A stretch of 64,000 nucleotides of DNA from Minisyncoccia bacterium. GTDB taxonomy: Bacteria; Patescibacteriota; Minisyncoccia; Phycocordibacterales; DATDWN01. Under the pieces are notes generated by a model. The model saw nothing but the letters and a program-made list of their open reading frames with translations, was not told where the DNA came from and made no database searches. Of this stretch, positions 1 to 64,000 are shown one piece after another. Position 1 is the first letter of the stretch, and each line of letters opens with the position of its first letter. The stretch is from NCBI GenBank assembly GCA_049297675.1, contig JBAQUS010000011.1:459-64458 (forward strand), in the 5' to 3' direction. A program made the position numbers and the translations under genes.

Positions 1-2562
1 TTTCTCGTCAATCGAGCCAGAACGTTCTAACCAACCCTTACTTCCGTCAGCCTCAAGAACGATAAATTGATCGGAGTCCGACGAAACGGAGATACTAGAG
101 TTGTGAGTAGTAAACAAAAATTGCCGTGCGTGTTTGCTTATTCGTAGCTTTGAACAAATATCAGCCCAAATAGAAGGCACATCGAGAGCGTCTTCCGGCT
201 GGTCAATCACGACAGGCATACTCCCGTCTCCCAACGCAATCATTATCAAGGCGTCTGCCTTTTGACCCATAGAAAGTTCCGAGAGGGGGTAGTAATTCCC
301 GTCTTTTTTCTGATAAGAAATCTCAATGCGATCTTCGGGATAGCCTTTATACTGAAGGCATAAAGTCCCCAACAGATTTTCTGTCTCCATTAGCTCGTTA
401 ATTATATTTTCGGCTTTCTGCTCGGTAAGTTTAGCCACTTGAGAGAGCTTCTTAACGTTCCTGTCTAAAACCATCTCAACAAGATCGACGGGTGAAACTA
501 GACTCGCGATTTCTTCAACTTCTTTTTTCTCGGCGTGTGAGCCGACCTTCAATTTCTTGAGCAGTTGAATATAGGTCGCTTTATTATCTCCAGCCTGAAC
601 AACAATTTGTAGCTTCCCGCCTGATTTACCAGTGATGAGCTTTGCTTGATCTGATCTTTCCGTAAAGTATGCGGACTTTGTAGTTCCAAGTTTCGTCAAA
701 AGACCGCTTCGTTCCGTTCTAAGCGTAGAGTATGCTTTCGCAGCTTTTTGAGCGGCGGTAATCTTTGTATCCAAATCTTTCTTCTCTCCCATGAGTTTCT
801 TCCTATCAGTCTCAAGGCCTTCCTGTTTCTTTTGAAGTTTTATCTCGCCGTTATACTTTTTCTCAACTTGAGAATATTTATTAGTCTTTTCCCACGCTAT
901 TAAGTCAGCTTGCGACTTCTTCTTTGCTTTTCCGATTGCTTCGCGTTGCTTCTCCAACGCTACGACAACGGCAGTATAGCTATCGCTTATATTGGCTTCT
1001 ATAATTTCCAAAATCGCCTTCGGGGTTTTCTTACGGGTAGGAGTATTTTCACGAAAGTTGTTAATAGCTTCGTCCACACTCTCAAAGAGAGAGTCATATT
1101 CTTCAATCTTCCCCTCGATAGCCGACTTTTCTTCCGAGAGTTTTATATACTTTTCAGAAAATCCTTTTGCTCCCAACGCACCAAGGCTCGTTTTTAGTTT
1201 CTTAACTTTCTCCTCGACAGTTCCCTGTTGTTTAAGGAAAGAATCTAGGTTCGCTGATCCTTGGATAGCTTCATAGAGACTTCGGTCAAGGTTGCCTAAT
1301 TCCTGAATAATGCCGGAAACTTTATTCTGGTGTGATTCAAAGTCTCTAAAATTATCTAACAGGCGGAGTTGTGCTTCGGGGTCGCGAGTTATTTCTAGTA
1401 TCTCGTTTTGGCTATATATGAGCATGGGGAAAATAGAAGAAACATCGCCCTTAAACTCCTTGTCCGTAATTTTATTGAAGCACTTAATAGCAGAGGAGTA
1501 AGGGTCGCGGGGATTATCAAACGTCCGCGACAATTCATATTGTTCGCCGGAGGCGTCCTTAAAAACTACTTTAACTTCGCCGTTAATGCGGAGTTGTTTT
1601 TCCAACTTTTGCTTGTGATCCGACAGAAGGTCGTCATGGGGTTTGCGGTCAAAGGCAAACCGCAGAAACTCCACAATTAAAGACTTCCCCGTTCCAGTTC
1701 CTCCGATGACGCTATTCATGCTCGGACTAAAATCAATTTCTTGTCCGTCGAGAAACCCGCCCGTTATAGAGATTTTCTCTATTCTAGGGTGTTCGGGATT
1801 TATCTTTTCCGTTTCGTAGTCCTGAACAATACGACTGTCGGGGTCTTCAAAGCATTGCCGCAGAGATTCTATTGTCAGTTCGCCCATTCTGAAATAAGTG
1901 AAGCCACTTCCAATAGAGGCGAGGCAATGCCCTTTGTCGTCGGGACTCCTGTTGTCAGAAGATTTATATACGGCAAGTTTCCGCTGATAGGTAAGGTCTT
2001 GGCCGTTCAAATAATCTACCAGTCTCTTGCCCTCCGCTTTCTCAAAATCGCCCGATGTGGCTTCGACGGCTGATAGGTTTTTATTCTTCACTATATCGGT
2101 TCGCGGATTACCTTTTATGTCAGACAACGCCCCATGCGTTGAATTCGCATGAGCCAACACAGGTAAGCCTCCGGCGTCTCTAACTATGTCTACAACATCA
2201 GGGACGCTTTTCGAGGTTAGCGAATCTTCGCCTTTGCCTTTTATATCGAGCTTCCCCAAAACTTTCTGAAGGTCATCTTTTGTCTTGGAAGGATCGAAAA
2301 GAGCAATAACGTGTATAGAGCCATTTACCGATCCGCCACAAGATATTTCTACGCCCGGAAATATCGTGAATCCTTTTTTTCGAGCGGCTTCTTTGGCGGT
2401 ATCTATAAAATCAACTGTATTGTGATCCGTTATCGCGATAGCGTCTAAGCCAACCTTTTTGGCATGTTCAATTATCTTTTCAGCCGTAATCGCTTTATCG
2501 GTGAAATCATGTGAGGCCGGAGTGTGAACGTGAAGGTCTAGTTTTCTTAATATGAGGGACAT
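1..2562 (-). CDS. Partial (C-terminus off-window) PHP-domain phosphoesterase fused to an SMC/Rad50-like ABC ATPase; at least 854 aa visible
   Basis: Manual reverse-strand translation from ATG at 2562..2560 runs without a stop to position 1 in the frame that ends exactly at nt 1. It starts 11 nt after the res stop codon. N-terminus has PHP motifs (LDLHVHT..SHDF, AIAITDH, PGVEIS, HVIALF, PVLAHANS). Walker A is GGTGTGKS (rc of 1681..1740). A K/E-rich coiled coil follows, then ABC signature LSMGQK, Walker B VVIDQPEDALD and H-loop TTHNSS. Not in the ORF track because there is no in-window stop. Confidence 0.6.
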   Translation of the reverse strand, partial: MSLILRKLDLHVHTPASHDFTDKAITAEKIIEHAKKVGLDAIAITDHNTVDFIDTAKEAARKKGFTIFPGVEISCGGSVNGSIHVIALFDPSKTKDDLQKVLGKLDIKGKGEDSLTSKSVPDVVDIVRDAGGLPVLAHANSTHGALSDIKGNPRTDIVKNKNLSAVEATSGDFEKAEGKRLVDYLNGQDLTYQRKLAVYKSSDNRSPDDKGHCLASIGSGFTYFRMGELTIESLRQCFEDPDSRIVQDYETEKINPEHPRIEKISITGGFLDGQEIDFSPSMNSVIGGTGTGKSLIVEFLRFAFDRKPHDDLLSDHKQKLEKQLRINGEVKVVFKDASGEQYELSRTFDNPRDPYSSAIKCFNKITDKEFKGDVSSIFPMLIYSQNEILEITRDPEAQLRLLDNFRDFESHQNKVSGIIQELGNLDRSLYEAIQGSANLDSFLKQQGTVEEKVKKLKTSLGALGAKGFSEKYIKLSEEKSAIEGKIEEYDSLFESVDEAINNFRENTPTRKKTPKAILEIIEANISDSYTAVVVALEKQREAIGKAKKKSQADLIAWEKTNKYSQVEKKYNGEIKLQKKQEGLETDRKKLMGEKKDLDTKITAAQKAAKAYSTLRTERSGLLTKLGTTKSAYFTERSDQAKLITGKSGGKLQIVVQAGDNKATYIQLLKKLKVGSHAEKKEVEEIASLVSPVDLVEMVLDRNVKKLSQVAKLTEQKAENIINELMETENLLGTLCLQYKGYPEDRIEISYQKKDGNYYPLSELSMGQKADALIMIALGDGSMPVVIDQPEDALDVPSIWADICSKLRISKHARQFLFTTHNSSISVSSDSDQFIVLEADGSKGWLERSGSIDEK

Positions 2563-2573
2563 ACTTTGTAGGA

Positions 2574-5255
2574 TTATTTACTCCAACCGCGTATAACTTC
2601 TTGGAAGTTTCGGGGCTTCTGTTGTTGCTTCTCCCAATCTTCCTGCTTTATGTATAGCATTTCGTAAGTAGCGTTTTTCTGACTGGCGTTCACATCAACA
2701 CACCACTGTTCGAGACGCTTTATCTTTTCCACGTCGTCCAAGTCCTCACGGCCTTTCGTCTCCACAATGTAATACTCCTTTGGCGACACTTTTACAATAA
2801 AGTCGGGATAGTAGTCGGAGATATTCCCGTCGGCATTTTTATAGTCAATTTTGAAGTGAACCGCAAAGTAGTTTTTGACGTATGAAATTATGTCGTCGCA
2901 ACCCTCAAGAAAACTTGCGAACTCAAGTTCAAAATGACTATCGCCAATAATCTTATTGAAGATACTCTTTTTAGGAACGATATAACCCTGATCCTTCACT
3001 ACGAACGGACGGCTCTTGCTGATTTTTATATAGTCCCTGATTTCAGCTTCTCCCTTGTCCAATACAGTCAGAGTGTTTATCTCTTTTTTGAATGTCTCAA
3101 AAATTGTCCGCGAAGCCTCAATCTCTGACAAGTTGCGAAGTGAGTTTAAGTTATCAAGCTCAATACTCTTATCGAATAGTTGGTTTTGAATAAACTCCTT
3201 CACTTTTTCATAGAGAATATCATAACCGCTAACCAAGCGTAGCTCCTTCATAACACTTTGCGTGAAGTAGCCGACGACGCTTTGATAGTTCGGCACAAAA
3301 TTGCTATCCAGTTCTGTTTTATGAGTTATATCTCCGCTCGAAATATCGCGGAAAACAATCTCTCTTTTTTCTTCTTCGGAAAATTCTTTTAGTAGAATTT
3401 TCTTATGACCGAATTTTGCTACGTTAAGCTCCGAGAGATTTTTATATTCACGATATATTCTTGGCGTGAGAACGGGAATCTCAATATCCAGTTTCTCAAT
3501 GTCCTTTTTCATATTCTCCCGATCAACCTCAACGACAAGAGGGCTTTTTGGTCCTGAACCTTCACCCATTTTCTTGTGTTCAAGTTCAACGCCCTCGCTT
3601 TTGATGGACTCCACAAAGTCCATAAATGCGTCCGTGCCGACTACGCTAACAAGCTCCGGTAAGTTAGGGTCGCGATACATACGACGCAAGCCACGGCCAA
3701 GCGTTTGTTCGGGGAGAATGTTGCTTTGTGCGGTATAGGCACGCAAGCCGACAATCGTAGTAACATTCCGCACGTCCCAACCTTCTTTAAGCATAAGCAC
3801 CGAGACAATCGCTTTATGTGGACTCTCCAAACGATCTATCTCGTTCGCGGCCTTACGCAATATTTTCAATTCTTCTTCCTTCTTTCCGGTAACGCTCTCC
3901 GAAATATCTCCGTTGTCTTTGGTATGAATAACAAGCACCGCGTCCTTTAACTCCGAATATGTATTTTCGAGATACTTGGCGACTTCATCACAGTTCTTTG
4001 TATCGTCAGTCATAAGGAACAGCACGGCTTTTTTGTTGAGCTTGATATGCTCGTCATAAACCTTTTTCCACTCCAAATAACCGAGATGAATATAGTCCTT
4101 ATATTTTTCCGTGAAGTTAGAGCTTTTATGCTCCTGTAATTTCGCCCGACTCGCCAAATCGGGAAGGACGGGATGTTTTACCACATCTTGATGTATTGCT
4201 TCCACAAGCGGGTAATCGCTTGTCGTTTGAACAAAGATAGAGCCGTTGGTATGTTTCGGTGTAGCCGTAACGTCCACCTGTAAACTCAACTGATCGCCTT
4301 TCATTTTGAGGCGATTATGAATGTCCTCAATTGCTTTGAACCAAGCCATTCGCGGGTCGTGGATATGATGAGCTTCGTCGTTTAGCACAACCAGCTCATC
4401 TATATTACGGACAATATCGCCAAGATCGAGCTTCGATTCATTCGTCGCTCCGGCTGGCTTGTCGCCGAGAAAATAACTCGATGTATCTTGGTCTTCAAAA
4501 CTTGCCGATTCAATCGCTCCCTCATAGACGCGATGAATGTTCGTGAGAAAAATATTTCCAGTTTTTCTCACAGTTCCTATCTCGTCCTGAATATGAAGCG
4601 TTGCCTGAAAATCATCTCGCCAATTTTTCCCATCGTAGCCGTTGTCGGGAAGCACGGGGTCTTCAAAAAAGATTTTTAGTCCATCAAAATCAGCACGAAT
4701 ACGATCAAGGACAATAATGTTCGGCGTGATAACTAAGAAATTGCGAGCGAGTTTTGAATCTTCCTCATAGAGTTTGTGAAAGTAGCACCACGCTAAAATT
4801 AAACTCAATACTTTCGTTTTTCCTGAACCAGTCGCCATTTTTACGACATACCGCGTCCAGTCCTCATCAAACATTCCTGCTGAAATCGCTCCCGAACTGT
4901 CAAAACGAATCAGGTCATATTTGTCTCTCGCTTTAGCAACGTCGTAAAGCCAGACGATAGTTTCCACCGCTTCGCGTTGAGCGAAGTAATACTGAAATAA
5001 AAATACTTCTCCGTCCGATGTTTCCATCGGGTGATCTTTTAAGAACCACCAATTCAATAGGGCTTTACTTGTTTCGCTCGCTCCCTTATATCCCGTAAGC
5101 CGCCACTCTTTTACCTTCTTGCGAAGTTCCGCAACGAGCGGCGGGAGCAGTTTCTCATACCCCTTTTCCCGCAAATTCTCGTCAGCCGGAAACCAACGGA
5201 TTGCCGGATCGAGAATTTCATAAGGCGACTTGGGGAATTTTTGATGTAAAGCCAT
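2574..5255 (-). CDS. res: Type III restriction enzyme Res subunit (SF2 helicase with C-terminal PD-(D/E)xK nuclease)
   Basis: 893 aa. Helicase motif I MATGSGKTKV and DEAH-like LNDEAHHI. C-terminal PDFIVK..ETKG nuclease motif. Translationally coupled downstream of mod. Confidence 0.8.
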   Translation of the reverse strand: MALHQKFPKSPYEILDPAIRWFPADENLREKGYEKLLPPLVAELRKKVKEWRLTGYKGASETSKALLNWWFLKDHPMETSDGEVFLFQYYFAQREAVETIVWLYDVAKARDKYDLIRFDSSGAISAGMFDEDWTRYVVKMATGSGKTKVLSLILAWCYFHKLYEEDSKLARNFLVITPNIIVLDRIRADFDGLKIFFEDPVLPDNGYDGKNWRDDFQATLHIQDEIGTVRKTGNIFLTNIHRVYEGAIESASFEDQDTSSYFLGDKPAGATNESKLDLGDIVRNIDELVVLNDEAHHIHDPRMAWFKAIEDIHNRLKMKGDQLSLQVDVTATPKHTNGSIFVQTTSDYPLVEAIHQDVVKHPVLPDLASRAKLQEHKSSNFTEKYKDYIHLGYLEWKKVYDEHIKLNKKAVLFLMTDDTKNCDEVAKYLENTYSELKDAVLVIHTKDNGDISESVTGKKEEELKILRKAANEIDRLESPHKAIVSVLMLKEGWDVRNVTTIVGLRAYTAQSNILPEQTLGRGLRRMYRDPNLPELVSVVGTDAFMDFVESIKSEGVELEHKKMGEGSGPKSPLVVEVDRENMKKDIEKLDIEIPVLTPRIYREYKNLSELNVAKFGHKKILLKEFSEEEKREIVFRDISSGDITHKTELDSNFVPNYQSVVGYFTQSVMKELRLVSGYDILYEKVKEFIQNQLFDKSIELDNLNSLRNLSEIEASRTIFETFKKEINTLTVLDKGEAEIRDYIKISKSRPFVVKDQGYIVPKKSIFNKIIGDSHFELEFASFLEGCDDIISYVKNYFAVHFKIDYKNADGNISDYYPDFIVKVSPKEYYIVETKGREDLDDVEKIKRLEQWCVDVNASQKNATYEMLYIKQEDWEKQQQKPRNFQEVIRGWSK

Positions 5256-5259
5256 AAGT

Positions 5260-7356
5260 TTATACTGTTACCTCAATTACTTTCATCGTGTCGTTGCCGA
5301 ATATATCAACCACCTTCACAGCTACCTTGCGTTTGCCTGAATTGACCTCAACGGACGAGCTGATAAGTTCCAAGTCCCGTTTCTTTTTTGTGCGAAAGTC
5401 CTGCCACTCGTTCTCAAAGATATAATCGCCAGTCCAGCGTTCCTCGACTTCGCCCGTCTGCTCGTTCTTTACGCGGATAGTTTCTTTTTTGCTTTCGAAA
5501 TTGAAATCCACCGCCCAATAATCTATCCAGTCAGTCCACTTTTTCGTAAGAACTTCGCGACTCGTAACGCCGTCCTTGTCTTTGGCGATTTTGATAATTT
5601 GCCCGTTCTCAACCAAGAGCTTTTTACCACCCGCTTTCAGATTTTCTTCAACTTCCTTTATTGAGTCCTGATTGTAGAAAACTGAAAAATCGGTAAGCTC
5701 GATTGCGATAGTTTTTTTCTTCACAATCGGCTTAACCTCAATATACGAGACATCGTGGAAAACGACTTGATTCTTTTCTATCGCTCTCTTATCAAATACT
5801 TCGCGGGGAATGTATTTGAGAGCAAGATCAACCCCTTTGCTTTTCGCTTCTTCCTGAATTTTCGGGAACAATCCCATCTCAAATTCAAAGGCGAGAATAT
5901 CAACCTTTGTTATTTGCTTTTCAATACATTCGTTGATAACCGCCTCAACAAACAGACGCGAGGCAGGCAAATTGATAGGGCCTATGGAAACAAGACGAGA
6001 ACTTTTCTTGCCGTGAAATGTTTTGAATCCTGCCGTTGCTTCCGCCTTGTATGCGGAGAGTATCAAAGATACAAAATCTTTTTCCTTTTGGGCTATTTGC
6101 TTTACTTTTTCTTCTTCTCGTAAATTCGGATTTATACCTACATAATGTTGCCTCTCATACTTACCAAGATTGAGGATCTCAAACGCCCGATAATTTTTAT
6201 TATCTTTTTTCAATTGCCTTTGAACGTCTATCATTCTTTTGCGAGTAGTGTGTATTCCGAACTTTCCAAGGTCAGAGCCTATCCATTTTCTTCCTAATTT
6301 TTCTGCAACGGCAAGAGTCGTGCCAGAACCACAAAAAAAGTCAGCGACAATATTCCCCTCATTAGAAGAAGCTTTGATAATACGTTCCAATAAGGCTTCT
6401 GGCTTTTGAGTGTCATAACCAGTATCATCATTAGCCATTGAATTTAAACGCGGAATTTCCCACATGCTTCCAACTTTTCTTTCCTTAGATTCGTAATACA
6501 CGACTTTCCCACTTTCATCTTTCACAGTGACAGTTTTTCTTGCAACTGGATCCCATGTGATTTTATTTTGTTTTCTAGGTTTTTCTAGGGGGATAGATTG
6601 ATGGTAAAAAATATAATTTTTACTTTTTGAATACAATAATATACTCTCGGTGTCTCGTGGGAAATTGCGTGCGAATCCGAATTGCAGTTTATTACGATAG
6701 AACCAAGTTATTTGATTGACTAAATTTTCTTTTCCAAAAATCTCGTCAAGTAATAATTTAGTATAGGCATTAACATCGCCCCCGATATGCACATAAATGC
6801 TCCCGTCATCAGCAAGCAAATCTCTCATTAAAACTAACCTTTCATACATCATCGCAATCCAACTATCAGTTCCTTTACCCCAAGTGTCCCGATACGCAAG
6901 CTCCTCAAGCACGTTTGGTTTCTTAGTAAATTCCTCTCCACCAATTTCAATATTCATTGAAAAATCAGCGCCCACATCAAACGGAGGATCAATATAAATA
7001 AGTTTGATTCCTCCCTGTTCTTCAATCTCTTGTCGCAACGGCCCATTCTTTAAGGAAGAAAGAATTAGCTTGTTATCTCCCCAAATAAGTTTATTTGTCC
7101 AACCTGAAATCTGTCGGCCACCTTCTCCAAAAAGTAATCCTTGAACCTCTCTTGTTTTTTCAAAACGCGGCTCATCTACTTGCTCAATAACTTGAAACGG
7201 CAAAACCGTATTCGTTACCTCGCTTGTCTTTCCATTCCATACAAGCTCTACTTCTTGTTTCTCCTCAAATAATAAAAAACGATATTTGTCGGGCAAGGGT
7301 TTACCTGCCTCAATATATTTCTGAATATCTCTTTTTTCGTTGTCGCTTAGATACAT
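5260..7356 (-). CDS. mod: Type III Mod DNA methyltransferase (beta-class N6A/N4C MTase), long C-terminal extension
   Basis: 698 aa. Motif IV IYIDPPF precedes motif I FFCGSGTT, the beta-class order typical of Type III Mod. 4-nt gaps to the HTH gene upstream and res downstream. Confidence 0.75.
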
Positions 7357-7360
7357 AAAT

Positions 7361-7567
7361 TTATTTGATTAAGTCTTCAATCGGAACGCCAAGTGCTTTT
7401 GCGAGCCGTTCAATGTTTTTCAAAGCCATATTCCGCACACCCCGTTCAATACCGCTTATATAAGTCGAGTGAACGCCTAAAACTTTGGCGAGATCGGCTT
7501 GCGACATCTGTTTTTTGAGTCTAATTTCTCTAACTTTTTTTCCAAACTTGGCTGATATATCTGTCAT
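7361..7567 (-). CDS. XRE-family helix-turn-helix regulator, candidate controller (C) protein of the R-M operon
   Basis: 68 aa. Classic HTH_XRE sequence ([26 protein letters not shown]). First gene of the HTH-mod-res-PHP/ATPase operon. Confidence 0.7.
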
Positions 7568-7646
7568 AAAATCATATTACACCCCTTGCGTGCATTCTAT
7601 CAGATATTGTAATATAGTTCTATGTAGAATTATCATTCTACCCTAT
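7568..7646. promoter_or_regulatory. Divergent promoter/operator region between the HTH-mod-res operon and the recombinase gene
   Basis: 79-bp gap between divergent genes. Contains palindrome TAGAATtatcATTCTA (6-4-6) and other dyad symmetry (attcta..tagaat). Candidate C-protein operator. Confidence 0.3.
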
Positions 7647-9200
7647 ATGTCTAAATACTTTCTTTACGTCAGAAAAAGCACCGATGTTGAAGACAAACAA
7701 GTCCTCTCCATTGAAAGCCAACTCGCTGAATTGCGGGCACTCGCTAAACATGAGAATCTTTCCATCTCGGACGAGTTTATCGAAAAGCGTTCAGCAAAAA
7801 TGCCCGGTCGCCCGATCTTCAACGATATGCTCCGCCGCATACAGACGGGCGAAACACAGGGCATTATTTGTTGGAAAGTAGACCGCTTGGCTCGCAACCC
7901 CGTGGACGGCGGACAGATTCAATGGCTTCTTCAACAAGGCGTGATCCAACACATTCAAACACACGACCGAAGCCATTATCCAAACGATAATGTTTTGATG
8001 ATGTCCGTCGAGTTAGGTATGGCGAACGAATATATCCGACAACTAAGTGCGAACACCGCACGCGGGCTAAGGCAGAAAGCACGGCAGGGGGATTTCCCCG
8101 GCCTTGCCCCGCTTGGCTACATCAACAATTCCAACATCAAGAAAATTGCCGTCCATCGCAAAAATGCGAAACTCGTTAAGAAAATGTTTGAACTTTACGC
8201 AACGGGAAGTGTCCGTCTTGAAAATCTTTCCTTGGTTTTGGAACAGGCGGGTATCCAGTCCAAAAATAAAAATCGCGTTCATATCTCGCGAATATCAAAT
8301 ATTCTCTCTAACCCGATTTATTACGGACACTTCCGCCACGCAGGGGAAATATACGAGGGCAAGCACGAGCCGATAATCACTAAAGACCTCTTTGATAGGG
8401 CTAATGCCGTCTTGCGAGGCAGAGGCCGTACCCCCGACAAGAAAACCGACCCAAGGCCTTTTTGTGGCCTCCTGTCGTGTGGGAGTTGCGGTATGGGGAT
8501 AACGGGAGAGATAAAGATAAAGAGGCAGAAGAACGGCAACACCCATCGCTATGTTTATTACCATTGCACTAAGAAAAATAAGACGCAGAAATGCCCTGAA
8601 CCCTGTATCCGAGCGGAGGAGTTAGACCGCCAGTTGTCGGTCATGCTTACCGAATACACTATGCCGAAAGAATGGGTAGCCCCACTTTCCGCCATGCTCG
8701 ACAAAGAGGAACACGACACTAAAAATTCCGCGTCGGGGGCTGTTCAAGAAATGCGGGGGCAAGTCATAGACTTTTCCCGCAACCTCGCCCGACTTACCGA
8801 TGTCTATGTTGCACAAGACATAGAGCGAGATGACTACCTTGAGAGGCGTCGTTCGCTTATGTCCGAGAAGAAGTCCGTCGAGGAGCAAATAGCCCGTCTT
8901 GAACATACCCCCTCCGCGTGGATCGAACCGACCCGAGACTGGATTAAAGACGCTTCCATACTGGAAGAAGTAGCAAAAACAGACGACCTCCCCTCCAAAA
9001 AAATCTCCCTCCAAAAAATCTTCGGCTCGAACCTCACCTTAAAAAAACGCGGAGCGTTCGGAATTGCCCAAAACCATTGGCTTTCTTTGGCGAACGCCAA
9101 AGAAAAAATTTCTAAAAATGACCTTAGTTTAATTCTGGTGCGTCCAGCAGGAATCGAACCTGCGACCCTCTCCTTAAAAGGGAGTTGCTCTACCGACTGA
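7647..9200 (+). CDS. Large serine recombinase (resolvase/invertase N-domain, recombinase domain, zinc ribbon, coiled coil)
   Basis: Catalytic region YVRKSTDVEDKQ..SIESQ and DRLARN. Zinc ribbon CGLLSCGSCG..YYHC. The track ORF starts at 7485, but the N-extension overlaps the HTH gene and promoter; the first Met followed by the resolvase fold is at 7647. The last 21 codons are antisense to tRNA-Lys. Confidence 0.8.
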   Translation: MSKYFLYVRKSTDVEDKQVLSIESQLAELRALAKHENLSISDEFIEKRSAKMPGRPIFNDMLRRIQTGETQGIICWKVDRLARNPVDGGQIQWLLQQGVIQHIQTHDRSHYPNDNVLMMSVELGMANEYIRQLSANTARGLRQKARQGDFPGLAPLGYINNSNIKKIAVHRKNAKLVKKMFELYATGSVRLENLSLVLEQAGIQSKNKNRVHISRISNILSNPIYYGHFRHAGEIYEGKHEPIITKDLFDRANAVLRGRGRTPDKKTDPRPFCGLLSCGSCGMGITGEIKIKRQKNGNTHRYVYYHCTKKNKTQKCPEPCIRAEELDRQLSVMLTEYTMPKEWVAPLSAMLDKEEHDTKNSASGAVQEMRGQVIDFSRNLARLTDVYVAQDIERDDYLERRRSLMSEKKSVEEQIARLEHTPSAWIEPTRDWIKDASILEEVAKTDDLPSKKISLQKIFGSNLTLKKRGAFGIAQNHWLSLANAKEKISKNDLSLILVRPAGIEPATLSLKGSCSTD

Positions 9201-9211
9201 GCTATGGACGC
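9136..9211 (-). tRNA. tRNA-Lys (anticodon UUU), 76 nt with encoded CCA
   Basis: rc gives GCGTCCATAGCTCAGTCGGTAGAGCAACTCCCTTTTAAGGAGAGGGTCGCAGGTTCGATTCCTGCTGGACGCACCA. Cloverleaf folds with a 7-bp acceptor, D-arm GCTC/GAGC, anticodon loop CTTTTAA and T-loop TTCGATT. Near-identical in layout to E. coli tRNA-Lys. Confidence 0.85.
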
Positions 9212-9390
9212 AAAATACTTATGGAATATAACAGAAAAAAGTATCCTTAGCAAAAAATAAAATTGACTTCAAGACTATTTATCTTATTTTTTACTATACT
9301 AGTCATTAACATATTTAAATTTTGTCAATCTTGACTAATACCTTTTAAAAGACAAATGTACACTGATACCTAAGTTGTTTTAAAAAGAAT

Positions 9391-9470
9391 CCGGAAGTGG
9401 ACACCATATCCCCTGCGTAAGCAGGGTCAGTTTCCCAATTTGGTGTCCGCTCCCGGATTTTTTTGTTTTT
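9391..9470. terminator. Long hairpin flanked by A-run upstream and T-run downstream; candidate bidirectional intrinsic terminator
   Basis: Outer stem ccggaagtggacacc / ggtgtccgctcccgg with nested inner hairpin ccctgc-gtaa-gcaggg. Followed by atttttttgttttt and preceded by ttttaaaaag. Confidence 0.5.
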
Positions 9471-9581
9471 AGTTTGTTCTCGAGTAGCAAAACTCTCAAA
9501 TAAGCATTGACAGACAATTGACATTATATCATAGACACTATTCACACTTGTTATGCAGACGAGACGAGTGCTAGAATCTTA

Positions 9582-9640
9582 CTGCCAAACTCGTAAGGGT
9601 TGTTCGAGGGGAAACCGAACAGGCAGATAGAATTTTTTCT
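9582..9640 (+). terminator. Hairpin plus T-run; possible 3' end of a short sRNA
   Basis: Stem ctgcc..ggcag enclosing gttcg-aggggaaac-cgaac. Followed by atagaattttttct. Confidence 0.35.
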
Positions 9641-9928
9641 GTCATGAAAAAAGTTTCCCCACAAACAAAACTAGACTTGAATTTGCAAATCCGTCAAAGG
9701 ATGTTTTTCTTTGGCGGATTTTTGCATTTTAATTTTTTGCTCTGTTATTTTTGTGGTTTTTTTGTGTTTACTGTTTGAGTTCGAATTCAAGCCGATATAA
9801 TTTTTTCTTATGTCATCTTGAACTCGGACTTGTTAAAACAGGTCCAAAAGGTCGATAGCGCTTTTTGTTCGATTATACCTTAAGGTATCGAGCAGTGGCG
9901 AAATTATTAAATTAAATAAATAAAAAAT

Positions 9929-10627
9929 ATGAAAAAAGCAATTGCTTTAGTTGGAATGGCCTCAATGGTGCTTTCAGCAGTACCAGCATTGGCAAGTGTT
10001 AACTCAAGCTTCATAAAGATTGAGACTAACAACACAGGTTCAATTGACAACTATACATCTGCAAAAGCAGAGACAGGTAGCAACTGGGCAGGTGGAAGTC
10101 TAGGAGGAAGAGGAGGAAAGGGTGGTGAAGTAGAAGTAGACGGAAGTGGCGATTACAACAACGGTGGCGCACTAGCAGGTTTTGGTGGTCACGGTGGAAT
10201 CGCTGACATCGGCGGAACAGTAAGAACTGGTAATGCAGATGCACAATCATCAACAGAGAATTTTCTTAACACAACTGATGTCGATGTTGATCTTTGGGGA
10301 GAGGATGTAAACAGCTCAAAGATAAAGATCGAAACTAACAACGATAGTTGTGGTTGTGAAAACGAGACTAACCACGTCCAAAACAGAACAAAATCTCGAG
10401 CTAGAACTGGCGACAATAGCGCCGATGGTAGCGAGGGAGGAGCTGGTGGAAAAGGCGGTGATGTCGAAGCTTCAAGCGGAGACAACAACAACGGTGGTGC
10501 CTTTGCAGGTGATGCTGGTCACGGAGGATCAAGTAATGATGGAGGATGGATAGAGACAGGTGATTCAACAGCAACTTCTGAAGTTGTAAATGTTGTCAAC
10601 GAATCTCTTGTTCGCGTCAGACTATAA
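9929..10627 (+). CDS. Secreted Gly-rich protein with two internal repeat units
   Basis: Signal peptide MKKAIALVGMASMVLSAVPALA. Duplicated blocks (SSFIKIETNN / SSKIKIETNN; GGKGGEVEVDGSGDYNNGGALAGFGGHGG / GGKGGDVEASSGDNNNGGAFAGDAGHGG). C-terminal motif TGDSTATSEVVNVVN is shared with the next gene. Confidence 0.6.
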   Translation: MKKAIALVGMASMVLSAVPALASVNSSFIKIETNNTGSIDNYTSAKAETGSNWAGGSLGGRGGKGGEVEVDGSGDYNNGGALAGFGGHGGIADIGGTVRTGNADAQSSTENFLNTTDVDVDLWGEDVNSSKIKIETNNDSCGCENETNHVQNRTKSRARTGDNSADGSEGGAGGKGGDVEASSGDNNNGGAFAGDAGHGGSSNDGGWIETGDSTATSEVVNVVNESLVRVRL

Positions 10628-10850
10628 ATTGTCTTGGTAATTTGGAAAACTTAGTTTTCAAAATCTACTAAACATCTGGTGGGTGGGAATTTCCTTGAAA
10701 TTCCTATCCTCCGGAGAGACTTCACCAAAAAGAAGGGGTCTCTCGGGAGGAGAATATAATTTTGTGTTGTTTCCTTCTTTACTTGACCTTTTTGTATTAC
10801 CGAGTAGTCTTTGAGAAAAATATTAAAAGCTTCTAATCCAAATACTCTAT

Positions 10851-13800
10851 ATGACATCATTATTTCGTCTTAAGTCACCCACTGTTTGGATAGCCATTTT
10901 TACAGTGTTAATACTATTGTCTGGGTTCACTACTACCATATTAAGTGCCCAAGAAGCTCCCCCACCAGTCGATCTGTGTTCAGAGGTCTCTGGTGAACAA
11001 ACAGAAGAACCCTGTGCCAATACAGTTTGCACTACTGATGGTGGTGTGTGGAACGGTCAATCTTGTGATTTACCAGAGTCTGAAGTACAAAACATAGCTA
11101 CATCAACAGAGAGCATTCTTCCTACAACACAAACTGACACGGGAACCACTACAATTGAAATAGCTACATCGACCGACGGTACGGGGGGACTTTTTGGTGG
11201 AACAATTAATACAGGGGACGCCATAGCCACTACCAGTGTTGAAAACGAAATCAATACCAATTTCACAAATCTAAATGGTCAAGGTGAGTCAAATTCTTCC
11301 GACATGACTAGCCAAAACACAAATGAAGCGGAGGTGTTAAGCGGAGCTGAGGCAAACTCTAAAACTGGAGAAAATGAAGCTACTGGAGGAGTAAGTCCGG
11401 CAACAGTTTCAACTGGCGATGCTCTTTCTGCAGCAAACGTTATAAACGTGGTTAATACAAATATTTTTAATTCCGAGGGATTGGTTTTGTTTATGAATAA
11501 ATTATTCGGCGGAGGACTGGACTTAAGTGGGTATGATTTATCCTATTTCTTTGACGCACCAGTTGACTGTGATACCAATCCGATGATCCTGTCTTGTCGT
11601 AACAGTAGCGATCTAAATGTTATTAATACCAACTTAGCCACTGTCACTAACAGTGTTATTGTCCGTTCTTCAACTGGAGAGAACTTAGCATCATCAACAG
11701 AGGGAGGTAGTGCAGAGATAGGAACTGGAGACGCATACGCTGCTGCAAATGTTCTAAACTTAGTTAACACCAATCTCATAAACTCTAACTATCTTTTGGT
11801 CTCATTCAATAACTTCGGTGATTTAATCGGAAACATCACTCTTCCAGATTCTAATTTCTTCAAAAAACTGCTCTCTTCTGGTGGAGTATTGCCAGAGATG
11901 AATTCGAGTTCAGCTACAGCAAACAACACCAACAATGCCAACTTTTACGGGACAACAACAGCCAGTGGTGAAACCGGAAGCAATATTGCATCTACTACTG
12001 GTCAAGGCGTAGGAGAAGTAGATACTGGGGTCGCTTATACTTCGGCAGATACATACAACCAACTAAACGACACTCAGATCGGAGGAACTTCTGTATTCAT
12101 GCTTTTCCGTGTTTGGGGCGACTGGACAGGAAGCGTAAAAGGACTCCCCCCAGGCATGTCCTGGATGGAAACTCCAACAGGTATTATCCTAACGAGCGAC
12201 GCACCAGAGTGTTCAAATAACGAGGATGATGACCTTGACGGATTTGTTGATTCCTCAGACTCAGCTTGTCACACAAACGGTAATCCTAACAGTGAATTTA
12301 CGTACGACTCATACGGCACTTCGGAAAGTTCTCCGCAATGTACAAACAATACAGATGATGATGGAGATGGTTTTACTGATGTGGACGATCCAAGTTGCTT
12401 CGAGGAAAGTCATGGAGAGATGGTTTACATGCCAAACAAAAGAGAGCAATCACCAAATGGCGAGTATAACTCATCAAACCTAGTTGCTTCTTCAACCAAT
12501 ACTGCCAATCTAGAAAATAATGTCGAGGTTTTTGCTCTCACCGGGGAAAATGAAGCTGTAACAGAAAACGGAACATCCACTATATCTACTGGAAATGCCT
12601 ACGCCGTTGCAAACGTGGTTAATTTCGTAAACACAAACATTATAGGACGCAATTGGATATTTGCTCTCTTTAATATTTTCGGAGATTGGAGTGGAGATAT
12701 TGAATTCGGTAAGCCCAACCTATGGATCGGTGCTGTTGCAGAAACCACTAATCCAACTTTACCAGGATCGGATGTTATATATAGATTTACAGTTTCAAAC
12801 CGTGGTGACTCTGACGCAGAGAATGTGGTGATTAATGCAGAATTCGATAAAAACATGCTTTCTTTTAACGTAGATAATAACTCTGCAACAACTTCGGATG
12901 GAATGCTCTGGAGAATTGGCAGAATCGCTCGTGGTGAAACAAAGGATTTCACATATACAGCAAAGGTAAGCAATATTCCTGACGGAACTTCAGCCACAGT
13001 TCCTCTTAAGGCAACTTTAAACAGTAATACGGAAGACAGCGACTCAGAGGATAACTCCGAAGCTGTGACTATTGTGGTAACTTCTCCTGTTGTACTACCA
13101 GTAAATTCTTCTTCGAGCTCTGGTGGTAGCGGTGGAGGAGGAGGTGGCGGTGGAGTTCCGAACGTATGGACACCAGACCCTAAAATATCCATGACAAAGA
13201 CTGCCAACTTATCTACAAGTACTGTGGCAACTACTACCAAAGTTAACTATGAAGTCGTTCTGTACAATGACAAAACTGCTGGACCAGTATACAAAGGAGT
13301 TCTAACAGATACTCTTTACGGACCAGATGGAGAGGTAATGTCAAAAAGATCATGGAATCTCGACACCATAGCGCCTGGCGACCTCATTACTCTGACCTAC
13401 ACTATGGAATTTGGATCGAGCACTGTAGCCGGACTTTACAAGAACGTAGCCAAAGTTACTGGAAAACAAAACTATTCAATCTCCAGTGCTTGGAAAGATA
13501 CACCATCAGTTGAAGTTTCAAGCACAGTAATGTTTGACGAGTTTGCCTTAAAAGGTACCGTTCTCGAAACCGCCACAACCACACTTTCAAACCAGATTGC
13601 CGCAAGCTCTTCATGTCTTCCCCTTCTTAACACCAACTTGAGACGTGGTTTCAAAAATGACACTTCCGAAGTTAGAAGGCTTCAAGAATTCCTAAACAAC
13701 GAAGTGCAATCTAATCTTCCTATCACTGGATTCTTCGGGTCATTAACCCAAAGAGCCGTGGAATCATTCCAAAACAAGTACAAGGAACAGGTTCTTATTC

Positions 13801-14102
13801 CACTTGGATTGAGTAAAGCAACAGGAGCAGTTTATACTATGACAAAACTTACAATCAACTCTCTGTCCTGCGGTGAAACACCTGTAGCACTCCAAGGTGC
13901 AGTAGAAACTGCCCAAATTGCAAACTCAGAAAGAGTGAGTCCGTCAAACGTTCCTAAAACAGAAAAGCCAAAAGTTACTGAAATAGTACCAAAAGCTAAA
14001 GAAATAAACCTTGCCAATGTTCTTAATGCTACAGAACCACAACCTGCAATAAAAACGAAGGGTGGACTAAAGAGTTGGCTGAAGGGCTTGTTCCAGAGAT
14101 AA
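10851..14102 (+). CDS. Large (1083 aa) secreted cell-surface protein with repeated TGDAxAxANVxNxVNTN motifs, a Gly-run linker and a C-terminal peptidoglycan-binding (PG_binding_1-like) domain
   Basis: N-terminal TM/signal. At least 5 copies of the TGDA(Y/L)A(A/V)ANV(V/L)N(V/L/F)VNTNI motif. Two Cys-flanked Asp-rich loops (CSNNEDDDLDGFVDSSDSAC, CTNNTDDDGDGFTDVDDPSC). SSSSSGGSGGGGGGGG linker. C-terminal segment LRRGFKNDTSEVRRLQEFLN..GFFGSLTQRAVESFQNKY matches the PG-binding repeat pattern. Confidence 0.65.
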   Translation: MTSLFRLKSPTVWIAIFTVLILLSGFTTTILSAQEAPPPVDLCSEVSGEQTEEPCANTVCTTDGGVWNGQSCDLPESEVQNIATSTESILPTTQTDTGTTTIEIATSTDGTGGLFGGTINTGDAIATTSVENEINTNFTNLNGQGESNSSDMTSQNTNEAEVLSGAEANSKTGENEATGGVSPATVSTGDALSAANVINVVNTNIFNSEGLVLFMNKLFGGGLDLSGYDLSYFFDAPVDCDTNPMILSCRNSSDLNVINTNLATVTNSVIVRSSTGENLASSTEGGSAEIGTGDAYAAANVLNLVNTNLINSNYLLVSFNNFGDLIGNITLPDSNFFKKLLSSGGVLPEMNSSSATANNTNNANFYGTTTASGETGSNIASTTGQGVGEVDTGVAYTSADTYNQLNDTQIGGTSVFMLFRVWGDWTGSVKGLPPGMSWMETPTGIILTSDAPECSNNEDDDLDGFVDSSDSACHTNGNPNSEFTYDSYGTSESSPQCTNNTDDDGDGFTDVDDPSCFEESHGEMVYMPNKREQSPNGEYNSSNLVASSTNTANLENNVEVFALTGENEAVTENGTSTISTGNAYAVANVVNFVNTNIIGRNWIFALFNIFGDWSGDIEFGKPNLWIGAVAETTNPTLPGSDVIYRFTVSNRGDSDAENVVINAEFDKNMLSFNVDNNSATTSDGMLWRIGRIARGETKDFTYTAKVSNIPDGTSATVPLKATLNSNTEDSDSEDNSEAVTIVVTSPVVLPVNSSSSSGGSGGGGGGGGVPNVWTPDPKISMTKTANLSTSTVATTTKVNYEVVLYNDKTAGPVYKGVLTDTLYGPDGEVMSKRSWNLDTIAPGDLITLTYTMEFGSSTVAGLYKNVAKVTGKQNYSISSAWKDTPSVEVSSTVMFDEFALKGTVLETATTTLSNQIAASSSCLPLLNTNLRRGFKNDTSEVRRLQEFLNNEVQSNLPITGFFGSLTQRAVESFQNKYKEQVLIPLGLSKATGAVYTMTKLTINSLSCGETPVALQGAVETAQIANSERVSPSNVPKTEKPKVTEIVPKAKEINLANVLNATEPQPAIKTKGGLKSWLKGLFQR

Positions 14103-14111
14103 TTTAATAAT

Positions 14112-14247
14112 GAATCACAAAACTCTTACTCAACACATATTCTCTGGCGCCGGAATAATTTTCTGCTGAAAATTTTCCTTAACTCTCGAGCTTCACGCTC
14201 TCCGAGATACGCCAGAAAATATGTGTCTTCGCAGAGTTTCGTGATTC
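14112..14247. repeat. MITE-like palindromic repeat, copy A (about 136 bp)
   Basis: Imperfect terminal inverted repeats of about 38 bp (gaatcacaaaactcttactcaacacatattctctggcg .. cgccagaaaatatgtgtcttcgcagagtttcgtgattc). rc is about 85% identical to copy B at 42694..42829. Confidence 0.6.
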
Positions 14248-14274
14248 ACATCAATTTTGATTATAGTTATTCTA

Positions 14275-15119
14275 TGAAAAGAAAACTTCCAAACACAACA
14301 AATTGGCTTTTTGCTTTGCTTATAATCCTCTCTGTACTCTTCTCTAGCAAGGCTTATTCATCAAGTATTAATAACAGCGTCGAAAGCACATCATCAACAG
14401 GTGGAAATAAGGTTTCTTCAAGCACATCCGTAATTATTGGAGAATCAAAAAGTTCCGCAAGCATAAAGACAGTAAACGGCGAGGGTGAGGCAAAAGTCAT
14501 TATAGATACAGATGATGGTTACTCAAGCGTAAAAATTAATAGCTATGCTAGTAGTTCAAGGTCGGGAGAAAAAAGTACAGATACAGGAGCCTCTAGCATA
14601 AAGATCTCTGCCACAGCTTCTTCATCTAAAAAAGAATCATATGTTGAAATAGACAACAGTAATAGTAAAGTAGAAATAGTAATAAACGGTCAGAAAATTG
14701 ATTTTCCTAAAGAGGGCAAAATAAAACTTCTTATTGCTAGCCCTTCTGAAGTTAATGAGGAAAATGAACTTAGGGAATATGCCAAAACAGTGGCACTAAA
14801 TAATAGCCAGATTAGAAAAATGAGAATAGCAAGTAGTACAGTTTCTATTGATTTTTATTCTAAAGCAAAGTTATTTGGATTTATCCCAACACAACTGACA
14901 TCAAATATTGAAACAAGTATTATCCGAGAATCAAATAGTGCTGTCGTAATGAAACTTCCTTGGTACCACATCTTTTACAAAAAAGAAACAAACTTCTCTG
15001 ATCTAGAGGAAAAAATTAAACTAGAATTTGGAAAAGTGAGTTCGGATCAAGGAAGTGAGGACTACACAAAATTAGCTAAAGTTTTGGAAACAGTATCAAA
15101 CGCTATATTGTCGAAATAA
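14275..15119 (+). CDS. Ser-rich secreted hypothetical protein
   Basis: Signal peptide MKRKLPNTTNWLFALLIILSVLFSSKAYS. The track start at 14223 lies inside the MITE copy, so the start was moved to the Met preceding the signal peptide. Confidence 0.5.
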
Positions 15120-15135
15120 TTTTTGTAATTTACTA

Positions 15136-15849
15136 TTATATTCCCAAGACCCAACTTTCAAGCATAACTTCCATTTCCCCTTTTCCTGTCCTCACTCTGT
15201 GAGTCATATCTACTAAATCACCTGACATTTTAACAAGCTCTTCTGTTTTGTACTTTCTTGTGCCTGAGAGAGCATTTTTATAAACAAAAGGAGAAAGTCC
15301 ACTTTCTGTCTGGCTTTGACTTCGGCTGGCTAAAATCATATTTTTTATTTGCCAGAAAAATATTCCATGAATTTCCTCTGGAGCTGAGCCTTTTTCTATA
15401 GAATCCAGGTATGAGATCCAAAGTTTTTTCCTGTCTCTTTCCAAAAGTCCTGAGGTTATTGAAAAAATATTGTACTCTCCTCTTTCATCCTCCCTTAAAT
15501 CAAACTTTTGAACTTGTTTGGCATGTTTTTCTATTTTTTTAAGGCTAGTTGCATCAACTACACCCTCTAGCATAAAAAACAACTGTTCAGACTCTGACAT
15601 CTCAAGGAATTTTCCAAGTACAAATTCTTTTATCTCTTTTTTCTCAAATAGATTATCTAGAACAACAGTATATTTTGGGTCAAAAAGACCTTGAGAGACT
15701 AACAACTCCTCTAGCTGTACGTCAGACCAATTCTCTGTAGTAATTTTAAAAAGTTCAGCCTCTGGTCTCTTTTTTTTGGCAAAGTCCAAAAGCTCATGGA
15801 GTTTTTTCCTCGCCCTTATTGTATCCTTTCCGTGAATTAAGTAGAGCAT
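15136..15849 (-). CDS. holA: DNA polymerase III delta subunit-like (HolA)
   Basis: N-terminus MLYLIHGKDTIRARKKLHEL resembles the HolA N-terminal pattern (MIYLxxGED). 237 aa, short. Confidence 0.5.
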   Translation of the reverse strand: MLYLIHGKDTIRARKKLHELLDFAKKKRPEAELFKITTENWSDVQLEELLVSQGLFDPKYTVVLDNLFEKKEIKEFVLGKFLEMSESEQLFFMLEGVVDATSLKKIEKHAKQVQKFDLREDERGEYNIFSITSGLLERDRKKLWISYLDSIEKGSAPEEIHGIFFWQIKNMILASRSQSQTESGLSPFVYKNALSGTRKYKTEELVKMSGDLVDMTHRVRTGKGEMEVMLESWVLGI

Positions 15850-15927
15850 GAGAGTAGTATATAGTAGCTAGGTTATATCATCTAGTAACTATATTTATCC
15901 AAATTCATCCTATAAGCTAGATGCTAG

Positions 15928-18327
15928 CTACTGACTACTAATCAGTTTCAGCTCTCCCCAATTATCCCCCTCGTAAGCATTTGTTTTACAAACTATACCA
16001 CTGACTTTTTTGGGATCAATTATGTTTTCCATGATTTTCTGTATCTCGGTAGAAATAGATTTGATTAAATTCTCCTTTATCTCATAGACAAGCTCGTCAT
16101 GAACCTGAAGCAAAAGTCTAACATCCTGCTTTAAGTTTTTTCTTATCAAAAACTTGTCTATTTCAATCATAGCAAGCTTAACTATATCGGCTTCCGTTCC
16201 TTGTATAGGCGCATTTATTGCCATCCTTTCTGCTTGAGCCTTCATGAAAGGTAAACGAGAATGTATATCTGGAAAATACCTTTTTCTACCAAAGAAAGTC
16301 TCTGTGTAACCTTTTTGAGCTGTCTCTCTTTTGACATTTTCTAAATACTCGGCTAAACCAGAAAAATTGTTGAAATACCCGTCTAAAAATTGTTGGGCTT
16401 CTTTCCTATCAGTACCAATATTTTTCTGTAGAGCTGTCACCCCCATACCATACATAACCCCAAAGTTTATTATTTTAGCCTTTCTTCTCATCTCCTTAGT
16501 CACTTCTGTCTGCGGTACTCCAAATACTTCACTGGCAACTGCGTTGTGAACATCTAATCCTTTTTTGAAAATATCAATTAATTTTTTGTCTCCTGAAAGA
16601 AAAGCGGCTATGCGAAGCTCAATCTGTGAATAATCGAAGGTTACGACTTTGTAGTCTTTTTCCGATATAAAGGCTTTTCTGATTTCCCTACCCAAATCCG
16701 TTCTATTTGGAATATTTTGAACCCCGGGATTTTGACTGGCCATCCTGCCTGTTGCCGAGCCTGCCTGAAGAAACTCAGGGTGAAGCCTCCTATTTTCATC
16801 AACCAGTTTGGGAATCGTATCTATATATGTGCCGAGAAGTTTCGCTAACTCTCTATACTCCAAAACAAGCCCGGCTATAGGATGTTCATCTTTTAGTTTT
16901 TCAAGTTCCGATTCTTTGGTTGAGAGTGCCCCACCACCTGTCTTCTTTTGATTTTTGGGTTTCAGTCCCATTTTTACGAAAAGAATTTGCCCAAGTTGCT
17001 TTGGCGAGCTTATATTGAATTCTTCGCCAGCGAGTTTCCAAATCTTTTTCTGTATTATCTCAAGCTCCTTGTGATATTTTTCGGATAAAGAGAAGAGAAA
17101 ATTTACATTTATTTTCACTCCCACTTCGTGCATTTCTTTAACTATTGGTATGAGTGGTTTCTCTATTTTTTCTAGTACAAAATCCAGTCCTTCCTGTTTT
17201 ATAGTTTTCTCCAAAACAATAACTGCTTCACTGAGCTTGTCTTTATGTGTGTAGGAGAGAACATCCTCCAAACTAGCTCCGGCTTTGTTTGAATCAACAA
17301 TCCAGAGAAGAAGAGTGGCATAGTATATATCATCTGAGTCCAAATTTTTCTCGTTGTCTTTGGTTTCAGGCATCTCCAGAGAAAGTACCTCAGCAATTTT
17401 CGATCCAAGTGTTCGAAATTCATATTTATTAAAAAGCTCAACGACTTTTTTCATCTCAACATTACCACTCAAAACTTTCTCTGGAAGTGAGAAGTTAATC
17501 GGTGCATCTCGTCTGATCGTTGCCAGCATTTTGGAAAACAAAGCTTCTTCCTCACCTTCTTTAAGAAGTTCGATTATTCTTGCCTTTATTCCTGCTTTTA
17601 GTAAAGTTTTTTCACTGGTTCTAATTTTTTTATATATATCTTCAATTGAGCCGAAGTTTTGGATAAGATCCATGGCCGTTTTTTCGCCTATACCTGAGAT
17701 TCCAATAATATTGTCCGACGGATCACCGCGTAAACCCTTGAAATCTGGCAAAAGCTTCGGTGAAAATCCAAATCTCTCCACAACGGCTTTTTGATTATAT
17801 ATAATAGTGTCCTTTATTCCTTTTTTTAAGGTATAAACGGTCACTTTGTCTCCATCAATAAGTTGCATGGTGTCCATATCTCCCGAGGCAATAATTACAT
17901 CTGTGCCCTTATCTTTTTTTAGATTTTCAACAATCGTTCCCAGCATGTCATCCGCCTCAAAACCAGGAGAGGAATACATAGGAATATTTAGTGCAGTGAA
18001 AATCTCTTTTGAGCTTTCCAGTTGTGCAATGAGATCCTCATCAATCTTTTTTCTATGAGCCTTGTAGCCATCGTAAACATCATGACGCATGGTTGGTCCG
18101 GGAAGATCGTAACAAGCCACAATGTATTCCGGTTTTATATCCTTTATGAGTTTAATTAAAAATGTACAGAGTCCATACAAGGCTCCTGTCGGTTCGCCTT
18201 TGGACGACTTGAATTCAGGTAGTGCATGATAGGCACGATGAAGAATTGCATGAGTGTCAAGAAGAACTAGAGTTTTTTGTTTTTTTTGTTTTGACATTGT
18301 TTGAAAGTCAAATCTTTTTCTCCTCAT
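15928..18327 (-). CDS. polA: DNA polymerase I (5'-3' exonuclease + polymerase domains)
   Basis: 5' nuclease N-domain (LVLLDTHAILHRAYHAL). Polymerase motifs QIELRIAAFLSGD and VHDELVYE. The true start may be the internal Met (MSKQKKQK) preceded by GAGGAG. Confidence 0.85.
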   Translation of the reverse strand: MRRKRFDFQTMSKQKKQKTLVLLDTHAILHRAYHALPEFKSSKGEPTGALYGLCTFLIKLIKDIKPEYIVACYDLPGPTMRHDVYDGYKAHRKKIDEDLIAQLESSKEIFTALNIPMYSSPGFEADDMLGTIVENLKKDKGTDVIIASGDMDTMQLIDGDKVTVYTLKKGIKDTIIYNQKAVVERFGFSPKLLPDFKGLRGDPSDNIIGISGIGEKTAMDLIQNFGSIEDIYKKIRTSEKTLLKAGIKARIIELLKEGEEEALFSKMLATIRRDAPINFSLPEKVLSGNVEMKKVVELFNKYEFRTLGSKIAEVLSLEMPETKDNEKNLDSDDIYYATLLLWIVDSNKAGASLEDVLSYTHKDKLSEAVIVLEKTIKQEGLDFVLEKIEKPLIPIVKEMHEVGVKINVNFLFSLSEKYHKELEIIQKKIWKLAGEEFNISSPKQLGQILFVKMGLKPKNQKKTGGGALSTKESELEKLKDEHPIAGLVLEYRELAKLLGTYIDTIPKLVDENRRLHPEFLQAGSATGRMASQNPGVQNIPNRTDLGREIRKAFISEKDYKVVTFDYSQIELRIAAFLSGDKKLIDIFKKGLDVHNAVASEVFGVPQTEVTKEMRRKAKIINFGVMYGMGVTALQKNIGTDRKEAQQFLDGYFNNFSGLAEYLENVKRETAQKGYTETFFGRKRYFPDIHSRLPFMKAQAERMAINAPIQGTEADIVKLAMIEIDKFLIRKNLKQDVRLLLQVHDELVYEIKENLIKSISTEIQKIMENIIDPKKVSGIVCKTNAYEGDNWGELKLISSQ

Positions 18328-18449
18328 TACTTTTTTAGAACCAGGATAAATTCTTGCTAGAATTTTCCCTTAAGTCTCGGCCTCTTCGGCCTCCGACATA
18401 TTCTAAAAAAATAATGAGTCAACAAGATTTGACTTTTCATATTATAACA

Positions 18450-18911
18450 CTAAACAATTATCTCGATTTCTCTAGAATTTTCATTTGGAAGTGTGTCAAA
18501 TTTGATTTTTATATGATCTGGTATTATGCCAGAAACTCTTTCCGGCCATTCTATAAAAATTAGATTACTAGGGTCAGATATAATTTCTTTCCAGCCCAAA
18601 TGGAGTAATTCTTCTTCTTTCTCTAATCTATACGCATCGATATGAACGAGAAAATCAAATGTTAAAGTGGAAGGTGTGAAAGTGTCAAAGTGTGAAAGTT
18701 CGTAAGCTTTCATTATGACAAAAGTGGGGCTTGTGACTGTATCGGGGACACCTAAAACTTTTGCCACTGCTTTTGTAAAAGCAGTTTTGCCTGCTCCTAG
18801 ATTGCCATAAAGACCAACGACTGTTGCATATGTGGTTTTAGGAGAAATTCCTTTCAAAAATTCCATAGCAATTTCTTCTGTTTCTTCCAAACTTTTCGAT
18901 GTATAAATCAC
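18450..18911 (-). CDS. tsaE: tRNA threonylcarbamoyladenosine biosynthesis ATPase TsaE
   Basis: P-loop LYGNLGAGKTAFTKAV typical of TsaE/YjeE. Confidence 0.8.
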   Translation of the reverse strand: MIYTSKSLEETEEIAMEFLKGISPKTTYATVVGLYGNLGAGKTAFTKAVAKVLGVPDTVTSPTFVIMKAYELSHFDTFTPSTLTFDFLVHIDAYRLEKEEELLHLGWKEIISDPSNLIFIEWPERVSGIIPDHIKIKFDTLPNENSREIEIIV

Positions 18912-18967
18912 GATAAATATAGTACCACGATATTAGTTATTTTTTGTTCAAATTTATTTATCTCCCT

Positions 18968-19011
18968 CAACACATACACATATTCTTTGCTATAGCAAAG
19001 AATATGTGTAT
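18968..19011. repeat. Perfect 20-bp inverted repeat with 4-nt loop (cacatacacatattctttgc-tata-gcaaagaatatgtgtatgtg)
   Basis: Read directly. Lies between the GC-rich gene 19262..20261 and tsaE. Confidence 0.55.
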
Positions 19012-19093
19012 GTGAGTTATAGTTATTTATATTCCTTACTTAACTTAGAAAAAAGGTGTGTATTTATGACAGGTTACCTTTGTAGACTACCGT

Positions 19094-19143
19094 GAATTAC
19101 AAAACTCTCACTCAACACATGTTTTCGACGAGTTTCGTAATTC
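19094..19143. repeat. Miniature (50 bp) internally deleted copy C of the MITE-like repeat family
   Basis: gaattacaaaactctcactcaacacatgttttc + gacgagtttcgtaattc match the two ends of copies A and B. Confidence 0.5.
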
Positions 19144-19261
19144 CCAATTCGTAAATTTGATTACATTCGTATAATTCGTTCATCAAAAAAGTCGCCCACA
19201 TTGGACGACTTACCTCCTCTCTAGCAGGGCGACACAATTGTCGCCCTGCGAACAAAGAACA

Positions 19262-20261
19262 CTAGTTTTCGAGCCCGTTCATGAAGCCTGTGACGTACCA
19301 TGGCGGAGTCCATCCGCCAGTGGAACCATCTGTACCACCTACGCCGGTGTTGACACCCCCTCTACCTTTCGACGGACGAGACGGGAAAGGCAACCAATCG
19401 ATAGACTGGTCCTTTTGAGTATAGAAGTCATACCCGTAATTCGGGTAAATGGTGTAGGCAGGCGAGTACGCCAATCTCCCGCTCCGGCTTTTAGCAGTCA
19501 GTTTGACCTGCTTGGCTCCGTTGTAAAGCCAATCACGTGAGATTGAAATGGTTGCATCACCACCCGGACAGAAACTTGTGACAATCCACTTGCCATTTGT
19601 AGTGTGGACGTCAAAGATCTCCCCATCCATTGGGCTGTGGATGGTCAGGTAGACAGTTCGATCAATGTGTCGCATCCCAGAATTCGCATCCGGGTTGACG
19701 ATAGTCTTGCCGTCGAACTCAACCGGACATCGTAGATGCGCTGTACGAGCGGCATCGGCCTCTCGATTTGATCGTTTGATCACCGCATCGTGCTGTTTCT
19801 GGAGCTTGTTGCGAACCTTTCTCTCCTCGCTAGACGCCCCCTTGTAGAGCTCTGAGAGAATCTCGTTCTGCTCCTTCTTGAGGCTCTTCACCTCAGTATT
19901 AACCTCTACCCTAGCCTGATACAAACTAGGCTTTGGTTCGGTGGTCGTCAGAAGGTCTTCACTGAGCTTTTTGTCAAGCTCTCTCAAAGTCTTGAGACGC
20001 AACTCGATCTGCTCGAGCCTCGCCACCTCTGGAGATTTTCTCTCCGCAAGATGGTCCGGGATCGACCTTGTCTCGATTGGCTCGACCTCTTTCGAGACCG
20101 ACTGTGTAGAGATATTATCAACCTCCACCGTCAGCTCGTCAGCCGGAAGCCGAAGTTCAGGCTCGTCGACGACGATCGGCTTCTGCTGGCTCTGCGCCGA
20201 GGCAACCGACACGACAGTGAACGAAACGAAAATCATGAACGATTTCAAATAGCTGGCCATG
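19262..20261 (-). CDS. Secreted hypothetical protein (signal peptide, coiled-coil middle, beta-rich C-terminal domain); compositionally GC-rich
   Basis: Start moved to MASYLKSFMIFVSFTVVSVASA, which has a perfect AGGAGG Shine-Dalgarno 5 nt upstream (rc of 20262..20272). GC is clearly higher than in flanking genes. Confidence 0.55.
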
Positions 20262-20395
20262 CTGGCCTCCTTGTTAGATAGACCCCCATGGTCCGCTTTA
20301 ATTATACACCCAAATGTATCTTCTGTCAAGGTGTTAACAGTGGCTTAAAATAGGGCTATTTTTGAGCATTTTTCTATGATAAAATTAGGGGACTT

Positions 20396-20506
20396 GTCCC
20401 GTTAGAGACCGTTATGGCGATAAAAACAAAAATAAGTTTTAGTATAAAAATTAATAATGTAATAAAAATAACAGACGCTACGATAGCGATCTGTCTCTAA
20501 CGGGAT
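20396..20506 (+). promoter_or_regulatory. 13-bp inverted repeat (gtcccgttagagac / gtctctaacggga) bracketing 85 nt of AT-rich leader; the right arm abuts the pilB start codon
   Basis: Right arm ends at 20504; ATG is at 20505. Confidence 0.3.
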
Positions 20507-22184
20507 GACAGTAGAATTTGACGAAGATAAACAAAATAAGCGAGTAAAGGACCTTCGAAAAGAGGAGGAGGAGGAACTGACTTCGGCTATGTCCTCTAAG
20601 TTTGGCCTACCATATCTTGATCTCACTGTTACTCCAATAAACATAGATGCATTGCGTGTAATATCCGAAGCAGAAACCAGAGAATCTCAAATAGCAGTTT
20701 TTAATGAAGTAAATAAGGAGTTAAGTATTGGAGTGCTCTCTCCAAATAACCCGAATACATTAAAATCAATTGAAAAGCTAAAGAACAAGGGCTACCGAGC
20801 AGAGCTTTACATGGTTTCACATGCAAGTTTGCAAAAAGTTTGGGAAAGATACAAAGATTTATCATATTCTTTTGAAACCAAATCTGGAGCACTGGATATT
20901 TCAAACGATCAAATCACAGAATTTTTAAGGCAGGTTCATACTATAACCGATGTCCAGAAATTAATAGCTGAAGTATTGAGTCTAAAAAAAAGTTATAGAA
21001 TATCGAGAATCATGGAGATTATCCTTGCAGGTGCGATTGCCACAAACTCCTCAGATATTCATTTGGAACCTGAGGAAAGTTATGTAAGGCTTCGTTATAG
21101 ACTGGACGGAATTCTGACGGATATTTTGGAATTCGATTTGGAAACATTTAAATTACTGCTATCTAGAATAAAACTGGTTTCAAATCTTAAACTAAATGTC
21201 TCTGGAGCACAAGATGGTAGATTCAGTATCAAACTTGAAGATACAGAAATAGAAATAAGGACATCACTTCTTCCAGGAGCTTATAGTGAATCGATTGTTA
21301 TGAGAGTTTTAAATCCTAATGCTATTTCAGTACCACTAGAAGATCTTGGTATACATCCAAGATTACTTGAAATTATCACACGAGAACTCGGTAAGCCAAA
21401 TGGTATGATGCTTAACACAGGACCAACAGGTGCTGGAAAGACTACTACACTTTATGCCTTTCTCAAAAAAATCCATCAGCCAGAAGTAAAAATAATTACA
21501 ATTGAAGACCCAATTGAGTATCATCTGCCGGGTATAGTACAAACCCAGGTCAATGAAAAATTGAACTACAACTTTGCTGAAGGGCTTCGTAGTGCACTTC
21601 GTCAGGATCCAGACGTCATCATGGTTGGAGAGATTAGAGACAGCGAGACTGCCGAAATCGCTATTAACTCAGCCCTCACAGGACACTTGGTTTTCTCAAC
21701 CCTTCACACCAACACCGCGGCTGGAACCTTTCCTAGACTTATTGATCTCGGGGTAAATCCAAAGGTTATTTCTTCGGCAATAAACCTGGTCATGGCGCAG
21801 AGATTAGTTAGAAAACTTTGCAACTACTGCAAACAGGAAATAACGGTTGAGGGAAATAATAAGAAAATCTTAGATAGGATTTTGGAAACTATTTCTGATA
21901 AAACATACTTGGAAGGGCTGGACCTAAACAAAATATGGAAAGCTGTAGGTTGTGAGAAATGCAACAAAACAGGATATATTGGGAGAATAGGAATATACGA
22001 GGGTATTCTCATTGATGACAAAATAGAGAGCATTATTGTTCAAAACCCAAGTGATAGAGAAATAAAAAAAGCTGCTCTCGAGCAGAATATTTTAGATTTA
22101 ATACAAGACGGAGCAATAAAAATTTTTAAAGGCATCACCACAGTTGAAGAACTGGAGAGAACCGCCGACACTGGTAAAGAATAG
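20505..22184 (+). CDS. pilB: Type II/IV secretion system ATPase (GspE/PilB family)
   Basis: Walker A GPTGAGKTTT. Asp/His boxes (LVFSTLHTNTAAGTFPRLIDLGV). C-terminal CxxC..CxxC zinc motif (CNYC..CEKC). Confidence 0.8.
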   Translation: MTVEFDEDKQNKRVKDLRKEEEEELTSAMSSKFGLPYLDLTVTPINIDALRVISEAETRESQIAVFNEVNKELSIGVLSPNNPNTLKSIEKLKNKGYRAELYMVSHASLQKVWERYKDLSYSFETKSGALDISNDQITEFLRQVHTITDVQKLIAEVLSLKKSYRISRIMEIILAGAIATNSSDIHLEPEESYVRLRYRLDGILTDILEFDLETFKLLLSRIKLVSNLKLNVSGAQDGRFSIKLEDTEIEIRTSLLPGAYSESIVMRVLNPNAISVPLEDLGIHPRLLEIITRELGKPNGMMLNTGPTGAGKTTTLYAFLKKIHQPEVKIITIEDPIEYHLPGIVQTQVNEKLNYNFAEGLRSALRQDPDVIMVGEIRDSETAEIAINSALTGHLVFSTLHTNTAAGTFPRLIDLGVNPKVISSAINLVMAQRLVRKLCNYCKQEITVEGNNKKILDRILETISDKTYLEGLDLNKIWKAVGCEKCNKTGYIGRIGIYEGILIDDKIESIIVQNPSDREIKKAALEQNILDLIQDGAIKIFKGITTVEELERTADTGKE

Positions 22185-22341
22185 TTACAAAGTAACTTAG
22201 ATAAAATAGCAAGTCTTTAAAAATTAAATTAGACAAGCTGTCCACTTCTCTTTGCAGTGTATAAGTCACTTGCCAAAGAGTTGTTAAAACATATACTGAT
22301 GAAAGAGATTTGATTTTGCGTTGTATAAAGGCGTGAGAGAA

Positions 22342-22522
22342 CAAAAAACTCCAAAATATAAATCTCTAAGCAACACTTTCAATAATCGATACCAAAAGCC
22401 AAGCATTTTACAAAGGATAGTGTCAGATTGTTACACAAGATAACACCCAGCACGTCCTCGCAGAAACGCTCTTAAGCATAAAATGCCCAGTTGCTTAGAG
22501 ATTTATATTTTGGAGCAAAAAA
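22342..22522. mobile_element. MITE-like element: 26-bp perfect terminal inverted repeats (ctccaaaatataaatctctaagcaac) flanking a 115-bp core, with 7-bp direct repeat CAAAAAA on both sides
   Basis: Left TIR 22349..22374, right TIR 22490..22515. Direct repeats at 22342..22348 and 22516..22522. Confidence 0.5.
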
Positions 22523-22693
22523 CCATATAACTCTACTTGAGCCATATTTTGTCCTTATTTTAAGCCCTCCTTTTCAATGATTAGATTCAGCAATAGTCTA
22601 TCATAAAAGACACTTGATGTCAATAGATAATCGTGGCCTAAATTAAAGTGGTCTCTGATACTATTTTAGTGTAAATTTTGCAATAATAGGTTA

Positions 22694-23716
22694 ATGTCAA
22701 CCAAAAAGGTTAAAAAAACCAGCGGAGAAAAAATAAATCAAGAAAAAGATTCACTTTTTTTAGACACAACACTTAGGCCAAGTAGGTGGGATGACTATGT
22801 TGGACAGGCAAACATTAAAAAGAACTTGCAAATACTTCTTACCGCAGCTAAGGAGAGGAGTCACCCACCTGAACACATACTTTTTTATGGTTCACCTGGT
22901 TTGGGTAAGACTACTCTGGCTCATCTCATAGCTAAAGAAACAAATTCGCAGATGAAAGTGACTTCAGGTCCTGCCATAGAGAAAGTTGGCGACCTAGCAT
23001 CGATCCTTACTAACCTATCTCCCGGTGATATTCTTTTTATAGACGAAATACATCGCCTAAACAAAGCTATTGAGGAAGTTTTGTATCCGGCAATGGAATC
23101 AGGATCGCTAGACATCATTATAGGTAAAGGCCCGAGTGCAAGGACTATACAACTAGAGCTACCTGCATTTACCCTAATAGGTGCAACCACTCGTATTGCT
23201 ATGATATCCTCCCCTCTTCGCTCACGTTTCTCTGGTGGAATATTTAAACTTGAGTTCTACACAAACGAAGAGATACAGAAAATAATAACTAGGTCAGCGA
23301 AAATACTAGGAATCGACTTGGAAAAGTCAGCTAGTGAGGAAATCTCTAAAAGATCGCGCTTTACCCCGAGAACAGCTAACTATTTTTTGAAAAGGTGCAG
23401 GGACTTTGCTCAAGTTCACAAAAGAAAGATGGATAAATCAGCAGTAGACGAGGCTCTTAAGCTATTAGGGATTGATAAGGTGGGACTTACACCATCTGAT
23501 AGAGATATAATGCACACTATAATAAACAAATTCTCTGGTGGACCTGTGGGACTAAATACTTTGGCTGCCGCTTTGGGCGAGGAGCAAGCAACCATAGAGG
23601 AGTTTAACGAACCATACCTCATTCAGCTTGGATTTCTTGATAGAACTCCACGTGGAAGAACTGTGACAACTTTAGGATATGAGCACCTTGGACTAACGTC
23701 TCCTACATTACTTTAA
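22694..23716 (+). CDS. ruvB: Holliday junction branch-migration ATPase RuvB
   Basis: Walker A GSPGLGKTTLAHLIA. Conserved RuvB layout. Confidence 0.9.
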   Translation: MSTKKVKKTSGEKINQEKDSLFLDTTLRPSRWDDYVGQANIKKNLQILLTAAKERSHPPEHILFYGSPGLGKTTLAHLIAKETNSQMKVTSGPAIEKVGDLASILTNLSPGDILFIDEIHRLNKAIEEVLYPAMESGSLDIIIGKGPSARTIQLELPAFTLIGATTRIAMISSPLRSRFSGGIFKLEFYTNEEIQKIITRSAKILGIDLEKSASEEISKRSRFTPRTANYFLKRCRDFAQVHKRKMDKSAVDEALKLLGIDKVGLTPSDRDIMHTIINKFSGGPVGLNTLAAALGEEQATIEEFNEPYLIQLGFLDRTPRGRTVTTLGYEHLGLTSPTLL

Positions 23717-23756
23717 TTTTACTTTACAAACTTTATTAACTTTATAATCTATCCTT
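23717..23756 (+). promoter_or_regulatory. Conserved leader/promoter motif (..actttacaaactttattaactttataatc..) upstream of the yebC-like gene
   Basis: TATAAT lies 9 nt before the ATG. Leader motif resembles those at 51159..51255 and 51691..51772. Confidence 0.35.
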
Positions 23757-24284
23757 ATGTCAGGACATAACAAATGGTCAAAGATAAAGAGACAGAAAGA
23801 AAAAACTGATGGAGAGAAGTCGAAGATGTTTGGTAAAATGGCTAAACTTATCTCTGTTGAAGCCAAAAAGTCTGGTGGAAATATTTCTTCACCAGGACTA
23901 AAAGCAGTTATAGAGAAAGCAAAGTCAATCAACATGCCCAACGATAATATTGACAGAGCCATAAAGAAATCCTCTGAAGCAGGAGAATCAGAGATTGTAG
24001 TTTACGAGGCATACGGACCAGGAGGATGCGCTATGATAATTGAGTGTCTTACAGATAACAAAAATCGTGCAAACCAGGAAGTCAAAACCATCCTCTCACG
24101 CAATGGATATGCCATGGCCGGTGTTGGCGCGGCCAGCTGGGCGTTTACACATAATCCTGGGGAAGATTGGTTACCAACTTCCACTATTGCACTTTCAGAT
24201 GAAGATGGAGAAAAACTCGTGGCACTTGTAGATGAGCTTGAGGGGTCAGATGAGATACAAGAGGTTTACACAAACGCCGAATAG
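23757..24284 (+). CDS. YebC/PmpR-family probable transcriptional regulator (short form)
   Basis: N-terminus MSGHNKWSKIKRQK.. and conserved YEAYGPGG segment typical of YebC. Confidence 0.6.
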   Translation: MSGHNKWSKIKRQKEKTDGEKSKMFGKMAKLISVEAKKSGGNISSPGLKAVIEKAKSINMPNDNIDRAIKKSSEAGESEIVVYEAYGPGGCAMIIECLTDNKNRANQEVKTILSRNGYAMAGVGAASWAFTHNPGEDWLPTSTIALSDEDGEKLVALVDELEGSDEIQEVYTNAE

Positions 24285-24363
24285 TATAACATCCAAATTT
24301 AACGAACGCCTTCGTTGGATTTCATTTAAATTTGAATGTTCTAAAAAATGCTAAAATACTGAA

Positions 24364-24864
24364 ATGCGAATAGTCTCAATTGATCCTGGGTATGAAAGAC
24401 TGGGAATTGCTATCTTAGAAAAACTTCCCCAAGGTGTCACCTTGGGGAAGGAAGTTTTGGTATTTTCAGAATGTTTTAAAACATCATCTAAACTCCCCCA
24501 CTCTGAACGACTTACTCTTATTGGAGACAGAATAAAAGAAATAATAAAAAAATATAAACCTGAGCAGATGGCAACCGAGAAACTTTTCTTCTCTGGAAAC
24601 CAGAAAACGGCAATGCTTGTAGCCGAAGCACGTGGGGTGATTCTCTACTCTGGAACTTCGGCAGGAATTCCTGTCTTTGAATATACCCCAAACCAAGTCA
24701 AAATCGCCATAACCGGATACGGTAGAAGCGAAAAGAGACAAATAATAAGTATGGTACAAAAACTTATCACCTTTCCCAAAGGGGTACCCTTTGGGAAAAC
24801 ACAATCAGATGATGAATTCGATGCTATAGCTATAGGACTTACCCATTTTGCAATTCAAAGATAA
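24364..24864 (+). CDS. ruvC: Holliday junction resolvase RuvC
   Basis: N-terminus MRIVSIDPGYERLGIAILE carrying the catalytic Asp. 166 aa. Confidence 0.8.
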   Translation: MRIVSIDPGYERLGIAILEKLPQGVTLGKEVLVFSECFKTSSKLPHSERLTLIGDRIKEIIKKYKPEQMATEKLFFSGNQKTAMLVAEARGVILYSGTSAGIPVFEYTPNQVKIAITGYGRSEKRQIISMVQKLITFPKGVPFGKTQSDDEFDAIAIGLTHFAIQR

Positions 24865-24873
24865 AGATAACTA

Positions 24874-24915
24874 AACGGTCGGACAGGAAACTGCTCGGCC
24901 GTTTCCTGTTATATA
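24874..24915 (+). terminator. Hairpin after ruvC (acaggaaac-tgctcggcc-gtttcctgt)
   Basis: 9-bp perfect stem with a weak T-rich tail. A second GC-rich hairpin lies at 24966..25017. Confidence 0.3.
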
Positions 24916-25091
24916 AATAGCAAAATTAAAATTTCATTGAGCAAATATCATTTTGAAGACTTCGCAGGCCTGAAAGCTTGGCTCTGTCAAGGCACCCCTT
25001 CTTGACAGTTTCAGGCCGAGAATAAGCGAACTCTCCGCAGGAGAGAGTGAGCGGTCTGAAAAATGATGTTTGTGAGAATGAGATTTTAATT

Positions 25092-26888
25092 TTACGATCG
25101 CATCATTTTGAGAAAAACATCTTGAGGGATATTTACCTTTCCCCTCTCTTTCATCTTCTTCTTTCCCTTCTTTTGCTTCTCACGAAGTTTCATTTTGCGA
25201 GTTATGTCTCCTCCGTACATGTGCTGAGTGACATCTTTACTGAAAGCTGAAACGGAACGACTAGAAATAATCCTCCCTAATGCTTTTCCTTGAATTTTCA
25301 TAGCAAACATCTGACGAGGAAGAACTAAATGGAGTTTTTCAACAGCTTTCTCTGCTTCTTCTTCAACCACCCTACGAGAAACTACTCTGGAGAATGCTGG
25401 GAGAACTTCGTCAGCTACTAGTATATCTAACCTAACAACATCAGCACTCTTCATTCCCTCTATTTCGTAAGAAATTGAAGCAAAACCACTTGATGAACTT
25501 TTCAGCTTATCAAAGAAATTTCTCATAAGTTCTCTAAGTGGCATCTTCAAAGTCAGTCTCGTTCTGTCTTCACCAAAGTTCTCGGAATCCCCCACTTCGG
25601 CTTCGTGTTCATAGAGAAGTGGCATAAGATTTGCTATATACTCTACTGGAGTAATAATAACCACTTTCGCCCAAGGCTCTTTTATTTCGGATAAAAGTCC
25701 TTCATCTGGAAAGTATGCCGGCGAATAAATCATCTCAGTTTTATCTTTTTTTGGACCCGATTTGTATTTGACTTCGTAAGTAATGGTTGGCATCGTCACA
25801 ACAAGAACTAGATTAAACTCTCTGTGAAGACGCTCTGTTATAATCTCTAAATGAAGCATTCCTAAAAATCCACATCTAAAACCCCTGCCTAGTGCTCCTG
25901 AAGATTCCTCTTCAAATGTAAAAGACGAATCAGAAAGTTTTAGTTTTCCGAGAGATTGTTTAAGTAGAATAAAATCATCTTGGCTTTCTGGATATATAGA
26001 TGCCCAAACGACTGGTCGAGGCGACATATATCCTGGAAGTGGTGGCAGATTATCTTTTAGGTCAGAAACTGTGTCCCCAACAGATGCTATACCTGGCTCT
26101 TTTATACCAGTGACAATGTATCCTATCTCTCCAGAAGAAAGTGAATCTACAGGCTTTTCATCTGGAGAAAATATTCCTACCTCTATGCCAGTAAATGTTT
26201 TTTTTGAAACCTTGAAAAGTAGTTTTTCATTTCGAGAAATTTTTCCACTCATAACACGAACAAAAACTATTACTCCTCTATGTGTTGAGTATTTAAAATC
26301 AAAAATGAGTGATCTAAAAGAATCAGTCACCTCTACTTGTTTAGGTTCCGGTATTCTTTTTATTATTTCTTTTAGTAAACTCTCCACACCCAGGCCTGTT
26401 CTGCCTGAAACTAAAAGTACTTCGTCCTCATTACAATCAAGTAGTTTAATTACTTCACTCTTTACCTCTTCTATCTTCGCCAGGGGAGAATCTATTTTGG
26501 ATATAACAGGTATGATTTTAAGCCCAGATTCTCTTGCCATTCCAAGTGTTGTTAGGGTCTGAGCCTGTACACCTTGAGTAGCATCTACCAAAAGTATTGA
26601 TCCTTCTACAGCCTTGAGTGCCCTTGAAACCTCATACGAGAAATCGATATGACCTGGAGTGTCTATTAGATTCAAAATATAACTTTTTCCGCCATGATCG
26701 TACTTCATTCTTACAGGTTGCATTTTTATGGTAATGCCTCTTTCGCGCTCAAGCTCCATAGAGTCGAGAACTTGATCCTGCATTTTACGAGCCTCAATCG
26801 TATGAGTTAACTCAAGTATTCGATCTGCCAAGGTGGACTTCCCGTGATCTATGTGGGCTATGATTGAAAAATTCCTAATATTCTGCAT
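25092..26888 (-). CDS. lepA: Elongation factor 4 (LepA)
   Basis: N-terminus MQNIRNFSIIAHIDHGKSTLADRILELT. GTPase motifs. Confidence 0.9.
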   Translation of the reverse strand: MQNIRNFSIIAHIDHGKSTLADRILELTHTIEARKMQDQVLDSMELERERGITIKMQPVRMKYDHGGKSYILNLIDTPGHIDFSYEVSRALKAVEGSILLVDATQGVQAQTLTTLGMARESGLKIIPVISKIDSPLAKIEEVKSEVIKLLDCNEDEVLLVSGRTGLGVESLLKEIIKRIPEPKQVEVTDSFRSLIFDFKYSTHRGVIVFVRVMSGKISRNEKLLFKVSKKTFTGIEVGIFSPDEKPVDSLSSGEIGYIVTGIKEPGIASVGDTVSDLKDNLPPLPGYMSPRPVVWASIYPESQDDFILLKQSLGKLKLSDSSFTFEEESSGALGRGFRCGFLGMLHLEIITERLHREFNLVLVVTMPTITYEVKYKSGPKKDKTEMIYSPAYFPDEGLLSEIKEPWAKVVIITPVEYIANLMPLLYEHEAEVGDSENFGEDRTRLTLKMPLRELMRNFFDKLKSSSSGFASISYEIEGMKSADVVRLDILVADEVLPAFSRVVSRRVVEEEAEKAVEKLHLVLPRQMFAMKIQGKALGRIISSRSVSAFSKDVTQHMYGGDITRKMKLREKQKKGKKKMKERGKVNIPQDVFLKMMRS

Positions 26889-26921
26889 GAACTGTAGTTA
26901 AGCATAAAATTGATATTTTTT

Positions 26922-28601
26922 CTATTGGAGCTCTGCATCCGGGGCAATGGCTTTTACCTTCCATATTTTTTTGTGCAATGTCCCCCATACTTCTTGTAAT
27001 TCTCTGCTTCCTAAAAGATACAACACAAATACAAGCGATATTATTCCTACTATACCTGATAGAAAACCATGCATAAAAATTCCCAAAAGAGTATTTATAT
27101 TTAAAAGTGTTCCCAATAATTCAAGGACCTTATATGTCACAAATCCCATAATTATAGATGAACCAAAAACTTCAAAAAACGTTCGAAAAACTGGTCTAGA
27201 AAACCCAGGAAAGTGAATATGGAAACCTGCCCAATGAATGATTAGACTAATAAACAACCCTATACTATAACCTAGTGGAAGCATCAAAACTGCAGTCCCG
27301 GGTATATCAGAAACCTTAAGTATTGACTCCATGAAGTACTTAAAAACTGTACTATCCTTAAAAACACTAATCAACTCGAAACTGGCATATACCAAGAAAA
27401 AGGCTGAAATTATATTCATAAAAAGAGGAGTTTTGGTCTTTCCTTGCGAATAGTACGATCTTACAAAAAGAGTGACCAGATTTTGGGCAACAAGGGAAAC
27501 TGTAAAAAGCGCTAAGGCTGCAGCAGTCAAACGAGTGTCATCCCAGTTAAACCTTCCGGCACCAAGAATTGTTCTAACTATCTGAGCCCTTAGAACAATA
27601 AATAAAACTGAGGCTGGTATGGACCAAAAAATAATGTGCTTAGATGAGGATATCATTTGATCAATAAACTCGTTCCTATTTCCTTTTGAAAAAAGTCTGG
27701 TCAAGGTTGGAAAAGCTGCCAAAGAGTAACTAACACCAATAATACTAAACGGAACAGACTGTAAATTGAACGAGAAATTAAATATCGCTACTGACCCAGG
27801 AACAAAAAAGGAGGCAAAGGAAATTAAAAAGAGTTCCGCAATTTCGTTGGATGAAACCGTGATTGTCCTCGGAAGTGAGGTGTAAATTATATTTTTGATA
27901 AATGAGAATTTAATAGGAAAATGAAAAGCAGGAAACATTCCTATACTTATTATAAATGGGATTTGTATAGCAAAATGTAAAAGTGCACCTAGAACAACAC
28001 CATAACCCAATCCAGAAATACCGAAAGTGGGATAGAAAAAAACTATGCCAATAATGATACCTATATTGTAAACAACTGGTGAAACTGCATAGACAAAAAA
28101 CCTTCTGTGTGTCTGGGTAATACTACCTAAAAGATTGGAGAGCCCGAGAAGAATCGGGGATAGTAGTAGAATTCTAGTCAAATTGACCAGTTCGCCAAAA
28201 CTTTCACTAAGAAAAAATAAAGGGAATAGTTTGGACAAAACATATGGAGAAAAAATATAAGCGACCACACTTGAGAGAAGTACGAAACAAAAATAGAAAG
28301 TGAAGACCGTATCTATAAAATTCTTTGCTTCACTTTCACTTTTATCCATTCTCTCAACTAAAAAAGGAATGATGACTGATATGGAAACCACAGAAGCCAC
28401 TAAAACAAATATTATGTCTGGAATTCTAAATGCTGAATAATATAGATCGAGAGTATTTCCAGCGCCAAAATATGAAGCTAAAATTCTATCGCGAAAAAGA
28501 GCCAAAATTTGTGAACAAACTGCAAAAAATCCGAGTAAGTACGCGGCTTGATGAAGACTGCCGACTTCCCTGCTTAGCATATTTATTAAATTCTTTACCA
28601 T
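26922..28601 (-). CDS. murJ: Lipid II flippase MurJ (MviN family)
   Basis: N-terminal LALFRDRILASYFGAGNTLDLYYSAFRIPD matches the MurJ signature. About 14 TM segments. Confidence 0.75.
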   Translation of the reverse strand: MVKNLINMLSREVGSLHQAAYLLGFFAVCSQILALFRDRILASYFGAGNTLDLYYSAFRIPDIIFVLVASVVSISVIIPFLVERMDKSESEAKNFIDTVFTFYFCFVLLSSVVAYIFSPYVLSKLFPLFFLSESFGELVNLTRILLLSPILLGLSNLLGSITQTHRRFFVYAVSPVVYNIGIIIGIVFFYPTFGISGLGYGVVLGALLHFAIQIPFIISIGMFPAFHFPIKFSFIKNIIYTSLPRTITVSSNEIAELFLISFASFFVPGSVAIFNFSFNLQSVPFSIIGVSYSLAAFPTLTRLFSKGNRNEFIDQMISSSKHIIFWSIPASVLFIVLRAQIVRTILGAGRFNWDDTRLTAAALALFTVSLVAQNLVTLFVRSYYSQGKTKTPLFMNIISAFFLVYASFELISVFKDSTVFKYFMESILKVSDIPGTAVLMLPLGYSIGLFISLIIHWAGFHIHFPGFSRPVFRTFFEVFGSSIIMGFVTYKVLELLGTLLNINTLLGIFMHGFLSGIVGIISLVFVLYLLGSRELQEVWGTLHKKIWKVKAIAPDAELQ

Positions 28602-31000
28602 TATTGTTGGGCGCTCTCTGTTACTGGTAGATCTCTAGATTTCTCTGGAGATGAATTCGTGCTGTTTAAAAGAGCTGATTTTCCACTTAGCAAGTTCTGA
28701 AGAATATTTTTAACTTCAATATTATCGGGGTTAGTTTTACTTAAATCTTGAAACTCCTTAATGGCTTTTTGCTTTTGCCCAACAAAATCATATGATAACC
28801 CGAGGAAATATTTTGCATTGGCATAATCAGGGCTAATTGATAGGGCTTTTTCAAATGACAACACTGCTCCGGCATAGTCTTTTGAATTGTATTTTAGGAG
28901 ACCAAGTTGAAAGAAAGTGCCAACATTTGTCGGATCTATAACTGATGCTACTGTTACAGATAGAATTGCAGCTGGAAGATTGTTATCTGTTACTTCAATT
29001 TGCGATAGAAAGAAGTAGGCATCAACATAATTTCTCTTTAATTTTATTGCTTCCAAGGCGTAGTCTCTAGATTTTTTAAGATCGCCCTTAGTTACTGACA
29101 GCCTAGAGAGCAACATATATATGGAAGGGTTGTATGGGTTGAGCCTTAGAGCCTCTTTATATTGTATTTCCGCATTTTCAAATGCATTTTCAACATTCAT
29201 TTCTGGATTGGAAACTGCCTCATATACTCTGCCAGCACTAATCCAGTTCAAATAGTTTTGCGGATTTGCCTTTTCAGAAGAAAGTGAAGCCTTTATAGCA
29301 TTAGAGAGAACATCACTAAATTGTTTTTGAATTTCTGTCTGACTGACTTTAGTTGTATCTTGTGAGACTATTTTTTGGAGCTTCACTAATTCAATTTCTG
29401 AGAGTGCTCTATAGTATATATCGTGGGGAATTAGATTTATTGCTTTTATCATATACTTTTCAGAAAGATCTACATCGTTTTGAATATTTAATGCTTGAGC
29501 ACTTTTCTGGAAAAACCACACTGACTTTGAACTTTTGTACAACTCAAAAGCTAAACTAAGAGAAGTGACAAATACGAAAAGTAAAACTATAGAGCCAACA
29601 AAACCAGACTTGGGAGTCAGAACGAAGTTTTTCCTTTCAACTGATGTCATTCCCGCTAAGTTTCTTGATGCAAAAAACAAACCGTTGAAAAACACATGTA
29701 GTACAAAAATTGCAACGCTTGGGACATAAACAAACATCATAACCCATAAATATAATGAAATGAAAAAAGACGATACAACGAAATACTTGGTAAAAACGTC
29801 GAGATTTTTTTGAAAAATCGACTTTAATCCCACATAAATGAAGTAGCCAATATATAGAATCCAAGACAGAAAGCCTAGAGCCCCCGTCGTAATAACAAAT
29901 GTAGGTATAAGACCTACACCGTTATTAAAATCTGTATTCCAAAAGATAGTGTTCACAACGTCCTTTGGTTTGTTTATAAGCCATTCATTTAAAAAAGTGT
30001 TGGGACCGGAACCCAGAAATGGACTCTCAACTAAGGTAGTCTTCGCAATCTGATATGTTGCTGTAAATGATGGTCTTACCTCTACATTTTCAATTCCAAA
30101 TTTTACTGATAAATACTGACCCATACTATCTCCATAAATCACAAATGTAAGTGAAATTAGAAAAATTATTCCTGTAACTATAGGGATTTTTTTCAACATC
30201 ACTTTTATTGAGAAACTTTCGGAAGAGCCGACAGATGACCCAAAAGCGGAGTACAAAATAAACAAAAAGGTGACTGCTACTAGTGTATACCAGACCATTT
30301 CAAAATTTACAATTGCCAAGAAAAAGAATGACGAGATCAAGATAAAAAGAAGAAAGAACTTGGTTAACCTGTTTAAATTCAGCATTTCATAAGAAAAAAA
30401 TGACAAAATCGAAACTGTACCAAAAAAAATACCAACATTGTTCCAATTTCCAAGTGTAGTATTAGTAATCTTGTTAAAAATTCCAAAAGACAAAAAATCA
30501 ACACCAAAAATCATCCTTGATACTATAAATACAGCAATTACAATCGATGATAACAAAAATGCTATTTGGGCATTTATTATTCTCTTTTTGTCATTAAAAA
30601 ATATTGATACTAAAAAAATAAACGTAAAAGAAAGTGCAATAAAACCTACTGCCCCAATATCAAACGTATACCCAATAAAATTCATTCTCGTTGGTCCATT
30701 CAATAAACCCGATAGTAAATATACTACTGGGATGATAAAAATAAAAAATCCGAAACTCTTCCGTGTTGGCAAATAAACACTACCAGTTTTCAAACCCTGA
30801 GATACATAAACTAATATAGCTAGTAACGCCCCAATAGCAAAAAACGTACTTGTCCAAAACTGAGTAGGAATAGAATTTAGTGGTATAAAAAATATTGGAG
30901 TCAAAAATACAATTGATAGAAAAATGATGTGCAATATCTTCTCATAATACCCTTCTTTTTGTTTTGTTGTTACGTCTTCAATCATGTGATATTTATACAT
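28601..31000 (-). CDS. Polytopic membrane protein (O-antigen ligase/polymerase-like N-domain) with C-terminal TPR repeats
   Basis: More than 12 predicted TM helices. C-terminal TPR-like repeats (AIKLKRNYVDAYFFLSQIE..). Domain call is inference. Confidence 0.45.
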   Translation of the reverse strand: MYKYHMIEDVTTKQKEGYYEKILHIIFLSIVFLTPIFFIPLNSIPTQFWTSTFFAIGALLAILVYVSQGLKTGSVYLPTRKSFGFFIFIIPVVYLLSGLLNGPTRMNFIGYTFDIGAVGFIALSFTFIFLVSIFFNDKKRIINAQIAFLLSSIVIAVFIVSRMIFGVDFLSFGIFNKITNTTLGNWNNVGIFFGTVSILSFFSYEMLNLNRLTKFFLLFILISSFFFLAIVNFEMVWYTLVAVTFLFILYSAFGSSVGSSESFSIKVMLKKIPIVTGIIFLISLTFVIYGDSMGQYLSVKFGIENVEVRPSFTATYQIAKTTLVESPFLGSGPNTFLNEWLINKPKDVVNTIFWNTDFNNGVGLIPTFVITTGALGFLSWILYIGYFIYVGLKSIFQKNLDVFTKYFVVSSFFISLYLWVMMFVYVPSVAIFVLHVFFNGLFFASRNLAGMTSVERKNFVLTPKSGFVGSIVLLFVFVTSLSLAFELYKSSKSVWFFQKSAQALNIQNDVDLSEKYMIKAINLIPHDIYYRALSEIELVKLQKIVSQDTTKVSQTEIQKQFSDVLSNAIKASLSSEKANPQNYLNWISAGRVYEAVSNPEMNVENAFENAEIQYKEALRLNPYNPSIYMLLSRLSVTKGDLKKSRDYALEAIKLKRNYVDAYFFLSQIEVTDNNLPAAILSVTVASVIDPTNVGTFFQLGLLKYNSKDYAGAVLSFEKALSISPDYANAKYFLGLSYDFVGQKQKAIKEFQDLSKTNPDNIEVKNILQNLLSGKSALLNSTNSSPEKSRDLPVTESAQQ

Positions 31001-31123
31001 TTAATTTTTTACATTATACAAAATTTTTCTATTAATGAAAAATCGCACAATTACGTGCGATATTTCATTTTTTTGTTGTGTCTATAAGCCGAATTCTGTC
31101 CCCGCTAAACTTTAGTTAAGCAG

Positions 31124-31548
31124 TGGATGATTATTTATCTGGTCCCTCAATTACTTTCGGGATCAAGCGACTCCCCCCTCCTCAGTTTGGTGGATACAAC
31201 AATCAATTTAGTAATCAAATATTACTACCACCAAACTGGGGAGGGATACGGTCTTGCATCAAGGTAAGGATTTAGCCGTTTCACTCCAAACCTTTCGGTA
31301 AGGACTATGCATCAATTTCTTGAAGCACCTGTACAACTTTCGAAATACAGCGTCTCTGCTCGCACCTCTTAGATTACTCTAGACGGGTGTTACCCGCTAC
31401 CCTCCCAATTTTTTCCGCCACAAGTGGCACAAAATTGAGGGTCCCTCAATTTTGTAACTGCTTGTGGCAGACAAAATTGGCTGATGTTCGGACTTTCCTC
31501 TCTTATAAATAAGAGTAATCATCCAACACAACAGTTATATTGTGACAT
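31124..31548 (-). ncRNA. rnpB: Candidate RNase P RNA (rnpB), about 425 nt, highly structured
   Basis: Minus-strand reading has terminal helix GGAUGAUUA..UAAUCAUCC (P1), then hairpin CUCUUAUUUAUAAGAG (P3-like) directly followed by AGGAAAGUCCG (CR-I). GGGUAACACCCG and GGAGUGAAACGG segments are present. A long helix CCCUCCCCAGUUUGGUGG/CCACCAAACUGAGGAGGG and a perfect hairpin AAAAUUGAGGG-A-CCCUCAAUUUU also occur. The region is GC-richer than its surroundings. The P4 3' strand was not convincingly located. Confidence 0.4.
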
Positions 31549-31656
31549 ATTTTTGTTTCATATACAAGTCTAGGTGAAAGGTTACCCAATATTGCTAAGC
31601 CAACATAAACCTTATATCATTAGATATAGGTTTATTATGGTTTTATAATCTTCTAC

Positions 31657-31902
31657 ATGGCAAATTTATACATAACAATAAAACAAGCCTCAAAAATACT
31701 TGGGGTATCTCCTCTGACGCTTAGAAACTGGGATAAAAAAGGTAAACTCAAGGCCCATAGACACCCAATGAATAATTATAGGGTTTATAAGATTAGCGAC
31801 TTGGAAGGAGTAATTCAGGAAATAGAAGCCAATTCAGGACTAAGAAAAAGAACAAAATCTGAAGTAAGAAAACTTATTGTAAAACATCTTTCTGACAATT
31901 AA
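31657..31902 (+). CDS. MerR/excisionase-type HTH DNA-binding protein
   Basis: IKQASKILGVSPLTLRNWDKKGKL is a typical MerR-like HTH. 81 aa. Confidence 0.5.
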   Translation: MANLYITIKQASKILGVSPLTLRNWDKKGKLKAHRHPMNNYRVYKISDLEGVIQEIEANSGLRKRTKSEVRKLIVKHLSDN

Positions 31903-33314
31903 ATTTCCTTTAAAATTTCCATAGTAATTAATTTTAGCGTCTCAGGATTTCCAGAGCCTTTCGTCTTTTTCATACCCTGACCAACAAAATATTGGAGTAA
32001 AGACTCCTTGCCTTTTTTGTACTCAGTAACACTTTCTGGATTTTCACTAATAATTGTTTTCATTATTTTTCTTAGCTCTTCTGGATCGTTTTTTTGGATA
32101 AGATTTTTTTCTTTAGCAATTGTTTCCGGTTCTCCACCTTCTTCAAAGATAATTTTTAATATATCCTTGCCCGCTCGAGAAGATAGTTCACCCTTTTTTA
32201 TCATTAATATCAGTTTTGAGAATAATTCGGGTGTAACCTTTCCAAACCCTCCTGATATCTTTTTCGACAATCCACTTAAATCGGACACTACGTAGTTTGT
32301 GGCAGTAATTAGAATATCTTTATCAGTAATATTCTTTACAGCCGTGTCAAAAAAATCACTAAAATCCTTGTTGTTCACATAAAACTCAACATCCTCTGGT
32401 TTTATTCCCAGATCTAAATATTTTTTTCTTTTTTGAGAAGGAAGGGGTGGTAAAATTGACTTTAGATTTTCTTGCGAAAATTCCTTGATCTCGCTTAAAA
32501 GTAGTTTGGGTAAATCTGGATCAGGAAAATATCTATAGTCATGAGCGTTTTCCTTTGATCTTTGGGAAAAAGTAATTTCTTTGTTTTCGTCCCATCCACG
32601 AGTTTCCTGTAAAACTTTCTCTCCTTTCTCTATTAGTCCAGTTTGTCTTCTGAATTCAAAGTCAATTGCCTTCCCAACTGCCTTAAAAGAATTTATATTT
32701 TTTACTTCAACTTTTGTGCCAAATTTGTCATCTTTTGAAACTGAGATATTGACTTCAACTCTCATCTCTCCCTTTTCCATATTTGCACCTGAAACATCCA
32801 GATACTGCAAAATAAGCTGAAGTTCTTTAGCGAAAGAAACTGCCTCCTCGCTTGAATGAATTTCAGGCTCTGTAACAAGTTCCATGAGAGGAACTCCTGC
32901 CCTGTTAAAGTCTACTAAGCTTACTCCTGGTGTATCATGGGATGACCTAGCTGTGTCTTCCTCTAAATGAACCCTTGTGAGATTGATTCCATTAATTGAG
33001 CCCTTAGAAACTAGTGGATATTTGTATTGACTGATTTGATATCCCTTAGGTATGTCTGGATAAAAATAGTTCTTTCTATCAAACTCAGTAAAGTCAGCTA
33101 GCACTCCACCAACAGCCGTACCCACAAGTAAAACCTTTTTAACAGCCTCCCTATTTATTACTGGTAGTGTGCCAGGATAGCCCATGCAAACAGGACAGGT
33201 ATTTGTGTTTGGACTTTTCTCTTCACCAGAATTCAAACAACCACAAAACATTTTACTTTTAGTTTTAAGCTCAGCGTGAATCTCCAAACCTATAGTCATT
33301 TTATATCCGTCCAT
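31899..33314 (-). CDS. gatB: Asp-tRNA(Asn)/Glu-tRNA(Gln) amidotransferase subunit B
   Basis: N-terminus MTIGLEIHAELKTKSKMFCGC. Confidence 0.9.
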   Translation of the reverse strand: MDGYKMTIGLEIHAELKTKSKMFCGCLNSGEEKSPNTNTCPVCMGYPGTLPVINREAVKKVLLVGTAVGGVLADFTEFDRKNYFYPDIPKGYQISQYKYPLVSKGSINGINLTRVHLEEDTARSSHDTPGVSLVDFNRAGVPLMELVTEPEIHSSEEAVSFAKELQLILQYLDVSGANMEKGEMRVEVNISVSKDDKFGTKVEVKNINSFKAVGKAIDFEFRRQTGLIEKGEKVLQETRGWDENKEITFSQRSKENAHDYRYFPDPDLPKLLLSEIKEFSQENLKSILPPLPSQKRKKYLDLGIKPEDVEFYVNNKDFSDFFDTAVKNITDKDILITATNYVVSDLSGLSKKISGGFGKVTPELFSKLILMIKKGELSSRAGKDILKIIFEEGGEPETIAKEKNLIQKNDPEELRKIMKTIISENPESVTEYKKGKESLLQYFVGQGMKKTKGSGNPETLKLITMEILKEI

Positions 33315-33324
33315 ATTTCTTATT

Positions 33325-34290
33325 TTAAACTTTTCTCAGTATTTTTACTAACTCATCCATAAAACTTTTTACTGAAAAATCATCTATGACAGAGACCGAT
33401 AGAATATTTTTATGAGTTTTTTTAAATAGTCTAATCTTTTTGTCCATACTTTTTTTATCTATCGTGTCTGTTTTGGTGAGAAGTACTATCTCATCTTTTT
33501 TGAGAAGATCTGGACTGTATTTTGAAAGCTCATTTCTTACCGTCTTATAATCTTTTATAGGATCCTCGCTCTCTGAGGAAATACAGTGCATAATAACTTT
33601 TGTCCTCGAAATATGTCTTAAAAACTTCAGCCCAAGCCCCTTGCCATCCGAGGCACCTTCAATAAGTCCAGGTATATCTGCAATTATGTATCCATAAAGA
33701 TTTCCTAGGTTTGGATTTAACGTGGTAAATTCATAATTACCGACCTTTGCCTTAGCTTTTGTTATGGCATTTAGCAAACTCGACTTACCGATATTTGGCA
33801 GTCCAACCAAACCAATATCGGCAACAAGTCTAAGCTCTATAAAATAGGTGCTTCCCTCTCTGGGTTTGCCTAAAGTGAACTCTATTGGTCTTTGATTTTT
33901 TGATCCTCTGAAATTAGCGTTGCCATAACCCCCTCTTCCACCCTGGAGAAAAAAAATTGGGTCTTGGTCAAGAACATGTACTTCTTCACCACTCTCTCGA
34001 TTTATCACAACCGAACCAATAGGAAGTTCTATAGTCATATTTTCCCCTGCTCTACCGTGCTTGTTGTTTGACATGCCGTTTTGTCCGTCTTCTGCTTGAA
34101 AATCCTTTACAAAGCGATACTCTGAAAGTTTATTTATGTCCGGTACCCCCTTTAAATAGACATCCCCGCCTCTTCCACCATCACCCCCACCCGGACCGGC
34201 GTGATCTCTACCTTTTTCATGTTTCCATGATACTATGCCGTCACCACCTTTTCCAGAATATATATTTAAAGTTAATTCGTCTATGAACAT
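33325..34290 (-). CDS. obg: GTPase Obg
   Basis: Gly-rich Obg fold GKGGDG..GGGDGGRGGDV. G-domain motifs. Confidence 0.9.
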   Translation of the reverse strand: MFIDELTLNIYSGKGGDGIVSWKHEKGRDHAGPGGGDGGRGGDVYLKGVPDINKLSEYRFVKDFQAEDGQNGMSNNKHGRAGENMTIELPIGSVVINRESGEEVHVLDQDPIFFLQGGRGGYGNANFRGSKNQRPIEFTLGKPREGSTYFIELRLVADIGLVGLPNIGKSSLLNAITKAKAKVGNYEFTTLNPNLGNLYGYIIADIPGLIEGASDGKGLGLKFLRHISRTKVIMHCISSESEDPIKDYKTVRNELSKYSPDLLKKDEIVLLTKTDTIDKKSMDKKIRLFKKTHKNILSVSVIDDFSVKSFMDELVKILRKV

Positions 34291-34604
34291 GGTAGATTTT
34301 CTTAACGAACGATAGTGAGTTTTAGAAAATCACCACCCCTCACCAATTTTGCTAGTAGACTATCTTGCGACGCTGACCCGAATAGGGTCGGGCTATTCGC
34401 CCGCACGTCGCTAGAGAAAACGTCACTATGTGGTTGTTTTATATCATGTTTCATATTTTTATCAAAATTGGTAATGGGGTTAAGAAAATTATAGTCACTA
34501 CGTTCCTTAATTTTCTAAAGTTATCCACAAAAATCCATTTTTGAATCTTTTCAAAAAAAAGAGAATTTGTTACAAATATGCCAATAACACTTTAAGTAAA
34601 AAAT

Positions 34605-34859
34605 ATGGACGAAGAAAGAGAAGATGAAGAAAAGGAAGATGATTTTCCTGGAGATATAATAGGAAAAACTAAACCAAAAAAAAGGTCTGGTTCTGTTTCT
34701 GATTTAGGACCTGACGATATTGATCATCAAGTAGTAGATGCATTCACAGATGAAGCTACAGAAGATCCCGTAATAGATGAGGATGACTCTCTAGAAAGAT
34801 TGGCTGAGATTGAAGATGAGGAAGATGATGCCAACTATAATGATGACGACTACGAATAG
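34605..34859 (+). CDS. Small highly acidic (D/E-rich) hypothetical protein
   Basis: 84 aa. About 45% Asp+Glu. No recognisable domain. Confidence 0.35.
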   Translation: MDEEREDEEKEDDFPGDIIGKTKPKKRSGSVSDLGPDDIDHQVVDAFTDEATEDPVIDEDDSLERLAEIEDEEDDANYNDDDYE

Positions 34860-34875
34860 AAAAGATTGGTTGTAA

Positions 34876-36090
34876 TTACTTCAAATTAATTTTTATAAAC
34901 CTTCTTTTACCTATTTTATAGACTCCTGATTCTGCTTTTTCATCCAAATTTTCAATCTTTATATCTTTATCCATCAGAGTAATTGCTCCCTCATCCATAA
35001 GTCTCCTAAAATCAGATTTGGAAGAGACGATTTTTTTTGAAACTAAAACTTCAACCAGAAGTGCATTTTTACTAATTGAAACTTCATCAATATCCTTAGG
35101 GACCTGACCCTTAGAAAAAGTATTCTCAAATTGAACTTCTGAATCACTGGCTTCTTTTTCGGAATATAGTTCTGATATAATTGTTTTGGCTACTTTCTTT
35201 TTTAACTCAAGTGGGTTATTTGTTATATCGTAAGAATTTATATCTTCTAAGAGAACATCGGTAAGAAGCGTGAACAAAGGAATGATTGAATCGTCTCCAA
35301 GTGACATAATCTTACCAAATATGTCAACCGGCTTATCTCCAATACCAATAACATTACCTTCACTCTTTCCAATCTTAACTCCCTTTGAATCCAAAAGTAG
35401 TGGAGTTGTCATGACAAACTTTTCTTTATTTTTCATAACTTTCAATAAAGTTCTGCCAGTAAGCATGTTGAAAGTTTGATCTGTTGCACCAAGCTCTAAG
35501 TCAACATCCATAGCTACCGAATCATAACCTTGAAAAAGAGGGTACAAAAATTCACGCATGTTTATAGTTTCACCAAATTTTAGTCTTTCTTGAAACATAT
35601 CCCTCTCAATAAGTTGCTGAACTGAAAAATTTTGAGCAATTGTTAATATATCCTTGTAATTGAGTTTATTCAACCAATCACCGTTATACATAACCTTTAC
35701 AGGATTGGTACCACCAAAATCAATCACTCTTTCTGCTTGACTTAAGTAATTTTTAGCATTTTCTCTTAACTCTTCTTGAGTAAAAAACTTTTCTCTAGTT
35801 TTTTTCTTTCCTGATGGATCCCCTGCTAGTCCAGTTCCATCACCAATAAGAAATATTACTTCGTGGCCCAAATCTTGCCATTGTTTATGTTTTCGAAGTC
35901 CAACCATATGACCAATGTGAAGTTTATCTCCAGTGGGATCAAAACCTTGATACAGTCTCAGTCTTTTTCCAGACAATAAAACAGATTTTAAGCCTTCTTT
36001 TGATGGATATATTCTATCAACACCCCTAGTCAAAAGTTCTTCTATTTTGCTTTCGTCCACTATAACTTTAGATTTATTTAGCCCAAACAT
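34876..36090 (-). CDS. tyrS: Tyrosyl-tRNA synthetase
   Basis: HIGH motif (LHIGHMVG). KMSKS-like KIGKSEGN. C-terminal S4-like domain. Confidence 0.9.
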   Translation of the reverse strand: MFGLNKSKVIVDESKIEELLTRGVDRIYPSKEGLKSVLLSGKRLRLYQGFDPTGDKLHIGHMVGLRKHKQWQDLGHEVIFLIGDGTGLAGDPSGKKKTREKFFTQEELRENAKNYLSQAERVIDFGGTNPVKVMYNGDWLNKLNYKDILTIAQNFSVQQLIERDMFQERLKFGETINMREFLYPLFQGYDSVAMDVDLELGATDQTFNMLTGRTLLKVMKNKEKFVMTTPLLLDSKGVKIGKSEGNVIGIGDKPVDIFGKIMSLGDDSIIPLFTLLTDVLLEDINSYDITNNPLELKKKVAKTIISELYSEKEASDSEVQFENTFSKGQVPKDIDEVSISKNALLVEVLVSKKIVSSKSDFRRLMDEGAITLMDKDIKIENLDEKAESGVYKIGKRRFIKINLK

Positions 36091-36126
36091 TCAATCACTT
36101 TAACACAAATATGGTAAAATGAATAA

Positions 36127-38283
36127 GTGATAAAAAGAACAATTAGGAAGCACGGCTGGAGAAATATATTTGTTTTTTTTGTGTCCTGTGGGATGATTTT
36201 TTTAGGTATTATTCTTATTTGGGTCTCTTCATTCAAAATCCCCTCTTTAGACACCATTGAGGAGAGAAAGGTTAGTCAATCAACTAAAATATACGACTAC
36301 ACTGGAGAAATATTACTTTATGACGTCTTTCAAAAAACAAAAAGGACTGTTATACCGCTTGAAAACATTTCTCCAAATATTAAAGACGCTATTATCTCAA
36401 TCGAAGATAAAGATTTTTATACACACAATGGTTTCAAATTGAGATCTTTTTTAAGAGCTGTTTTTGTTAATGCAATTAACATTGGATTCTCGCAGGGTGG
36501 CTCTACTATTACTCAGCAGGTTGTTAAAAATTCAATACTAGTAGGAGATAAAACCATTACTAGGAAAATCAAGGAGATTGCCCTTTCCCTTAAACTTGAA
36601 AGGATCCTTTCCAAGGATCAAATTCTATCGATGTATCTCAATGAAATACCTTACGGTGGTAGTATTTATGGTGTTGAAGAGGCTAGTCAAACTTTTTTTG
36701 GGAAATCCGCTAGCGAATTGACTTTATCTGAGTCAGCCTATCTTGCCTCCCTTCCAAAAGCTCCGACTTTTTATTCTCCATATGGAAAAAATAAAACTGA
36801 ACTTGATAAGAGAAAAGACCTAGTTCTTGATGAGATGCTAAGAGATGGAAAAGTTACCAAAGAAGAACAAGAGTCTGCTAAAAAAGAGGTTGTTTCGTTT
36901 GTACCAAAAAGTGCAACTGGAATAAAAGCTCCCCATTTTGTGATGTATATAAAAGATTATTTAGAAAAAAAATATGGGGTGGATGTTCTTGAACATGGTG
37001 GATTAAGGGTAATAACCACGCTTAACTATAGTCTTCAGGCCAAGGCGGAAGAAATCGCAAAAAAGTACGCTGAAATCAACGAAAAAGATTTTAATGGTTC
37101 AAACGACGCATTTGTGGCAATTAACCCAAAAACGGGTTGGATTTTGACAATGGTGGGGTCTAGAAACTACTTTGATACAAAAATTGATGGAAACTTTAAT
37201 GTCACTCTCGCGCACAGACAACCTGGATCTACATTTAAGCCTTTTGCCTATGCTCAAGCCTTTATGAAGGGTTATACACCAGATACAGTTCTATTTGATC
37301 TACCAACTCAATTCTCTACAAACTGTCCAATAGACAACCTGACAAGCGAAAATGGATGCTACTCCCCAGGAAACTATGATGATAAGTTTAGAGGCCCTAT
37401 AACACTTAGAGAATCATTGTCCCAGTCAATTAACATCCCCTCTGTAAAAGTCTTGTATTTGGCTGGAATAAAAGAAACCCTAAGTTTAGCTGAGAGTATG
37501 GGTATAACAAGTCTTGGAAATTCAAATGAATATGGACTGACTTTAGTTTTGGGGGGGGGTGAGGTTACTCTACTTGAAATGACCTCTGCATACGGGGTTT
37601 TCGCTACAGAAGGATTAAAAGCCCCTTATACTGGAATAATTAGTGTTTTGGATTCTAATGGGAAGGTTTTAGAAGAATATAAATCAGCCCCAAATCAGGT
37701 TCTGGAACCAGAAATTACCCGAAAAATATCGGATATATTATCTGATAACGTTGCTAGAACTCCGTTATATGGGGCGAATTCCGTACTATACTTTCCTGGG
37801 GTAGACGTTGCAGTTAAAACCGGTACTACAAATAATTACAAGGATGCTTGGATTATAGGATACACACCAAGCGTTGTTGTTGGTACTTGGGCAGGAAACA
37901 ATGATAACACCTCAATGGCAAAAAAGGTTTCAGGACTTATAGTAGCTCCTATGTGGAGAGCATTTATGGATGAGGTCTTAAAAACAGTACCTAACGAAAC
38001 GTTTACTAGGCCAGAGAAAGAAGATTCCTTTGAACTTAAGCCTGTTTTGAGAGGTAGATGGCAAGGAGGAATTTCGAATTTAATTCAAGGAGGAACAATA
38101 GATACCGATGTTCCCTACAACTCTCAACAGGAAATATTGGCCGGTGGGGTACACTCAATTTTATACTGGTTACATAAAGACTATCCTAGAGGAGAAATGC
38201 CAGAATTTCCTGGGCAGGATCCTCAGTTTGAGAGATGGGAATATCCAATAAGAAACTGGGCTACATCGCAAGGATTGGAGTAG
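36127..38283 (+). CDS. mrcA: Class A penicillin-binding protein (glycosyltransferase + transpeptidase)
   Basis: GT51 motifs (EDKDFYTHNG, RKIKE). Transpeptidase STFKPF, SxN, KTG. Confidence 0.85.
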   Translation: MIKRTIRKHGWRNIFVFFVSCGMIFLGIILIWVSSFKIPSLDTIEERKVSQSTKIYDYTGEILLYDVFQKTKRTVIPLENISPNIKDAIISIEDKDFYTHNGFKLRSFLRAVFVNAINIGFSQGGSTITQQVVKNSILVGDKTITRKIKEIALSLKLERILSKDQILSMYLNEIPYGGSIYGVEEASQTFFGKSASELTLSESAYLASLPKAPTFYSPYGKNKTELDKRKDLVLDEMLRDGKVTKEEQESAKKEVVSFVPKSATGIKAPHFVMYIKDYLEKKYGVDVLEHGGLRVITTLNYSLQAKAEEIAKKYAEINEKDFNGSNDAFVAINPKTGWILTMVGSRNYFDTKIDGNFNVTLAHRQPGSTFKPFAYAQAFMKGYTPDTVLFDLPTQFSTNCPIDNLTSENGCYSPGNYDDKFRGPITLRESLSQSINIPSVKVLYLAGIKETLSLAESMGITSLGNSNEYGLTLVLGGGEVTLLEMTSAYGVFATEGLKAPYTGIISVLDSNGKVLEEYKSAPNQVLEPEITRKISDILSDNVARTPLYGANSVLYFPGVDVAVKTGTTNNYKDAWIIGYTPSVVVGTWAGNNDNTSMAKKVSGLIVAPMWRAFMDEVLKTVPNETFTRPEKEDSFELKPVLRGRWQGGISNLIQGGTIDTDVPYNSQQEILAGGVHSILYWLHKDYPRGEMPEFPGQDPQFERWEYPIRNWATSQGLE

Positions 38284-38309
38284 AAATAAAAATTAATTTT
38301 TTACTTCTA

Positions 38310-38564
38310 TCATTTTATATCTATAATTTTTGTATCAATATTTTTCGAAAAATTTTCTATTATTTCTTTTTTGTAAATAAAAATTTTGTTTTTTATTAGT
38401 GGACTGCTTTTCAAAAAAACTACACAATCTTTTAATTCAATGTTTTTTAGATCAACATCAATATTTGTTACTATTTTAATTTTTTCCTTTATTTTTTGTA
38501 TATAAAAATCATTTGATTTAACACTTTTAGAAAATTTTTCTAAATATTTGTTTATATTAAACAT
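38310..38564 (-). CDS. Small Lys/Ile-rich hypothetical ORF in an approximately 85% AT region; may be spurious
   Basis: 84-aa ORF only. Low-complexity composition. Confidence 0.25.
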   Translation of the reverse strand: MFNINKYLEKFSKSVKSNDFYIQKIKEKIKIVTNIDVDLKNIELKDCVVFLKSSPLIKNKIFIYKKEIIENFSKNIDTKIIDIK

Positions 38565-38583
38565 AAAGTTATAAACTTTTAAC

Positions 38584-39684
38584 TTATTTATTCATAGGCA
38601 TCACAAGATAAAGAAAGGAATTATCGTTAACACCTTTTATAACTAGAGGTTTATTAGTGTCTGAAAAGTACATTGTTATGCTTTCAGAATTAATAGACTG
38701 GAAACAGTCTATTATGTATTTATAGTTAAAGCTTATAGTTAGACTGTCTCCCTTTATAACAGAATCTATATTGTTTACATTTTCCCCTATATCCATGTTT
38801 TTTGTGGTTATTCTTAATTTCTTTTCTTTAGGTAAAATATTAAAAACAACTTGACTAAACTTATCAGAAAAAATATTTGATATTTTTAAACTTGAAATAA
38901 GATCTTGTTTAAGTAGTGTAACCTCAGTTTTTGGTTCTTTAGGAATAATTTGTTTGTAGTCAGGAAAAACCCCATCTATTATTCTTGAAGTTATATATAA
39001 ATCGTTATATGTGAATGATATTTGGTTTTCGTTAAGTGTAATATTTATATCCTCTTTTATATCATCTAGTACTCTTATTATTTCGGAAACATTTTTTTGA
39101 GGAATTAGAATCTGGCTAAAATCCTTGTGTTTTTTTATTGCTATTTTTTTTTCAGATAATCTAAATGAATCTGTGGCCACAAAAACAATATTCTCATCCT
39201 CTGATAAAACAAGGATACTCGATAAAACTGGTCTTATAGTTGAGATGGATGAGCTGTATACTACAGACTTAAAACCTTTTATTAGTAACTGAGTATTGAA
39301 TGAAAAAGATTTACCGTCGGAAATTTTTGGAATATTTGGAAAATCATCAATAAGAAACGTTTTGATAATAGACTCAGAATTTTTTGTTGATATTTTCAAA
39401 TTTCCTTTAACTTCCTCTAAATTTATATTTTTATCAGTGGTTGGATTAGATAAAAAATTATTTAGTATAGACCCAGAAACTGCTATCTTTCCTGGTTTAA
39501 TAACTTTTACTGGTATTGAAACTTCAATTCCTAGATCAAGATTTGTTGATTTTATTGTTAAAAGAGAATCATGAGCATCTAATAAAACACAACTAAGAAT
39601 AGGTAAGCTAACATTTTTGGTAGTTATTTTTTCCGCTTTAGATATCGCGTAAACCAATTTTTCTTTAACACATTCAATATTCAT
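38584..39684 (-). CDS. dnaN: DNA polymerase III beta sliding clamp
   Basis: 366 aa. N-terminal pattern typical of DnaN. Immediately downstream of dnaA. Confidence 0.8.
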   Translation of the reverse strand: MNIECVKEKLVYAISKAEKITTKNVSLPILSCVLLDAHDSLLTIKSTNLDLGIEVSIPVKVIKPGKIAVSGSILNNFLSNPTTDKNINLEEVKGNLKISTKNSESIIKTFLIDDFPNIPKISDGKSFSFNTQLLIKGFKSVVYSSSISTIRPVLSSILVLSEDENIVFVATDSFRLSEKKIAIKKHKDFSQILIPQKNVSEIIRVLDDIKEDINITLNENQISFTYNDLYITSRIIDGVFPDYKQIIPKEPKTEVTLLKQDLISSLKISNIFSDKFSQVVFNILPKEKKLRITTKNMDIGENVNNIDSVIKGDSLTISFNYKYIIDCFQSINSESITMYFSDTNKPLVIKGVNDNSFLYLVMPMNK

Positions 39685-39888
39685 AATATTTAATTTATTT
39701 TAAAGTAATTACTATTATATATGCATATACTGTGTATAATTACAAAATATCCTTGTTTGTAGCTGTATTATTATAAAATCAATTGTTAACAACTTTGTAT
39801 ATTATTCTTTAATAATTAATTATCAAGTCCTTATTAACAATTAATAATATACTTTAAACATACTTCTCTACACACTATACACATTTCA
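39685..39888. promoter_or_regulatory. AT-rich dnaA-dnaN intergenic region with DnaA-box-like 9-mers; candidate oriC component
   Basis: cTATACACA (8/9 to TTATACACA) near 39870 and tTATCCttg. AT content above 75%. Confidence 0.3.
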
Positions 39889-41241
39889 TTAAATAAATAT
39901 AGAGCGCAGTTGATTTATTTCTTGTATTAAAACTTCATCCATTTTCATATCATTTTTTATTTTTTCACAAGAATGCATAACAGTTGTATGATCTCTTCCA
40001 CCCAGCCTTTCCCCAATTGCTGGGTATGAAATACTAAAATCTTCCCTTAAGATATACATAATTATTTGTCTTGGTTTTATAACTTCCTTTTTTCTTGTTT
40101 TATCGTAAATAAGTTGTTCTTCTATATTATAAAAATCCGCCACAGTTTTTACTACCTCTTTAGTCGAAACAAGTTTTTTTGGTTTGGTGTTATTTTTAAC
40201 AAAATTTTTAACTTCTGTTAAGGAAAGTTCTCTACCTTTAAGTTCAGATTGGCAAGTGATAGAGTTTATTATTCCTTCAAGTTCTCTTATATTTCCATTA
40301 ATTGAGTATGCTAGGTAATCCACAGTATCTTTTGTTAATGGATATAGGGCTTGTGCAGACTTATGCTTAATAATTGCTGCTCTAGATTCGTTATCTGGTG
40401 TAGGAATATCAACTATCATTCCCTGACTAAATCTGGATTTTAGTCTTTCCTCTAAATCCTGAATGAGCCCAGGATGTTTGTCTGAAGAAAATATTATTTG
40501 TTTGTTGTTTTCGTATAGATGGTTAAAAAGATGAAAAATTTCCTCTTGAATTTTCATTTTTCCTGAGAAAAATTGAATATCGTCCATTATGAGCACATCG
40601 TATTTTCTATACTTTTCCTTGAAAAAATTTGGCTTATTGGCTTGTATTGCATTCACATATTCTTGGCTAAACTTTTCCGAGGTAGTGTAAAAAACTTTTT
40701 TACTTCCTGTATTTTTAAGATAGTTTCCAACAGCTTGTATAAGATGTGTTTTTCCGTGACCCGTTCCACCATATATAAACAAAGGATTATAGACTATTCC
40801 CGGTTTTTTGATGACGGCCTGACTGGCTGCATAAGCGAACTCGTTAAATGGTCCGACTATAAATGATTCAAACGTGTATCTTGGATTAAGATTATCTTCT
40901 TTGTTTATATATGTGTCAGCAATAGGGAGCTCACGAGTTGCTTGGGGTATGGATTTTTGGGTTTCCTGTCTTTCTTTCATCTCTTCCTTACTGATTACAT
41001 AATGAAGAGATTGGACATTACCAGATATATTTCTGAGAGTCTTAAGAATAAGGTTGTGAAACTTGCTACCCAACCAGTCTTGGACAAATGTGTTTGGTAC
41101 CCCAAGATAAACAGCTCCATTTTCTTGTCTAATAATCACTGTGTCTTTAAACCAGGTGTTGAAATTAGGTTTAGATAGACTCAATTCCATTTCCACTAAT
41201 ACACCGTCCCAGAGTTTTTTGTTATCCAACATGGGATACAT
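39889..41241 (-). CDS. dnaA: Chromosomal replication initiator DnaA
   Basis: AAA+ Walker A GGTGHGKTHL. C-terminal DNA-binding helix (HTTVMHSCEKI). Confidence 0.9.
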   Translation of the reverse strand: MYPMLDNKKLWDGVLVEMELSLSKPNFNTWFKDTVIIRQENGAVYLGVPNTFVQDWLGSKFHNLILKTLRNISGNVQSLHYVISKEEMKERQETQKSIPQATRELPIADTYINKEDNLNPRYTFESFIVGPFNEFAYAASQAVIKKPGIVYNPLFIYGGTGHGKTHLIQAVGNYLKNTGSKKVFYTTSEKFSQEYVNAIQANKPNFFKEKYRKYDVLIMDDIQFFSGKMKIQEEIFHLFNHLYENNKQIIFSSDKHPGLIQDLEERLKSRFSQGMIVDIPTPDNESRAAIIKHKSAQALYPLTKDTVDYLAYSINGNIRELEGIINSITCQSELKGRELSLTEVKNFVKNNTKPKKLVSTKEVVKTVADFYNIEEQLIYDKTRKKEVIKPRQIIMYILREDFSISYPAIGERLGGRDHTTVMHSCEKIKNDMKMDEVLIQEINQLRSIFI

Positions 41242-41337
41242 TATATAGCATCAAAAAAAATCGGATACTTGTTAAAAATATCGTTTTATGTTAGTAATAT
41301 GTTAATAAAGTGTGAACAAGAAAGTTCATCAATTAAC

Positions 41338-41393
41338 AAAGTTTATAAAGTCTTATACAAACACTTTACAAACTTTTACTTTTCAACTATACA
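41338..41393 (+). promoter_or_regulatory. rpmH promoter carrying the conserved AAAGTTTATAAAGT-N4-TACAAA module
   Basis: Same motif and spacing as upstream of genes at 51158 and 51690 (minus strand). Confidence 0.4.
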
Positions 41394-41531
41394 ATGTCTA
41401 AAACATACAAACCAAAAAAAAGAAAAAGAGCAAAAAGTCATGGCTTTTTAGTTAGGAGTAAGTCAAAGACTGGAAGAAATACTATTTTAAGAAGACGAAG
41501 AAAAGGTAGAGCTAAACTGAGCACAGTCTAG
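41394..41531 (+). CDS. rpmH: 50S ribosomal protein L34
   Basis: MSKTYKPKKRKRAKSHGFLVRSKSKTGRNTILRRRRKGRAKLSTV. 45 aa, below the track's length cutoff. Confidence 0.85.
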   Translation: MSKTYKPKKRKRAKSHGFLVRSKSKTGRNTILRRRRKGRAKLSTV

Positions 41532-41611
41532 TGAGTTGTAAAGTTTGTAAAGTGAATCCCAACAATAACTTTGTAAACTCGATAACTTTACAAACTTTAT
41601 TAGCTACAATC

Positions 41612-41950
41612 ATGCTCCCCAAAAAAAATAGAGTGTCAAAGATGGAATTTGGGGAAATATTTAAGGGTGGTAAAAGGTATAACTCCGAGCATTTTCTGCT
41701 CTATTTGGCTAAAAATAAGGACAAATTACAAAAATTTTCATTTTCAGTTTCTAAGAAAGTTTGTCCAAAAGCGGTTCAAAGGAATAAACTGAGACGTAGG
41801 GGATATTCAGCTATATCAAAAATAGTTAAGAGTATGATAGATGGCAACTCTGGACTGTTTGTTATTAAGAAAAACTTCAGTAAAATGAGTTTCAAGGCCT
41901 TAGAAGAAGAAATTACATCATTACTTTTGAAAGCAGGTGTGTTAATATAG
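41612..41950 (+). CDS. rnpA: RNase P protein component
   Basis: Basic N-terminus MLPKKNRVSK.. and conserved FSVSKKV..A..RNKLRR. The track start (41531, GTG) runs through the conserved motif region, so the start was moved to ATG 41612. Confidence 0.7.
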   Translation: MLPKKNRVSKMEFGEIFKGGKRYNSEHFLLYLAKNKDKLQKFSFSVSKKVCPKAVQRNKLRRRGYSAISKIVKSMIDGNSGLFVIKKNFSKMSFKALEEEITSLLLKAGVLI

Positions 41951-41955
41951 CTCTT

Positions 41956-42684
41956 ATGGTTTATATATTTAATTTGCTTATTGCCACACCTTTTTATAAT
42001 GGACTTGTTTTTCTTATAGGACTACTCCCTTATCTTGATGCCGGCATAATCATCATCATATTTACAATAATAGTCAAAATTATACTTCTTCCCCTATCGA
42101 TCAAGGCTTCAAAGTCCCAGATTGAGATGAAAAGTACAGAAAAGGATTTGCAGGTTTTGAAAGAAAAGTATAAAGAGAACAAAAACGAACTCAATGTAAA
42201 AACAATGGAATATTACAAGGAAAAGGGAATAAATCCTTTTGCTGGTATTCTTATCATCATTATTCAACTCCCTATTCTGATAGGACTTTACAGAGTCTTC
42301 CTAAAATCTGGATTGCCGGAAATTAACCAATCCCTTCTTTACTCGTTTGTCACAGCTCCAACTCTAGTTGACATGATGTTTCTTGGTTCCATAAATATAG
42401 CAGAAAAGAGCTTGTTTCTAGCTATAATTTCAGGATTAACAACCTATTTTCAGGTAGTCTATGCCACACAAACAAATCTCCCAGCGAGCGAGGGTAGCAC
42501 CCAAAACGAGCTAGCTAGAGCCATGTCCATGCAAATGAAGTACTTTTTTCCCCTACTTATGGCTTTTATTTCATACACCATCTCATCAGCTATAGCTCTC
42601 TATATTATAACAAGCAATATTTTTGCAATTTTCCAAGAAATCTATATTAGAAAGAAGTATCACAAGAGTGTTACAGTAGTGTGA
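41956..42684 (+). CDS. yidC: YidC/Oxa1-family membrane protein insertase (short form)
   Basis: Position after rpmH-rnpA. Multi-TM with conserved YidC core pattern. Confidence 0.7.
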   Translation: MVYIFNLLIATPFYNGLVFLIGLLPYLDAGIIIIIFTIIVKIILLPLSIKASKSQIEMKSTEKDLQVLKEKYKENKNELNVKTMEYYKEKGINPFAGILIIIIQLPILIGLYRVFLKSGLPEINQSLLYSFVTAPTLVDMMFLGSINIAEKSLFLAIISGLTTYFQVVYATQTNLPASEGSTQNELARAMSMQMKYFFPLLMAFISYTISSAIALYIITSNIFAIFQEIYIRKKYHKSVTVV

Positions 42685-42693
42685 AAGTACTGT

Positions 42694-42829
42694 GAATTAC
42701 GAAACTCGTCGAAAACACATGTTTTCTGGCGTATCTCGCAGGCCTGCAGAGGCCGAGAGTTAAGGAAAATTTTCAGCAGAAAATTATTCCGGCGACAGAA
42801 AATATGTGTTGAGCAAGAGTTTTGTAATT
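42694..42829. repeat. MITE-like palindromic repeat, copy B (inverted relative to copy A)
   Basis: gaattacgaaactcgtcgaaaacacatgttttctggcg .. cagaaaatatgtgttgagcaagagttttgtaattt. Core is near-identical to the rc of copy A. Confidence 0.6.
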
Positions 42830-42836
42830 TATCTTA

Positions 42837-44123
42837 CTATATACCTAAACCAGGTGTGGTTGTGCTGGTGGCAGTAGTTTTTGTTAGGTCCAAACTCCAG
42901 AGACTGTTGTCTATTTTGTTTATGAATATGAGGTATTGTTCGTTTTCCGAGAGAATAGGTTTTATAACGTCAATTTTCTCACCAGATTCGCTCTCCAAGT
43001 CCGATACAATCTCTGCATTACCATTTATGGTATCGAACGTATAAATCTCATCGTTAAAAGACACTAGACCCTTGTACCAAGATGTTAAACTATTGGCAAA
43101 TATAGCAGTTTTTGGTGTTGCGCAGAATAGTTTGTCTCTATTTTTCTTACTCCACACACACTTTTCAGGAAACGTCTCAGGAGAAATGACTTCAACAGTC
43201 TTGTCACTGTTTTTTAGAACTTTCATTGAAACACCAACATCTAATTCTGTATAAAGAATCTTTGATAGGTCACTGTTTACTATGGCCGTCAATCCTTTTA
43301 CATCACCGAGGATTTTTTTGACGGATCCGTTATCTGTGTCAACCAAATAAAGAAAACCAGAAATTCCTTGATGAGGTTTGGTGGTCAATGCTACGGTTCT
43401 ATTATTTACAAACTGGGAGTTAAATTCCTTTATATCAGAATTCCAAACCTGTTTTTTTCTTGTTCCTTCAAAGTTTGAAGTAAATCCGGACGAAGAGTAA
43501 ATATCTTCTACTAAATAAAAGACATTTTCTCCAAAAACAGAAACATCAGAAACATTTTCAGGGAAAATTACTCCAGAAGTGGTATTTATTGTCGTCGTGC
43601 TAATCGATTTTATATTGAGGGAGTATGTGCTTATTGTTTGGTTGTCATCTTCAAGGTATCTGGCCATAAGATAATTAGGGTTACTTCCCCATATGGCTTC
43701 ATAAGAGAGTGGGATAGTGGTGTTTGAGATTCTGGCCACCTTAGGCGAGAAAGTTTCGACCTCATAAATGTGTCCTGTGGCTTTTTCGATGTATCTGATG
43801 ACGGTGCCGACTCTGTTGTCGCTTGTGCCGGCCCCAGAGACTGGTTCACTTGAGATTTTTCGCAGTCTTTTTGTAAAAGTTTCAGGTTGTGGCAATTGCT
43901 CTGTGGTCTCACTTACTTGACCGTTTTCACTTCCATCCCCACTACCCGTTGTACCAGACTGATCCTCTTCACCTCCTCTGTCTCCAAAAGGGAAAAAGGA
44001 AAAACCAGTTCTTGTCCCGTCTTCACCCACAGTGTTATTTCTTGTCAAAAAGTAGTAGCCCAAAAGAGCCAGAAGAAAGAGGGATAAAACAACTATAAGT
44101 ATTATAAAAATTTTTCTAGACAT
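42837..44123 (-). CDS. Secreted/membrane-anchored hypothetical protein
   Basis: N-terminal TM (MSRKIFIILIVVLSLFLLALLGYYFL) followed by a Gly/Ser/Thr-rich linker. Confidence 0.5.
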   Translation of the reverse strand: MSRKIFIILIVVLSLFLLALLGYYFLTRNNTVGEDGTRTGFSFFPFGDRGGEEDQSGTTGSGDGSENGQVSETTEQLPQPETFTKRLRKISSEPVSGAGTSDNRVGTVIRYIEKATGHIYEVETFSPKVARISNTTIPLSYEAIWGSNPNYLMARYLEDDNQTISTYSLNIKSISTTTINTTSGVIFPENVSDVSVFGENVFYLVEDIYSSSGFTSNFEGTRKKQVWNSDIKEFNSQFVNNRTVALTTKPHQGISGFLYLVDTDNGSVKKILGDVKGLTAIVNSDLSKILYTELDVGVSMKVLKNSDKTVEVISPETFPEKCVWSKKNRDKLFCATPKTAIFANSLTSWYKGLVSFNDEIYTFDTINGNAEIVSDLESESGEKIDVIKPILSENEQYLIFINKIDNSLWSLDLTKTTATSTTTPGLGI

Positions 44124-44124
44124 T

Positions 44125-45039
44125 TTACCAAGTTACATGCCAATGTTCACCGCTTGAGTGAGTATAAGCCCCTGCTCTCTCGAATGTCGCAGTTGCGCCT
44201 GTAGGTAATCTGACAGTAAGTTTGTTGGTAGGATTACTAGCCTTAGGTTCAATAGTAGCAAGATATGATCTAAATGCTGCTGTGTTACCCAAATCAACTA
44301 TATTAGCTCCAGGACCGTGGTCCAAATGACCACCTTCTGCTCCACCTGTTATGGTAATCAAACAGTCTTGCTTTATTTTATTTAAGCATGTCTGACTTAT
44401 CGATTTAAGTGATGTAACCACATTTGGAGGCAATCCAATGACATTGGTACAACCTCGAGTTGATCCTGTATCACAAGGTCCAGCATTAACATAAACCCTA
44501 CCAGGTGAAGTGGCAAGTGCATCTCTTATGGTGTTATTTATTGCTACCTGCTCTGGGGTCAAAGAATATCCCGCTAAAGTCCCATCTGGATTGCGAGCTC
44601 CAGTGTATGTGCCTGCCGCTCCCACCACTACACCAGCCGGTGGAGTGGCAGTTGGTGGTCTTTTCATAACCAAATCAATTGCAAGTATACCTGGGTCAAT
44701 TGTGTAAAGAATAGCATAAGCGCCAATAACCAGAAGTAAACCTACCACTGCGTTTGTTAAGTATTCTCTACCTTGCTGTTTTTGGGTTATAGCGTCAGCT
44801 GTAGCGTACATTATTCCTCCAAAGGTAATCATGACAAAGGCCAAGACAGCAGAGGCCCCAATAGCTAGTCTGAACGCTGCAGGAATATAAGTAGTAAGAG
44901 TAGTTTGTTGTGCACCGATTCCTGGTAATGATGGGACTAAGAGTTGGTAAGGCTGTGCTTGAGCGTGAGTCAATGTGGCTAAAGAGAACAAAAATATTGA
45001 TAGAGCCAAAAATTTTGTAAATTTGTTTTTCATATTCAT
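44125..45039 (-). CDS. Signal-peptide protein with VirB2/TrbC pilin-like hydrophobic core and a C-terminal extra domain; GC-rich
   Basis: Signal peptide, then two hydrophobic helices (AAFRLAIGASAVLAFVMITFGGIMYATADAI .. AVVGLLLVIGAYAILY). Assignment by architecture only. Confidence 0.35.
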   Translation of the reverse strand: MNMKNKFTKFLALSIFLFSLATLTHAQAQPYQLLVPSLPGIGAQQTTLTTYIPAAFRLAIGASAVLAFVMITFGGIMYATADAITQKQQGREYLTNAVVGLLLVIGAYAILYTIDPGILAIDLVMKRPPTATPPAGVVVGAAGTYTGARNPDGTLAGYSLTPEQVAINNTIRDALATSPGRVYVNAGPCDTGSTRGCTNVIGLPPNVVTSLKSISQTCLNKIKQDCLITITGGAEGGHLDHGPGANIVDLGNTAAFRSYLATIEPKASNPTNKLTVRLPTGATATFERAGAYTHSSGEHWHVTW

Positions 45040-45042
45040 ATA

Positions 45043-46062
45043 TTAAAATATTGGATTAGATAAACTTATTTCTCCAAATTTCAGGTTAAATTTGGTTGAG
45101 GCGTACTGGAGAATTTTTTCAGTATTTTCGATTGAGAGAGAAATGTTTGCTGTGCCGGACACCCCCTCTTTTTGTCTAAATGTTTGAATGTTGCCAGAAC
45201 TTTCTGCTACCTGCACCCCGTTTATTGCCCATTTGTATAAAAGGTCAGATGAGAAACTATTTAACACTCCAAAATAATAAGGCATACCTATAACTACAAT
45301 TTCTTTAGAGTCCTTAAGTTCCACTTCTCCTGCTAAGGCTCTTTGAAGTTCTATCCCATAAAGTGGATTTTTTCTATAAAAAATAAGCTCAGGTTCCACA
45401 GGTGGCAGGTCAAATCTGGCGAAAGCTCGGAGACCCGGATTGTCAGGCGAGGTCACCTCCACGGTTATATTTTGCGATCTTGAGATGAGAGGGCCGTTAA
45501 ATGTGTAAATATTTTTTCCATAACCTGATGCCTCGCTTACAACATTCTCAGATTTTGACCACTTATATACCAGACTTTTAGGATTTATCTCAACTCCGTT
45601 TTCATTTGTCATATGCGGAAAAGCTATGATGCTTAATCTGTTTTCGTGGCTGAACATTCTCTTACCTTTGTAAAATGGTGGCACAAAACTTTCCGATTGC
45701 CAGATAAGGTCAACATCGGATGGTTTTATATTAATCTTTTTCCTCTCTACGCTTCCATTATTGAAAACAACAATTATTTCAAGAGTTGTTGTTTGACTGA
45801 TACCACCTACGGTAAAACTGAAGTTTTTTATTCCCTTGCCCGAGGCTTCTGTTCTGCCGTTTACTTGCCAAGTGATTGTGGAGGAATCAAGATCTTTTAT
45901 ATAGTTTGTTAAAGTTACTCTAACCGTTTGATAAGCTCTAGGGCTTAAAGGAATCACCTCCATATTAACGCTATTGTTAATCTGTTCCAATCCTTGCGAA
46001 TGAGCCTTATAAAAAGGCAGGAGAGATAATATTAGAGCTAGAAGAAAAAAATACTTCTTCAT
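45043..46062 (-). CDS. Secreted beta-rich hypothetical protein
   Basis: Signal peptide MKKYFFLLALILSLLPFYKAHS. Confidence 0.5.
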   Translation of the reverse strand: MKKYFFLLALILSLLPFYKAHSQGLEQINNSVNMEVIPLSPRAYQTVRVTLTNYIKDLDSSTITWQVNGRTEASGKGIKNFSFTVGGISQTTTLEIIVVFNNGSVERKKINIKPSDVDLIWQSESFVPPFYKGKRMFSHENRLSIIAFPHMTNENGVEINPKSLVYKWSKSENVVSEASGYGKNIYTFNGPLISRSQNITVEVTSPDNPGLRAFARFDLPPVEPELIFYRKNPLYGIELQRALAGEVELKDSKEIVVIGMPYYFGVLNSFSSDLLYKWAINGVQVAESSGNIQTFRQKEGVSGTANISLSIENTEKILQYASTKFNLKFGEISLSNPIF

Positions 46063-46124
46063 TGGAATAATTATATCACAAAATTACGATAGAGAAATTA
46101 ACTGTACACATTTTCATCAATTTA

Positions 46125-46568
46125 TTAGGCATCGTCAACTAGAGGCACATTTGGAGTATAATTTCTATCTTTATTCATATTCCTAATTTTGGTTCCGGCT
46201 ACTACTGCTCCTTTTGCAAGTGTTGGATGTTTCTGTGCCAACTCTTTTATTTTAGTTGTGCCTATTAAATAAACCACAACTCCTGTCCATGCTGGTAAAA
46301 GATTCAAATAAGGAACCATTTCAACCAATCCTCCTGCAACCATTGAACCAAGTCTTTTAGGAGTTATCATTTTTATCCCGTTAAACCAAAACCACACCAA
46401 AAAAGTTAGAAAAATCCCTATACTAAGAAGATCTGCCAGAAAATTTCCAGCAATAGGTATCCAGCCAATTAGAGCCTGAAGAGCATCAAAAAATAGCGCT
46501 GTGCCAATCATCAAAATAGCTGTGCTGTCCTTTATCTGAGTCTCTTTCATCTGTTCATTATACCACAA
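46125..46568 (-). CDS. Small polytopic membrane protein
   Basis: 3-4 predicted TM helices. 147 aa. Confidence 0.5.
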   Translation of the reverse strand: MWYNEQMKETQIKDSTAILMIGTALFFDALQALIGWIPIAGNFLADLLSIGIFLTFLVWFWFNGIKMITPKRLGSMVAGGLVEMVPYLNLLPAWTGVVVYLIGTTKIKELAQKHPTLAKGAVVAGTKIRNMNKDRNYTPNVPLVDDA

Positions 46569-46576
46569 TTTCTTTA

Positions 46577-46709
46577 AATTACGAAACTCGTCGCAGGTGT
46601 AGCTTTTTTAGAGACTCTCGGAGTCGGGTAGACGAGAGTGAGCGCAAAATTCAGCAGAATTTTGACGCGTGCTCTAAAAAAGCTATATCAAGAAAGAGTT
46701 TTGTAATTT
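46577..46709. repeat. MITE-like repeat, diverged copy D
   Basis: Ends aaattacgaaactcgtcg .. aagagttttgtaattt. Palindromic interior (tgtagcttttttagag .. ctctaaaaaagctat). Shares the aaaattcagcagaattttg core segment. Confidence 0.5.
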
Positions 46710-46714
46710 AACTT

Positions 46715-49700
46715 CTACCCATTCCTCTCCAGCTCCTCCTTTTTACTTTTGATTGCCAATATTTCCGATGGGTCGGATGTAATAATCTGCTCCTCTGTGT
46801 ATGAAGCGATTATTTTTATTGCCACATGCTTTAGTCCAGCGAAGAATATTCCCTCACCGACGTCTGACTCTAAAAGTAGATATTTTTCCTCATCTGTAAG
46901 GTTAAAGGTTTGCTGGAGTTTGTCCATAGAGGTTGGAGATTGCTTCAAAAGGACTTGTATGGAAGAGTTTGTAATAATCGGTACTCCATAAGGGGATTTC
47001 ATAAAATCGTCTACGTCTTGGGTTATTGTCGCCAGTCCCAAATAATATTTTCTGCCTCTTTTAGCAAGGGAGAGTAGAAAAGATGCTGTGTCCTCGGACT
47101 TCATCATCCACCAAGCCTCGTCTATAACTAGAAGTCTTTTCTTCAGCTTCTTTCTTATCATGTTCCAGATATAGTGCATGACAATATACATGGCGATGGG
47201 TTTCAATTCATCTTCCATGTCGCGAACGGAGAAGACAATGAACTTTTTGTTTATATCCACATTTGACGGCTTGTTTATAAAGCCAGCCCAGGTTCCGCGG
47301 GTGTATTTTGTAAGTCTTTGAGCAAGGGAATCCCCCCCTTCCATACCAGAGAGAACCAGCTCAAAGTCCGACATAAGTGGTGGTTCTATATTTTGAAAAT
47401 CCGAGTCTGGAGTAATGTCCTTTAGAGCATAGGTTTCTGTTATAGCTCTATCTATAATAGCGTCTTCCTCGGGAGTTATTCCCCCCATCATGATTCTGAA
47501 AAGCCCGACTAGGTTTATAATGTTTGACCTAAGTACGTTAGCAAAAGATTCTCCCTCTCCCGGCTGAGGAAGTTCAAAAGGATTTATGTGGTGTTCAGAG
47601 TTTAGAGAAATATTAAAGTATCTGCCTCCAACGGCTTCTGATAAATATTCGTATTCTTTTTCTGGGTCTATGACTATTACATCAACATCAAACATCAGAG
47701 TTCTAAGTATCTCTAGTTTAGTCATAAAGGAGTTATGAACAAACATACCTGAAGTTCCAGCAAGGAAAATTTCATTATCTACAGTTAAATCATAAACATA
47801 TTTTTCTGCATTGTTATTACGTTTTTCTATTGAGATAATAGGATCCCACATAAGGTCTGACTGAGCAAGTCTTCTAAGCATTTTTAGAATTCCTTCTATA
47901 TGAGGTAAATTAGCATATATGTTTCTATATGTTTCGCTTATAAATTTTGCCGAATCCAAAACCATTTCATAAGATGTTCTGTCGGGTAATTTTTTTCGAA
48001 AAGCACTACCCAATCCAGGATTTTGATCTATAATAGAACTGTCAAAATCTAAAAAGCTCTGGTGTATGCGTTTTGTAGCAACTAAAATTTCATTTCCGGT
48101 TTCTGTACCCAAGACTACTCGAGAAAGAATAATAATATTAGCAAGTCCAGGTTTTCCTTTACGTTTTTTCATCCAAGCCCAGCTTGATCCGAGCTCACTG
48201 TAGAGTCTATTATTAAACTCCTTGTTCGATTCACCTAAGTTTATGAGAGTTTCTATTTCAGGTAGTTCTGACATTAGTTTCATCGTCTTTTCTATTTTTT
48301 TAAAACGATTTATCCTTTCTTCCACACTTACCACAAGTTTGTAAAGCTCTTCTCTTCCTGGATTATACACCCCATGAGAGAGAGCAGAAAGATTTGGTAT
48401 GTTGTGCAGTTGACTATCAAAATAGACACGAAGTTCATTAATAAGCGACGCGACTGAAGGGATAATATCAACATTTGTATTATTTTGTTTGTCACATATT
48501 GACTTGAGGGCTTCCTGTTTTTGTGGTGTTGCAAAGCCTATCTTATCTCTAAAGATGGTGAGATTTTCTTGGCCAGATATACTAATTATCCAAAACAATC
48601 TTTTGCCACCAGTCTTTTTATATGTGATGGTTTTTTTGTGTAAACGAGCAACAATGCCAAAACCAAGCAACAGATAAGAAATTTCCGAAAGCAAATTTTT
48701 TGATTTTGATGTTGCAGTTACTCGTGAAGCATCAACACCCCCGTCTCCTTCAAAGTAAGCTCGAATATAAGCAGATATAACTTCCTTAGGAGAACCAAAG
48801 AGTATCTCCGGAACATGTTTTTTTGCTGATCTTCCACTGGCACCGATTGCATATATTAAGGCTACGAAAGGTCGATCGCTGATCACTATATCTTTTGGTG
48901 CTGGATAACAGAGTACACCTAAATTTTTACAAGCTTTTTGCACCACTGATCTTACTTTCTCATCAATATTACTTACTTGTATAGCATTTTGGTTTATGCA
49001 ACCTTCAGCACCAATATAACCCAGAAGTGTTCCGAAATCTTCATTAACTCTAAAAGTTGCGGGCAAACTTCCTCTGCCAGAACCAGACATGATTTTAAGA
49101 GAAGCAGATTCTCTTTCGGTTAGTTTTTTATCATATTTTTTCATCAGGGCATTAAAGAATTCTAGAGGAATTCGACGCCCCTTTTTATATAGAGGCAAAT
49201 AATGGTCATATCTAGGATTTATTGTTTCTCTTGAATATGCCTTGTGAACACTATTAACAATATTAGCTCCACCCACTACGTACATACGTTTTTGGTTTTT
49301 TAGAAGGTCAAAAAGATTAAGTTTTATCTGTGTATTTTGCGAAAAAGAAACTTCACGAGGTAATGGAATATATTCTCCATTTTTAACTTCAGTACTTTTT
49401 AAAACAACAACCTTTCCATCTCTTAAAACAAGCATATTATGGTCACCAGTTGTTGTTATCTCACGACCACTTTGAGTTTGAAAACGGTAAAAAGTATTCG
49501 GAGCTTGTTTGCGTGCCGCAATAGTGACTTTACTCCACGAACCTTTAAGTTCACTATCAAAACTCCAAACTTCAAATCCTGGATCAATAGTCCCCTCCAT
49601 TTCTTTATCAATTTTGACCTTACCCTTCTCCTTAATTGTTTTTTCTATCAAACTGCCAATTTGTTTAAATTCAATCTGGCCATTTTTTCTAATAATGACA

Positions 49701-50515
49701 GGTTCGATACCTCTCACACTTTTACCGGCACCTGATTTAGCAAAGGTAATTGAGTTGTAGTTTTCTAGAGAAAATCTATCAAAGAGAATTAATGATGAGT
49801 TGTGTCTGTTTATTCCATAAAGAATTCCCTTATCAGATGTTAGGTCAAAAGAGATGAAAGGAAATAGACTGGATAGAGGTGAAGAATTTAGTTTACTATA
49901 AACCTTCAAATCATCTGTGCCGAGTGGAATGGTTGTTTTGAATCCCTGTTCTTGTTGGAAAAGAGCTGGTTTTACGTAAACTAATTTTGCTTCAAGAATT
50001 GATTTTATTTCTGACTCAACCTTATCTAGTTCACCATCGGAGTCGGCATAGATGGTCAAATATAGTCCGACATCAAAAAGTCTCTCCTGGGCTTGCTGGA
50101 GCTGATCTCTCAAGTTTTCGAGGTCTTGATAGGCTGTGTCTAGCATCGGGTTTCTAACCAAACCTTTGGCTTCTCTCGTGTTTATCTGACTCTGGACTTC
50201 AGCAACTTTTTTTTGGAAAGTACGGAGGACTTGGGAGGTTTCGATGGGTTGAATAAATATACCAACATCAAAGACTTTGTCTAGATTTATTATGGGAGCG
50301 AACCAACTTTCTGAAAGATATCTTGGGTAAGAAATAACAAAGAAAGATCTAACAACTTTCTCGCCCAAGTTAATTCCCTTTGGGGTGACCTTAAGAGCAC
50401 TAGGGGCAATGACATCTTTCAGTTCCAAAGAGCCAGAATCATATATCTGGTGCGGTAAAATGGTCGCAACATGTGTCTCTTCTTTTTTTCCCTTCAAAAA
50501 GTCAAATATTCCCAT
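46715..50515 (-). CDS. VirB4/TraC-like conjugative (T4SS) ATPase, C-terminal two-thirds, interrupted by an intein
   Basis: Extein: ..ITFAKSGAGK|[intein]|SFMTKLEIL.. reconstitutes P-loop SGAGKSF. Walker B LLVIDEAWWMM. 265-aa N-extein + 663-aa intein + 338-aa C-extein. Confidence 0.75.
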   Translation of the reverse strand: MGIFDFLKGKKEETHVATILPHQIYDSGSLELKDVIAPSALKVTPKGINLGEKVVRSFFVISYPRYLSESWFAPIINLDKVFDVGIFIQPIETSQVLRTFQKKVAEVQSQINTREAKGLVRNPMLDTAYQDLENLRDQLQQAQERLFDVGLYLTIYADSDGELDKVESEIKSILEAKLVYVKPALFQQEQGFKTTIPLGTDDLKVYSKLNSSPLSSLFPFISFDLTSDKGILYGINRHNSSLILFDRFSLENYNSITFAKSGAGKSVRGIEPVIIRKNGQIEFKQIGSLIEKTIKEKGKVKIDKEMEGTIDPGFEVWSFDSELKGSWSKVTIAARKQAPNTFYRFQTQSGREITTTGDHNMLVLRDGKVVVLKSTEVKNGEYIPLPREVSFSQNTQIKLNLFDLLKNQKRMYVVGGANIVNSVHKAYSRETINPRYDHYLPLYKKGRRIPLEFFNALMKKYDKKLTERESASLKIMSGSGRGSLPATFRVNEDFGTLLGYIGAEGCINQNAIQVSNIDEKVRSVVQKACKNLGVLCYPAPKDIVISDRPFVALIYAIGASGRSAKKHVPEILFGSPKEVISAYIRAYFEGDGGVDASRVTATSKSKNLLSEISYLLLGFGIVARLHKKTITYKKTGGKRLFWIISISGQENLTIFRDKIGFATPQKQEALKSICDKQNNTNVDIIPSVASLINELRVYFDSQLHNIPNLSALSHGVYNPGREELYKLVVSVEERINRFKKIEKTMKLMSELPEIETLINLGESNKEFNNRLYSELGSSWAWMKKRKGKPGLANIIILSRVVLGTETGNEILVATKRIHQSFLDFDSSIIDQNPGLGSAFRKKLPDRTSYEMVLDSAKFISETYRNIYANLPHIEGILKMLRRLAQSDLMWDPIISIEKRNNNAEKYVYDLTVDNEIFLAGTSGMFVHNSFMTKLEILRTLMFDVDVIVIDPEKEYEYLSEAVGGRYFNISLNSEHHINPFELPQPGEGESFANVLRSNIINLVGLFRIMMGGITPEEDAIIDRAITETYALKDITPDSDFQNIEPPLMSDFELVLSGMEGGDSLAQRLTKYTRGTWAGFINKPSNVDINKKFIVFSVRDMEDELKPIAMYIVMHYIWNMIRKKLKKRLLVIDEAWWMMKSEDTASFLLSLAKRGRKYYLGLATITQDVDDFMKSPYGVPIITNSSIQVLLKQSPTSMDKLQQTFNLTDEEKYLLLESDVGEGIFFAGLKHVAIKIIASYTEEQIITSDPSEILAIKSKKEELERNG
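47732..49720 (-). mobile_element. Intein (663 aa) with LAGLIDADG homing endonuclease, inserted in the Walker A P-loop
   Basis: Starts with Ser (SVRGIEPVII). Block B TTTGDHNMLV. LAGLIDADG-like LLGYIGAEGC and YIRAYFEGDGGV. Ends ..MFVHN followed by the +1 Ser. Confidence 0.7.
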
Positions 50516-50519
50516 AGTT

Positions 50520-51158
50520 TTAATTCATTTTTATTGGTTTTTCCGTGTCGCCTGGATTAAATATTTTATAAAACAGCTCTATGACCTCTTCCTCACCTAG
50601 CCTGACCACTCTTATTCCGCATCGGGATAGTCCTTGTTCTACCACCGAAACTCTCTGTTCAAGCTGTGTTCGATTTTCTTCAAAACTTACTTTCTTCTCC
50701 TCAGCCACCTGACTAGCAGATCTTCTTCCCAAAAGTCTTCCAGCAACCCCGCCTTTAATATCTATTATAGCAGGATCATAAGGCACAACCACGAAGAAAC
50801 TTTTTGTCATGATGTTTGTCGATTCGGTAAATTTTTTAACAAACTCTATATATTCCCTTGTTTGAATTTTCATTAAATCGTTAACTTGTTCCTTGTACCT
50901 GTCCTCCAAGAGGGCCAAGTACGGTCTTATATCCAGCCTTCTGGATTGAATAGAAATTTGAATTGCAAAATCCAACGAGTTTAAAAAATCTTGAAATTGC
51001 AAAATTATTGCGTTTCTTTCATCATCAGATTTTAGACTGAAGTTTAAAGAGGAAGTTAAAACAACAGCGCGCAAAGTACCATCTTTAAGCACTACTATTC
51101 CGTCACGGACTTCTCTTATTGGAACAAATTCTTGAGTTGCATTTGAAGCGACAACCAT
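50520..51158 (-). CDS. Probable N-terminal domain of the split VirB4-like ATPase (212 aa)
   Basis: Pattern IREVRDGIVVLKDGTLRAVVLTSSLNFSL resembles the VirB4 N-terminus. 212 + 265 aa places Walker A at about residue 477, as in intact VirB4. The stop is 4 nt before the ATG of the downstream ORF. Confidence 0.4.
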   Translation of the reverse strand: MVVASNATQEFVPIREVRDGIVVLKDGTLRAVVLTSSLNFSLKSDDERNAIILQFQDFLNSLDFAIQISIQSRRLDIRPYLALLEDRYKEQVNDLMKIQTREYIEFVKKFTESTNIMTKSFFVVVPYDPAIIDIKGGVAGRLLGRRSASQVAEEKKVSFEENRTQLEQRVSVVEQGLSRCGIRVVRLGEEEVIELFYKIFNPGDTEKPIKMN

Positions 51159-51255
51159 GAAAGTTAGTTATAAAGTAATAAAGTTCATTAAATTTTCAAC
51201 TGTATAATGTATTGTACTATACTTTATAAACTTTATAAACTTTCAACTCCTCGAA
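51159..51255 (-). promoter_or_regulatory. Promoter: tandem AAAGTTTATAAAGT motif, N4, TACAAT, then conserved leader GAACTTTATTACTTTATAACTAACTTT before the ATG
   Basis: Read on the minus strand. Nearly identical module at 51691..51772. Confidence 0.45.
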
Positions 51256-51690
51256 CTATCTTGTTGTCTTTCCGTCCTCCCCTGTCAGCGGATTTAAATT
51301 TTCATTTATGTCCAATGTCCACGAAAGTTCCTTTAGTTTGCTTTCTGAAAGTTTTGGAACAAAAACTTGTCTAGCTGAAGTTTCCGGAGTTTCTGACTCT
51401 ACTATTTTTTTGTCTTCCCTTTTCCAGATATAAAGATTTTGTTTTGTATAGTAGAGAAATGCTGATTCCAAAAAATCTATGAATGGTTTGTTGTTTATTT
51501 TATAAAATGCAAGAGCAACGGATAGCCCAGCAACTGCTCCTATAGGAAATATGGCTATATAAAAAGGCAGATATCTATAAAGTATAAAAGACATAAAAGC
51601 TCCACCGGCAATATAAACAAACTGTTTTATAGTGAATGGCCCAATTATTTTGTCTTCTATTTCTATAAATTGAGGAACTTGGTATTTCAT
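51256..51690 (-). CDS. Small 2-TM membrane protein, VirB3-like by size, topology and position upstream of VirB4
   Basis: 144 aa. Two hydrophobic helices (IAGGAFMSFILYRYLPFYIAIFPIGAVAGLSVALAFY). Confidence 0.4.
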   Translation of the reverse strand: MKYQVPQFIEIEDKIIGPFTIKQFVYIAGGAFMSFILYRYLPFYIAIFPIGAVAGLSVALAFYKINNKPFIDFLESAFLYYTKQNLYIWKREDKKIVESETPETSARQVFVPKLSESKLKELSWTLDINENLNPLTGEDGKTTR

Positions 51691-51772
51691 AAATTAGTTA
51701 TAAAGTTCATAAAGTGAATTCACTAAATTATACCCCACTTTATAAACTTTATAAACTTTTAACTTTACAAAC
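51691..51772 (-). promoter_or_regulatory. Promoter: AAAGTTTATAAAGTTTATAAAGT-GGGG-TATAAT plus conserved leader
   Basis: rc of 51727..51732 is TATAAT. The tandem motif occupies the -35 region (TTTATA with a 17-nt spacer). Confidence 0.5.
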
Positions 51773-53626
51773 TCATTCTGTTGGTTCTCTATATGGATCG
51801 ACAACATATTCGTGGGTAATAGGTGTACTTTGAGTGTTTTCCACTCTGGCGTAAGTTGAATTATTTAATTTATCATTAGTCACTGAGTTACCTTGAGGTG
51901 CTTTATACTGACCAATATTATCTTGATAGTCCGGTCTCTGATACTGCGGGGTATTTTGTTGTTCATTCTGTTGTTTTTGAGCATATTGAACAGAAAAATC
52001 ATTTCTTGGATTAACCTGAACGTTTTGAGTTTCTTTTAGAGGATCGTTGAACGTGGCGTTGCCAAATTTCGGAACGAAAGCCGGTCTTTCAGCCTGAAAG
52101 ATTCTTTGTTGTGGCTCATTTTCCTTTAAAGCAGGTTCTCTTTCAATTTTTTGACCTTGTTCTGGCCAATAGTTTTTATCCAAATTTCTTGTATTAACTT
52201 GGTAGGGCTGGTTTATATTTTGAATATTTTGGGGAGCGTTCCATCCAGGAATATTTGCTCTGCTGTTTGTCGAATTTTCTCTACCGAAAACTATTTTTGG
52301 AGCAGAACTAGAATTTAACGGTTTGCTGAAATTACTCTCGTCGGTAAAGGCGCTAGGTTTATTCAGTGCTCCAAATGGTCTGCTTCCTGTATTTTGTCCT
52401 AGATTTTGCCCGATCGGTTTATTGAGAGCTTCTTCGGAAAGTGTAGAATTAGTTCTTTCCTGGGGTCTTTGAGGTGCTTGTGAAAAGCTAGTTTGATTCA
52501 GCACTTCATTTACAGCTTGTTGTGCAGGCCTGTATTTGACTTCAAATCCCGGCTTTTTACTTGGCACTACAGTAGTTTTGTTTTCGGGTTTGTATTCATG
52601 TGAGATGTTAGTGTCCACTCCAGGTAGATTAGGAGGTGATTCCCTGACTGCCTCTCTAGCGTTTGCTATGGGATATTGCAGTCCTTTTTTCTCGGCAGTT
52701 TCTTTTTCTATGTTTGACTGAATTCTTTTATAAAGTCCTTCGGCGTTTTCGGTTATCCTATTTTTTAGGCTAAAAGCGATTTTTTTGGCCACATAACTAT
52801 CCACACCGAGGTATTTCGAAATTAAAGCTTCCTGATTTTGATCATCTTGAATATCTAGGATAATGTCTCCCATAAGAGAGATGAGACTTTTTGTTTGTTC
52901 CTCGTTTAGTCGATTTACTCTGGCGATATCGTCCATTTCAAAAGAAAGTTCACTAGAGACAAATATAACCCTAAGTATCTCGGGGAGGTTTTCGTATAGG
53001 TCCCAATACTCTCCCGGTGATATTTTCATCACTCTGTTGTATCTGCCAGCAAAAGATTTATCGTGGGTTTTTTTTGCTTCGACTTTCGGTTCCGTTCTAA
53101 GAGGAACTCTTACGGTTGCTTCAACCGATGGTCTTGTCTCTGTTACTGGGACGTACATTGGAGCGGGAGAATATCTCGGCACGGAAATTGTTTGCTCTGT
53201 ATGTGCTGGTGGAGGAGTTACTTGCCTCGTAGGATTTTGTGCTGAATTTTCGGGAGATTTGTAAACATTAGAAACTGGTCTGGGCGTCTCTTTTTTTTGG
53301 GCTCTACTTTCTATAAATTTTAGAGCATAATCGAAGACTCTTTTGTCTAGATCTTCAAAAATCTGCTCGGATAAAATTGGAGAGAAGCCGTGAGTTTCTT
53401 TCAAATTTGATAAAAGCTGGTTTTGATCGTCCTGACCTATAATGACAAAAAGGACATCATCTATAAGGTTTTCCGTTTGTTCAGGAGTTAGTCCATACTT
53501 TTGAGAGACCTCTCTCACTCTATTTTCCCAAACTCCTTCGGACAGTAAATCAGAAACTTCATTTGAAAGAGAAGCCATTATTTGATCTGTGTCATTTTTG
53601 ATTTGATTTTGGTTTACAGGATCCAT
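51773..53626 (-). CDS. Gln/Asn/Pro-rich low-complexity protein (617 aa) within the T4SS-like cluster
   Basis: Long ORF with an ordered N-terminal domain, then Q/N/P-rich repeats (QNTPQYQRPDYQDN..). Confidence 0.5.
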   Translation of the reverse strand: MDPVNQNQIKNDTDQIMASLSNEVSDLLSEGVWENRVREVSQKYGLTPEQTENLIDDVLFVIIGQDDQNQLLSNLKETHGFSPILSEQIFEDLDKRVFDYALKFIESRAQKKETPRPVSNVYKSPENSAQNPTRQVTPPPAHTEQTISVPRYSPAPMYVPVTETRPSVEATVRVPLRTEPKVEAKKTHDKSFAGRYNRVMKISPGEYWDLYENLPEILRVIFVSSELSFEMDDIARVNRLNEEQTKSLISLMGDIILDIQDDQNQEALISKYLGVDSYVAKKIAFSLKNRITENAEGLYKRIQSNIEKETAEKKGLQYPIANAREAVRESPPNLPGVDTNISHEYKPENKTTVVPSKKPGFEVKYRPAQQAVNEVLNQTSFSQAPQRPQERTNSTLSEEALNKPIGQNLGQNTGSRPFGALNKPSAFTDESNFSKPLNSSSAPKIVFGRENSTNSRANIPGWNAPQNIQNINQPYQVNTRNLDKNYWPEQGQKIEREPALKENEPQQRIFQAERPAFVPKFGNATFNDPLKETQNVQVNPRNDFSVQYAQKQQNEQQNTPQYQRPDYQDNIGQYKAPQGNSVTNDKLNNSTYARVENTQSTPITHEYVVDPYREPTE

Positions 53627-53638
53627 ATTCTAGTATTG

Positions 53639-56020
53639 TTAAGTCGTTGTTCCACCTCCAGTGTTGTCTTGGGTTGGAGTTGGTTCAGATGCTGTCTCAG
53701 GTACAGGTGCTTGGGTGGTTGTTTCAGTTTCCACATCTTTGGCAAAGTCCGGGTTCTCCTTTCTTCTCTGTTTCAATATATCAGCTAATTGCTGGTCTGC
53801 GGTTTTTCCTTTGGCCGCATTCCTAACCTCTATGGCCAATCGTTTTCTATACTGTGTCGGTTTTGTTTCTCTTCCAGTGACTGTTGAAACAGCCCCGCGA
53901 GCTATTCTCTGGTACAGAGGTCCCCTCTCTACTCTTTCAGCCTTCAACCCTACTCTTTGACTGTATTCACTGACAACAGATTTGCCAATATCGATATCTG
54001 TGTCTTTCAAAACAATTTTACCTCCTTTTGTTTCTGTTCCACCACCTAAAGCTACCAGTCGCTCTTTTTCTTTTGAAATCCACCTATTTTCTTTTAGGGC
54101 TTTCTTCTCTTCATCAATCTCCATAATTTTCTGTCTTTTTTCTCTTACTGCCTCACTCTTTCTAAATAACTCCTCTTCTTTTTCTCGAGCATCCCTCTCA
54201 AGTTTTTCTGCACTTGCTATATATCTGGAACGGGTATTTTGGTAAGTTGGATCAACTTCTTTATCGTAAATTTCTCTTTCTGCCTCAGCTCTAAGTTTTT
54301 CGTTTGGAGCACTGTTTTTCTTGGCTACAAGCTCATCCATTTCTCTGGTGGCTTGAGCTCTCTCGGCCAAGGCTTTTTCTTTCTTTATCTTGATCTCAGC
54401 CTCCATCGTCACTTTTTCTGTATCGTGTTCTACTACATCTTTTCTTATTCTATCTTCATCAGCTTTTTCTCTCGAGTTCAGATATGTGTCGGAATTATAA
54501 TAAGCCTTTCTTTCTTCAGCTTTTCTATCCTCCTCAATTTTGAATCTACTACCAAGTGCAGTATTCACATTTAGTTTTGCTTTTGCCTCTTCTTTGGCAA
54601 CCTTTGTTGGTTCTAGCGCTTCAGCTTTCTTTTTCTCATCCTTTAGCTTCTGCTCCCTTATAGCTCTAAAATTACTCTCTTTTTCATTCACTTTTCCAAA
54701 ACCAGTTTCTTGTCCCAAGACTTGACCTATGGCAGTTTTACCAGCTCTTGTTGCTCTAGCGTCAAAAGTGCTAGTGGATGCTCTGTTTGCGGCCGCTAGT
54801 TGAAGTCTGGCTCTTACACTACCTTCAGCCGCTCGCCTCTTCAAATCCTCATCACCTGCCATCCTCTCACCGTATCTTCCGATAGTGGTTCTACCTATTC
54901 TTGCCGCACCGCCAAGAAGCGCTCCACCTGCAAATCCAGTTGCTGCCGATGTGAATTTCCCAATCTGACTAGCACCCTGCGTGGCGAATTGTTTGGAAAT
55001 AACGATGGATGCGATGGTTAACCCAATAACCAAGGCAAAATTAACAATAACACTAGCCGCTCCTTGTGCCGCTATACCATCTGTCGTTTTTGCTAAGTTA
55101 TCATAGCCAAGACTTGTATTTCCTAGAAATCCTTGATCTCCCATTATTGTCAGAACCACCCAAGTCATTATCATATAAACCGGGGGCCAGATAATTTGTC
55201 CCCAAAATGATTCCCACCATTTGTCAGCGTGTTTTTTCATACCTTTCCACGCTAAGCCCATGTAAGCAATTGGCGAAAGGGCCAAGAGAGCTAAAAGAAT
55301 AATATATCTTACAATAAACATTACACTTACAGCTAGAAATACGAATATCACTACCAGAAATAAAATTGACATGCCTACGTATGCGAATGCTTGTCCTGTA
55401 CCTGTAACTGTCGCTAAACCTTCAGGTGAGTAAAAACTCTGCAAATTTATACGATTCATGTATGCATTTGATAATCCGTCTGTCAGTAATATGGCACCTG
55501 GATTTGGTACAACAATATTGTTGTATATTCCTATCGTTACAACATTTGAAGCATCTATAATTACTTTTGTAAAAAATAGACTGAAGTTTATTAGTATTGA
55601 TGCTAGGAATATTCCAAAAACGAATTTTCTTACACTCGAGACATCCTCTATGCTTAAAATAACAAGTATGGCCTGATAAACCAACATGAATATAAAGCCT
55701 ATATTCATTAAATCCTTTATAACTTTCCACGCTGTGTTTATACCAGTTAAATCTCTTATACTATTTGCCATCTTAAAGATAGTTAGATCTATAACACTGT
55801 TAAGGATAAGGCCGGAAAGACCCATAAGCCAGGACATTAGTTTGGCAACGAACCAAAGTATATTAGTAATAATGTCCGTCATGAGACCTGAAAAGCCCCT
55901 TCCCAACACAACTTGGTCAAGGAATACGCCAGCATCAACAAAACCAGTCGGCAAAAGTACACCAACTATGAGTACCAATATTAGAATGTATTTTACCCCC
56001 CCCTTCATTAAATTGGTCAT
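53639..56020 (-). CDS. Polytopic membrane protein (VirB6/TrbL-like N-domain) with long Lys/Glu-rich coiled-coil C-terminal region
   Basis: About 7 TM helices in the first 330 aa. C-terminal charged coiled coil. VirB6 assignment is inference. Confidence 0.4.
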   Translation of the reverse strand: MTNLMKGGVKYILILVLIVGVLLPTGFVDAGVFLDQVVLGRGFSGLMTDIITNILWFVAKLMSWLMGLSGLILNSVIDLTIFKMANSIRDLTGINTAWKVIKDLMNIGFIFMLVYQAILVILSIEDVSSVRKFVFGIFLASILINFSLFFTKVIIDASNVVTIGIYNNIVVPNPGAILLTDGLSNAYMNRINLQSFYSPEGLATVTGTGQAFAYVGMSILFLVVIFVFLAVSVMFIVRYIILLALLALSPIAYMGLAWKGMKKHADKWWESFWGQIIWPPVYMIMTWVVLTIMGDQGFLGNTSLGYDNLAKTTDGIAAQGAASVIVNFALVIGLTIASIVISKQFATQGASQIGKFTSAATGFAGGALLGGAARIGRTTIGRYGERMAGDEDLKRRAAEGSVRARLQLAAANRASTSTFDARATRAGKTAIGQVLGQETGFGKVNEKESNFRAIREQKLKDEKKKAEALEPTKVAKEEAKAKLNVNTALGSRFKIEEDRKAEERKAYYNSDTYLNSREKADEDRIRKDVVEHDTEKVTMEAEIKIKKEKALAERAQATREMDELVAKKNSAPNEKLRAEAEREIYDKEVDPTYQNTRSRYIASAEKLERDAREKEEELFRKSEAVREKRQKIMEIDEEKKALKENRWISKEKERLVALGGGTETKGGKIVLKDTDIDIGKSVVSEYSQRVGLKAERVERGPLYQRIARGAVSTVTGRETKPTQYRKRLAIEVRNAAKGKTADQQLADILKQRRKENPDFAKDVETETTTQAPVPETASEPTPTQDNTGGGTTT

Positions 56021-56105
56021 GTGTTAGTTTTCTAAACCACAACTATCTTTTCCTGTACCTGTATGTATGTTCTAACATATTTTTCAATTTTTGTCTAGGT
56101 CCTAT

Positions 56106-57581
56106 CTAAGGCATCTGTACTAGAACTATATTTGATCTTTCGTTATTTCCACAGGGTGTACCGTCAGTTAGTCTTTGATTTCCGTTTGAAACCATAAATC
56201 CGACTTGTTCACCAGAGACCGGTCTGTGTCCAGTCATAGGAGCCCAACGGCTATCGTACCACCAGTTTGTTGGCAGTTGAATTTTTGGGTCGCCTGGACC
56301 ACCGTCATTTGTTCCTCCAGTCCAATTTCTAACAAAGGCCGAACCATACCATTGACCGTTTATATTAACGAAAGCCCACAAAGTATGTAAGATAGGTTCG
56401 TTGTTGCCGAACGGAGCACATTGAGGCCAAGCACCTTCCAAAGTGTAATCTACATTCCATGCACCACCCCAGTTTCCTCCAGTTATGTCAGTTGACTGAA
56501 CCATTGAGGTTATCTGTGGTGCTGGTCCAACAATAGTTACTGATGCAGGATCAAGTGTACCAACTATATTCCAAGCACCGCTTCCTGTTCCTGTACCACC
56601 TCCACCTCCCCCACCAGTGTTATCATCATCGCAAACATAACCTTGGTTACTAGGACAAGGAGGTGGTGGAGGAGCTCCAGGTGCTTCCCCTGGAGGTTGG
56701 TCTTGCTCAGCTTCTAGATCTTCAGTGTATTTGGTTTCTCCTGTTCCTGGATTGCTTGCACCGAATAGCCCTCTGCCTACGCCACCAACTATCCTTCCGG
56801 CAAGTTGGTTAAACAGTGCACCTATAATTTCATTTATCTCATCAGCCACTTCAAGTCTTCTTGTTCCTATACCGACGTTAAGGTGAAGAGATTCAGATAT
56901 GACACTTCCAGGCGTGTTGGTTTGTTTATCTACTTGACAGTCACCTGTACCAAAAGACGGATCAAGTTCCATGCCTTCAGGACATGTTTCCCAAGAGAGA
57001 AATCCTCCACTCCAGTTCAGTTGATCCTGAAACTTGTCTTGTTGATTACCTACATCTATTGCCAGCTGGTTTTGAGCACTGTTCAATGCTCCATACGGGT
57101 TGTTTTGATCATTTTGAGTCACTTCAAACCAACCTCCCCAACCACCTTGGCTGAAATCCCCCATGAACTGATCATAGTTGTTTGCTAGTACTCCTAGACT
57201 GCATACAAAGTTATCATCTTCACTGAGGTAGTTTTTAACTAAAGCCAAGCGCACCTGAGCTCTAAACGGACTACAAACAGCATTTAATTTTCCGCTTGAT
57301 AAAAGTCTTGATGCCGCCCTGTCAGCTTCGTTTAAAAAGAATTGTTGGGGATTTCTAACAAAGGCTGGAGATCCCTGAAATCCAGAGTTTATCCAGTTTA
57401 CCGTCTGTGCAGTTATTATTCTAAGCATGGAGTTAACCAGATTGTAAGCGATTACATCAAGTACGAATTCCTTGATAGATTGGGCTATGTCGACGTACTG
57501 GGCTTGAGCCTTTTGAGGGTATGAGGAGAGAAGTATTAAAACTATCAATGTTCCAGCGATAATTTTTTTAGTGTATATCAT
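56106..57581 (-). CDS. Secreted protein with Gly-rich and poly-Pro segments
   Basis: Signal peptide MIYTKKIIAGTLIVLILLSSYPQKAQA. PPPPPCPSNQGYVCDDDNTGGGGGGG. Confidence 0.5.
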   Translation of the reverse strand: MIYTKKIIAGTLIVLILLSSYPQKAQAQYVDIAQSIKEFVLDVIAYNLVNSMLRIITAQTVNWINSGFQGSPAFVRNPQQFFLNEADRAASRLLSSGKLNAVCSPFRAQVRLALVKNYLSEDDNFVCSLGVLANNYDQFMGDFSQGGWGGWFEVTQNDQNNPYGALNSAQNQLAIDVGNQQDKFQDQLNWSGGFLSWETCPEGMELDPSFGTGDCQVDKQTNTPGSVISESLHLNVGIGTRRLEVADEINEIIGALFNQLAGRIVGGVGRGLFGASNPGTGETKYTEDLEAEQDQPPGEAPGAPPPPPCPSNQGYVCDDDNTGGGGGGGTGTGSGAWNIVGTLDPASVTIVGPAPQITSMVQSTDITGGNWGGAWNVDYTLEGAWPQCAPFGNNEPILHTLWAFVNINGQWYGSAFVRNWTGGTNDGGPGDPKIQLPTNWWYDSRWAPMTGHRPVSGEQVGFMVSNGNQRLTDGTPCGNNERSNIVLVQMP

Positions 57582-57593
57582 GATGATATTATT

Positions 57594-58418
57594 TTAAAAT
57601 CTAATAAGAAATGAATTCATATTATTTAATGCTTTATAAAAAATTGTAACATGCTCATTATATTTAGAAACAGCCAACAATGCTCTGGTAGGGTCTTTTA
57701 TTGTGACCCTCAGGGCCTCAAGATCTGCAAGTAAGATACTATATGAATTGAGTAGGTTTAGATGCAAGATTGATGCCCCCTCCGGAACTTCCATTGCCAG
57801 AAAATCATCTATAAATCCCTTAGCAATGATAATAAGAGGATCCAATCTTTTTAGTGTGTTCTCATTTCCAGTTTTTACCGCCTCTTCTACAATTGTGACT
57901 GGGTTGTCCTTTATTTGAGAGGATCTGTTTTTTAGACTAGAATTAACCGACGTTTTATATTTTCTCATTGTTTCTGGGTCACTTTTACTGGTGATCTTAA
58001 GATTTTTTAGGACATAAACAGGGGCTGAAATGCTGGTATACAAAGAAGATTCGGATATACTCTCAACAATTTTGTTTACATCGTCCACTTCTACCTCCTT
58101 ACCTCCTTGTTTTGTTAACATATATTGTGAAAAAAAGTCTCTAGCAAGTTGAGCAGTCAGGGTTGTGTCGTCAAATTTATTAGGGTCTGTTTTTGTCAGA
58201 TTTGTTTCAACTTGGTCTTTCGGATCGATTTTTGTAAGCAATTTTTTCCACTCATCGTTACCATTTTCTGCAACATAAGGCCTTGATTCAACCGTTTCTA
58301 TTAATGAATCACCTGTCTCAGTGACTGAAAGATTAGTTTGGCTTCTAGAGAAAAGCCATGATGAAAAAATTAGTGAAAGGCATAAGATCATTAATGATAA
58401 TATTTTTCTACTTGGCAT
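57594..58418 (-). CDS. Secreted/lipoprotein-like hypothetical protein
   Basis: N-terminal hydrophobic segment MPSRKILSLMILCLSLIFSSWLFS. Confidence 0.5.
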   Translation of the reverse strand: MPSRKILSLMILCLSLIFSSWLFSRSQTNLSVTETGDSLIETVESRPYVAENGNDEWKKLLTKIDPKDQVETNLTKTDPNKFDDTTLTAQLARDFFSQYMLTKQGGKEVEVDDVNKIVESISESSLYTSISAPVYVLKNLKITSKSDPETMRKYKTSVNSSLKNRSSQIKDNPVTIVEEAVKTGNENTLKRLDPLIIIAKGFIDDFLAMEVPEGASILHLNLLNSYSILLADLEALRVTIKDPTRALLAVSKYNEHVTIFYKALNNMNSFLIRF

Positions 58419-58425
58419 GAGCTAA

Positions 58426-60045
58426 TTATACCACAAGACTTCTAAGTCCAACATAGACCAAACTAATAATCAACAAAAACAAGAATTGTAAAATAAAGAT
58501 TTTTCCCTCCCTATATATTTTACTTGAAACCAACTTATACCCAATAATTGAGAATGGTATGGTGATTATATATAAGAAGTAAAAATTCAAGAATATAGGG
58601 ATCAGAATGTAGCTCATAGCAAACAAGACTGCTGTTGTTTTATTACCCCACTTGGATGGTATGGTGCCCACTTCATTTCTACTATCACCGGCGACATCTT
58701 TTATATCCTTAAAGTTTATTTGTAGAGTATAGAAAATAATGATCCCGACTATCAAAAGTGTTGGAAATGTGTCTATTGTTTTATCAAACGAGACAAAATA
58801 GAATCCAGACAATGTTGCTGAAAGAATCACGAGACTTATAAGGAAAGATGATATTATTGGTAGGCTACGTAGCCTAAGTGGAGGTGCTGAGTACAAGTAT
58901 GCTACTAAAAGACCAACTAATACTAAGAAAAAACTGTAAAAACCGGCTGACCATGATCCCAAAAGTGCCATCAAAATGTGGATCAAAGCTATAGATTCCA
59001 CCTCGCTTACAGTTAGGGTGGTTTGAACTAAAGGTCTGTTTGTGTTCGATATTTTATCAATTTCCACATCATAAATATCATTTATCATTACTGAGTAAAT
59101 CCACATTCCGTACCAGGATAAAAGAAGGCAGACAATTGCCAATAGATCCACATGTCTATATACCCCATACCCTTCATAATATGCAAAACCCATTGCCATG
59201 AGAAGCGGAGACAAATAATAAACAATTCTCTCTGGACGAGAATTTTTTACAACAAGCATGAATTTTCCTGGGGTTGCTCCATAGAAAAAAAACATTGACA
59301 ATAATACAGAAAATATAAACAAAATCTGTGACATTAGTTTGTCGAAACCAAGTTGAAAGAACCTGAATGGGGATACTGAAAAAGCAGTTTCGTGGAGGGT
59401 GTTATGAAATATGTTTGAATAGATAATAAGTTTGTTTAAGTAGTTTGTGATTTCTACTCTATTTTCCCCTAACGATTGTAGATTGGTTAAGGTATAAACT
59501 AGACTTGGAATGCTTCCAATAATAAATAAAAAAATATATGACAATAACAATCCAAATATAACCGATTTAATTTTTTTTGTTTTCACAAAAATGTAATATC
59601 CTATTACCAAAAATAGTGTTATAAATTGGACTTGCATCCCCGTTGTAATTCCTCGAACTGGTTGTAATGTCAAAAATTTGAAAAAATCTAAAAATAAATC
59701 TTTTGGTAGATCATATATGTAAGACATTGTTTGTCCTCCACTAAACAAAATGTCTAGAATCGGTGCGATCCAGATGATTGGAAAAATAATAAGCACAAAT
59801 TTGCCTGCCTCAAAATATTTTTTTGTTAAAAAACCAATAATACAGCTTAGACCTAGCGCTATACATAAAAAAAATAGACCATATTGAACTAGTGTGTATG
59901 GATCAGTGGGCATCATTCTAGATGGAGCTGGACTGGATATTGATTCAAGCAAAAATCTAACGAAAAGTATAGAAACAAAACTAATCACCCAACTTTTCAG
60001 GCTGATCTCAAGCCCTTCAATTTTCTTTATAACTTCCATATTCAC
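58426..60045 (-). CDS. Membrane protein with C-terminal UbiA-family prenyltransferase domain
   Basis: NDIYDVEIDKISNTNRPL (NDxxDxxxD..RP) and second Asp-rich motif DIKDVAGD. N-terminal extra polytopic domain. Confidence 0.55.
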   Translation of the reverse strand: MNMEVIKKIEGLEISLKSWVISFVSILFVRFLLESISSPAPSRMMPTDPYTLVQYGLFFLCIALGLSCIIGFLTKKYFEAGKFVLIIFPIIWIAPILDILFSGGQTMSYIYDLPKDLFLDFFKFLTLQPVRGITTGMQVQFITLFLVIGYYIFVKTKKIKSVIFGLLLSYIFLFIIGSIPSLVYTLTNLQSLGENRVEITNYLNKLIIYSNIFHNTLHETAFSVSPFRFFQLGFDKLMSQILFIFSVLLSMFFFYGATPGKFMLVVKNSRPERIVYYLSPLLMAMGFAYYEGYGVYRHVDLLAIVCLLLSWYGMWIYSVMINDIYDVEIDKISNTNRPLVQTTLTVSEVESIALIHILMALLGSWSAGFYSFFLVLVGLLVAYLYSAPPLRLRSLPIISSFLISLVILSATLSGFYFVSFDKTIDTFPTLLIVGIIIFYTLQINFKDIKDVAGDSRNEVGTIPSKWGNKTTAVLFAMSYILIPIFLNFYFLYIITIPFSIIGYKLVSSKIYREGKIFILQFLFLLIISLVYVGLRSLVV

Positions 60046-60074
60046 TTATTATACAATAATGTTATCCGAAAATC

Positions 60075-60755
60075 CTACTTACTGTTTATATTATACCCCA
60101 CGATTTCAAGGCTAGTTTTATTATTCTGGGTTGTCCAAAACAAATAATCAGGAGTTATTATCCAGGGTATTTCTTTATTAGAGACAAGCTCTATTTTTGT
60201 TAGTTGTTTAAGTATTACGTCAGAACAGGAGGCGTTTTTTCTCTTTTCATCAAATGGACCAAATACATAATCTGGGTCATCAGCAATTTTTCTAAGATTG
60301 GACTTAATCTCACCAAATCTTTCATTGTAATTTTTTGGCCTTATCACTACAAAATTTTTCATATCCTCATCCATCCAATCACTTTCTGAAAGCTTAGAAA
60401 TCTGGATTTGATCTTTTGGTTCTAGGTGGTCTCCGAGTGCTTCGAAAAGTTCATCGTTACCCAGATATATTGCTGAATGGGTAAAATATGGATTAAGAGT
60501 TTTGCTAAACAAGTCTGAAACATTTGTTACGTATCTGCGAATAAGAATGTCTCCCGGTAGAAGCTCGCATTCAGAAAATTTTCTACATCCAGTACCGTTT
60601 TCAGAGTTATTTTCAAGTAGATAGGTGTTTATTTGCTCATAAGAAAGTCTAAAGACACTTTTATAAAATACATAACCGCTAAAAACTATAATACTAAGGC
60701 AAAATATTATAAACAGTATAACCACAATTAGAATTCTTTTTAGCCATTTTCTCAT
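60075..60755 (-). CDS. Membrane-anchored putative permuted papain-like (YiiX/NlpC-P60-like) hydrolase
   Basis: GDILIRR..THSAIYLG resembles the YiiX family signature. Weak. Confidence 0.3.
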   Translation of the reverse strand: MRKWLKRILIVVILFIIFCLSIIVFSGYVFYKSVFRLSYEQINTYLLENNSENGTGCRKFSECELLPGDILIRRYVTNVSDLFSKTLNPYFTHSAIYLGNDELFEALGDHLEPKDQIQISKLSESDWMDEDMKNFVVIRPKNYNERFGEIKSNLRKIADDPDYVFGPFDEKRKNASCSDVILKQLTKIELVSNKEIPWIITPDYLFWTTQNNKTSLEIVGYNINSK

Positions 60756-61582
60756 TATTCTATATTTTTACACAATTCTGTCCAAACTTCGAGAGGTAAA
60801 TCCTCTGCTCTTATCTTCATGGGTATTTTCAATGCTTCAAAAGCTTTTAATATTTTCTTCCTATCATATTTCTGACAAAGGTTTGAAAAAAGTTGCTTTC
60901 TCTTATGAGCAAACCCAGCATGTATCAAATCAAAAAACCTCTCTTTCCCATTTCCCAAAGGTCGGACCTTTGGGAAATGATTTACTATGTTGGATATATG
61001 CAATATTGCCGAATCGACCTTTGGTTGAGGCGCAAAAAAGGCCTTACTGACAGTCTTTACATAATTAGGTTTACCGTAAATTTTAACGGAAAGTGAAAGC
61101 AGGCTCTCCTTTTTGTCTTTTGCTACTATTCTCTCCGCTACTTCCTTTTGAACCAGAAGAGTCATTGATTCGGGTTTATTCTCCGCCTCTAAAAATTTTC
61201 TCAGAATCTGTCCAGTTATATAGTAAGGAATATTAGCCACCACCTTGTACCCTCTACCTATGCCAAGGGGCACCCTTGGCATACTGGTGTCAAAGACGAT
61301 CTTTGACAGATCAAAATTCAAGATATCTCCGTAAATTAGAGCTAATTTATTATCTTTAATTTCAGTATTAAATTTTTCAGTCAGTACTGGTATTAATCTA
61401 CTATCTTTTTCAACAGCTACAACTTTTTTTACCGTTTTGAGAAGTTCTCTTGTTAGTATTCCTTCTCCAGGACCAATCTCCAAAACTACATCTTTGAAAT
61501 CAGTTTTGCTAGCCCCAACTATATCCTCAGCTATTTTTTGAGAATTCAGAAAGTTTTGTCCTAAGGATTTTTTATGCTCCAT
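60755..61582 (-). CDS. rsmA: 16S rRNA (adenine1518/1519-N6)-dimethyltransferase
   Basis: N-terminus MEHKKSLGQNFL. SAM motif VLEIGPGEGILT. Confidence 0.85.
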   Translation of the reverse strand: MEHKKSLGQNFLNSQKIAEDIVGASKTDFKDVVLEIGPGEGILTRELLKTVKKVVAVEKDSRLIPVLTEKFNTEIKDNKLALIYGDILNFDLSKIVFDTSMPRVPLGIGRGYKVVANIPYYITGQILRKFLEAENKPESMTLLVQKEVAERIVAKDKKESLLSLSVKIYGKPNYVKTVSKAFFAPQPKVDSAILHISNIVNHFPKVRPLGNGKERFFDLIHAGFAHKRKQLFSNLCQKYDRKKILKAFEALKIPMKIRAEDLPLEVWTELCKNIE

Positions 61583-61583
61583 T

Positions 61584-63560
61584 TTAATAGTTTATTGTTT
61601 TTTCACTCTCACTATAACTCTCTGATTCTAGATATTTTTCGGGAATATCGTATATAAACTCAGAAGGCGAATTTACTTGTAGAGAGCCAAATATAGTACG
61701 AGTAACAGCATGTGTCAAAAAAAGTTTTTTACCTGCTCGAGTAACTGCAACATAAAATAACCTTCTTTCTTCTTCACTATCTTCCCCTGATTTTTTACCC
61801 TGACTCAATTTTTTATGCGGGAAAAGATCACTTTCTAGTCCAGAAATAAAAACATAATCAAACTCTAGTCCCTTGGATGAGTGGACAGTCATAAGTTTCA
61901 CCCCGTTTTTTTTACCATCGATTGAATCTTGGTCTGAAAACAGGGCAATATCTGTTAAAAATTTTTCCAAAGCCTCTTCCGGCAGATACTCGTCGTAAGA
62001 ACTAGCAAGAGTTACAAGTTCCATAGTGTTTTCTAGTCTATCCATATCCTCTTCTAAACCGGTGTTATACATCTCTTCTATTCCAGAAGATTTCACAATC
62101 TGTCTTAAGGCCTCCGAAGGTTTTAAAGAGAGCAGTAAATCTCTAAAACCTATCAATAGTTTTCTGAAATTATCCAACTTTATTTTCATAGATAACGGCA
62201 GTTCCTCTTCTTTTCCTCCGATTATTTTTTGTAGGGTAGTTTTACCTATTCCTCTTGGTGGTATGTTTATTATTCGACTAAAGTCTGAGAGATTTTCTGA
62301 ATCTAGTGATGCTCTAACAAAACTTATAAGGTCTTTAACTTCCTTTCTTTCAAAAAATTTTGTCCCGACCATTTGATATGGGATGTTAAGGGAGAGGAAG
62401 GCATCCTCCAAAACTCTTGATTGAAAGTTTGCTCTATATAATACGGCAATGTTTTCGCTGTCTGCTCCTTTCTCGATTAACTTTTTAGCTTTTAGGGCAA
62501 TAAAAAATGCTTCATCGGACTCATCTCTGGCTGAAAATAGGCCAATTTTCTCCCCCACATGGTTTTCAGTAAATAGTTTCTTGGGGATACGGAAATTATT
62601 TTTTTCTATTATCTCATTGGCGACCGAGAGAATGTTTTTTGTTGATCTATAGTTTTGTTCAAGGAAAAAAGTTTTTACCTCAGGATATTTTTTCTCAAAA
62701 TTCAACATATTTTTTATTTCCGCTCCTCTCCACGAGTACACACACTGATCCGAGTCTCCCACAACACAAATATTTCTGCTTTTTTGGGCTAAAAGATTAA
62801 CTATTTCGTTCTGAACTCTGTTTGTGTCTTGGTATTCGTCAACATGAACATACAAAAATCTATTTTGATATTTCCCTAATATATCCCCATGTGAGAGAAA
62901 AAGCTTGAGGGTTTTGAGGAGTAAATCATCAAAGTCTAGAGCCTTCTCTTTTCTTAATATCTCTTCATATTTTTCCCATGCTTTCTTTACCACTTCTGAC
63001 GTAAAATCAAAAGCTCCGTTTTCCATGTACTCTCCCATAGTTGTTCCCCGACTCTTTTCTTTAGAGATTATGTGACTAACCTTTTCTATATGTTCCTTTG
63101 GGTCTAGGCCAAGAGTGTTCAGAGCATCTTTTAGTGCTTTTTTTGTGTCTTGCTTGTCAAAAATTTTAAAATGCCTTGGCAGTTTAAGAAGCTCTGCGTT
63201 CTCCTTCAGAATTTGCACACCGAGAGCGTGAAATGTGCTAACAAAAGGTGTTCCATTTATTCTTCCCCCACCCCGATTTTCCTCCTGCAGTAAGTGAAAT
63301 ATCCTCTCTTTCATTTCTTTTGCCGCTTTGTTTGTAAAAGTAATAGCTAAAATATTCTCAGGTTCTATCCCACTCAAAATAAGATGAAGAATTCTATGTG
63401 TTAAGGTTTTTGTCTTTCCCGCACCGGCACCTGCCACTATTAAGACCGGTCCTTCTGTACAAAGCACGGCTTCTTTTTGCTCCTTGTTAAGAGTTTTCAA
63501 GTAATCCATTCGAGAAAGTATAGCACGCTCACTATATATTGATTTATTTTGCACTTTCAC
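61584..63560 (-). CDS. uvrD: UvrD/PcrA-family ATP-dependent DNA helicase
   Basis: LNKEQKEAVLCTEGPVLIVAGAGAGKTKTLTHRILHLI (motif I). Further SF1 motifs. Confidence 0.85.
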   Translation of the reverse strand: MKVQNKSIYSERAILSRMDYLKTLNKEQKEAVLCTEGPVLIVAGAGAGKTKTLTHRILHLILSGIEPENILAITFTNKAAKEMKERIFHLLQEENRGGGRINGTPFVSTFHALGVQILKENAELLKLPRHFKIFDKQDTKKALKDALNTLGLDPKEHIEKVSHIISKEKSRGTTMGEYMENGAFDFTSEVVKKAWEKYEEILRKEKALDFDDLLLKTLKLFLSHGDILGKYQNRFLYVHVDEYQDTNRVQNEIVNLLAQKSRNICVVGDSDQCVYSWRGAEIKNMLNFEKKYPEVKTFFLEQNYRSTKNILSVANEIIEKNNFRIPKKLFTENHVGEKIGLFSARDESDEAFFIALKAKKLIEKGADSENIAVLYRANFQSRVLEDAFLSLNIPYQMVGTKFFERKEVKDLISFVRASLDSENLSDFSRIINIPPRGIGKTTLQKIIGGKEEELPLSMKIKLDNFRKLLIGFRDLLLSLKPSEALRQIVKSSGIEEMYNTGLEEDMDRLENTMELVTLASSYDEYLPEEALEKFLTDIALFSDQDSIDGKKNGVKLMTVHSSKGLEFDYVFISGLESDLFPHKKLSQGKKSGEDSEEERRLFYVAVTRAGKKLFLTHAVTRTIFGSLQVNSPSEFIYDIPEKYLESESYSESEKTINY

Positions 63561-63753
63561 ATTTTCTATGTCCTGTGTGTAACTCCTATTGACCTGAATT
63601 TGTAAGTCTATATAATGAACCCATACGGTAAGGTACAGTGGTTATATGGCTTAACAGAGCCAAATAATAGTCGGAAATCAAGAATATACGTTAAAATTTA
63701 ACTTATTTTGGGTCTTCTACAAGATCCGCGTTTTCTTTCAGGTCTTAAAAGCA

Positions 63754-64000
63754 TGATTCGGCTTCTTCTTCTGAAGTTCCGTGTTATGGGATCTCTAAAG
63801 AACGTGGTGAACAAACGTCAGACTTTAAGAAAAATGGCTATTTTGCCTGCTATTTTGCTTTATATCGTAACTCCAGTTTATGTAAGTGCCAGTGTTATTT
63901 CATATCTATTTGAACTCTTTAGTAGTGAAAAAGTTTTAGCAGAGGAAGTAATATCAAATTCCCAGAACATACCGTTGCTTTATGCTGAAATCTCACCTCT
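63754..64000 (+). CDS. Partial ORF (runs off window), membrane-like N-terminus
   Basis: MIRLLLLKFRV.. then hydrophobic AILPAILLYIVTPVYVSASVISYLF. No stop before the window end. Confidence 0.25.

Follow-up and report, generated by a model that had tools for sequence, protein, structure and literature searches.

An insert in the ATP-binding loop of VirB4

A virB4-like T4SS ATPase gene of a Minisyncoccia bacterium (46715..50515, minus strand; 1266 aa plus stop in the open reading frame list) raises the question of how a secretion ATPase can be encoded with its ATP-binding loop broken by a 663-aa insert, and of what this insert is. In Patescibacteria, VirB4 is the hallmark ATPase of the T4SS, a system near-universal in the phylum (PMC12102498). 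A preliminary description of the window, that is, the whole stretch of 64,000 nucleotides analyzed, had read the insert as a LAGLIDADG intein in the Walker A P-loop at 47732-49720; this placement proved base-exact, and profiles, orthologues and fold all agree with it. In a Pfam profile search, P-loop_TraG, AAA_10, Intein_splicing and LAGLIDADG_3 all match one 1266-aa protein. Its N-extein (49721..50515, minus strand; aa 1-265) ends in FAKSGAGK, the first part of Walker A, and is 95% identical to residues 1-265 of an intein-less orthologue in locus L001. The C-extein (46715..47731, minus strand; 338 aa plus stop) starts with S+1-FMTKLEIL, contains the Walker B region LLVIDEAW, matches P-loop_TraG and AAA_10, and is 97% identical to L001. 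Between them lies the insert (47732..49720, minus strand; S1 to H662-N663), which begins with SVRGIEP at residue 266 and ends with MFVHN at residue 928 of the precursor.

In-silico excision of the 663-aa insert leaves a 603-aa protein in which FAKSGAGK runs directly into SFMTKLEIL; the extein junctions first proposed, between GAGK and SFMTK, are thus correct and removal restores GAGKSF. On the NCBIfam model NF045971 ("VirB4-like conjugal transfer ATPase, CD1110 family"; curated cut-off 325), the spliced extein scores 369.9 bits in one stretch, whereas the precursor is matched in two, and this above-threshold, full-length match together with Walker A and Walker B places the host protein in the VirB4/TraC family (CD1110, MPF_FATA-type). 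All of the best 120 homologues found with the spliced extein have a length of about 603 aa, with identities of up to 96% (P0001), and intein-less 603-aa orthologues of 96% identity occur in Parcubacteria MAGs. On L001, the contig of P0001, the gene order is that of the window, and virB4 aligns with the spliced extein DNA at 83% nucleotide identity. The intein-less alleles that the preliminary description proposed to look for in related genomes therefore exist, gapless at the junction; in L001 the P-loop-coding sequence reads GCTAAATCCGGAGCTGGTAAG up to the insertion point and TCATACGCCACCAAACTTGAA beyond it. An in-frame insert missing from orthologues, whose precise removal restores the host sequence, is what a class-1 intein presents.

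One may argue that the insert is instead native to a longer, distinct family of ATPases, or that it has decayed, no longer splices and inactivates the gene, given that it is large and that 200 of its residues have no family assignment. However, the 96%-identical orthologues miss exactly this insert, and its interpretation as a native domain of a distinct ATPase family was rejected on these exact intein-less orthologues and on the family model restored after excision. The codons differ between the spliced extein and L001 virB4 at 258 synonymous versus 22 non-synonymous positions, which would be unexpected for a dead gene; judged by these counts, purifying selection on the extein is strong. In addition, the splicing residues are intact, no stop codons occur in the intein homologues that were read, intein profiles exceed their cut-offs, and the fold combines Hint and LAGLIDADG domains, as detailed below. 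We therefore regard a native domain or a dead insertion as scarcely credible.

Splicing domain and fold

The alignment to intein HMMs suggested in the preliminary description gave matches above every cut-off on the insert alone: 77.6 bits for Intein_splicing PF14890 (cut-off 35.8), 42.8 bits for TIGR01445 intein_Nterm (cut-off 24.5) at aa 6-98, and 21.7 bits for TIGR01443 intein_Cterm (cut-off 15.6) at aa 641-663. By their scores, these matches and that of the LAGLIDADG profile are far beyond chance. The N-terminal splicing (Hint) region comprises intein aa 1-121 (49358..49720, minus strand; TIGR01445), with Ser1 in block A and T91-G-D-H94 as block B, and the C-terminal region comprises aa 621-663 (47732..47860, minus strand; TIGR01443), with block F YVYDLTV (D644) and block G GMFVHN. 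Both are beta-rich in the AF2 model, in keeping with a Hint fold. All sequence hallmarks of a class-1 intein are present (a position-1 nucleophile, block B TxxH, blocks F/G, a His-Asn end and a +1 Ser), and the canonical splicing residues Ser1, T91-x-x-H94, D644, H662-N663 and Ser+1 are complete. Thus blocks A and B, two LAGLIDADG motifs and the terminal HN, as first described, could each be located in the 663-aa insert; the splicing residues, whose degeneration that description had named, together with absent splicing, as a sign of decay, proved intact, and E239 and D326 of the endonuclease are present. In a tally of 75 homologues that includes the window's own intein, T91, D93, H94, V642, Y643, D644, H662 and N663 are invariant (75/75) and S1 is kept in 71, while Ser+1 follows the intein in 74 of the 74 homologues at the canonical site.

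The commonest block A pattern is C-[LVF]-x-x-D-T, from which SVRGIEPVII in the window deviates, a point against an intein. The sequence does match the whole clade, and archaeal Pol inteins akin to PI-PkoII that begin with Ser1 have a similar block A.

The AF2 model of the 663-aa intein reached a pLDDT of 86.7 and a pTM of 0.82. Its top Foldseek match is PI-PkoII (2cw7; E 3.2e-26, TM 0.70), which is also the best PDB match by sequence (E 4.6e-21); further matches include the TliVMA intein, PI-PfuI, PI-SceI, I-DmoI and I-Tsp061I, as well as the mini-inteins TFIIB, CDC21 and RadA. The window intein belongs to a known class, the class-1 LAGLIDADG inteins residing in P-loops.

Endonuclease, linker and helical domain

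The LAGLIDADG homing endonuclease domain occupies intein aa 226-415 (48476..49045, minus strand), where LAGLIDADG_3 PF14528 matches in two stretches with 80.8 bits on the insert alone (cut-off 22.5). Its two motifs are LLGYIGAEG (aa 232-240, with the acid E239) and IRAYFEGDG (aa 319-327, with the acid D326), and two acid-bearing motifs together with I-DmoI-like Foldseek matches identify a monomeric two-motif LAGLIDADG endonuclease. E239 is conserved in 72, D326 in 74 and K339 in all 75 of 75 homologues.

Between block B and the endonuclease lies a variable linker or accessory region (aa 122-225; 49046..49357, minus strand), of mixed alpha/beta structure in the AF2 model, which has the lowest occupancy (0.68-0.85) in the 76-sequence alignment and is missing from shorter homologues. 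By its position, and by likeness to PI-PfuI/PI-SceI, it may serve in DNA recognition. After the endonuclease comes an all-helical accessory domain (aa 416-620; 47861..48475, minus strand), at whose start stand the conserved motif NTNVDIIP and what remains of an Xre-type HTH; a structure search gave no known fold match for it, and a profile search assigned no family. With 663 aa the intein is a long one, and this uncharacterized domain accounts for about 200 aa of it.

Distribution and selection

Among the best 80 matches in GTDB species genomes, 74 (the loci at which both junctions can be read) contain a homologue without interruptions at precisely this VirB4 site, with the pattern GxGK, then S...HN, then S, and nearly all belong to Patescibacteria. 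A tblastn search of 72,556 plasmids returned no plasmid-borne relatives, only two weak unrelated matches, and IMG/VR only distant viral matches (at most 35% identity, mostly to the endonuclease domain), none spanning the whole intein. No further inteins were found among the large open reading frames scanned in the window. GC3 is 0.23 in the intein and 0.39 in the extein, and it ranges from 0.19 to 0.61 in window genes (mean 0.32, sd 0.07); this gap was considered as proof of foreign origin and set aside, being within the spread of window genes and suggestive only.

Because dS is saturated against L003 and L005 (pS above 0.65), the comparison was restricted to pN and pS. Every intein domain has a pN of 0.16-0.26 and a pS of 0.61-0.84 against these two loci, and pN well below pS indicates that each domain is under purifying selection. 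The helical domain, which is found clade-wide, is among them (pN 0.26 versus pS 0.63-0.73).

L003 and L005 share about 85% identity with the window in the extein and about 66% in the intein, and L004 shares 89% and 50%, respectively; in close relatives the intein occurs sporadically, and its pattern disagrees in part with that of the host gene. It is conceivable that the intein splices and its endonuclease no longer homes, so that it is fixed, vertically inherited and kept only since an important gene would be destroyed if the intein were lost imprecisely. Vertical descent predicts correlated extein and intein identities, and those to the window do correlate (Spearman 0.73); decay also occurs in the family, as seen in the endonuclease-deleted homologues P0130, P0131 and P0143, and inactivity despite intact motifs is common among LAGLIDADG inteins (PMC8966425). 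Conserved endonuclease acids would not by themselves prove current nuclease activity. Nevertheless, 72 or more of the 75 homologues keep each of the two catalytic acids and K339, the endonuclease domain has a pN of 0.19-0.25 versus a pS of 0.66-0.74, unlike neutral decay, and the closest orthologues without the intein, together with the L004 incongruence, fit ongoing gain and loss. An inactive endonuclease is thus rather unlikely.

A probable splicing and homing intein in a chromosomal T4SS

Residues 266-928 are, with high confidence, a canonical class-1 intein with a nested LAGLIDADG endonuclease, inserted between GAGK and S of VirB4, that is expected to splice and to home. Intact catalytic residues and purifying selection together suggest that splicing and DNA cleavage take place and that the T4SS depends on splicing; for cleavage of the intein-less allele, the sporadic distribution adds indirect support. 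According to this model, virB4 would be translated as a 1266-aa precursor with a broken ATP-binding loop. Ser1 would initiate an N-O acyl shift, Ser+1 of the C-extein would attack, and Asn663 would cyclize, helped by His662 and by Thr91/His94 of block B; ligation of the exteins would give a 603-aa VirB4 whose GAGKSF P-loop is intact, and the 663-aa intein would be set free. The free intein, or the precursor, may then act as a site-specific endonuclease that cuts intein-less virB4 at the P-loop-coding sequence, and repair of the cut allele would bring in a copy of the intein (homing).

The host gene is part of an apparently chromosomal, oriC-proximal T4SS in a Patescibacteria genome of Paceibacteria / Zambryskibacteria-like affiliation, and its surroundings are consistent with this. 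Upstream, a 212-aa open reading frame (50520..51158, minus strand) resembles a separately encoded TraC/VirB4 N-terminal domain; its TraC_F_IV match is weak and below cut-off, and its L001 orthologue, in the same synteny, is marked as TraC-like PF26593. Beyond it lies a PrgI/VirB3-like small T4SS membrane protein (51256..51690, minus strand; PF12666 PrgI, 32.9 bits, cut-off 27), and on the other side of virB4 lies a candidate T4SS pilin-like protein (44125..45039, minus strand) whose PF18895 T4SS_pilin score of 24.5 bits is just under the cut-off of 26.6; the syntenic locus L002 likewise matches PF18895. Thus virB4 is encoded with other T4SS components, in a synteny kept in L001 and L002. The cluster adjoins dnaA, dnaN and ksgA on an apparent chromosome, and the open reading frames scanned around virB4, a part of those in the window, include no relaxase or T4CP family. 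The preliminary description had spoken of a conjugative T4SS, which is doubtful because virB4 stands in a chromosomal cluster beside dnaA, dnaN and ksgA; the term is probably wrong, and the cluster agrees with the account of the Patescibacteria T4SS as a system that lacks a relaxase and probably does not conjugate (PMC12102498).

It has to be considered whether the intein was co-opted as a conditional switch, with an environmental or host-contact signal gating splicing and thereby the ATPase, and with the helical domain as sensor or regulator. Conditional splicing is documented for the P-loop/ATPase-domain inteins of RadA and DnaB (PMC4513877, PMC6195587), the helical domain is conserved in the clade under purifying selection and has no known fold match, and in Saccharimonadia the T4SS is reported to be essential for epibiotic growth (PMC12102498). 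Yet most close orthologues function without the intein, so a regulatory role cannot be obligatory; the helical domain goes back, in its N-terminal part, to a DNA-binding HTH seen in related inteins, pointing to target recognition rather than sensing; and the Ser1/Ser+1 chemistry lacks the redox-sensitive cysteines of known switches. We consider such a switch very unlikely. Also very unlikely is a wider reading in which the intein is no mere selfish element: with its clade-specific helical domain it would hold back the T4SS ATPase until conditional splicing, so that assembly of the epibiosis-linked machine would respond to a cellular or host-contact signal, and its lineage would have passed between CPR bacteria and archaea of the DPANN type via the P-loop shared by VirB4 and HerA.

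Implications and comparison with known systems

A splicing intein in Walker A leaves the present understanding of intein mechanisms unchanged, and the T4SS ATPase of these lineages is predicted to be unable to bind ATP before splicing. Intein-bearing virB4 genes are of double the normal length and appear as 'hypothetical' in databases. The intein family could mark gene flow among CPR lineages, the predicted LAGLIDADG enzyme would recognize a defined target site of high conservation, and Ser1/Ser+1 inteins from mesophilic, uncultured bacteria may be of use as tools.

P-loops are documented hot spots for inteins, as the preliminary description had stated (PMC4760082). Its judgment that an intein in VirB4 is unusual holds for the literature, not for Patescibacteria, where at least 74 species-level genomes carry one; moreover, five VirB4 (COG3451) inteins from Firmicutes and Proteobacteria were already listed, beside 21 archaeal VirB11 inteins (Novikova et al. 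2016; PMC4760082), and that list does not mention Patescibacteria. The literature searched held nothing on inteins in the T4SS of CPR/Patescibacteria, nor any report of experimental splicing or DNA cleavage by the window intein or a homologue, and the account of 2,474 VirB4 homologues in PMC12102498 has no occurrence of 'intein', 'LAGLIDADG' or 'homing'. For this system, an intein in Patescibacteria VirB4 thus seems to be undescribed. The secretion system itself is familiar: the VirB4 type, PrgI/VirB3 and the pilin-like gene all agree with the MPF_FATA-like chromosomal T4SS of Patescibacteria (Quinonero-Coronel et al. 2025; PMC12102498), as do the proximity to dnaA, dnaN and ksgA and the lack of a relaxase among the scanned open reading frames.

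The insertion site follows that of other P-loop ATPase inteins (DnaB-b, MCM-a, RFC-a, VMA, RadA/RecA; PMC4760082), which also sit in Walker A and take their +1 Ser/Thr from GK[ST]. The closest relatives are other Patescibacteria VirB4 inteins (e.g. P0122-P0129, L003-L081), which share the site, are 36-67% identical and keep the order of domains, helical domain included; their database labels go no further than 'hypothetical protein', 'intein/homing endonuclease' or 'LAGLIDADG family homing endonuclease'. Relatives in HerA/DUF87 and UvrB of DPANN-type archaea (P0139, P0140, P0146-P0152, P0156) show 26-37% identity; at the position where the window clade has a degenerate HTH remnant and about 150 extra helical residues, their Xre-type HTH (PF01381; about 77 aa) is intact. 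PI-PkoII/PI-TkoII, intein-2 of the Thermococcus kodakarensis DNA polymerase, likewise combines a Hint domain with an inserted LAGLIDADG endonuclease of two motifs and with further parts for DNA recognition; its alignment takes in blocks A and B, the second of the LAGLIDADG motifs and blocks F and G, at 16% identity over the structural alignment. In contrast to the window intein, hosted by a P-loop ATPase, it resides in an archaeal family B DNA polymerase, and with 537 aa it is without the 200-aa helical domain of residues 416-620.

An intein in the P-loop of a VirB4 ATPase

The virB4 open reading frame on the minus strand (46715..50515, 1266 aa) carries a 663-aa insert at 47732..49720, also on the minus strand, running from SVRGIEP at precursor residue 266 to MFVHN ending at residue 928, exactly where the preliminary description had placed it. 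Its removal in silico leaves a 603-aa protein with the junction FAKSGAGK|SFMTKLEIL, so the P-loop is restored (GAGK|SFMTK), as had been proposed. The spliced protein matches NCBIfam NF045971, the “VirB4-like conjugal transfer ATPase, CD1110 family”, at 369.9 bits (cut-off 325) in a single continuous stretch (spliced residues 29-568 on model positions 184-732), and the unspliced precursor matches in two separated stretches. When 5.8 billion proteins were searched with the spliced sequence, the best 120 matches were all 600-625 aa long and came from Parcubacteria, Paceibacteria and Zambryskibacteria MAGs, the highest identity being 96% (protein P0001). By sequence, the host is a VirB4-family ATPase of a type IV secretion system (T4SS), in line with its first assignment.

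An intein-less allele at the same site is present in L001, the contig of P0001, where the site reads ..GCTAAATCCGGAGCTGGTAAG|TCATACGCCACCAAACTTGAA... Its alignment with the window gene after in-silico splicing is gap-free, at 83% nucleotide identity, indicating that the insertion was precise at the DNA level. The codon differences between the two genes (258 synonymous vs 22 non-synonymous) indicate that the host gene is under strong purifying selection.

Profiles, predicted fold and catalytic residues agree in classifying the insert. On its own, it exceeds the curated cut-offs of four profiles, namely Pfam Intein_splicing (77.6 bits vs 35.8), Pfam LAGLIDADG_3 (80.8 bits vs 22.5, in two stretches), TIGR01445 intein_Nterm (42.8 bits) and TIGR01443 intein_Cterm (21.7 bits), and it also matches the intein portions of archaeal RNA polymerase A'', RFC, IF-2 and PolII models. 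The closest solved structure by sequence is PI-PkoII (2cw7, E 4.6e-21), followed by mini-inteins of TFIIB and CDC21 and by VMA inteins. An AlphaFold2 model built on a 12-sequence intein alignment (mean pLDDT 86.7, pTM 0.82) likewise retrieves PI-PkoII with Foldseek (E 3.2e-26, TM 0.70), together with the TliVMA intein, PI-PfuI, PI-SceI and the free-standing LAGLIDADG enzymes I-DmoI and I-Tsp061I. The class-1 residue set is complete: Ser1, T91-G-D-H94 in block B, D644 in block F (YVYDLTV), H662-N663 in block G (GMFVH662-N663) and Ser+1, the first C-extein residue. Both LAGLIDADG helices (LLGYIGAE239G and IRAYFEGD326G) retain their catalytic acid. Judged from sequence and model, the insert is, as first claimed, a genuine LAGLIDADG intein, and it belongs to class 1.

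Recurrence among Patescibacteria

Used as a query against proteins, the intein retrieved about 25 members of the VirB4 family that carry inteins 36-61% identical to it, from Taylor-, Harrison-, Portnoy-, Yanofsky-, Andersen- and Pacebacteria, with the common junctions ..G(S/A/G)GK|S(I/V/L)xxxEPVLI ... (M/L)FVHN|S(Y/F)... Scanning one genome per GTDB species with the 12-sequence alignment gave at least 319 loci with relatives; in the best 80 of these, VirB4 extein sequence (about 30% to 91% identical to the window's) flanks the intein on each side reached by the contig, on both sides in 74 and on one side in six contig-truncated loci. Among the same 80, the intein reading frame is uninterrupted in all 75 loci with both junctions readable, and 74 of the 75 use the canonical site. 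The exception, a Candidatus Gottesmanbacteria MAG (L080:2308-5820), has its uninterrupted intein five residues upstream (VVFGK|SVASWEPVLV...GGMFVHN|SGGGKSYFVKLE). The P-loop offers two GK|S dipeptide contexts, and this intein occupies the first, perhaps through ectopic homing to a similar sequence. In a library of 50%-identity representatives, matches come from 117 clusters at E <= 1e-30 and from 1557 at E <= 1e-10. Taken from these searches, the family is widespread, unannotated and specific to the chromosomal T4SS ATPase of Patescibacteria.

Across 75 sequences, counting the window's own intein and leaving out L080, T91, D93, H94, K339, S340, V642-Y-D644, H662 and N663 are invariant, and the endonuclease acids E239 and D326 are kept in 72 and 74, respectively. 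Of the 75, 71 begin with Ser, two with Thr and two with Cys. Thr1 occurs in L032, L034 and the protein P0132, and Cys1 in L076 and L078; in P0132 the first LAGLIDADG motif is also degenerate, with AKS in place of AEG. As an N-terminal nucleophile, Thr is uncommon, and the Thr1 and Cys1 homologs may be impaired or work by a different mechanism.

Selection and mobility

Compared with its two closest relatives, the inteins of L003 and L005 (65-67% identity; dS is saturated, hence no ratio is given), the intein shows pN of 0.10-0.26 vs pS of 0.61-0.84 in each of five regions, so non-synonymous change is clearly suppressed, with pN of 0.19-0.25 in the endonuclease domain (aa 226-415) and 0.26 in the helical domain (aa 416-620). 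Suppression is stronger in the extein (pN 0.10). Its splicing and cleavage residues are all intact and conserved, and the intein is predicted to splice and to cleave DNA.

Its distribution is sporadic: the intein is absent from the best 120 orthologs of the spliced VirB4 and present in L003-L005, at 85-89% extein identity. Extein and intein similarity to the window are correlated overall (Spearman 0.73), and the inteins of the window, L003 and L005 are 66-69% identical to one another; L004 is an exception, having the closest extein (89%) and a far more diverged intein (50%). In addition, the endonuclease is partly deleted in P0130 (467 aa), P0131 (483 aa) and P0143 (391 aa). Sporadic distribution, the incongruence of L004 and endonuclease-deleted derivatives together fit the homing cycle prediction of invasion, fixation, decay and loss. 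GC3 is lower in the intein than in the extein (0.23 vs 0.39), which would agree with foreign descent, although the value is not outside the range seen from gene to gene across the window.

Genomic context

The neighbours of virB4 are a PrgI/VirB3-like gene (51256..51690), a pilin-like ORF (44125..45039) and, directly upstream on the minus strand, a separately encoded TraC-like N-domain ORF (50520..51158, 212 aa). It is this separate ORF (50520-51158; L001:5359-5997) that appears to encode the segment matching positions 1 to ~180 of the CD1110 model, and the split TraC/VirB4 N-domain arrangement is kept in the intein-less relative, whose gene order is the same as in the window (788-aa membrane protein, 612-aa protein, PrgI, TraC-like 212-aa ORF, VirB4). 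Two further minus-strand ORFs of the cluster, both conserved in L001, have no Pfam match: one of 793 aa (53639-56020), which may be a VirB6-like component, and one of 617 aa (51773-53626), which is Q/N/P-rich and of low complexity. In the 793-aa product, the N-terminal half is polytopic, and the C-terminal half is charged and resembles a coiled coil.

Further out are polA, lepA, murJ, a PBP gene and uvrD, and because dnaN (38584..39684), dnaA (39889..41241) and ksgA (60755..61582) flank the cluster, the window probably extends across the region of the replication origin. Patescibacterial T4SS genes have been observed near oriC, and the system matches the type described in this phylum as chromosomal, origin-proximal and relaxase-less, which its authors consider probably not conjugative (Quinonero-Coronel et al. 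2025, PMC12102498). The “conjugative” label of the preliminary description is therefore doubtful.

Elsewhere in the window, a type III restriction-modification pair (Res 2574..5255, Mod 5260..7356) adjoins a large serine recombinase (7485..9200); this region (2574-9200; GC3 0.38-0.52 vs the window mean of 0.32) is probably an integrated mobile element. Within the window, GC3 is highest by a wide margin in a 355-aa minus-strand ORF at 19262-20329 (0.61, with a GC of 0.52). This ORF lacks a Pfam match; it may be of foreign origin or may be spurious.

Comparison with known inteins

Related inteins, 26-39% identical to the window's, occupy the P-loop GK|S/T of HerA/DUF87 proteins of DPANN-type archaea (P0139, P0140 and P0147-P0152, Micrarchaeota/Nanoarchaeota-type) and of UvrB (P0146, P0156). 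They share the NTNVDIIP motif with the window intein, but in them it is followed by a segment of 77-92 residues that includes an Xre-type HTH (PF01381), where the window has its helical domain. In profile-profile comparison, the first 58 residues of the helical domain align to this segment (probability 97%, E 2.8e-11), with gaps where the HTH core is expected. The most economical reading is that the helical domain would be an accessory module for DNA recognition, which the VirB4 clade has reshaped and expanded. In L048, which like L052 is a short MAG contig labelled archaeal, the intein (36% identity to the window) is at least as similar as the extein (28-36%), which hints at intein exchange between CPR bacteria and archaea, taking taxonomy as labelled.

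No relatives were found in plasmid VirB4 genes among 72,556 plasmids, and viral contigs gave distant matches only, mostly confined to the endonuclease domain. We found no mention in the literature of inteins in patescibacterial T4SS, and “intein” occurs zero times in a survey of 2,474 patescibacterial VirB4 proteins (PMC12102498). The P-loop is, as the preliminary description stated, a documented intein hot spot, and a published compilation lists 21 inteins in archaeal VirB11 and five in VirB4 (COG3451) of Firmicutes and Proteobacteria (Novikova et al. 2016, PMC4760082). An intein in VirB4, first described as unusual, is thus rare but not unprecedented, and this one recurs across Patescibacteria. 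The predicted mechanism is that of the textbook; the features of note are the helical domain, the Ser1/Ser+1 chemistry, the host system and the phylum-wide recurrence.
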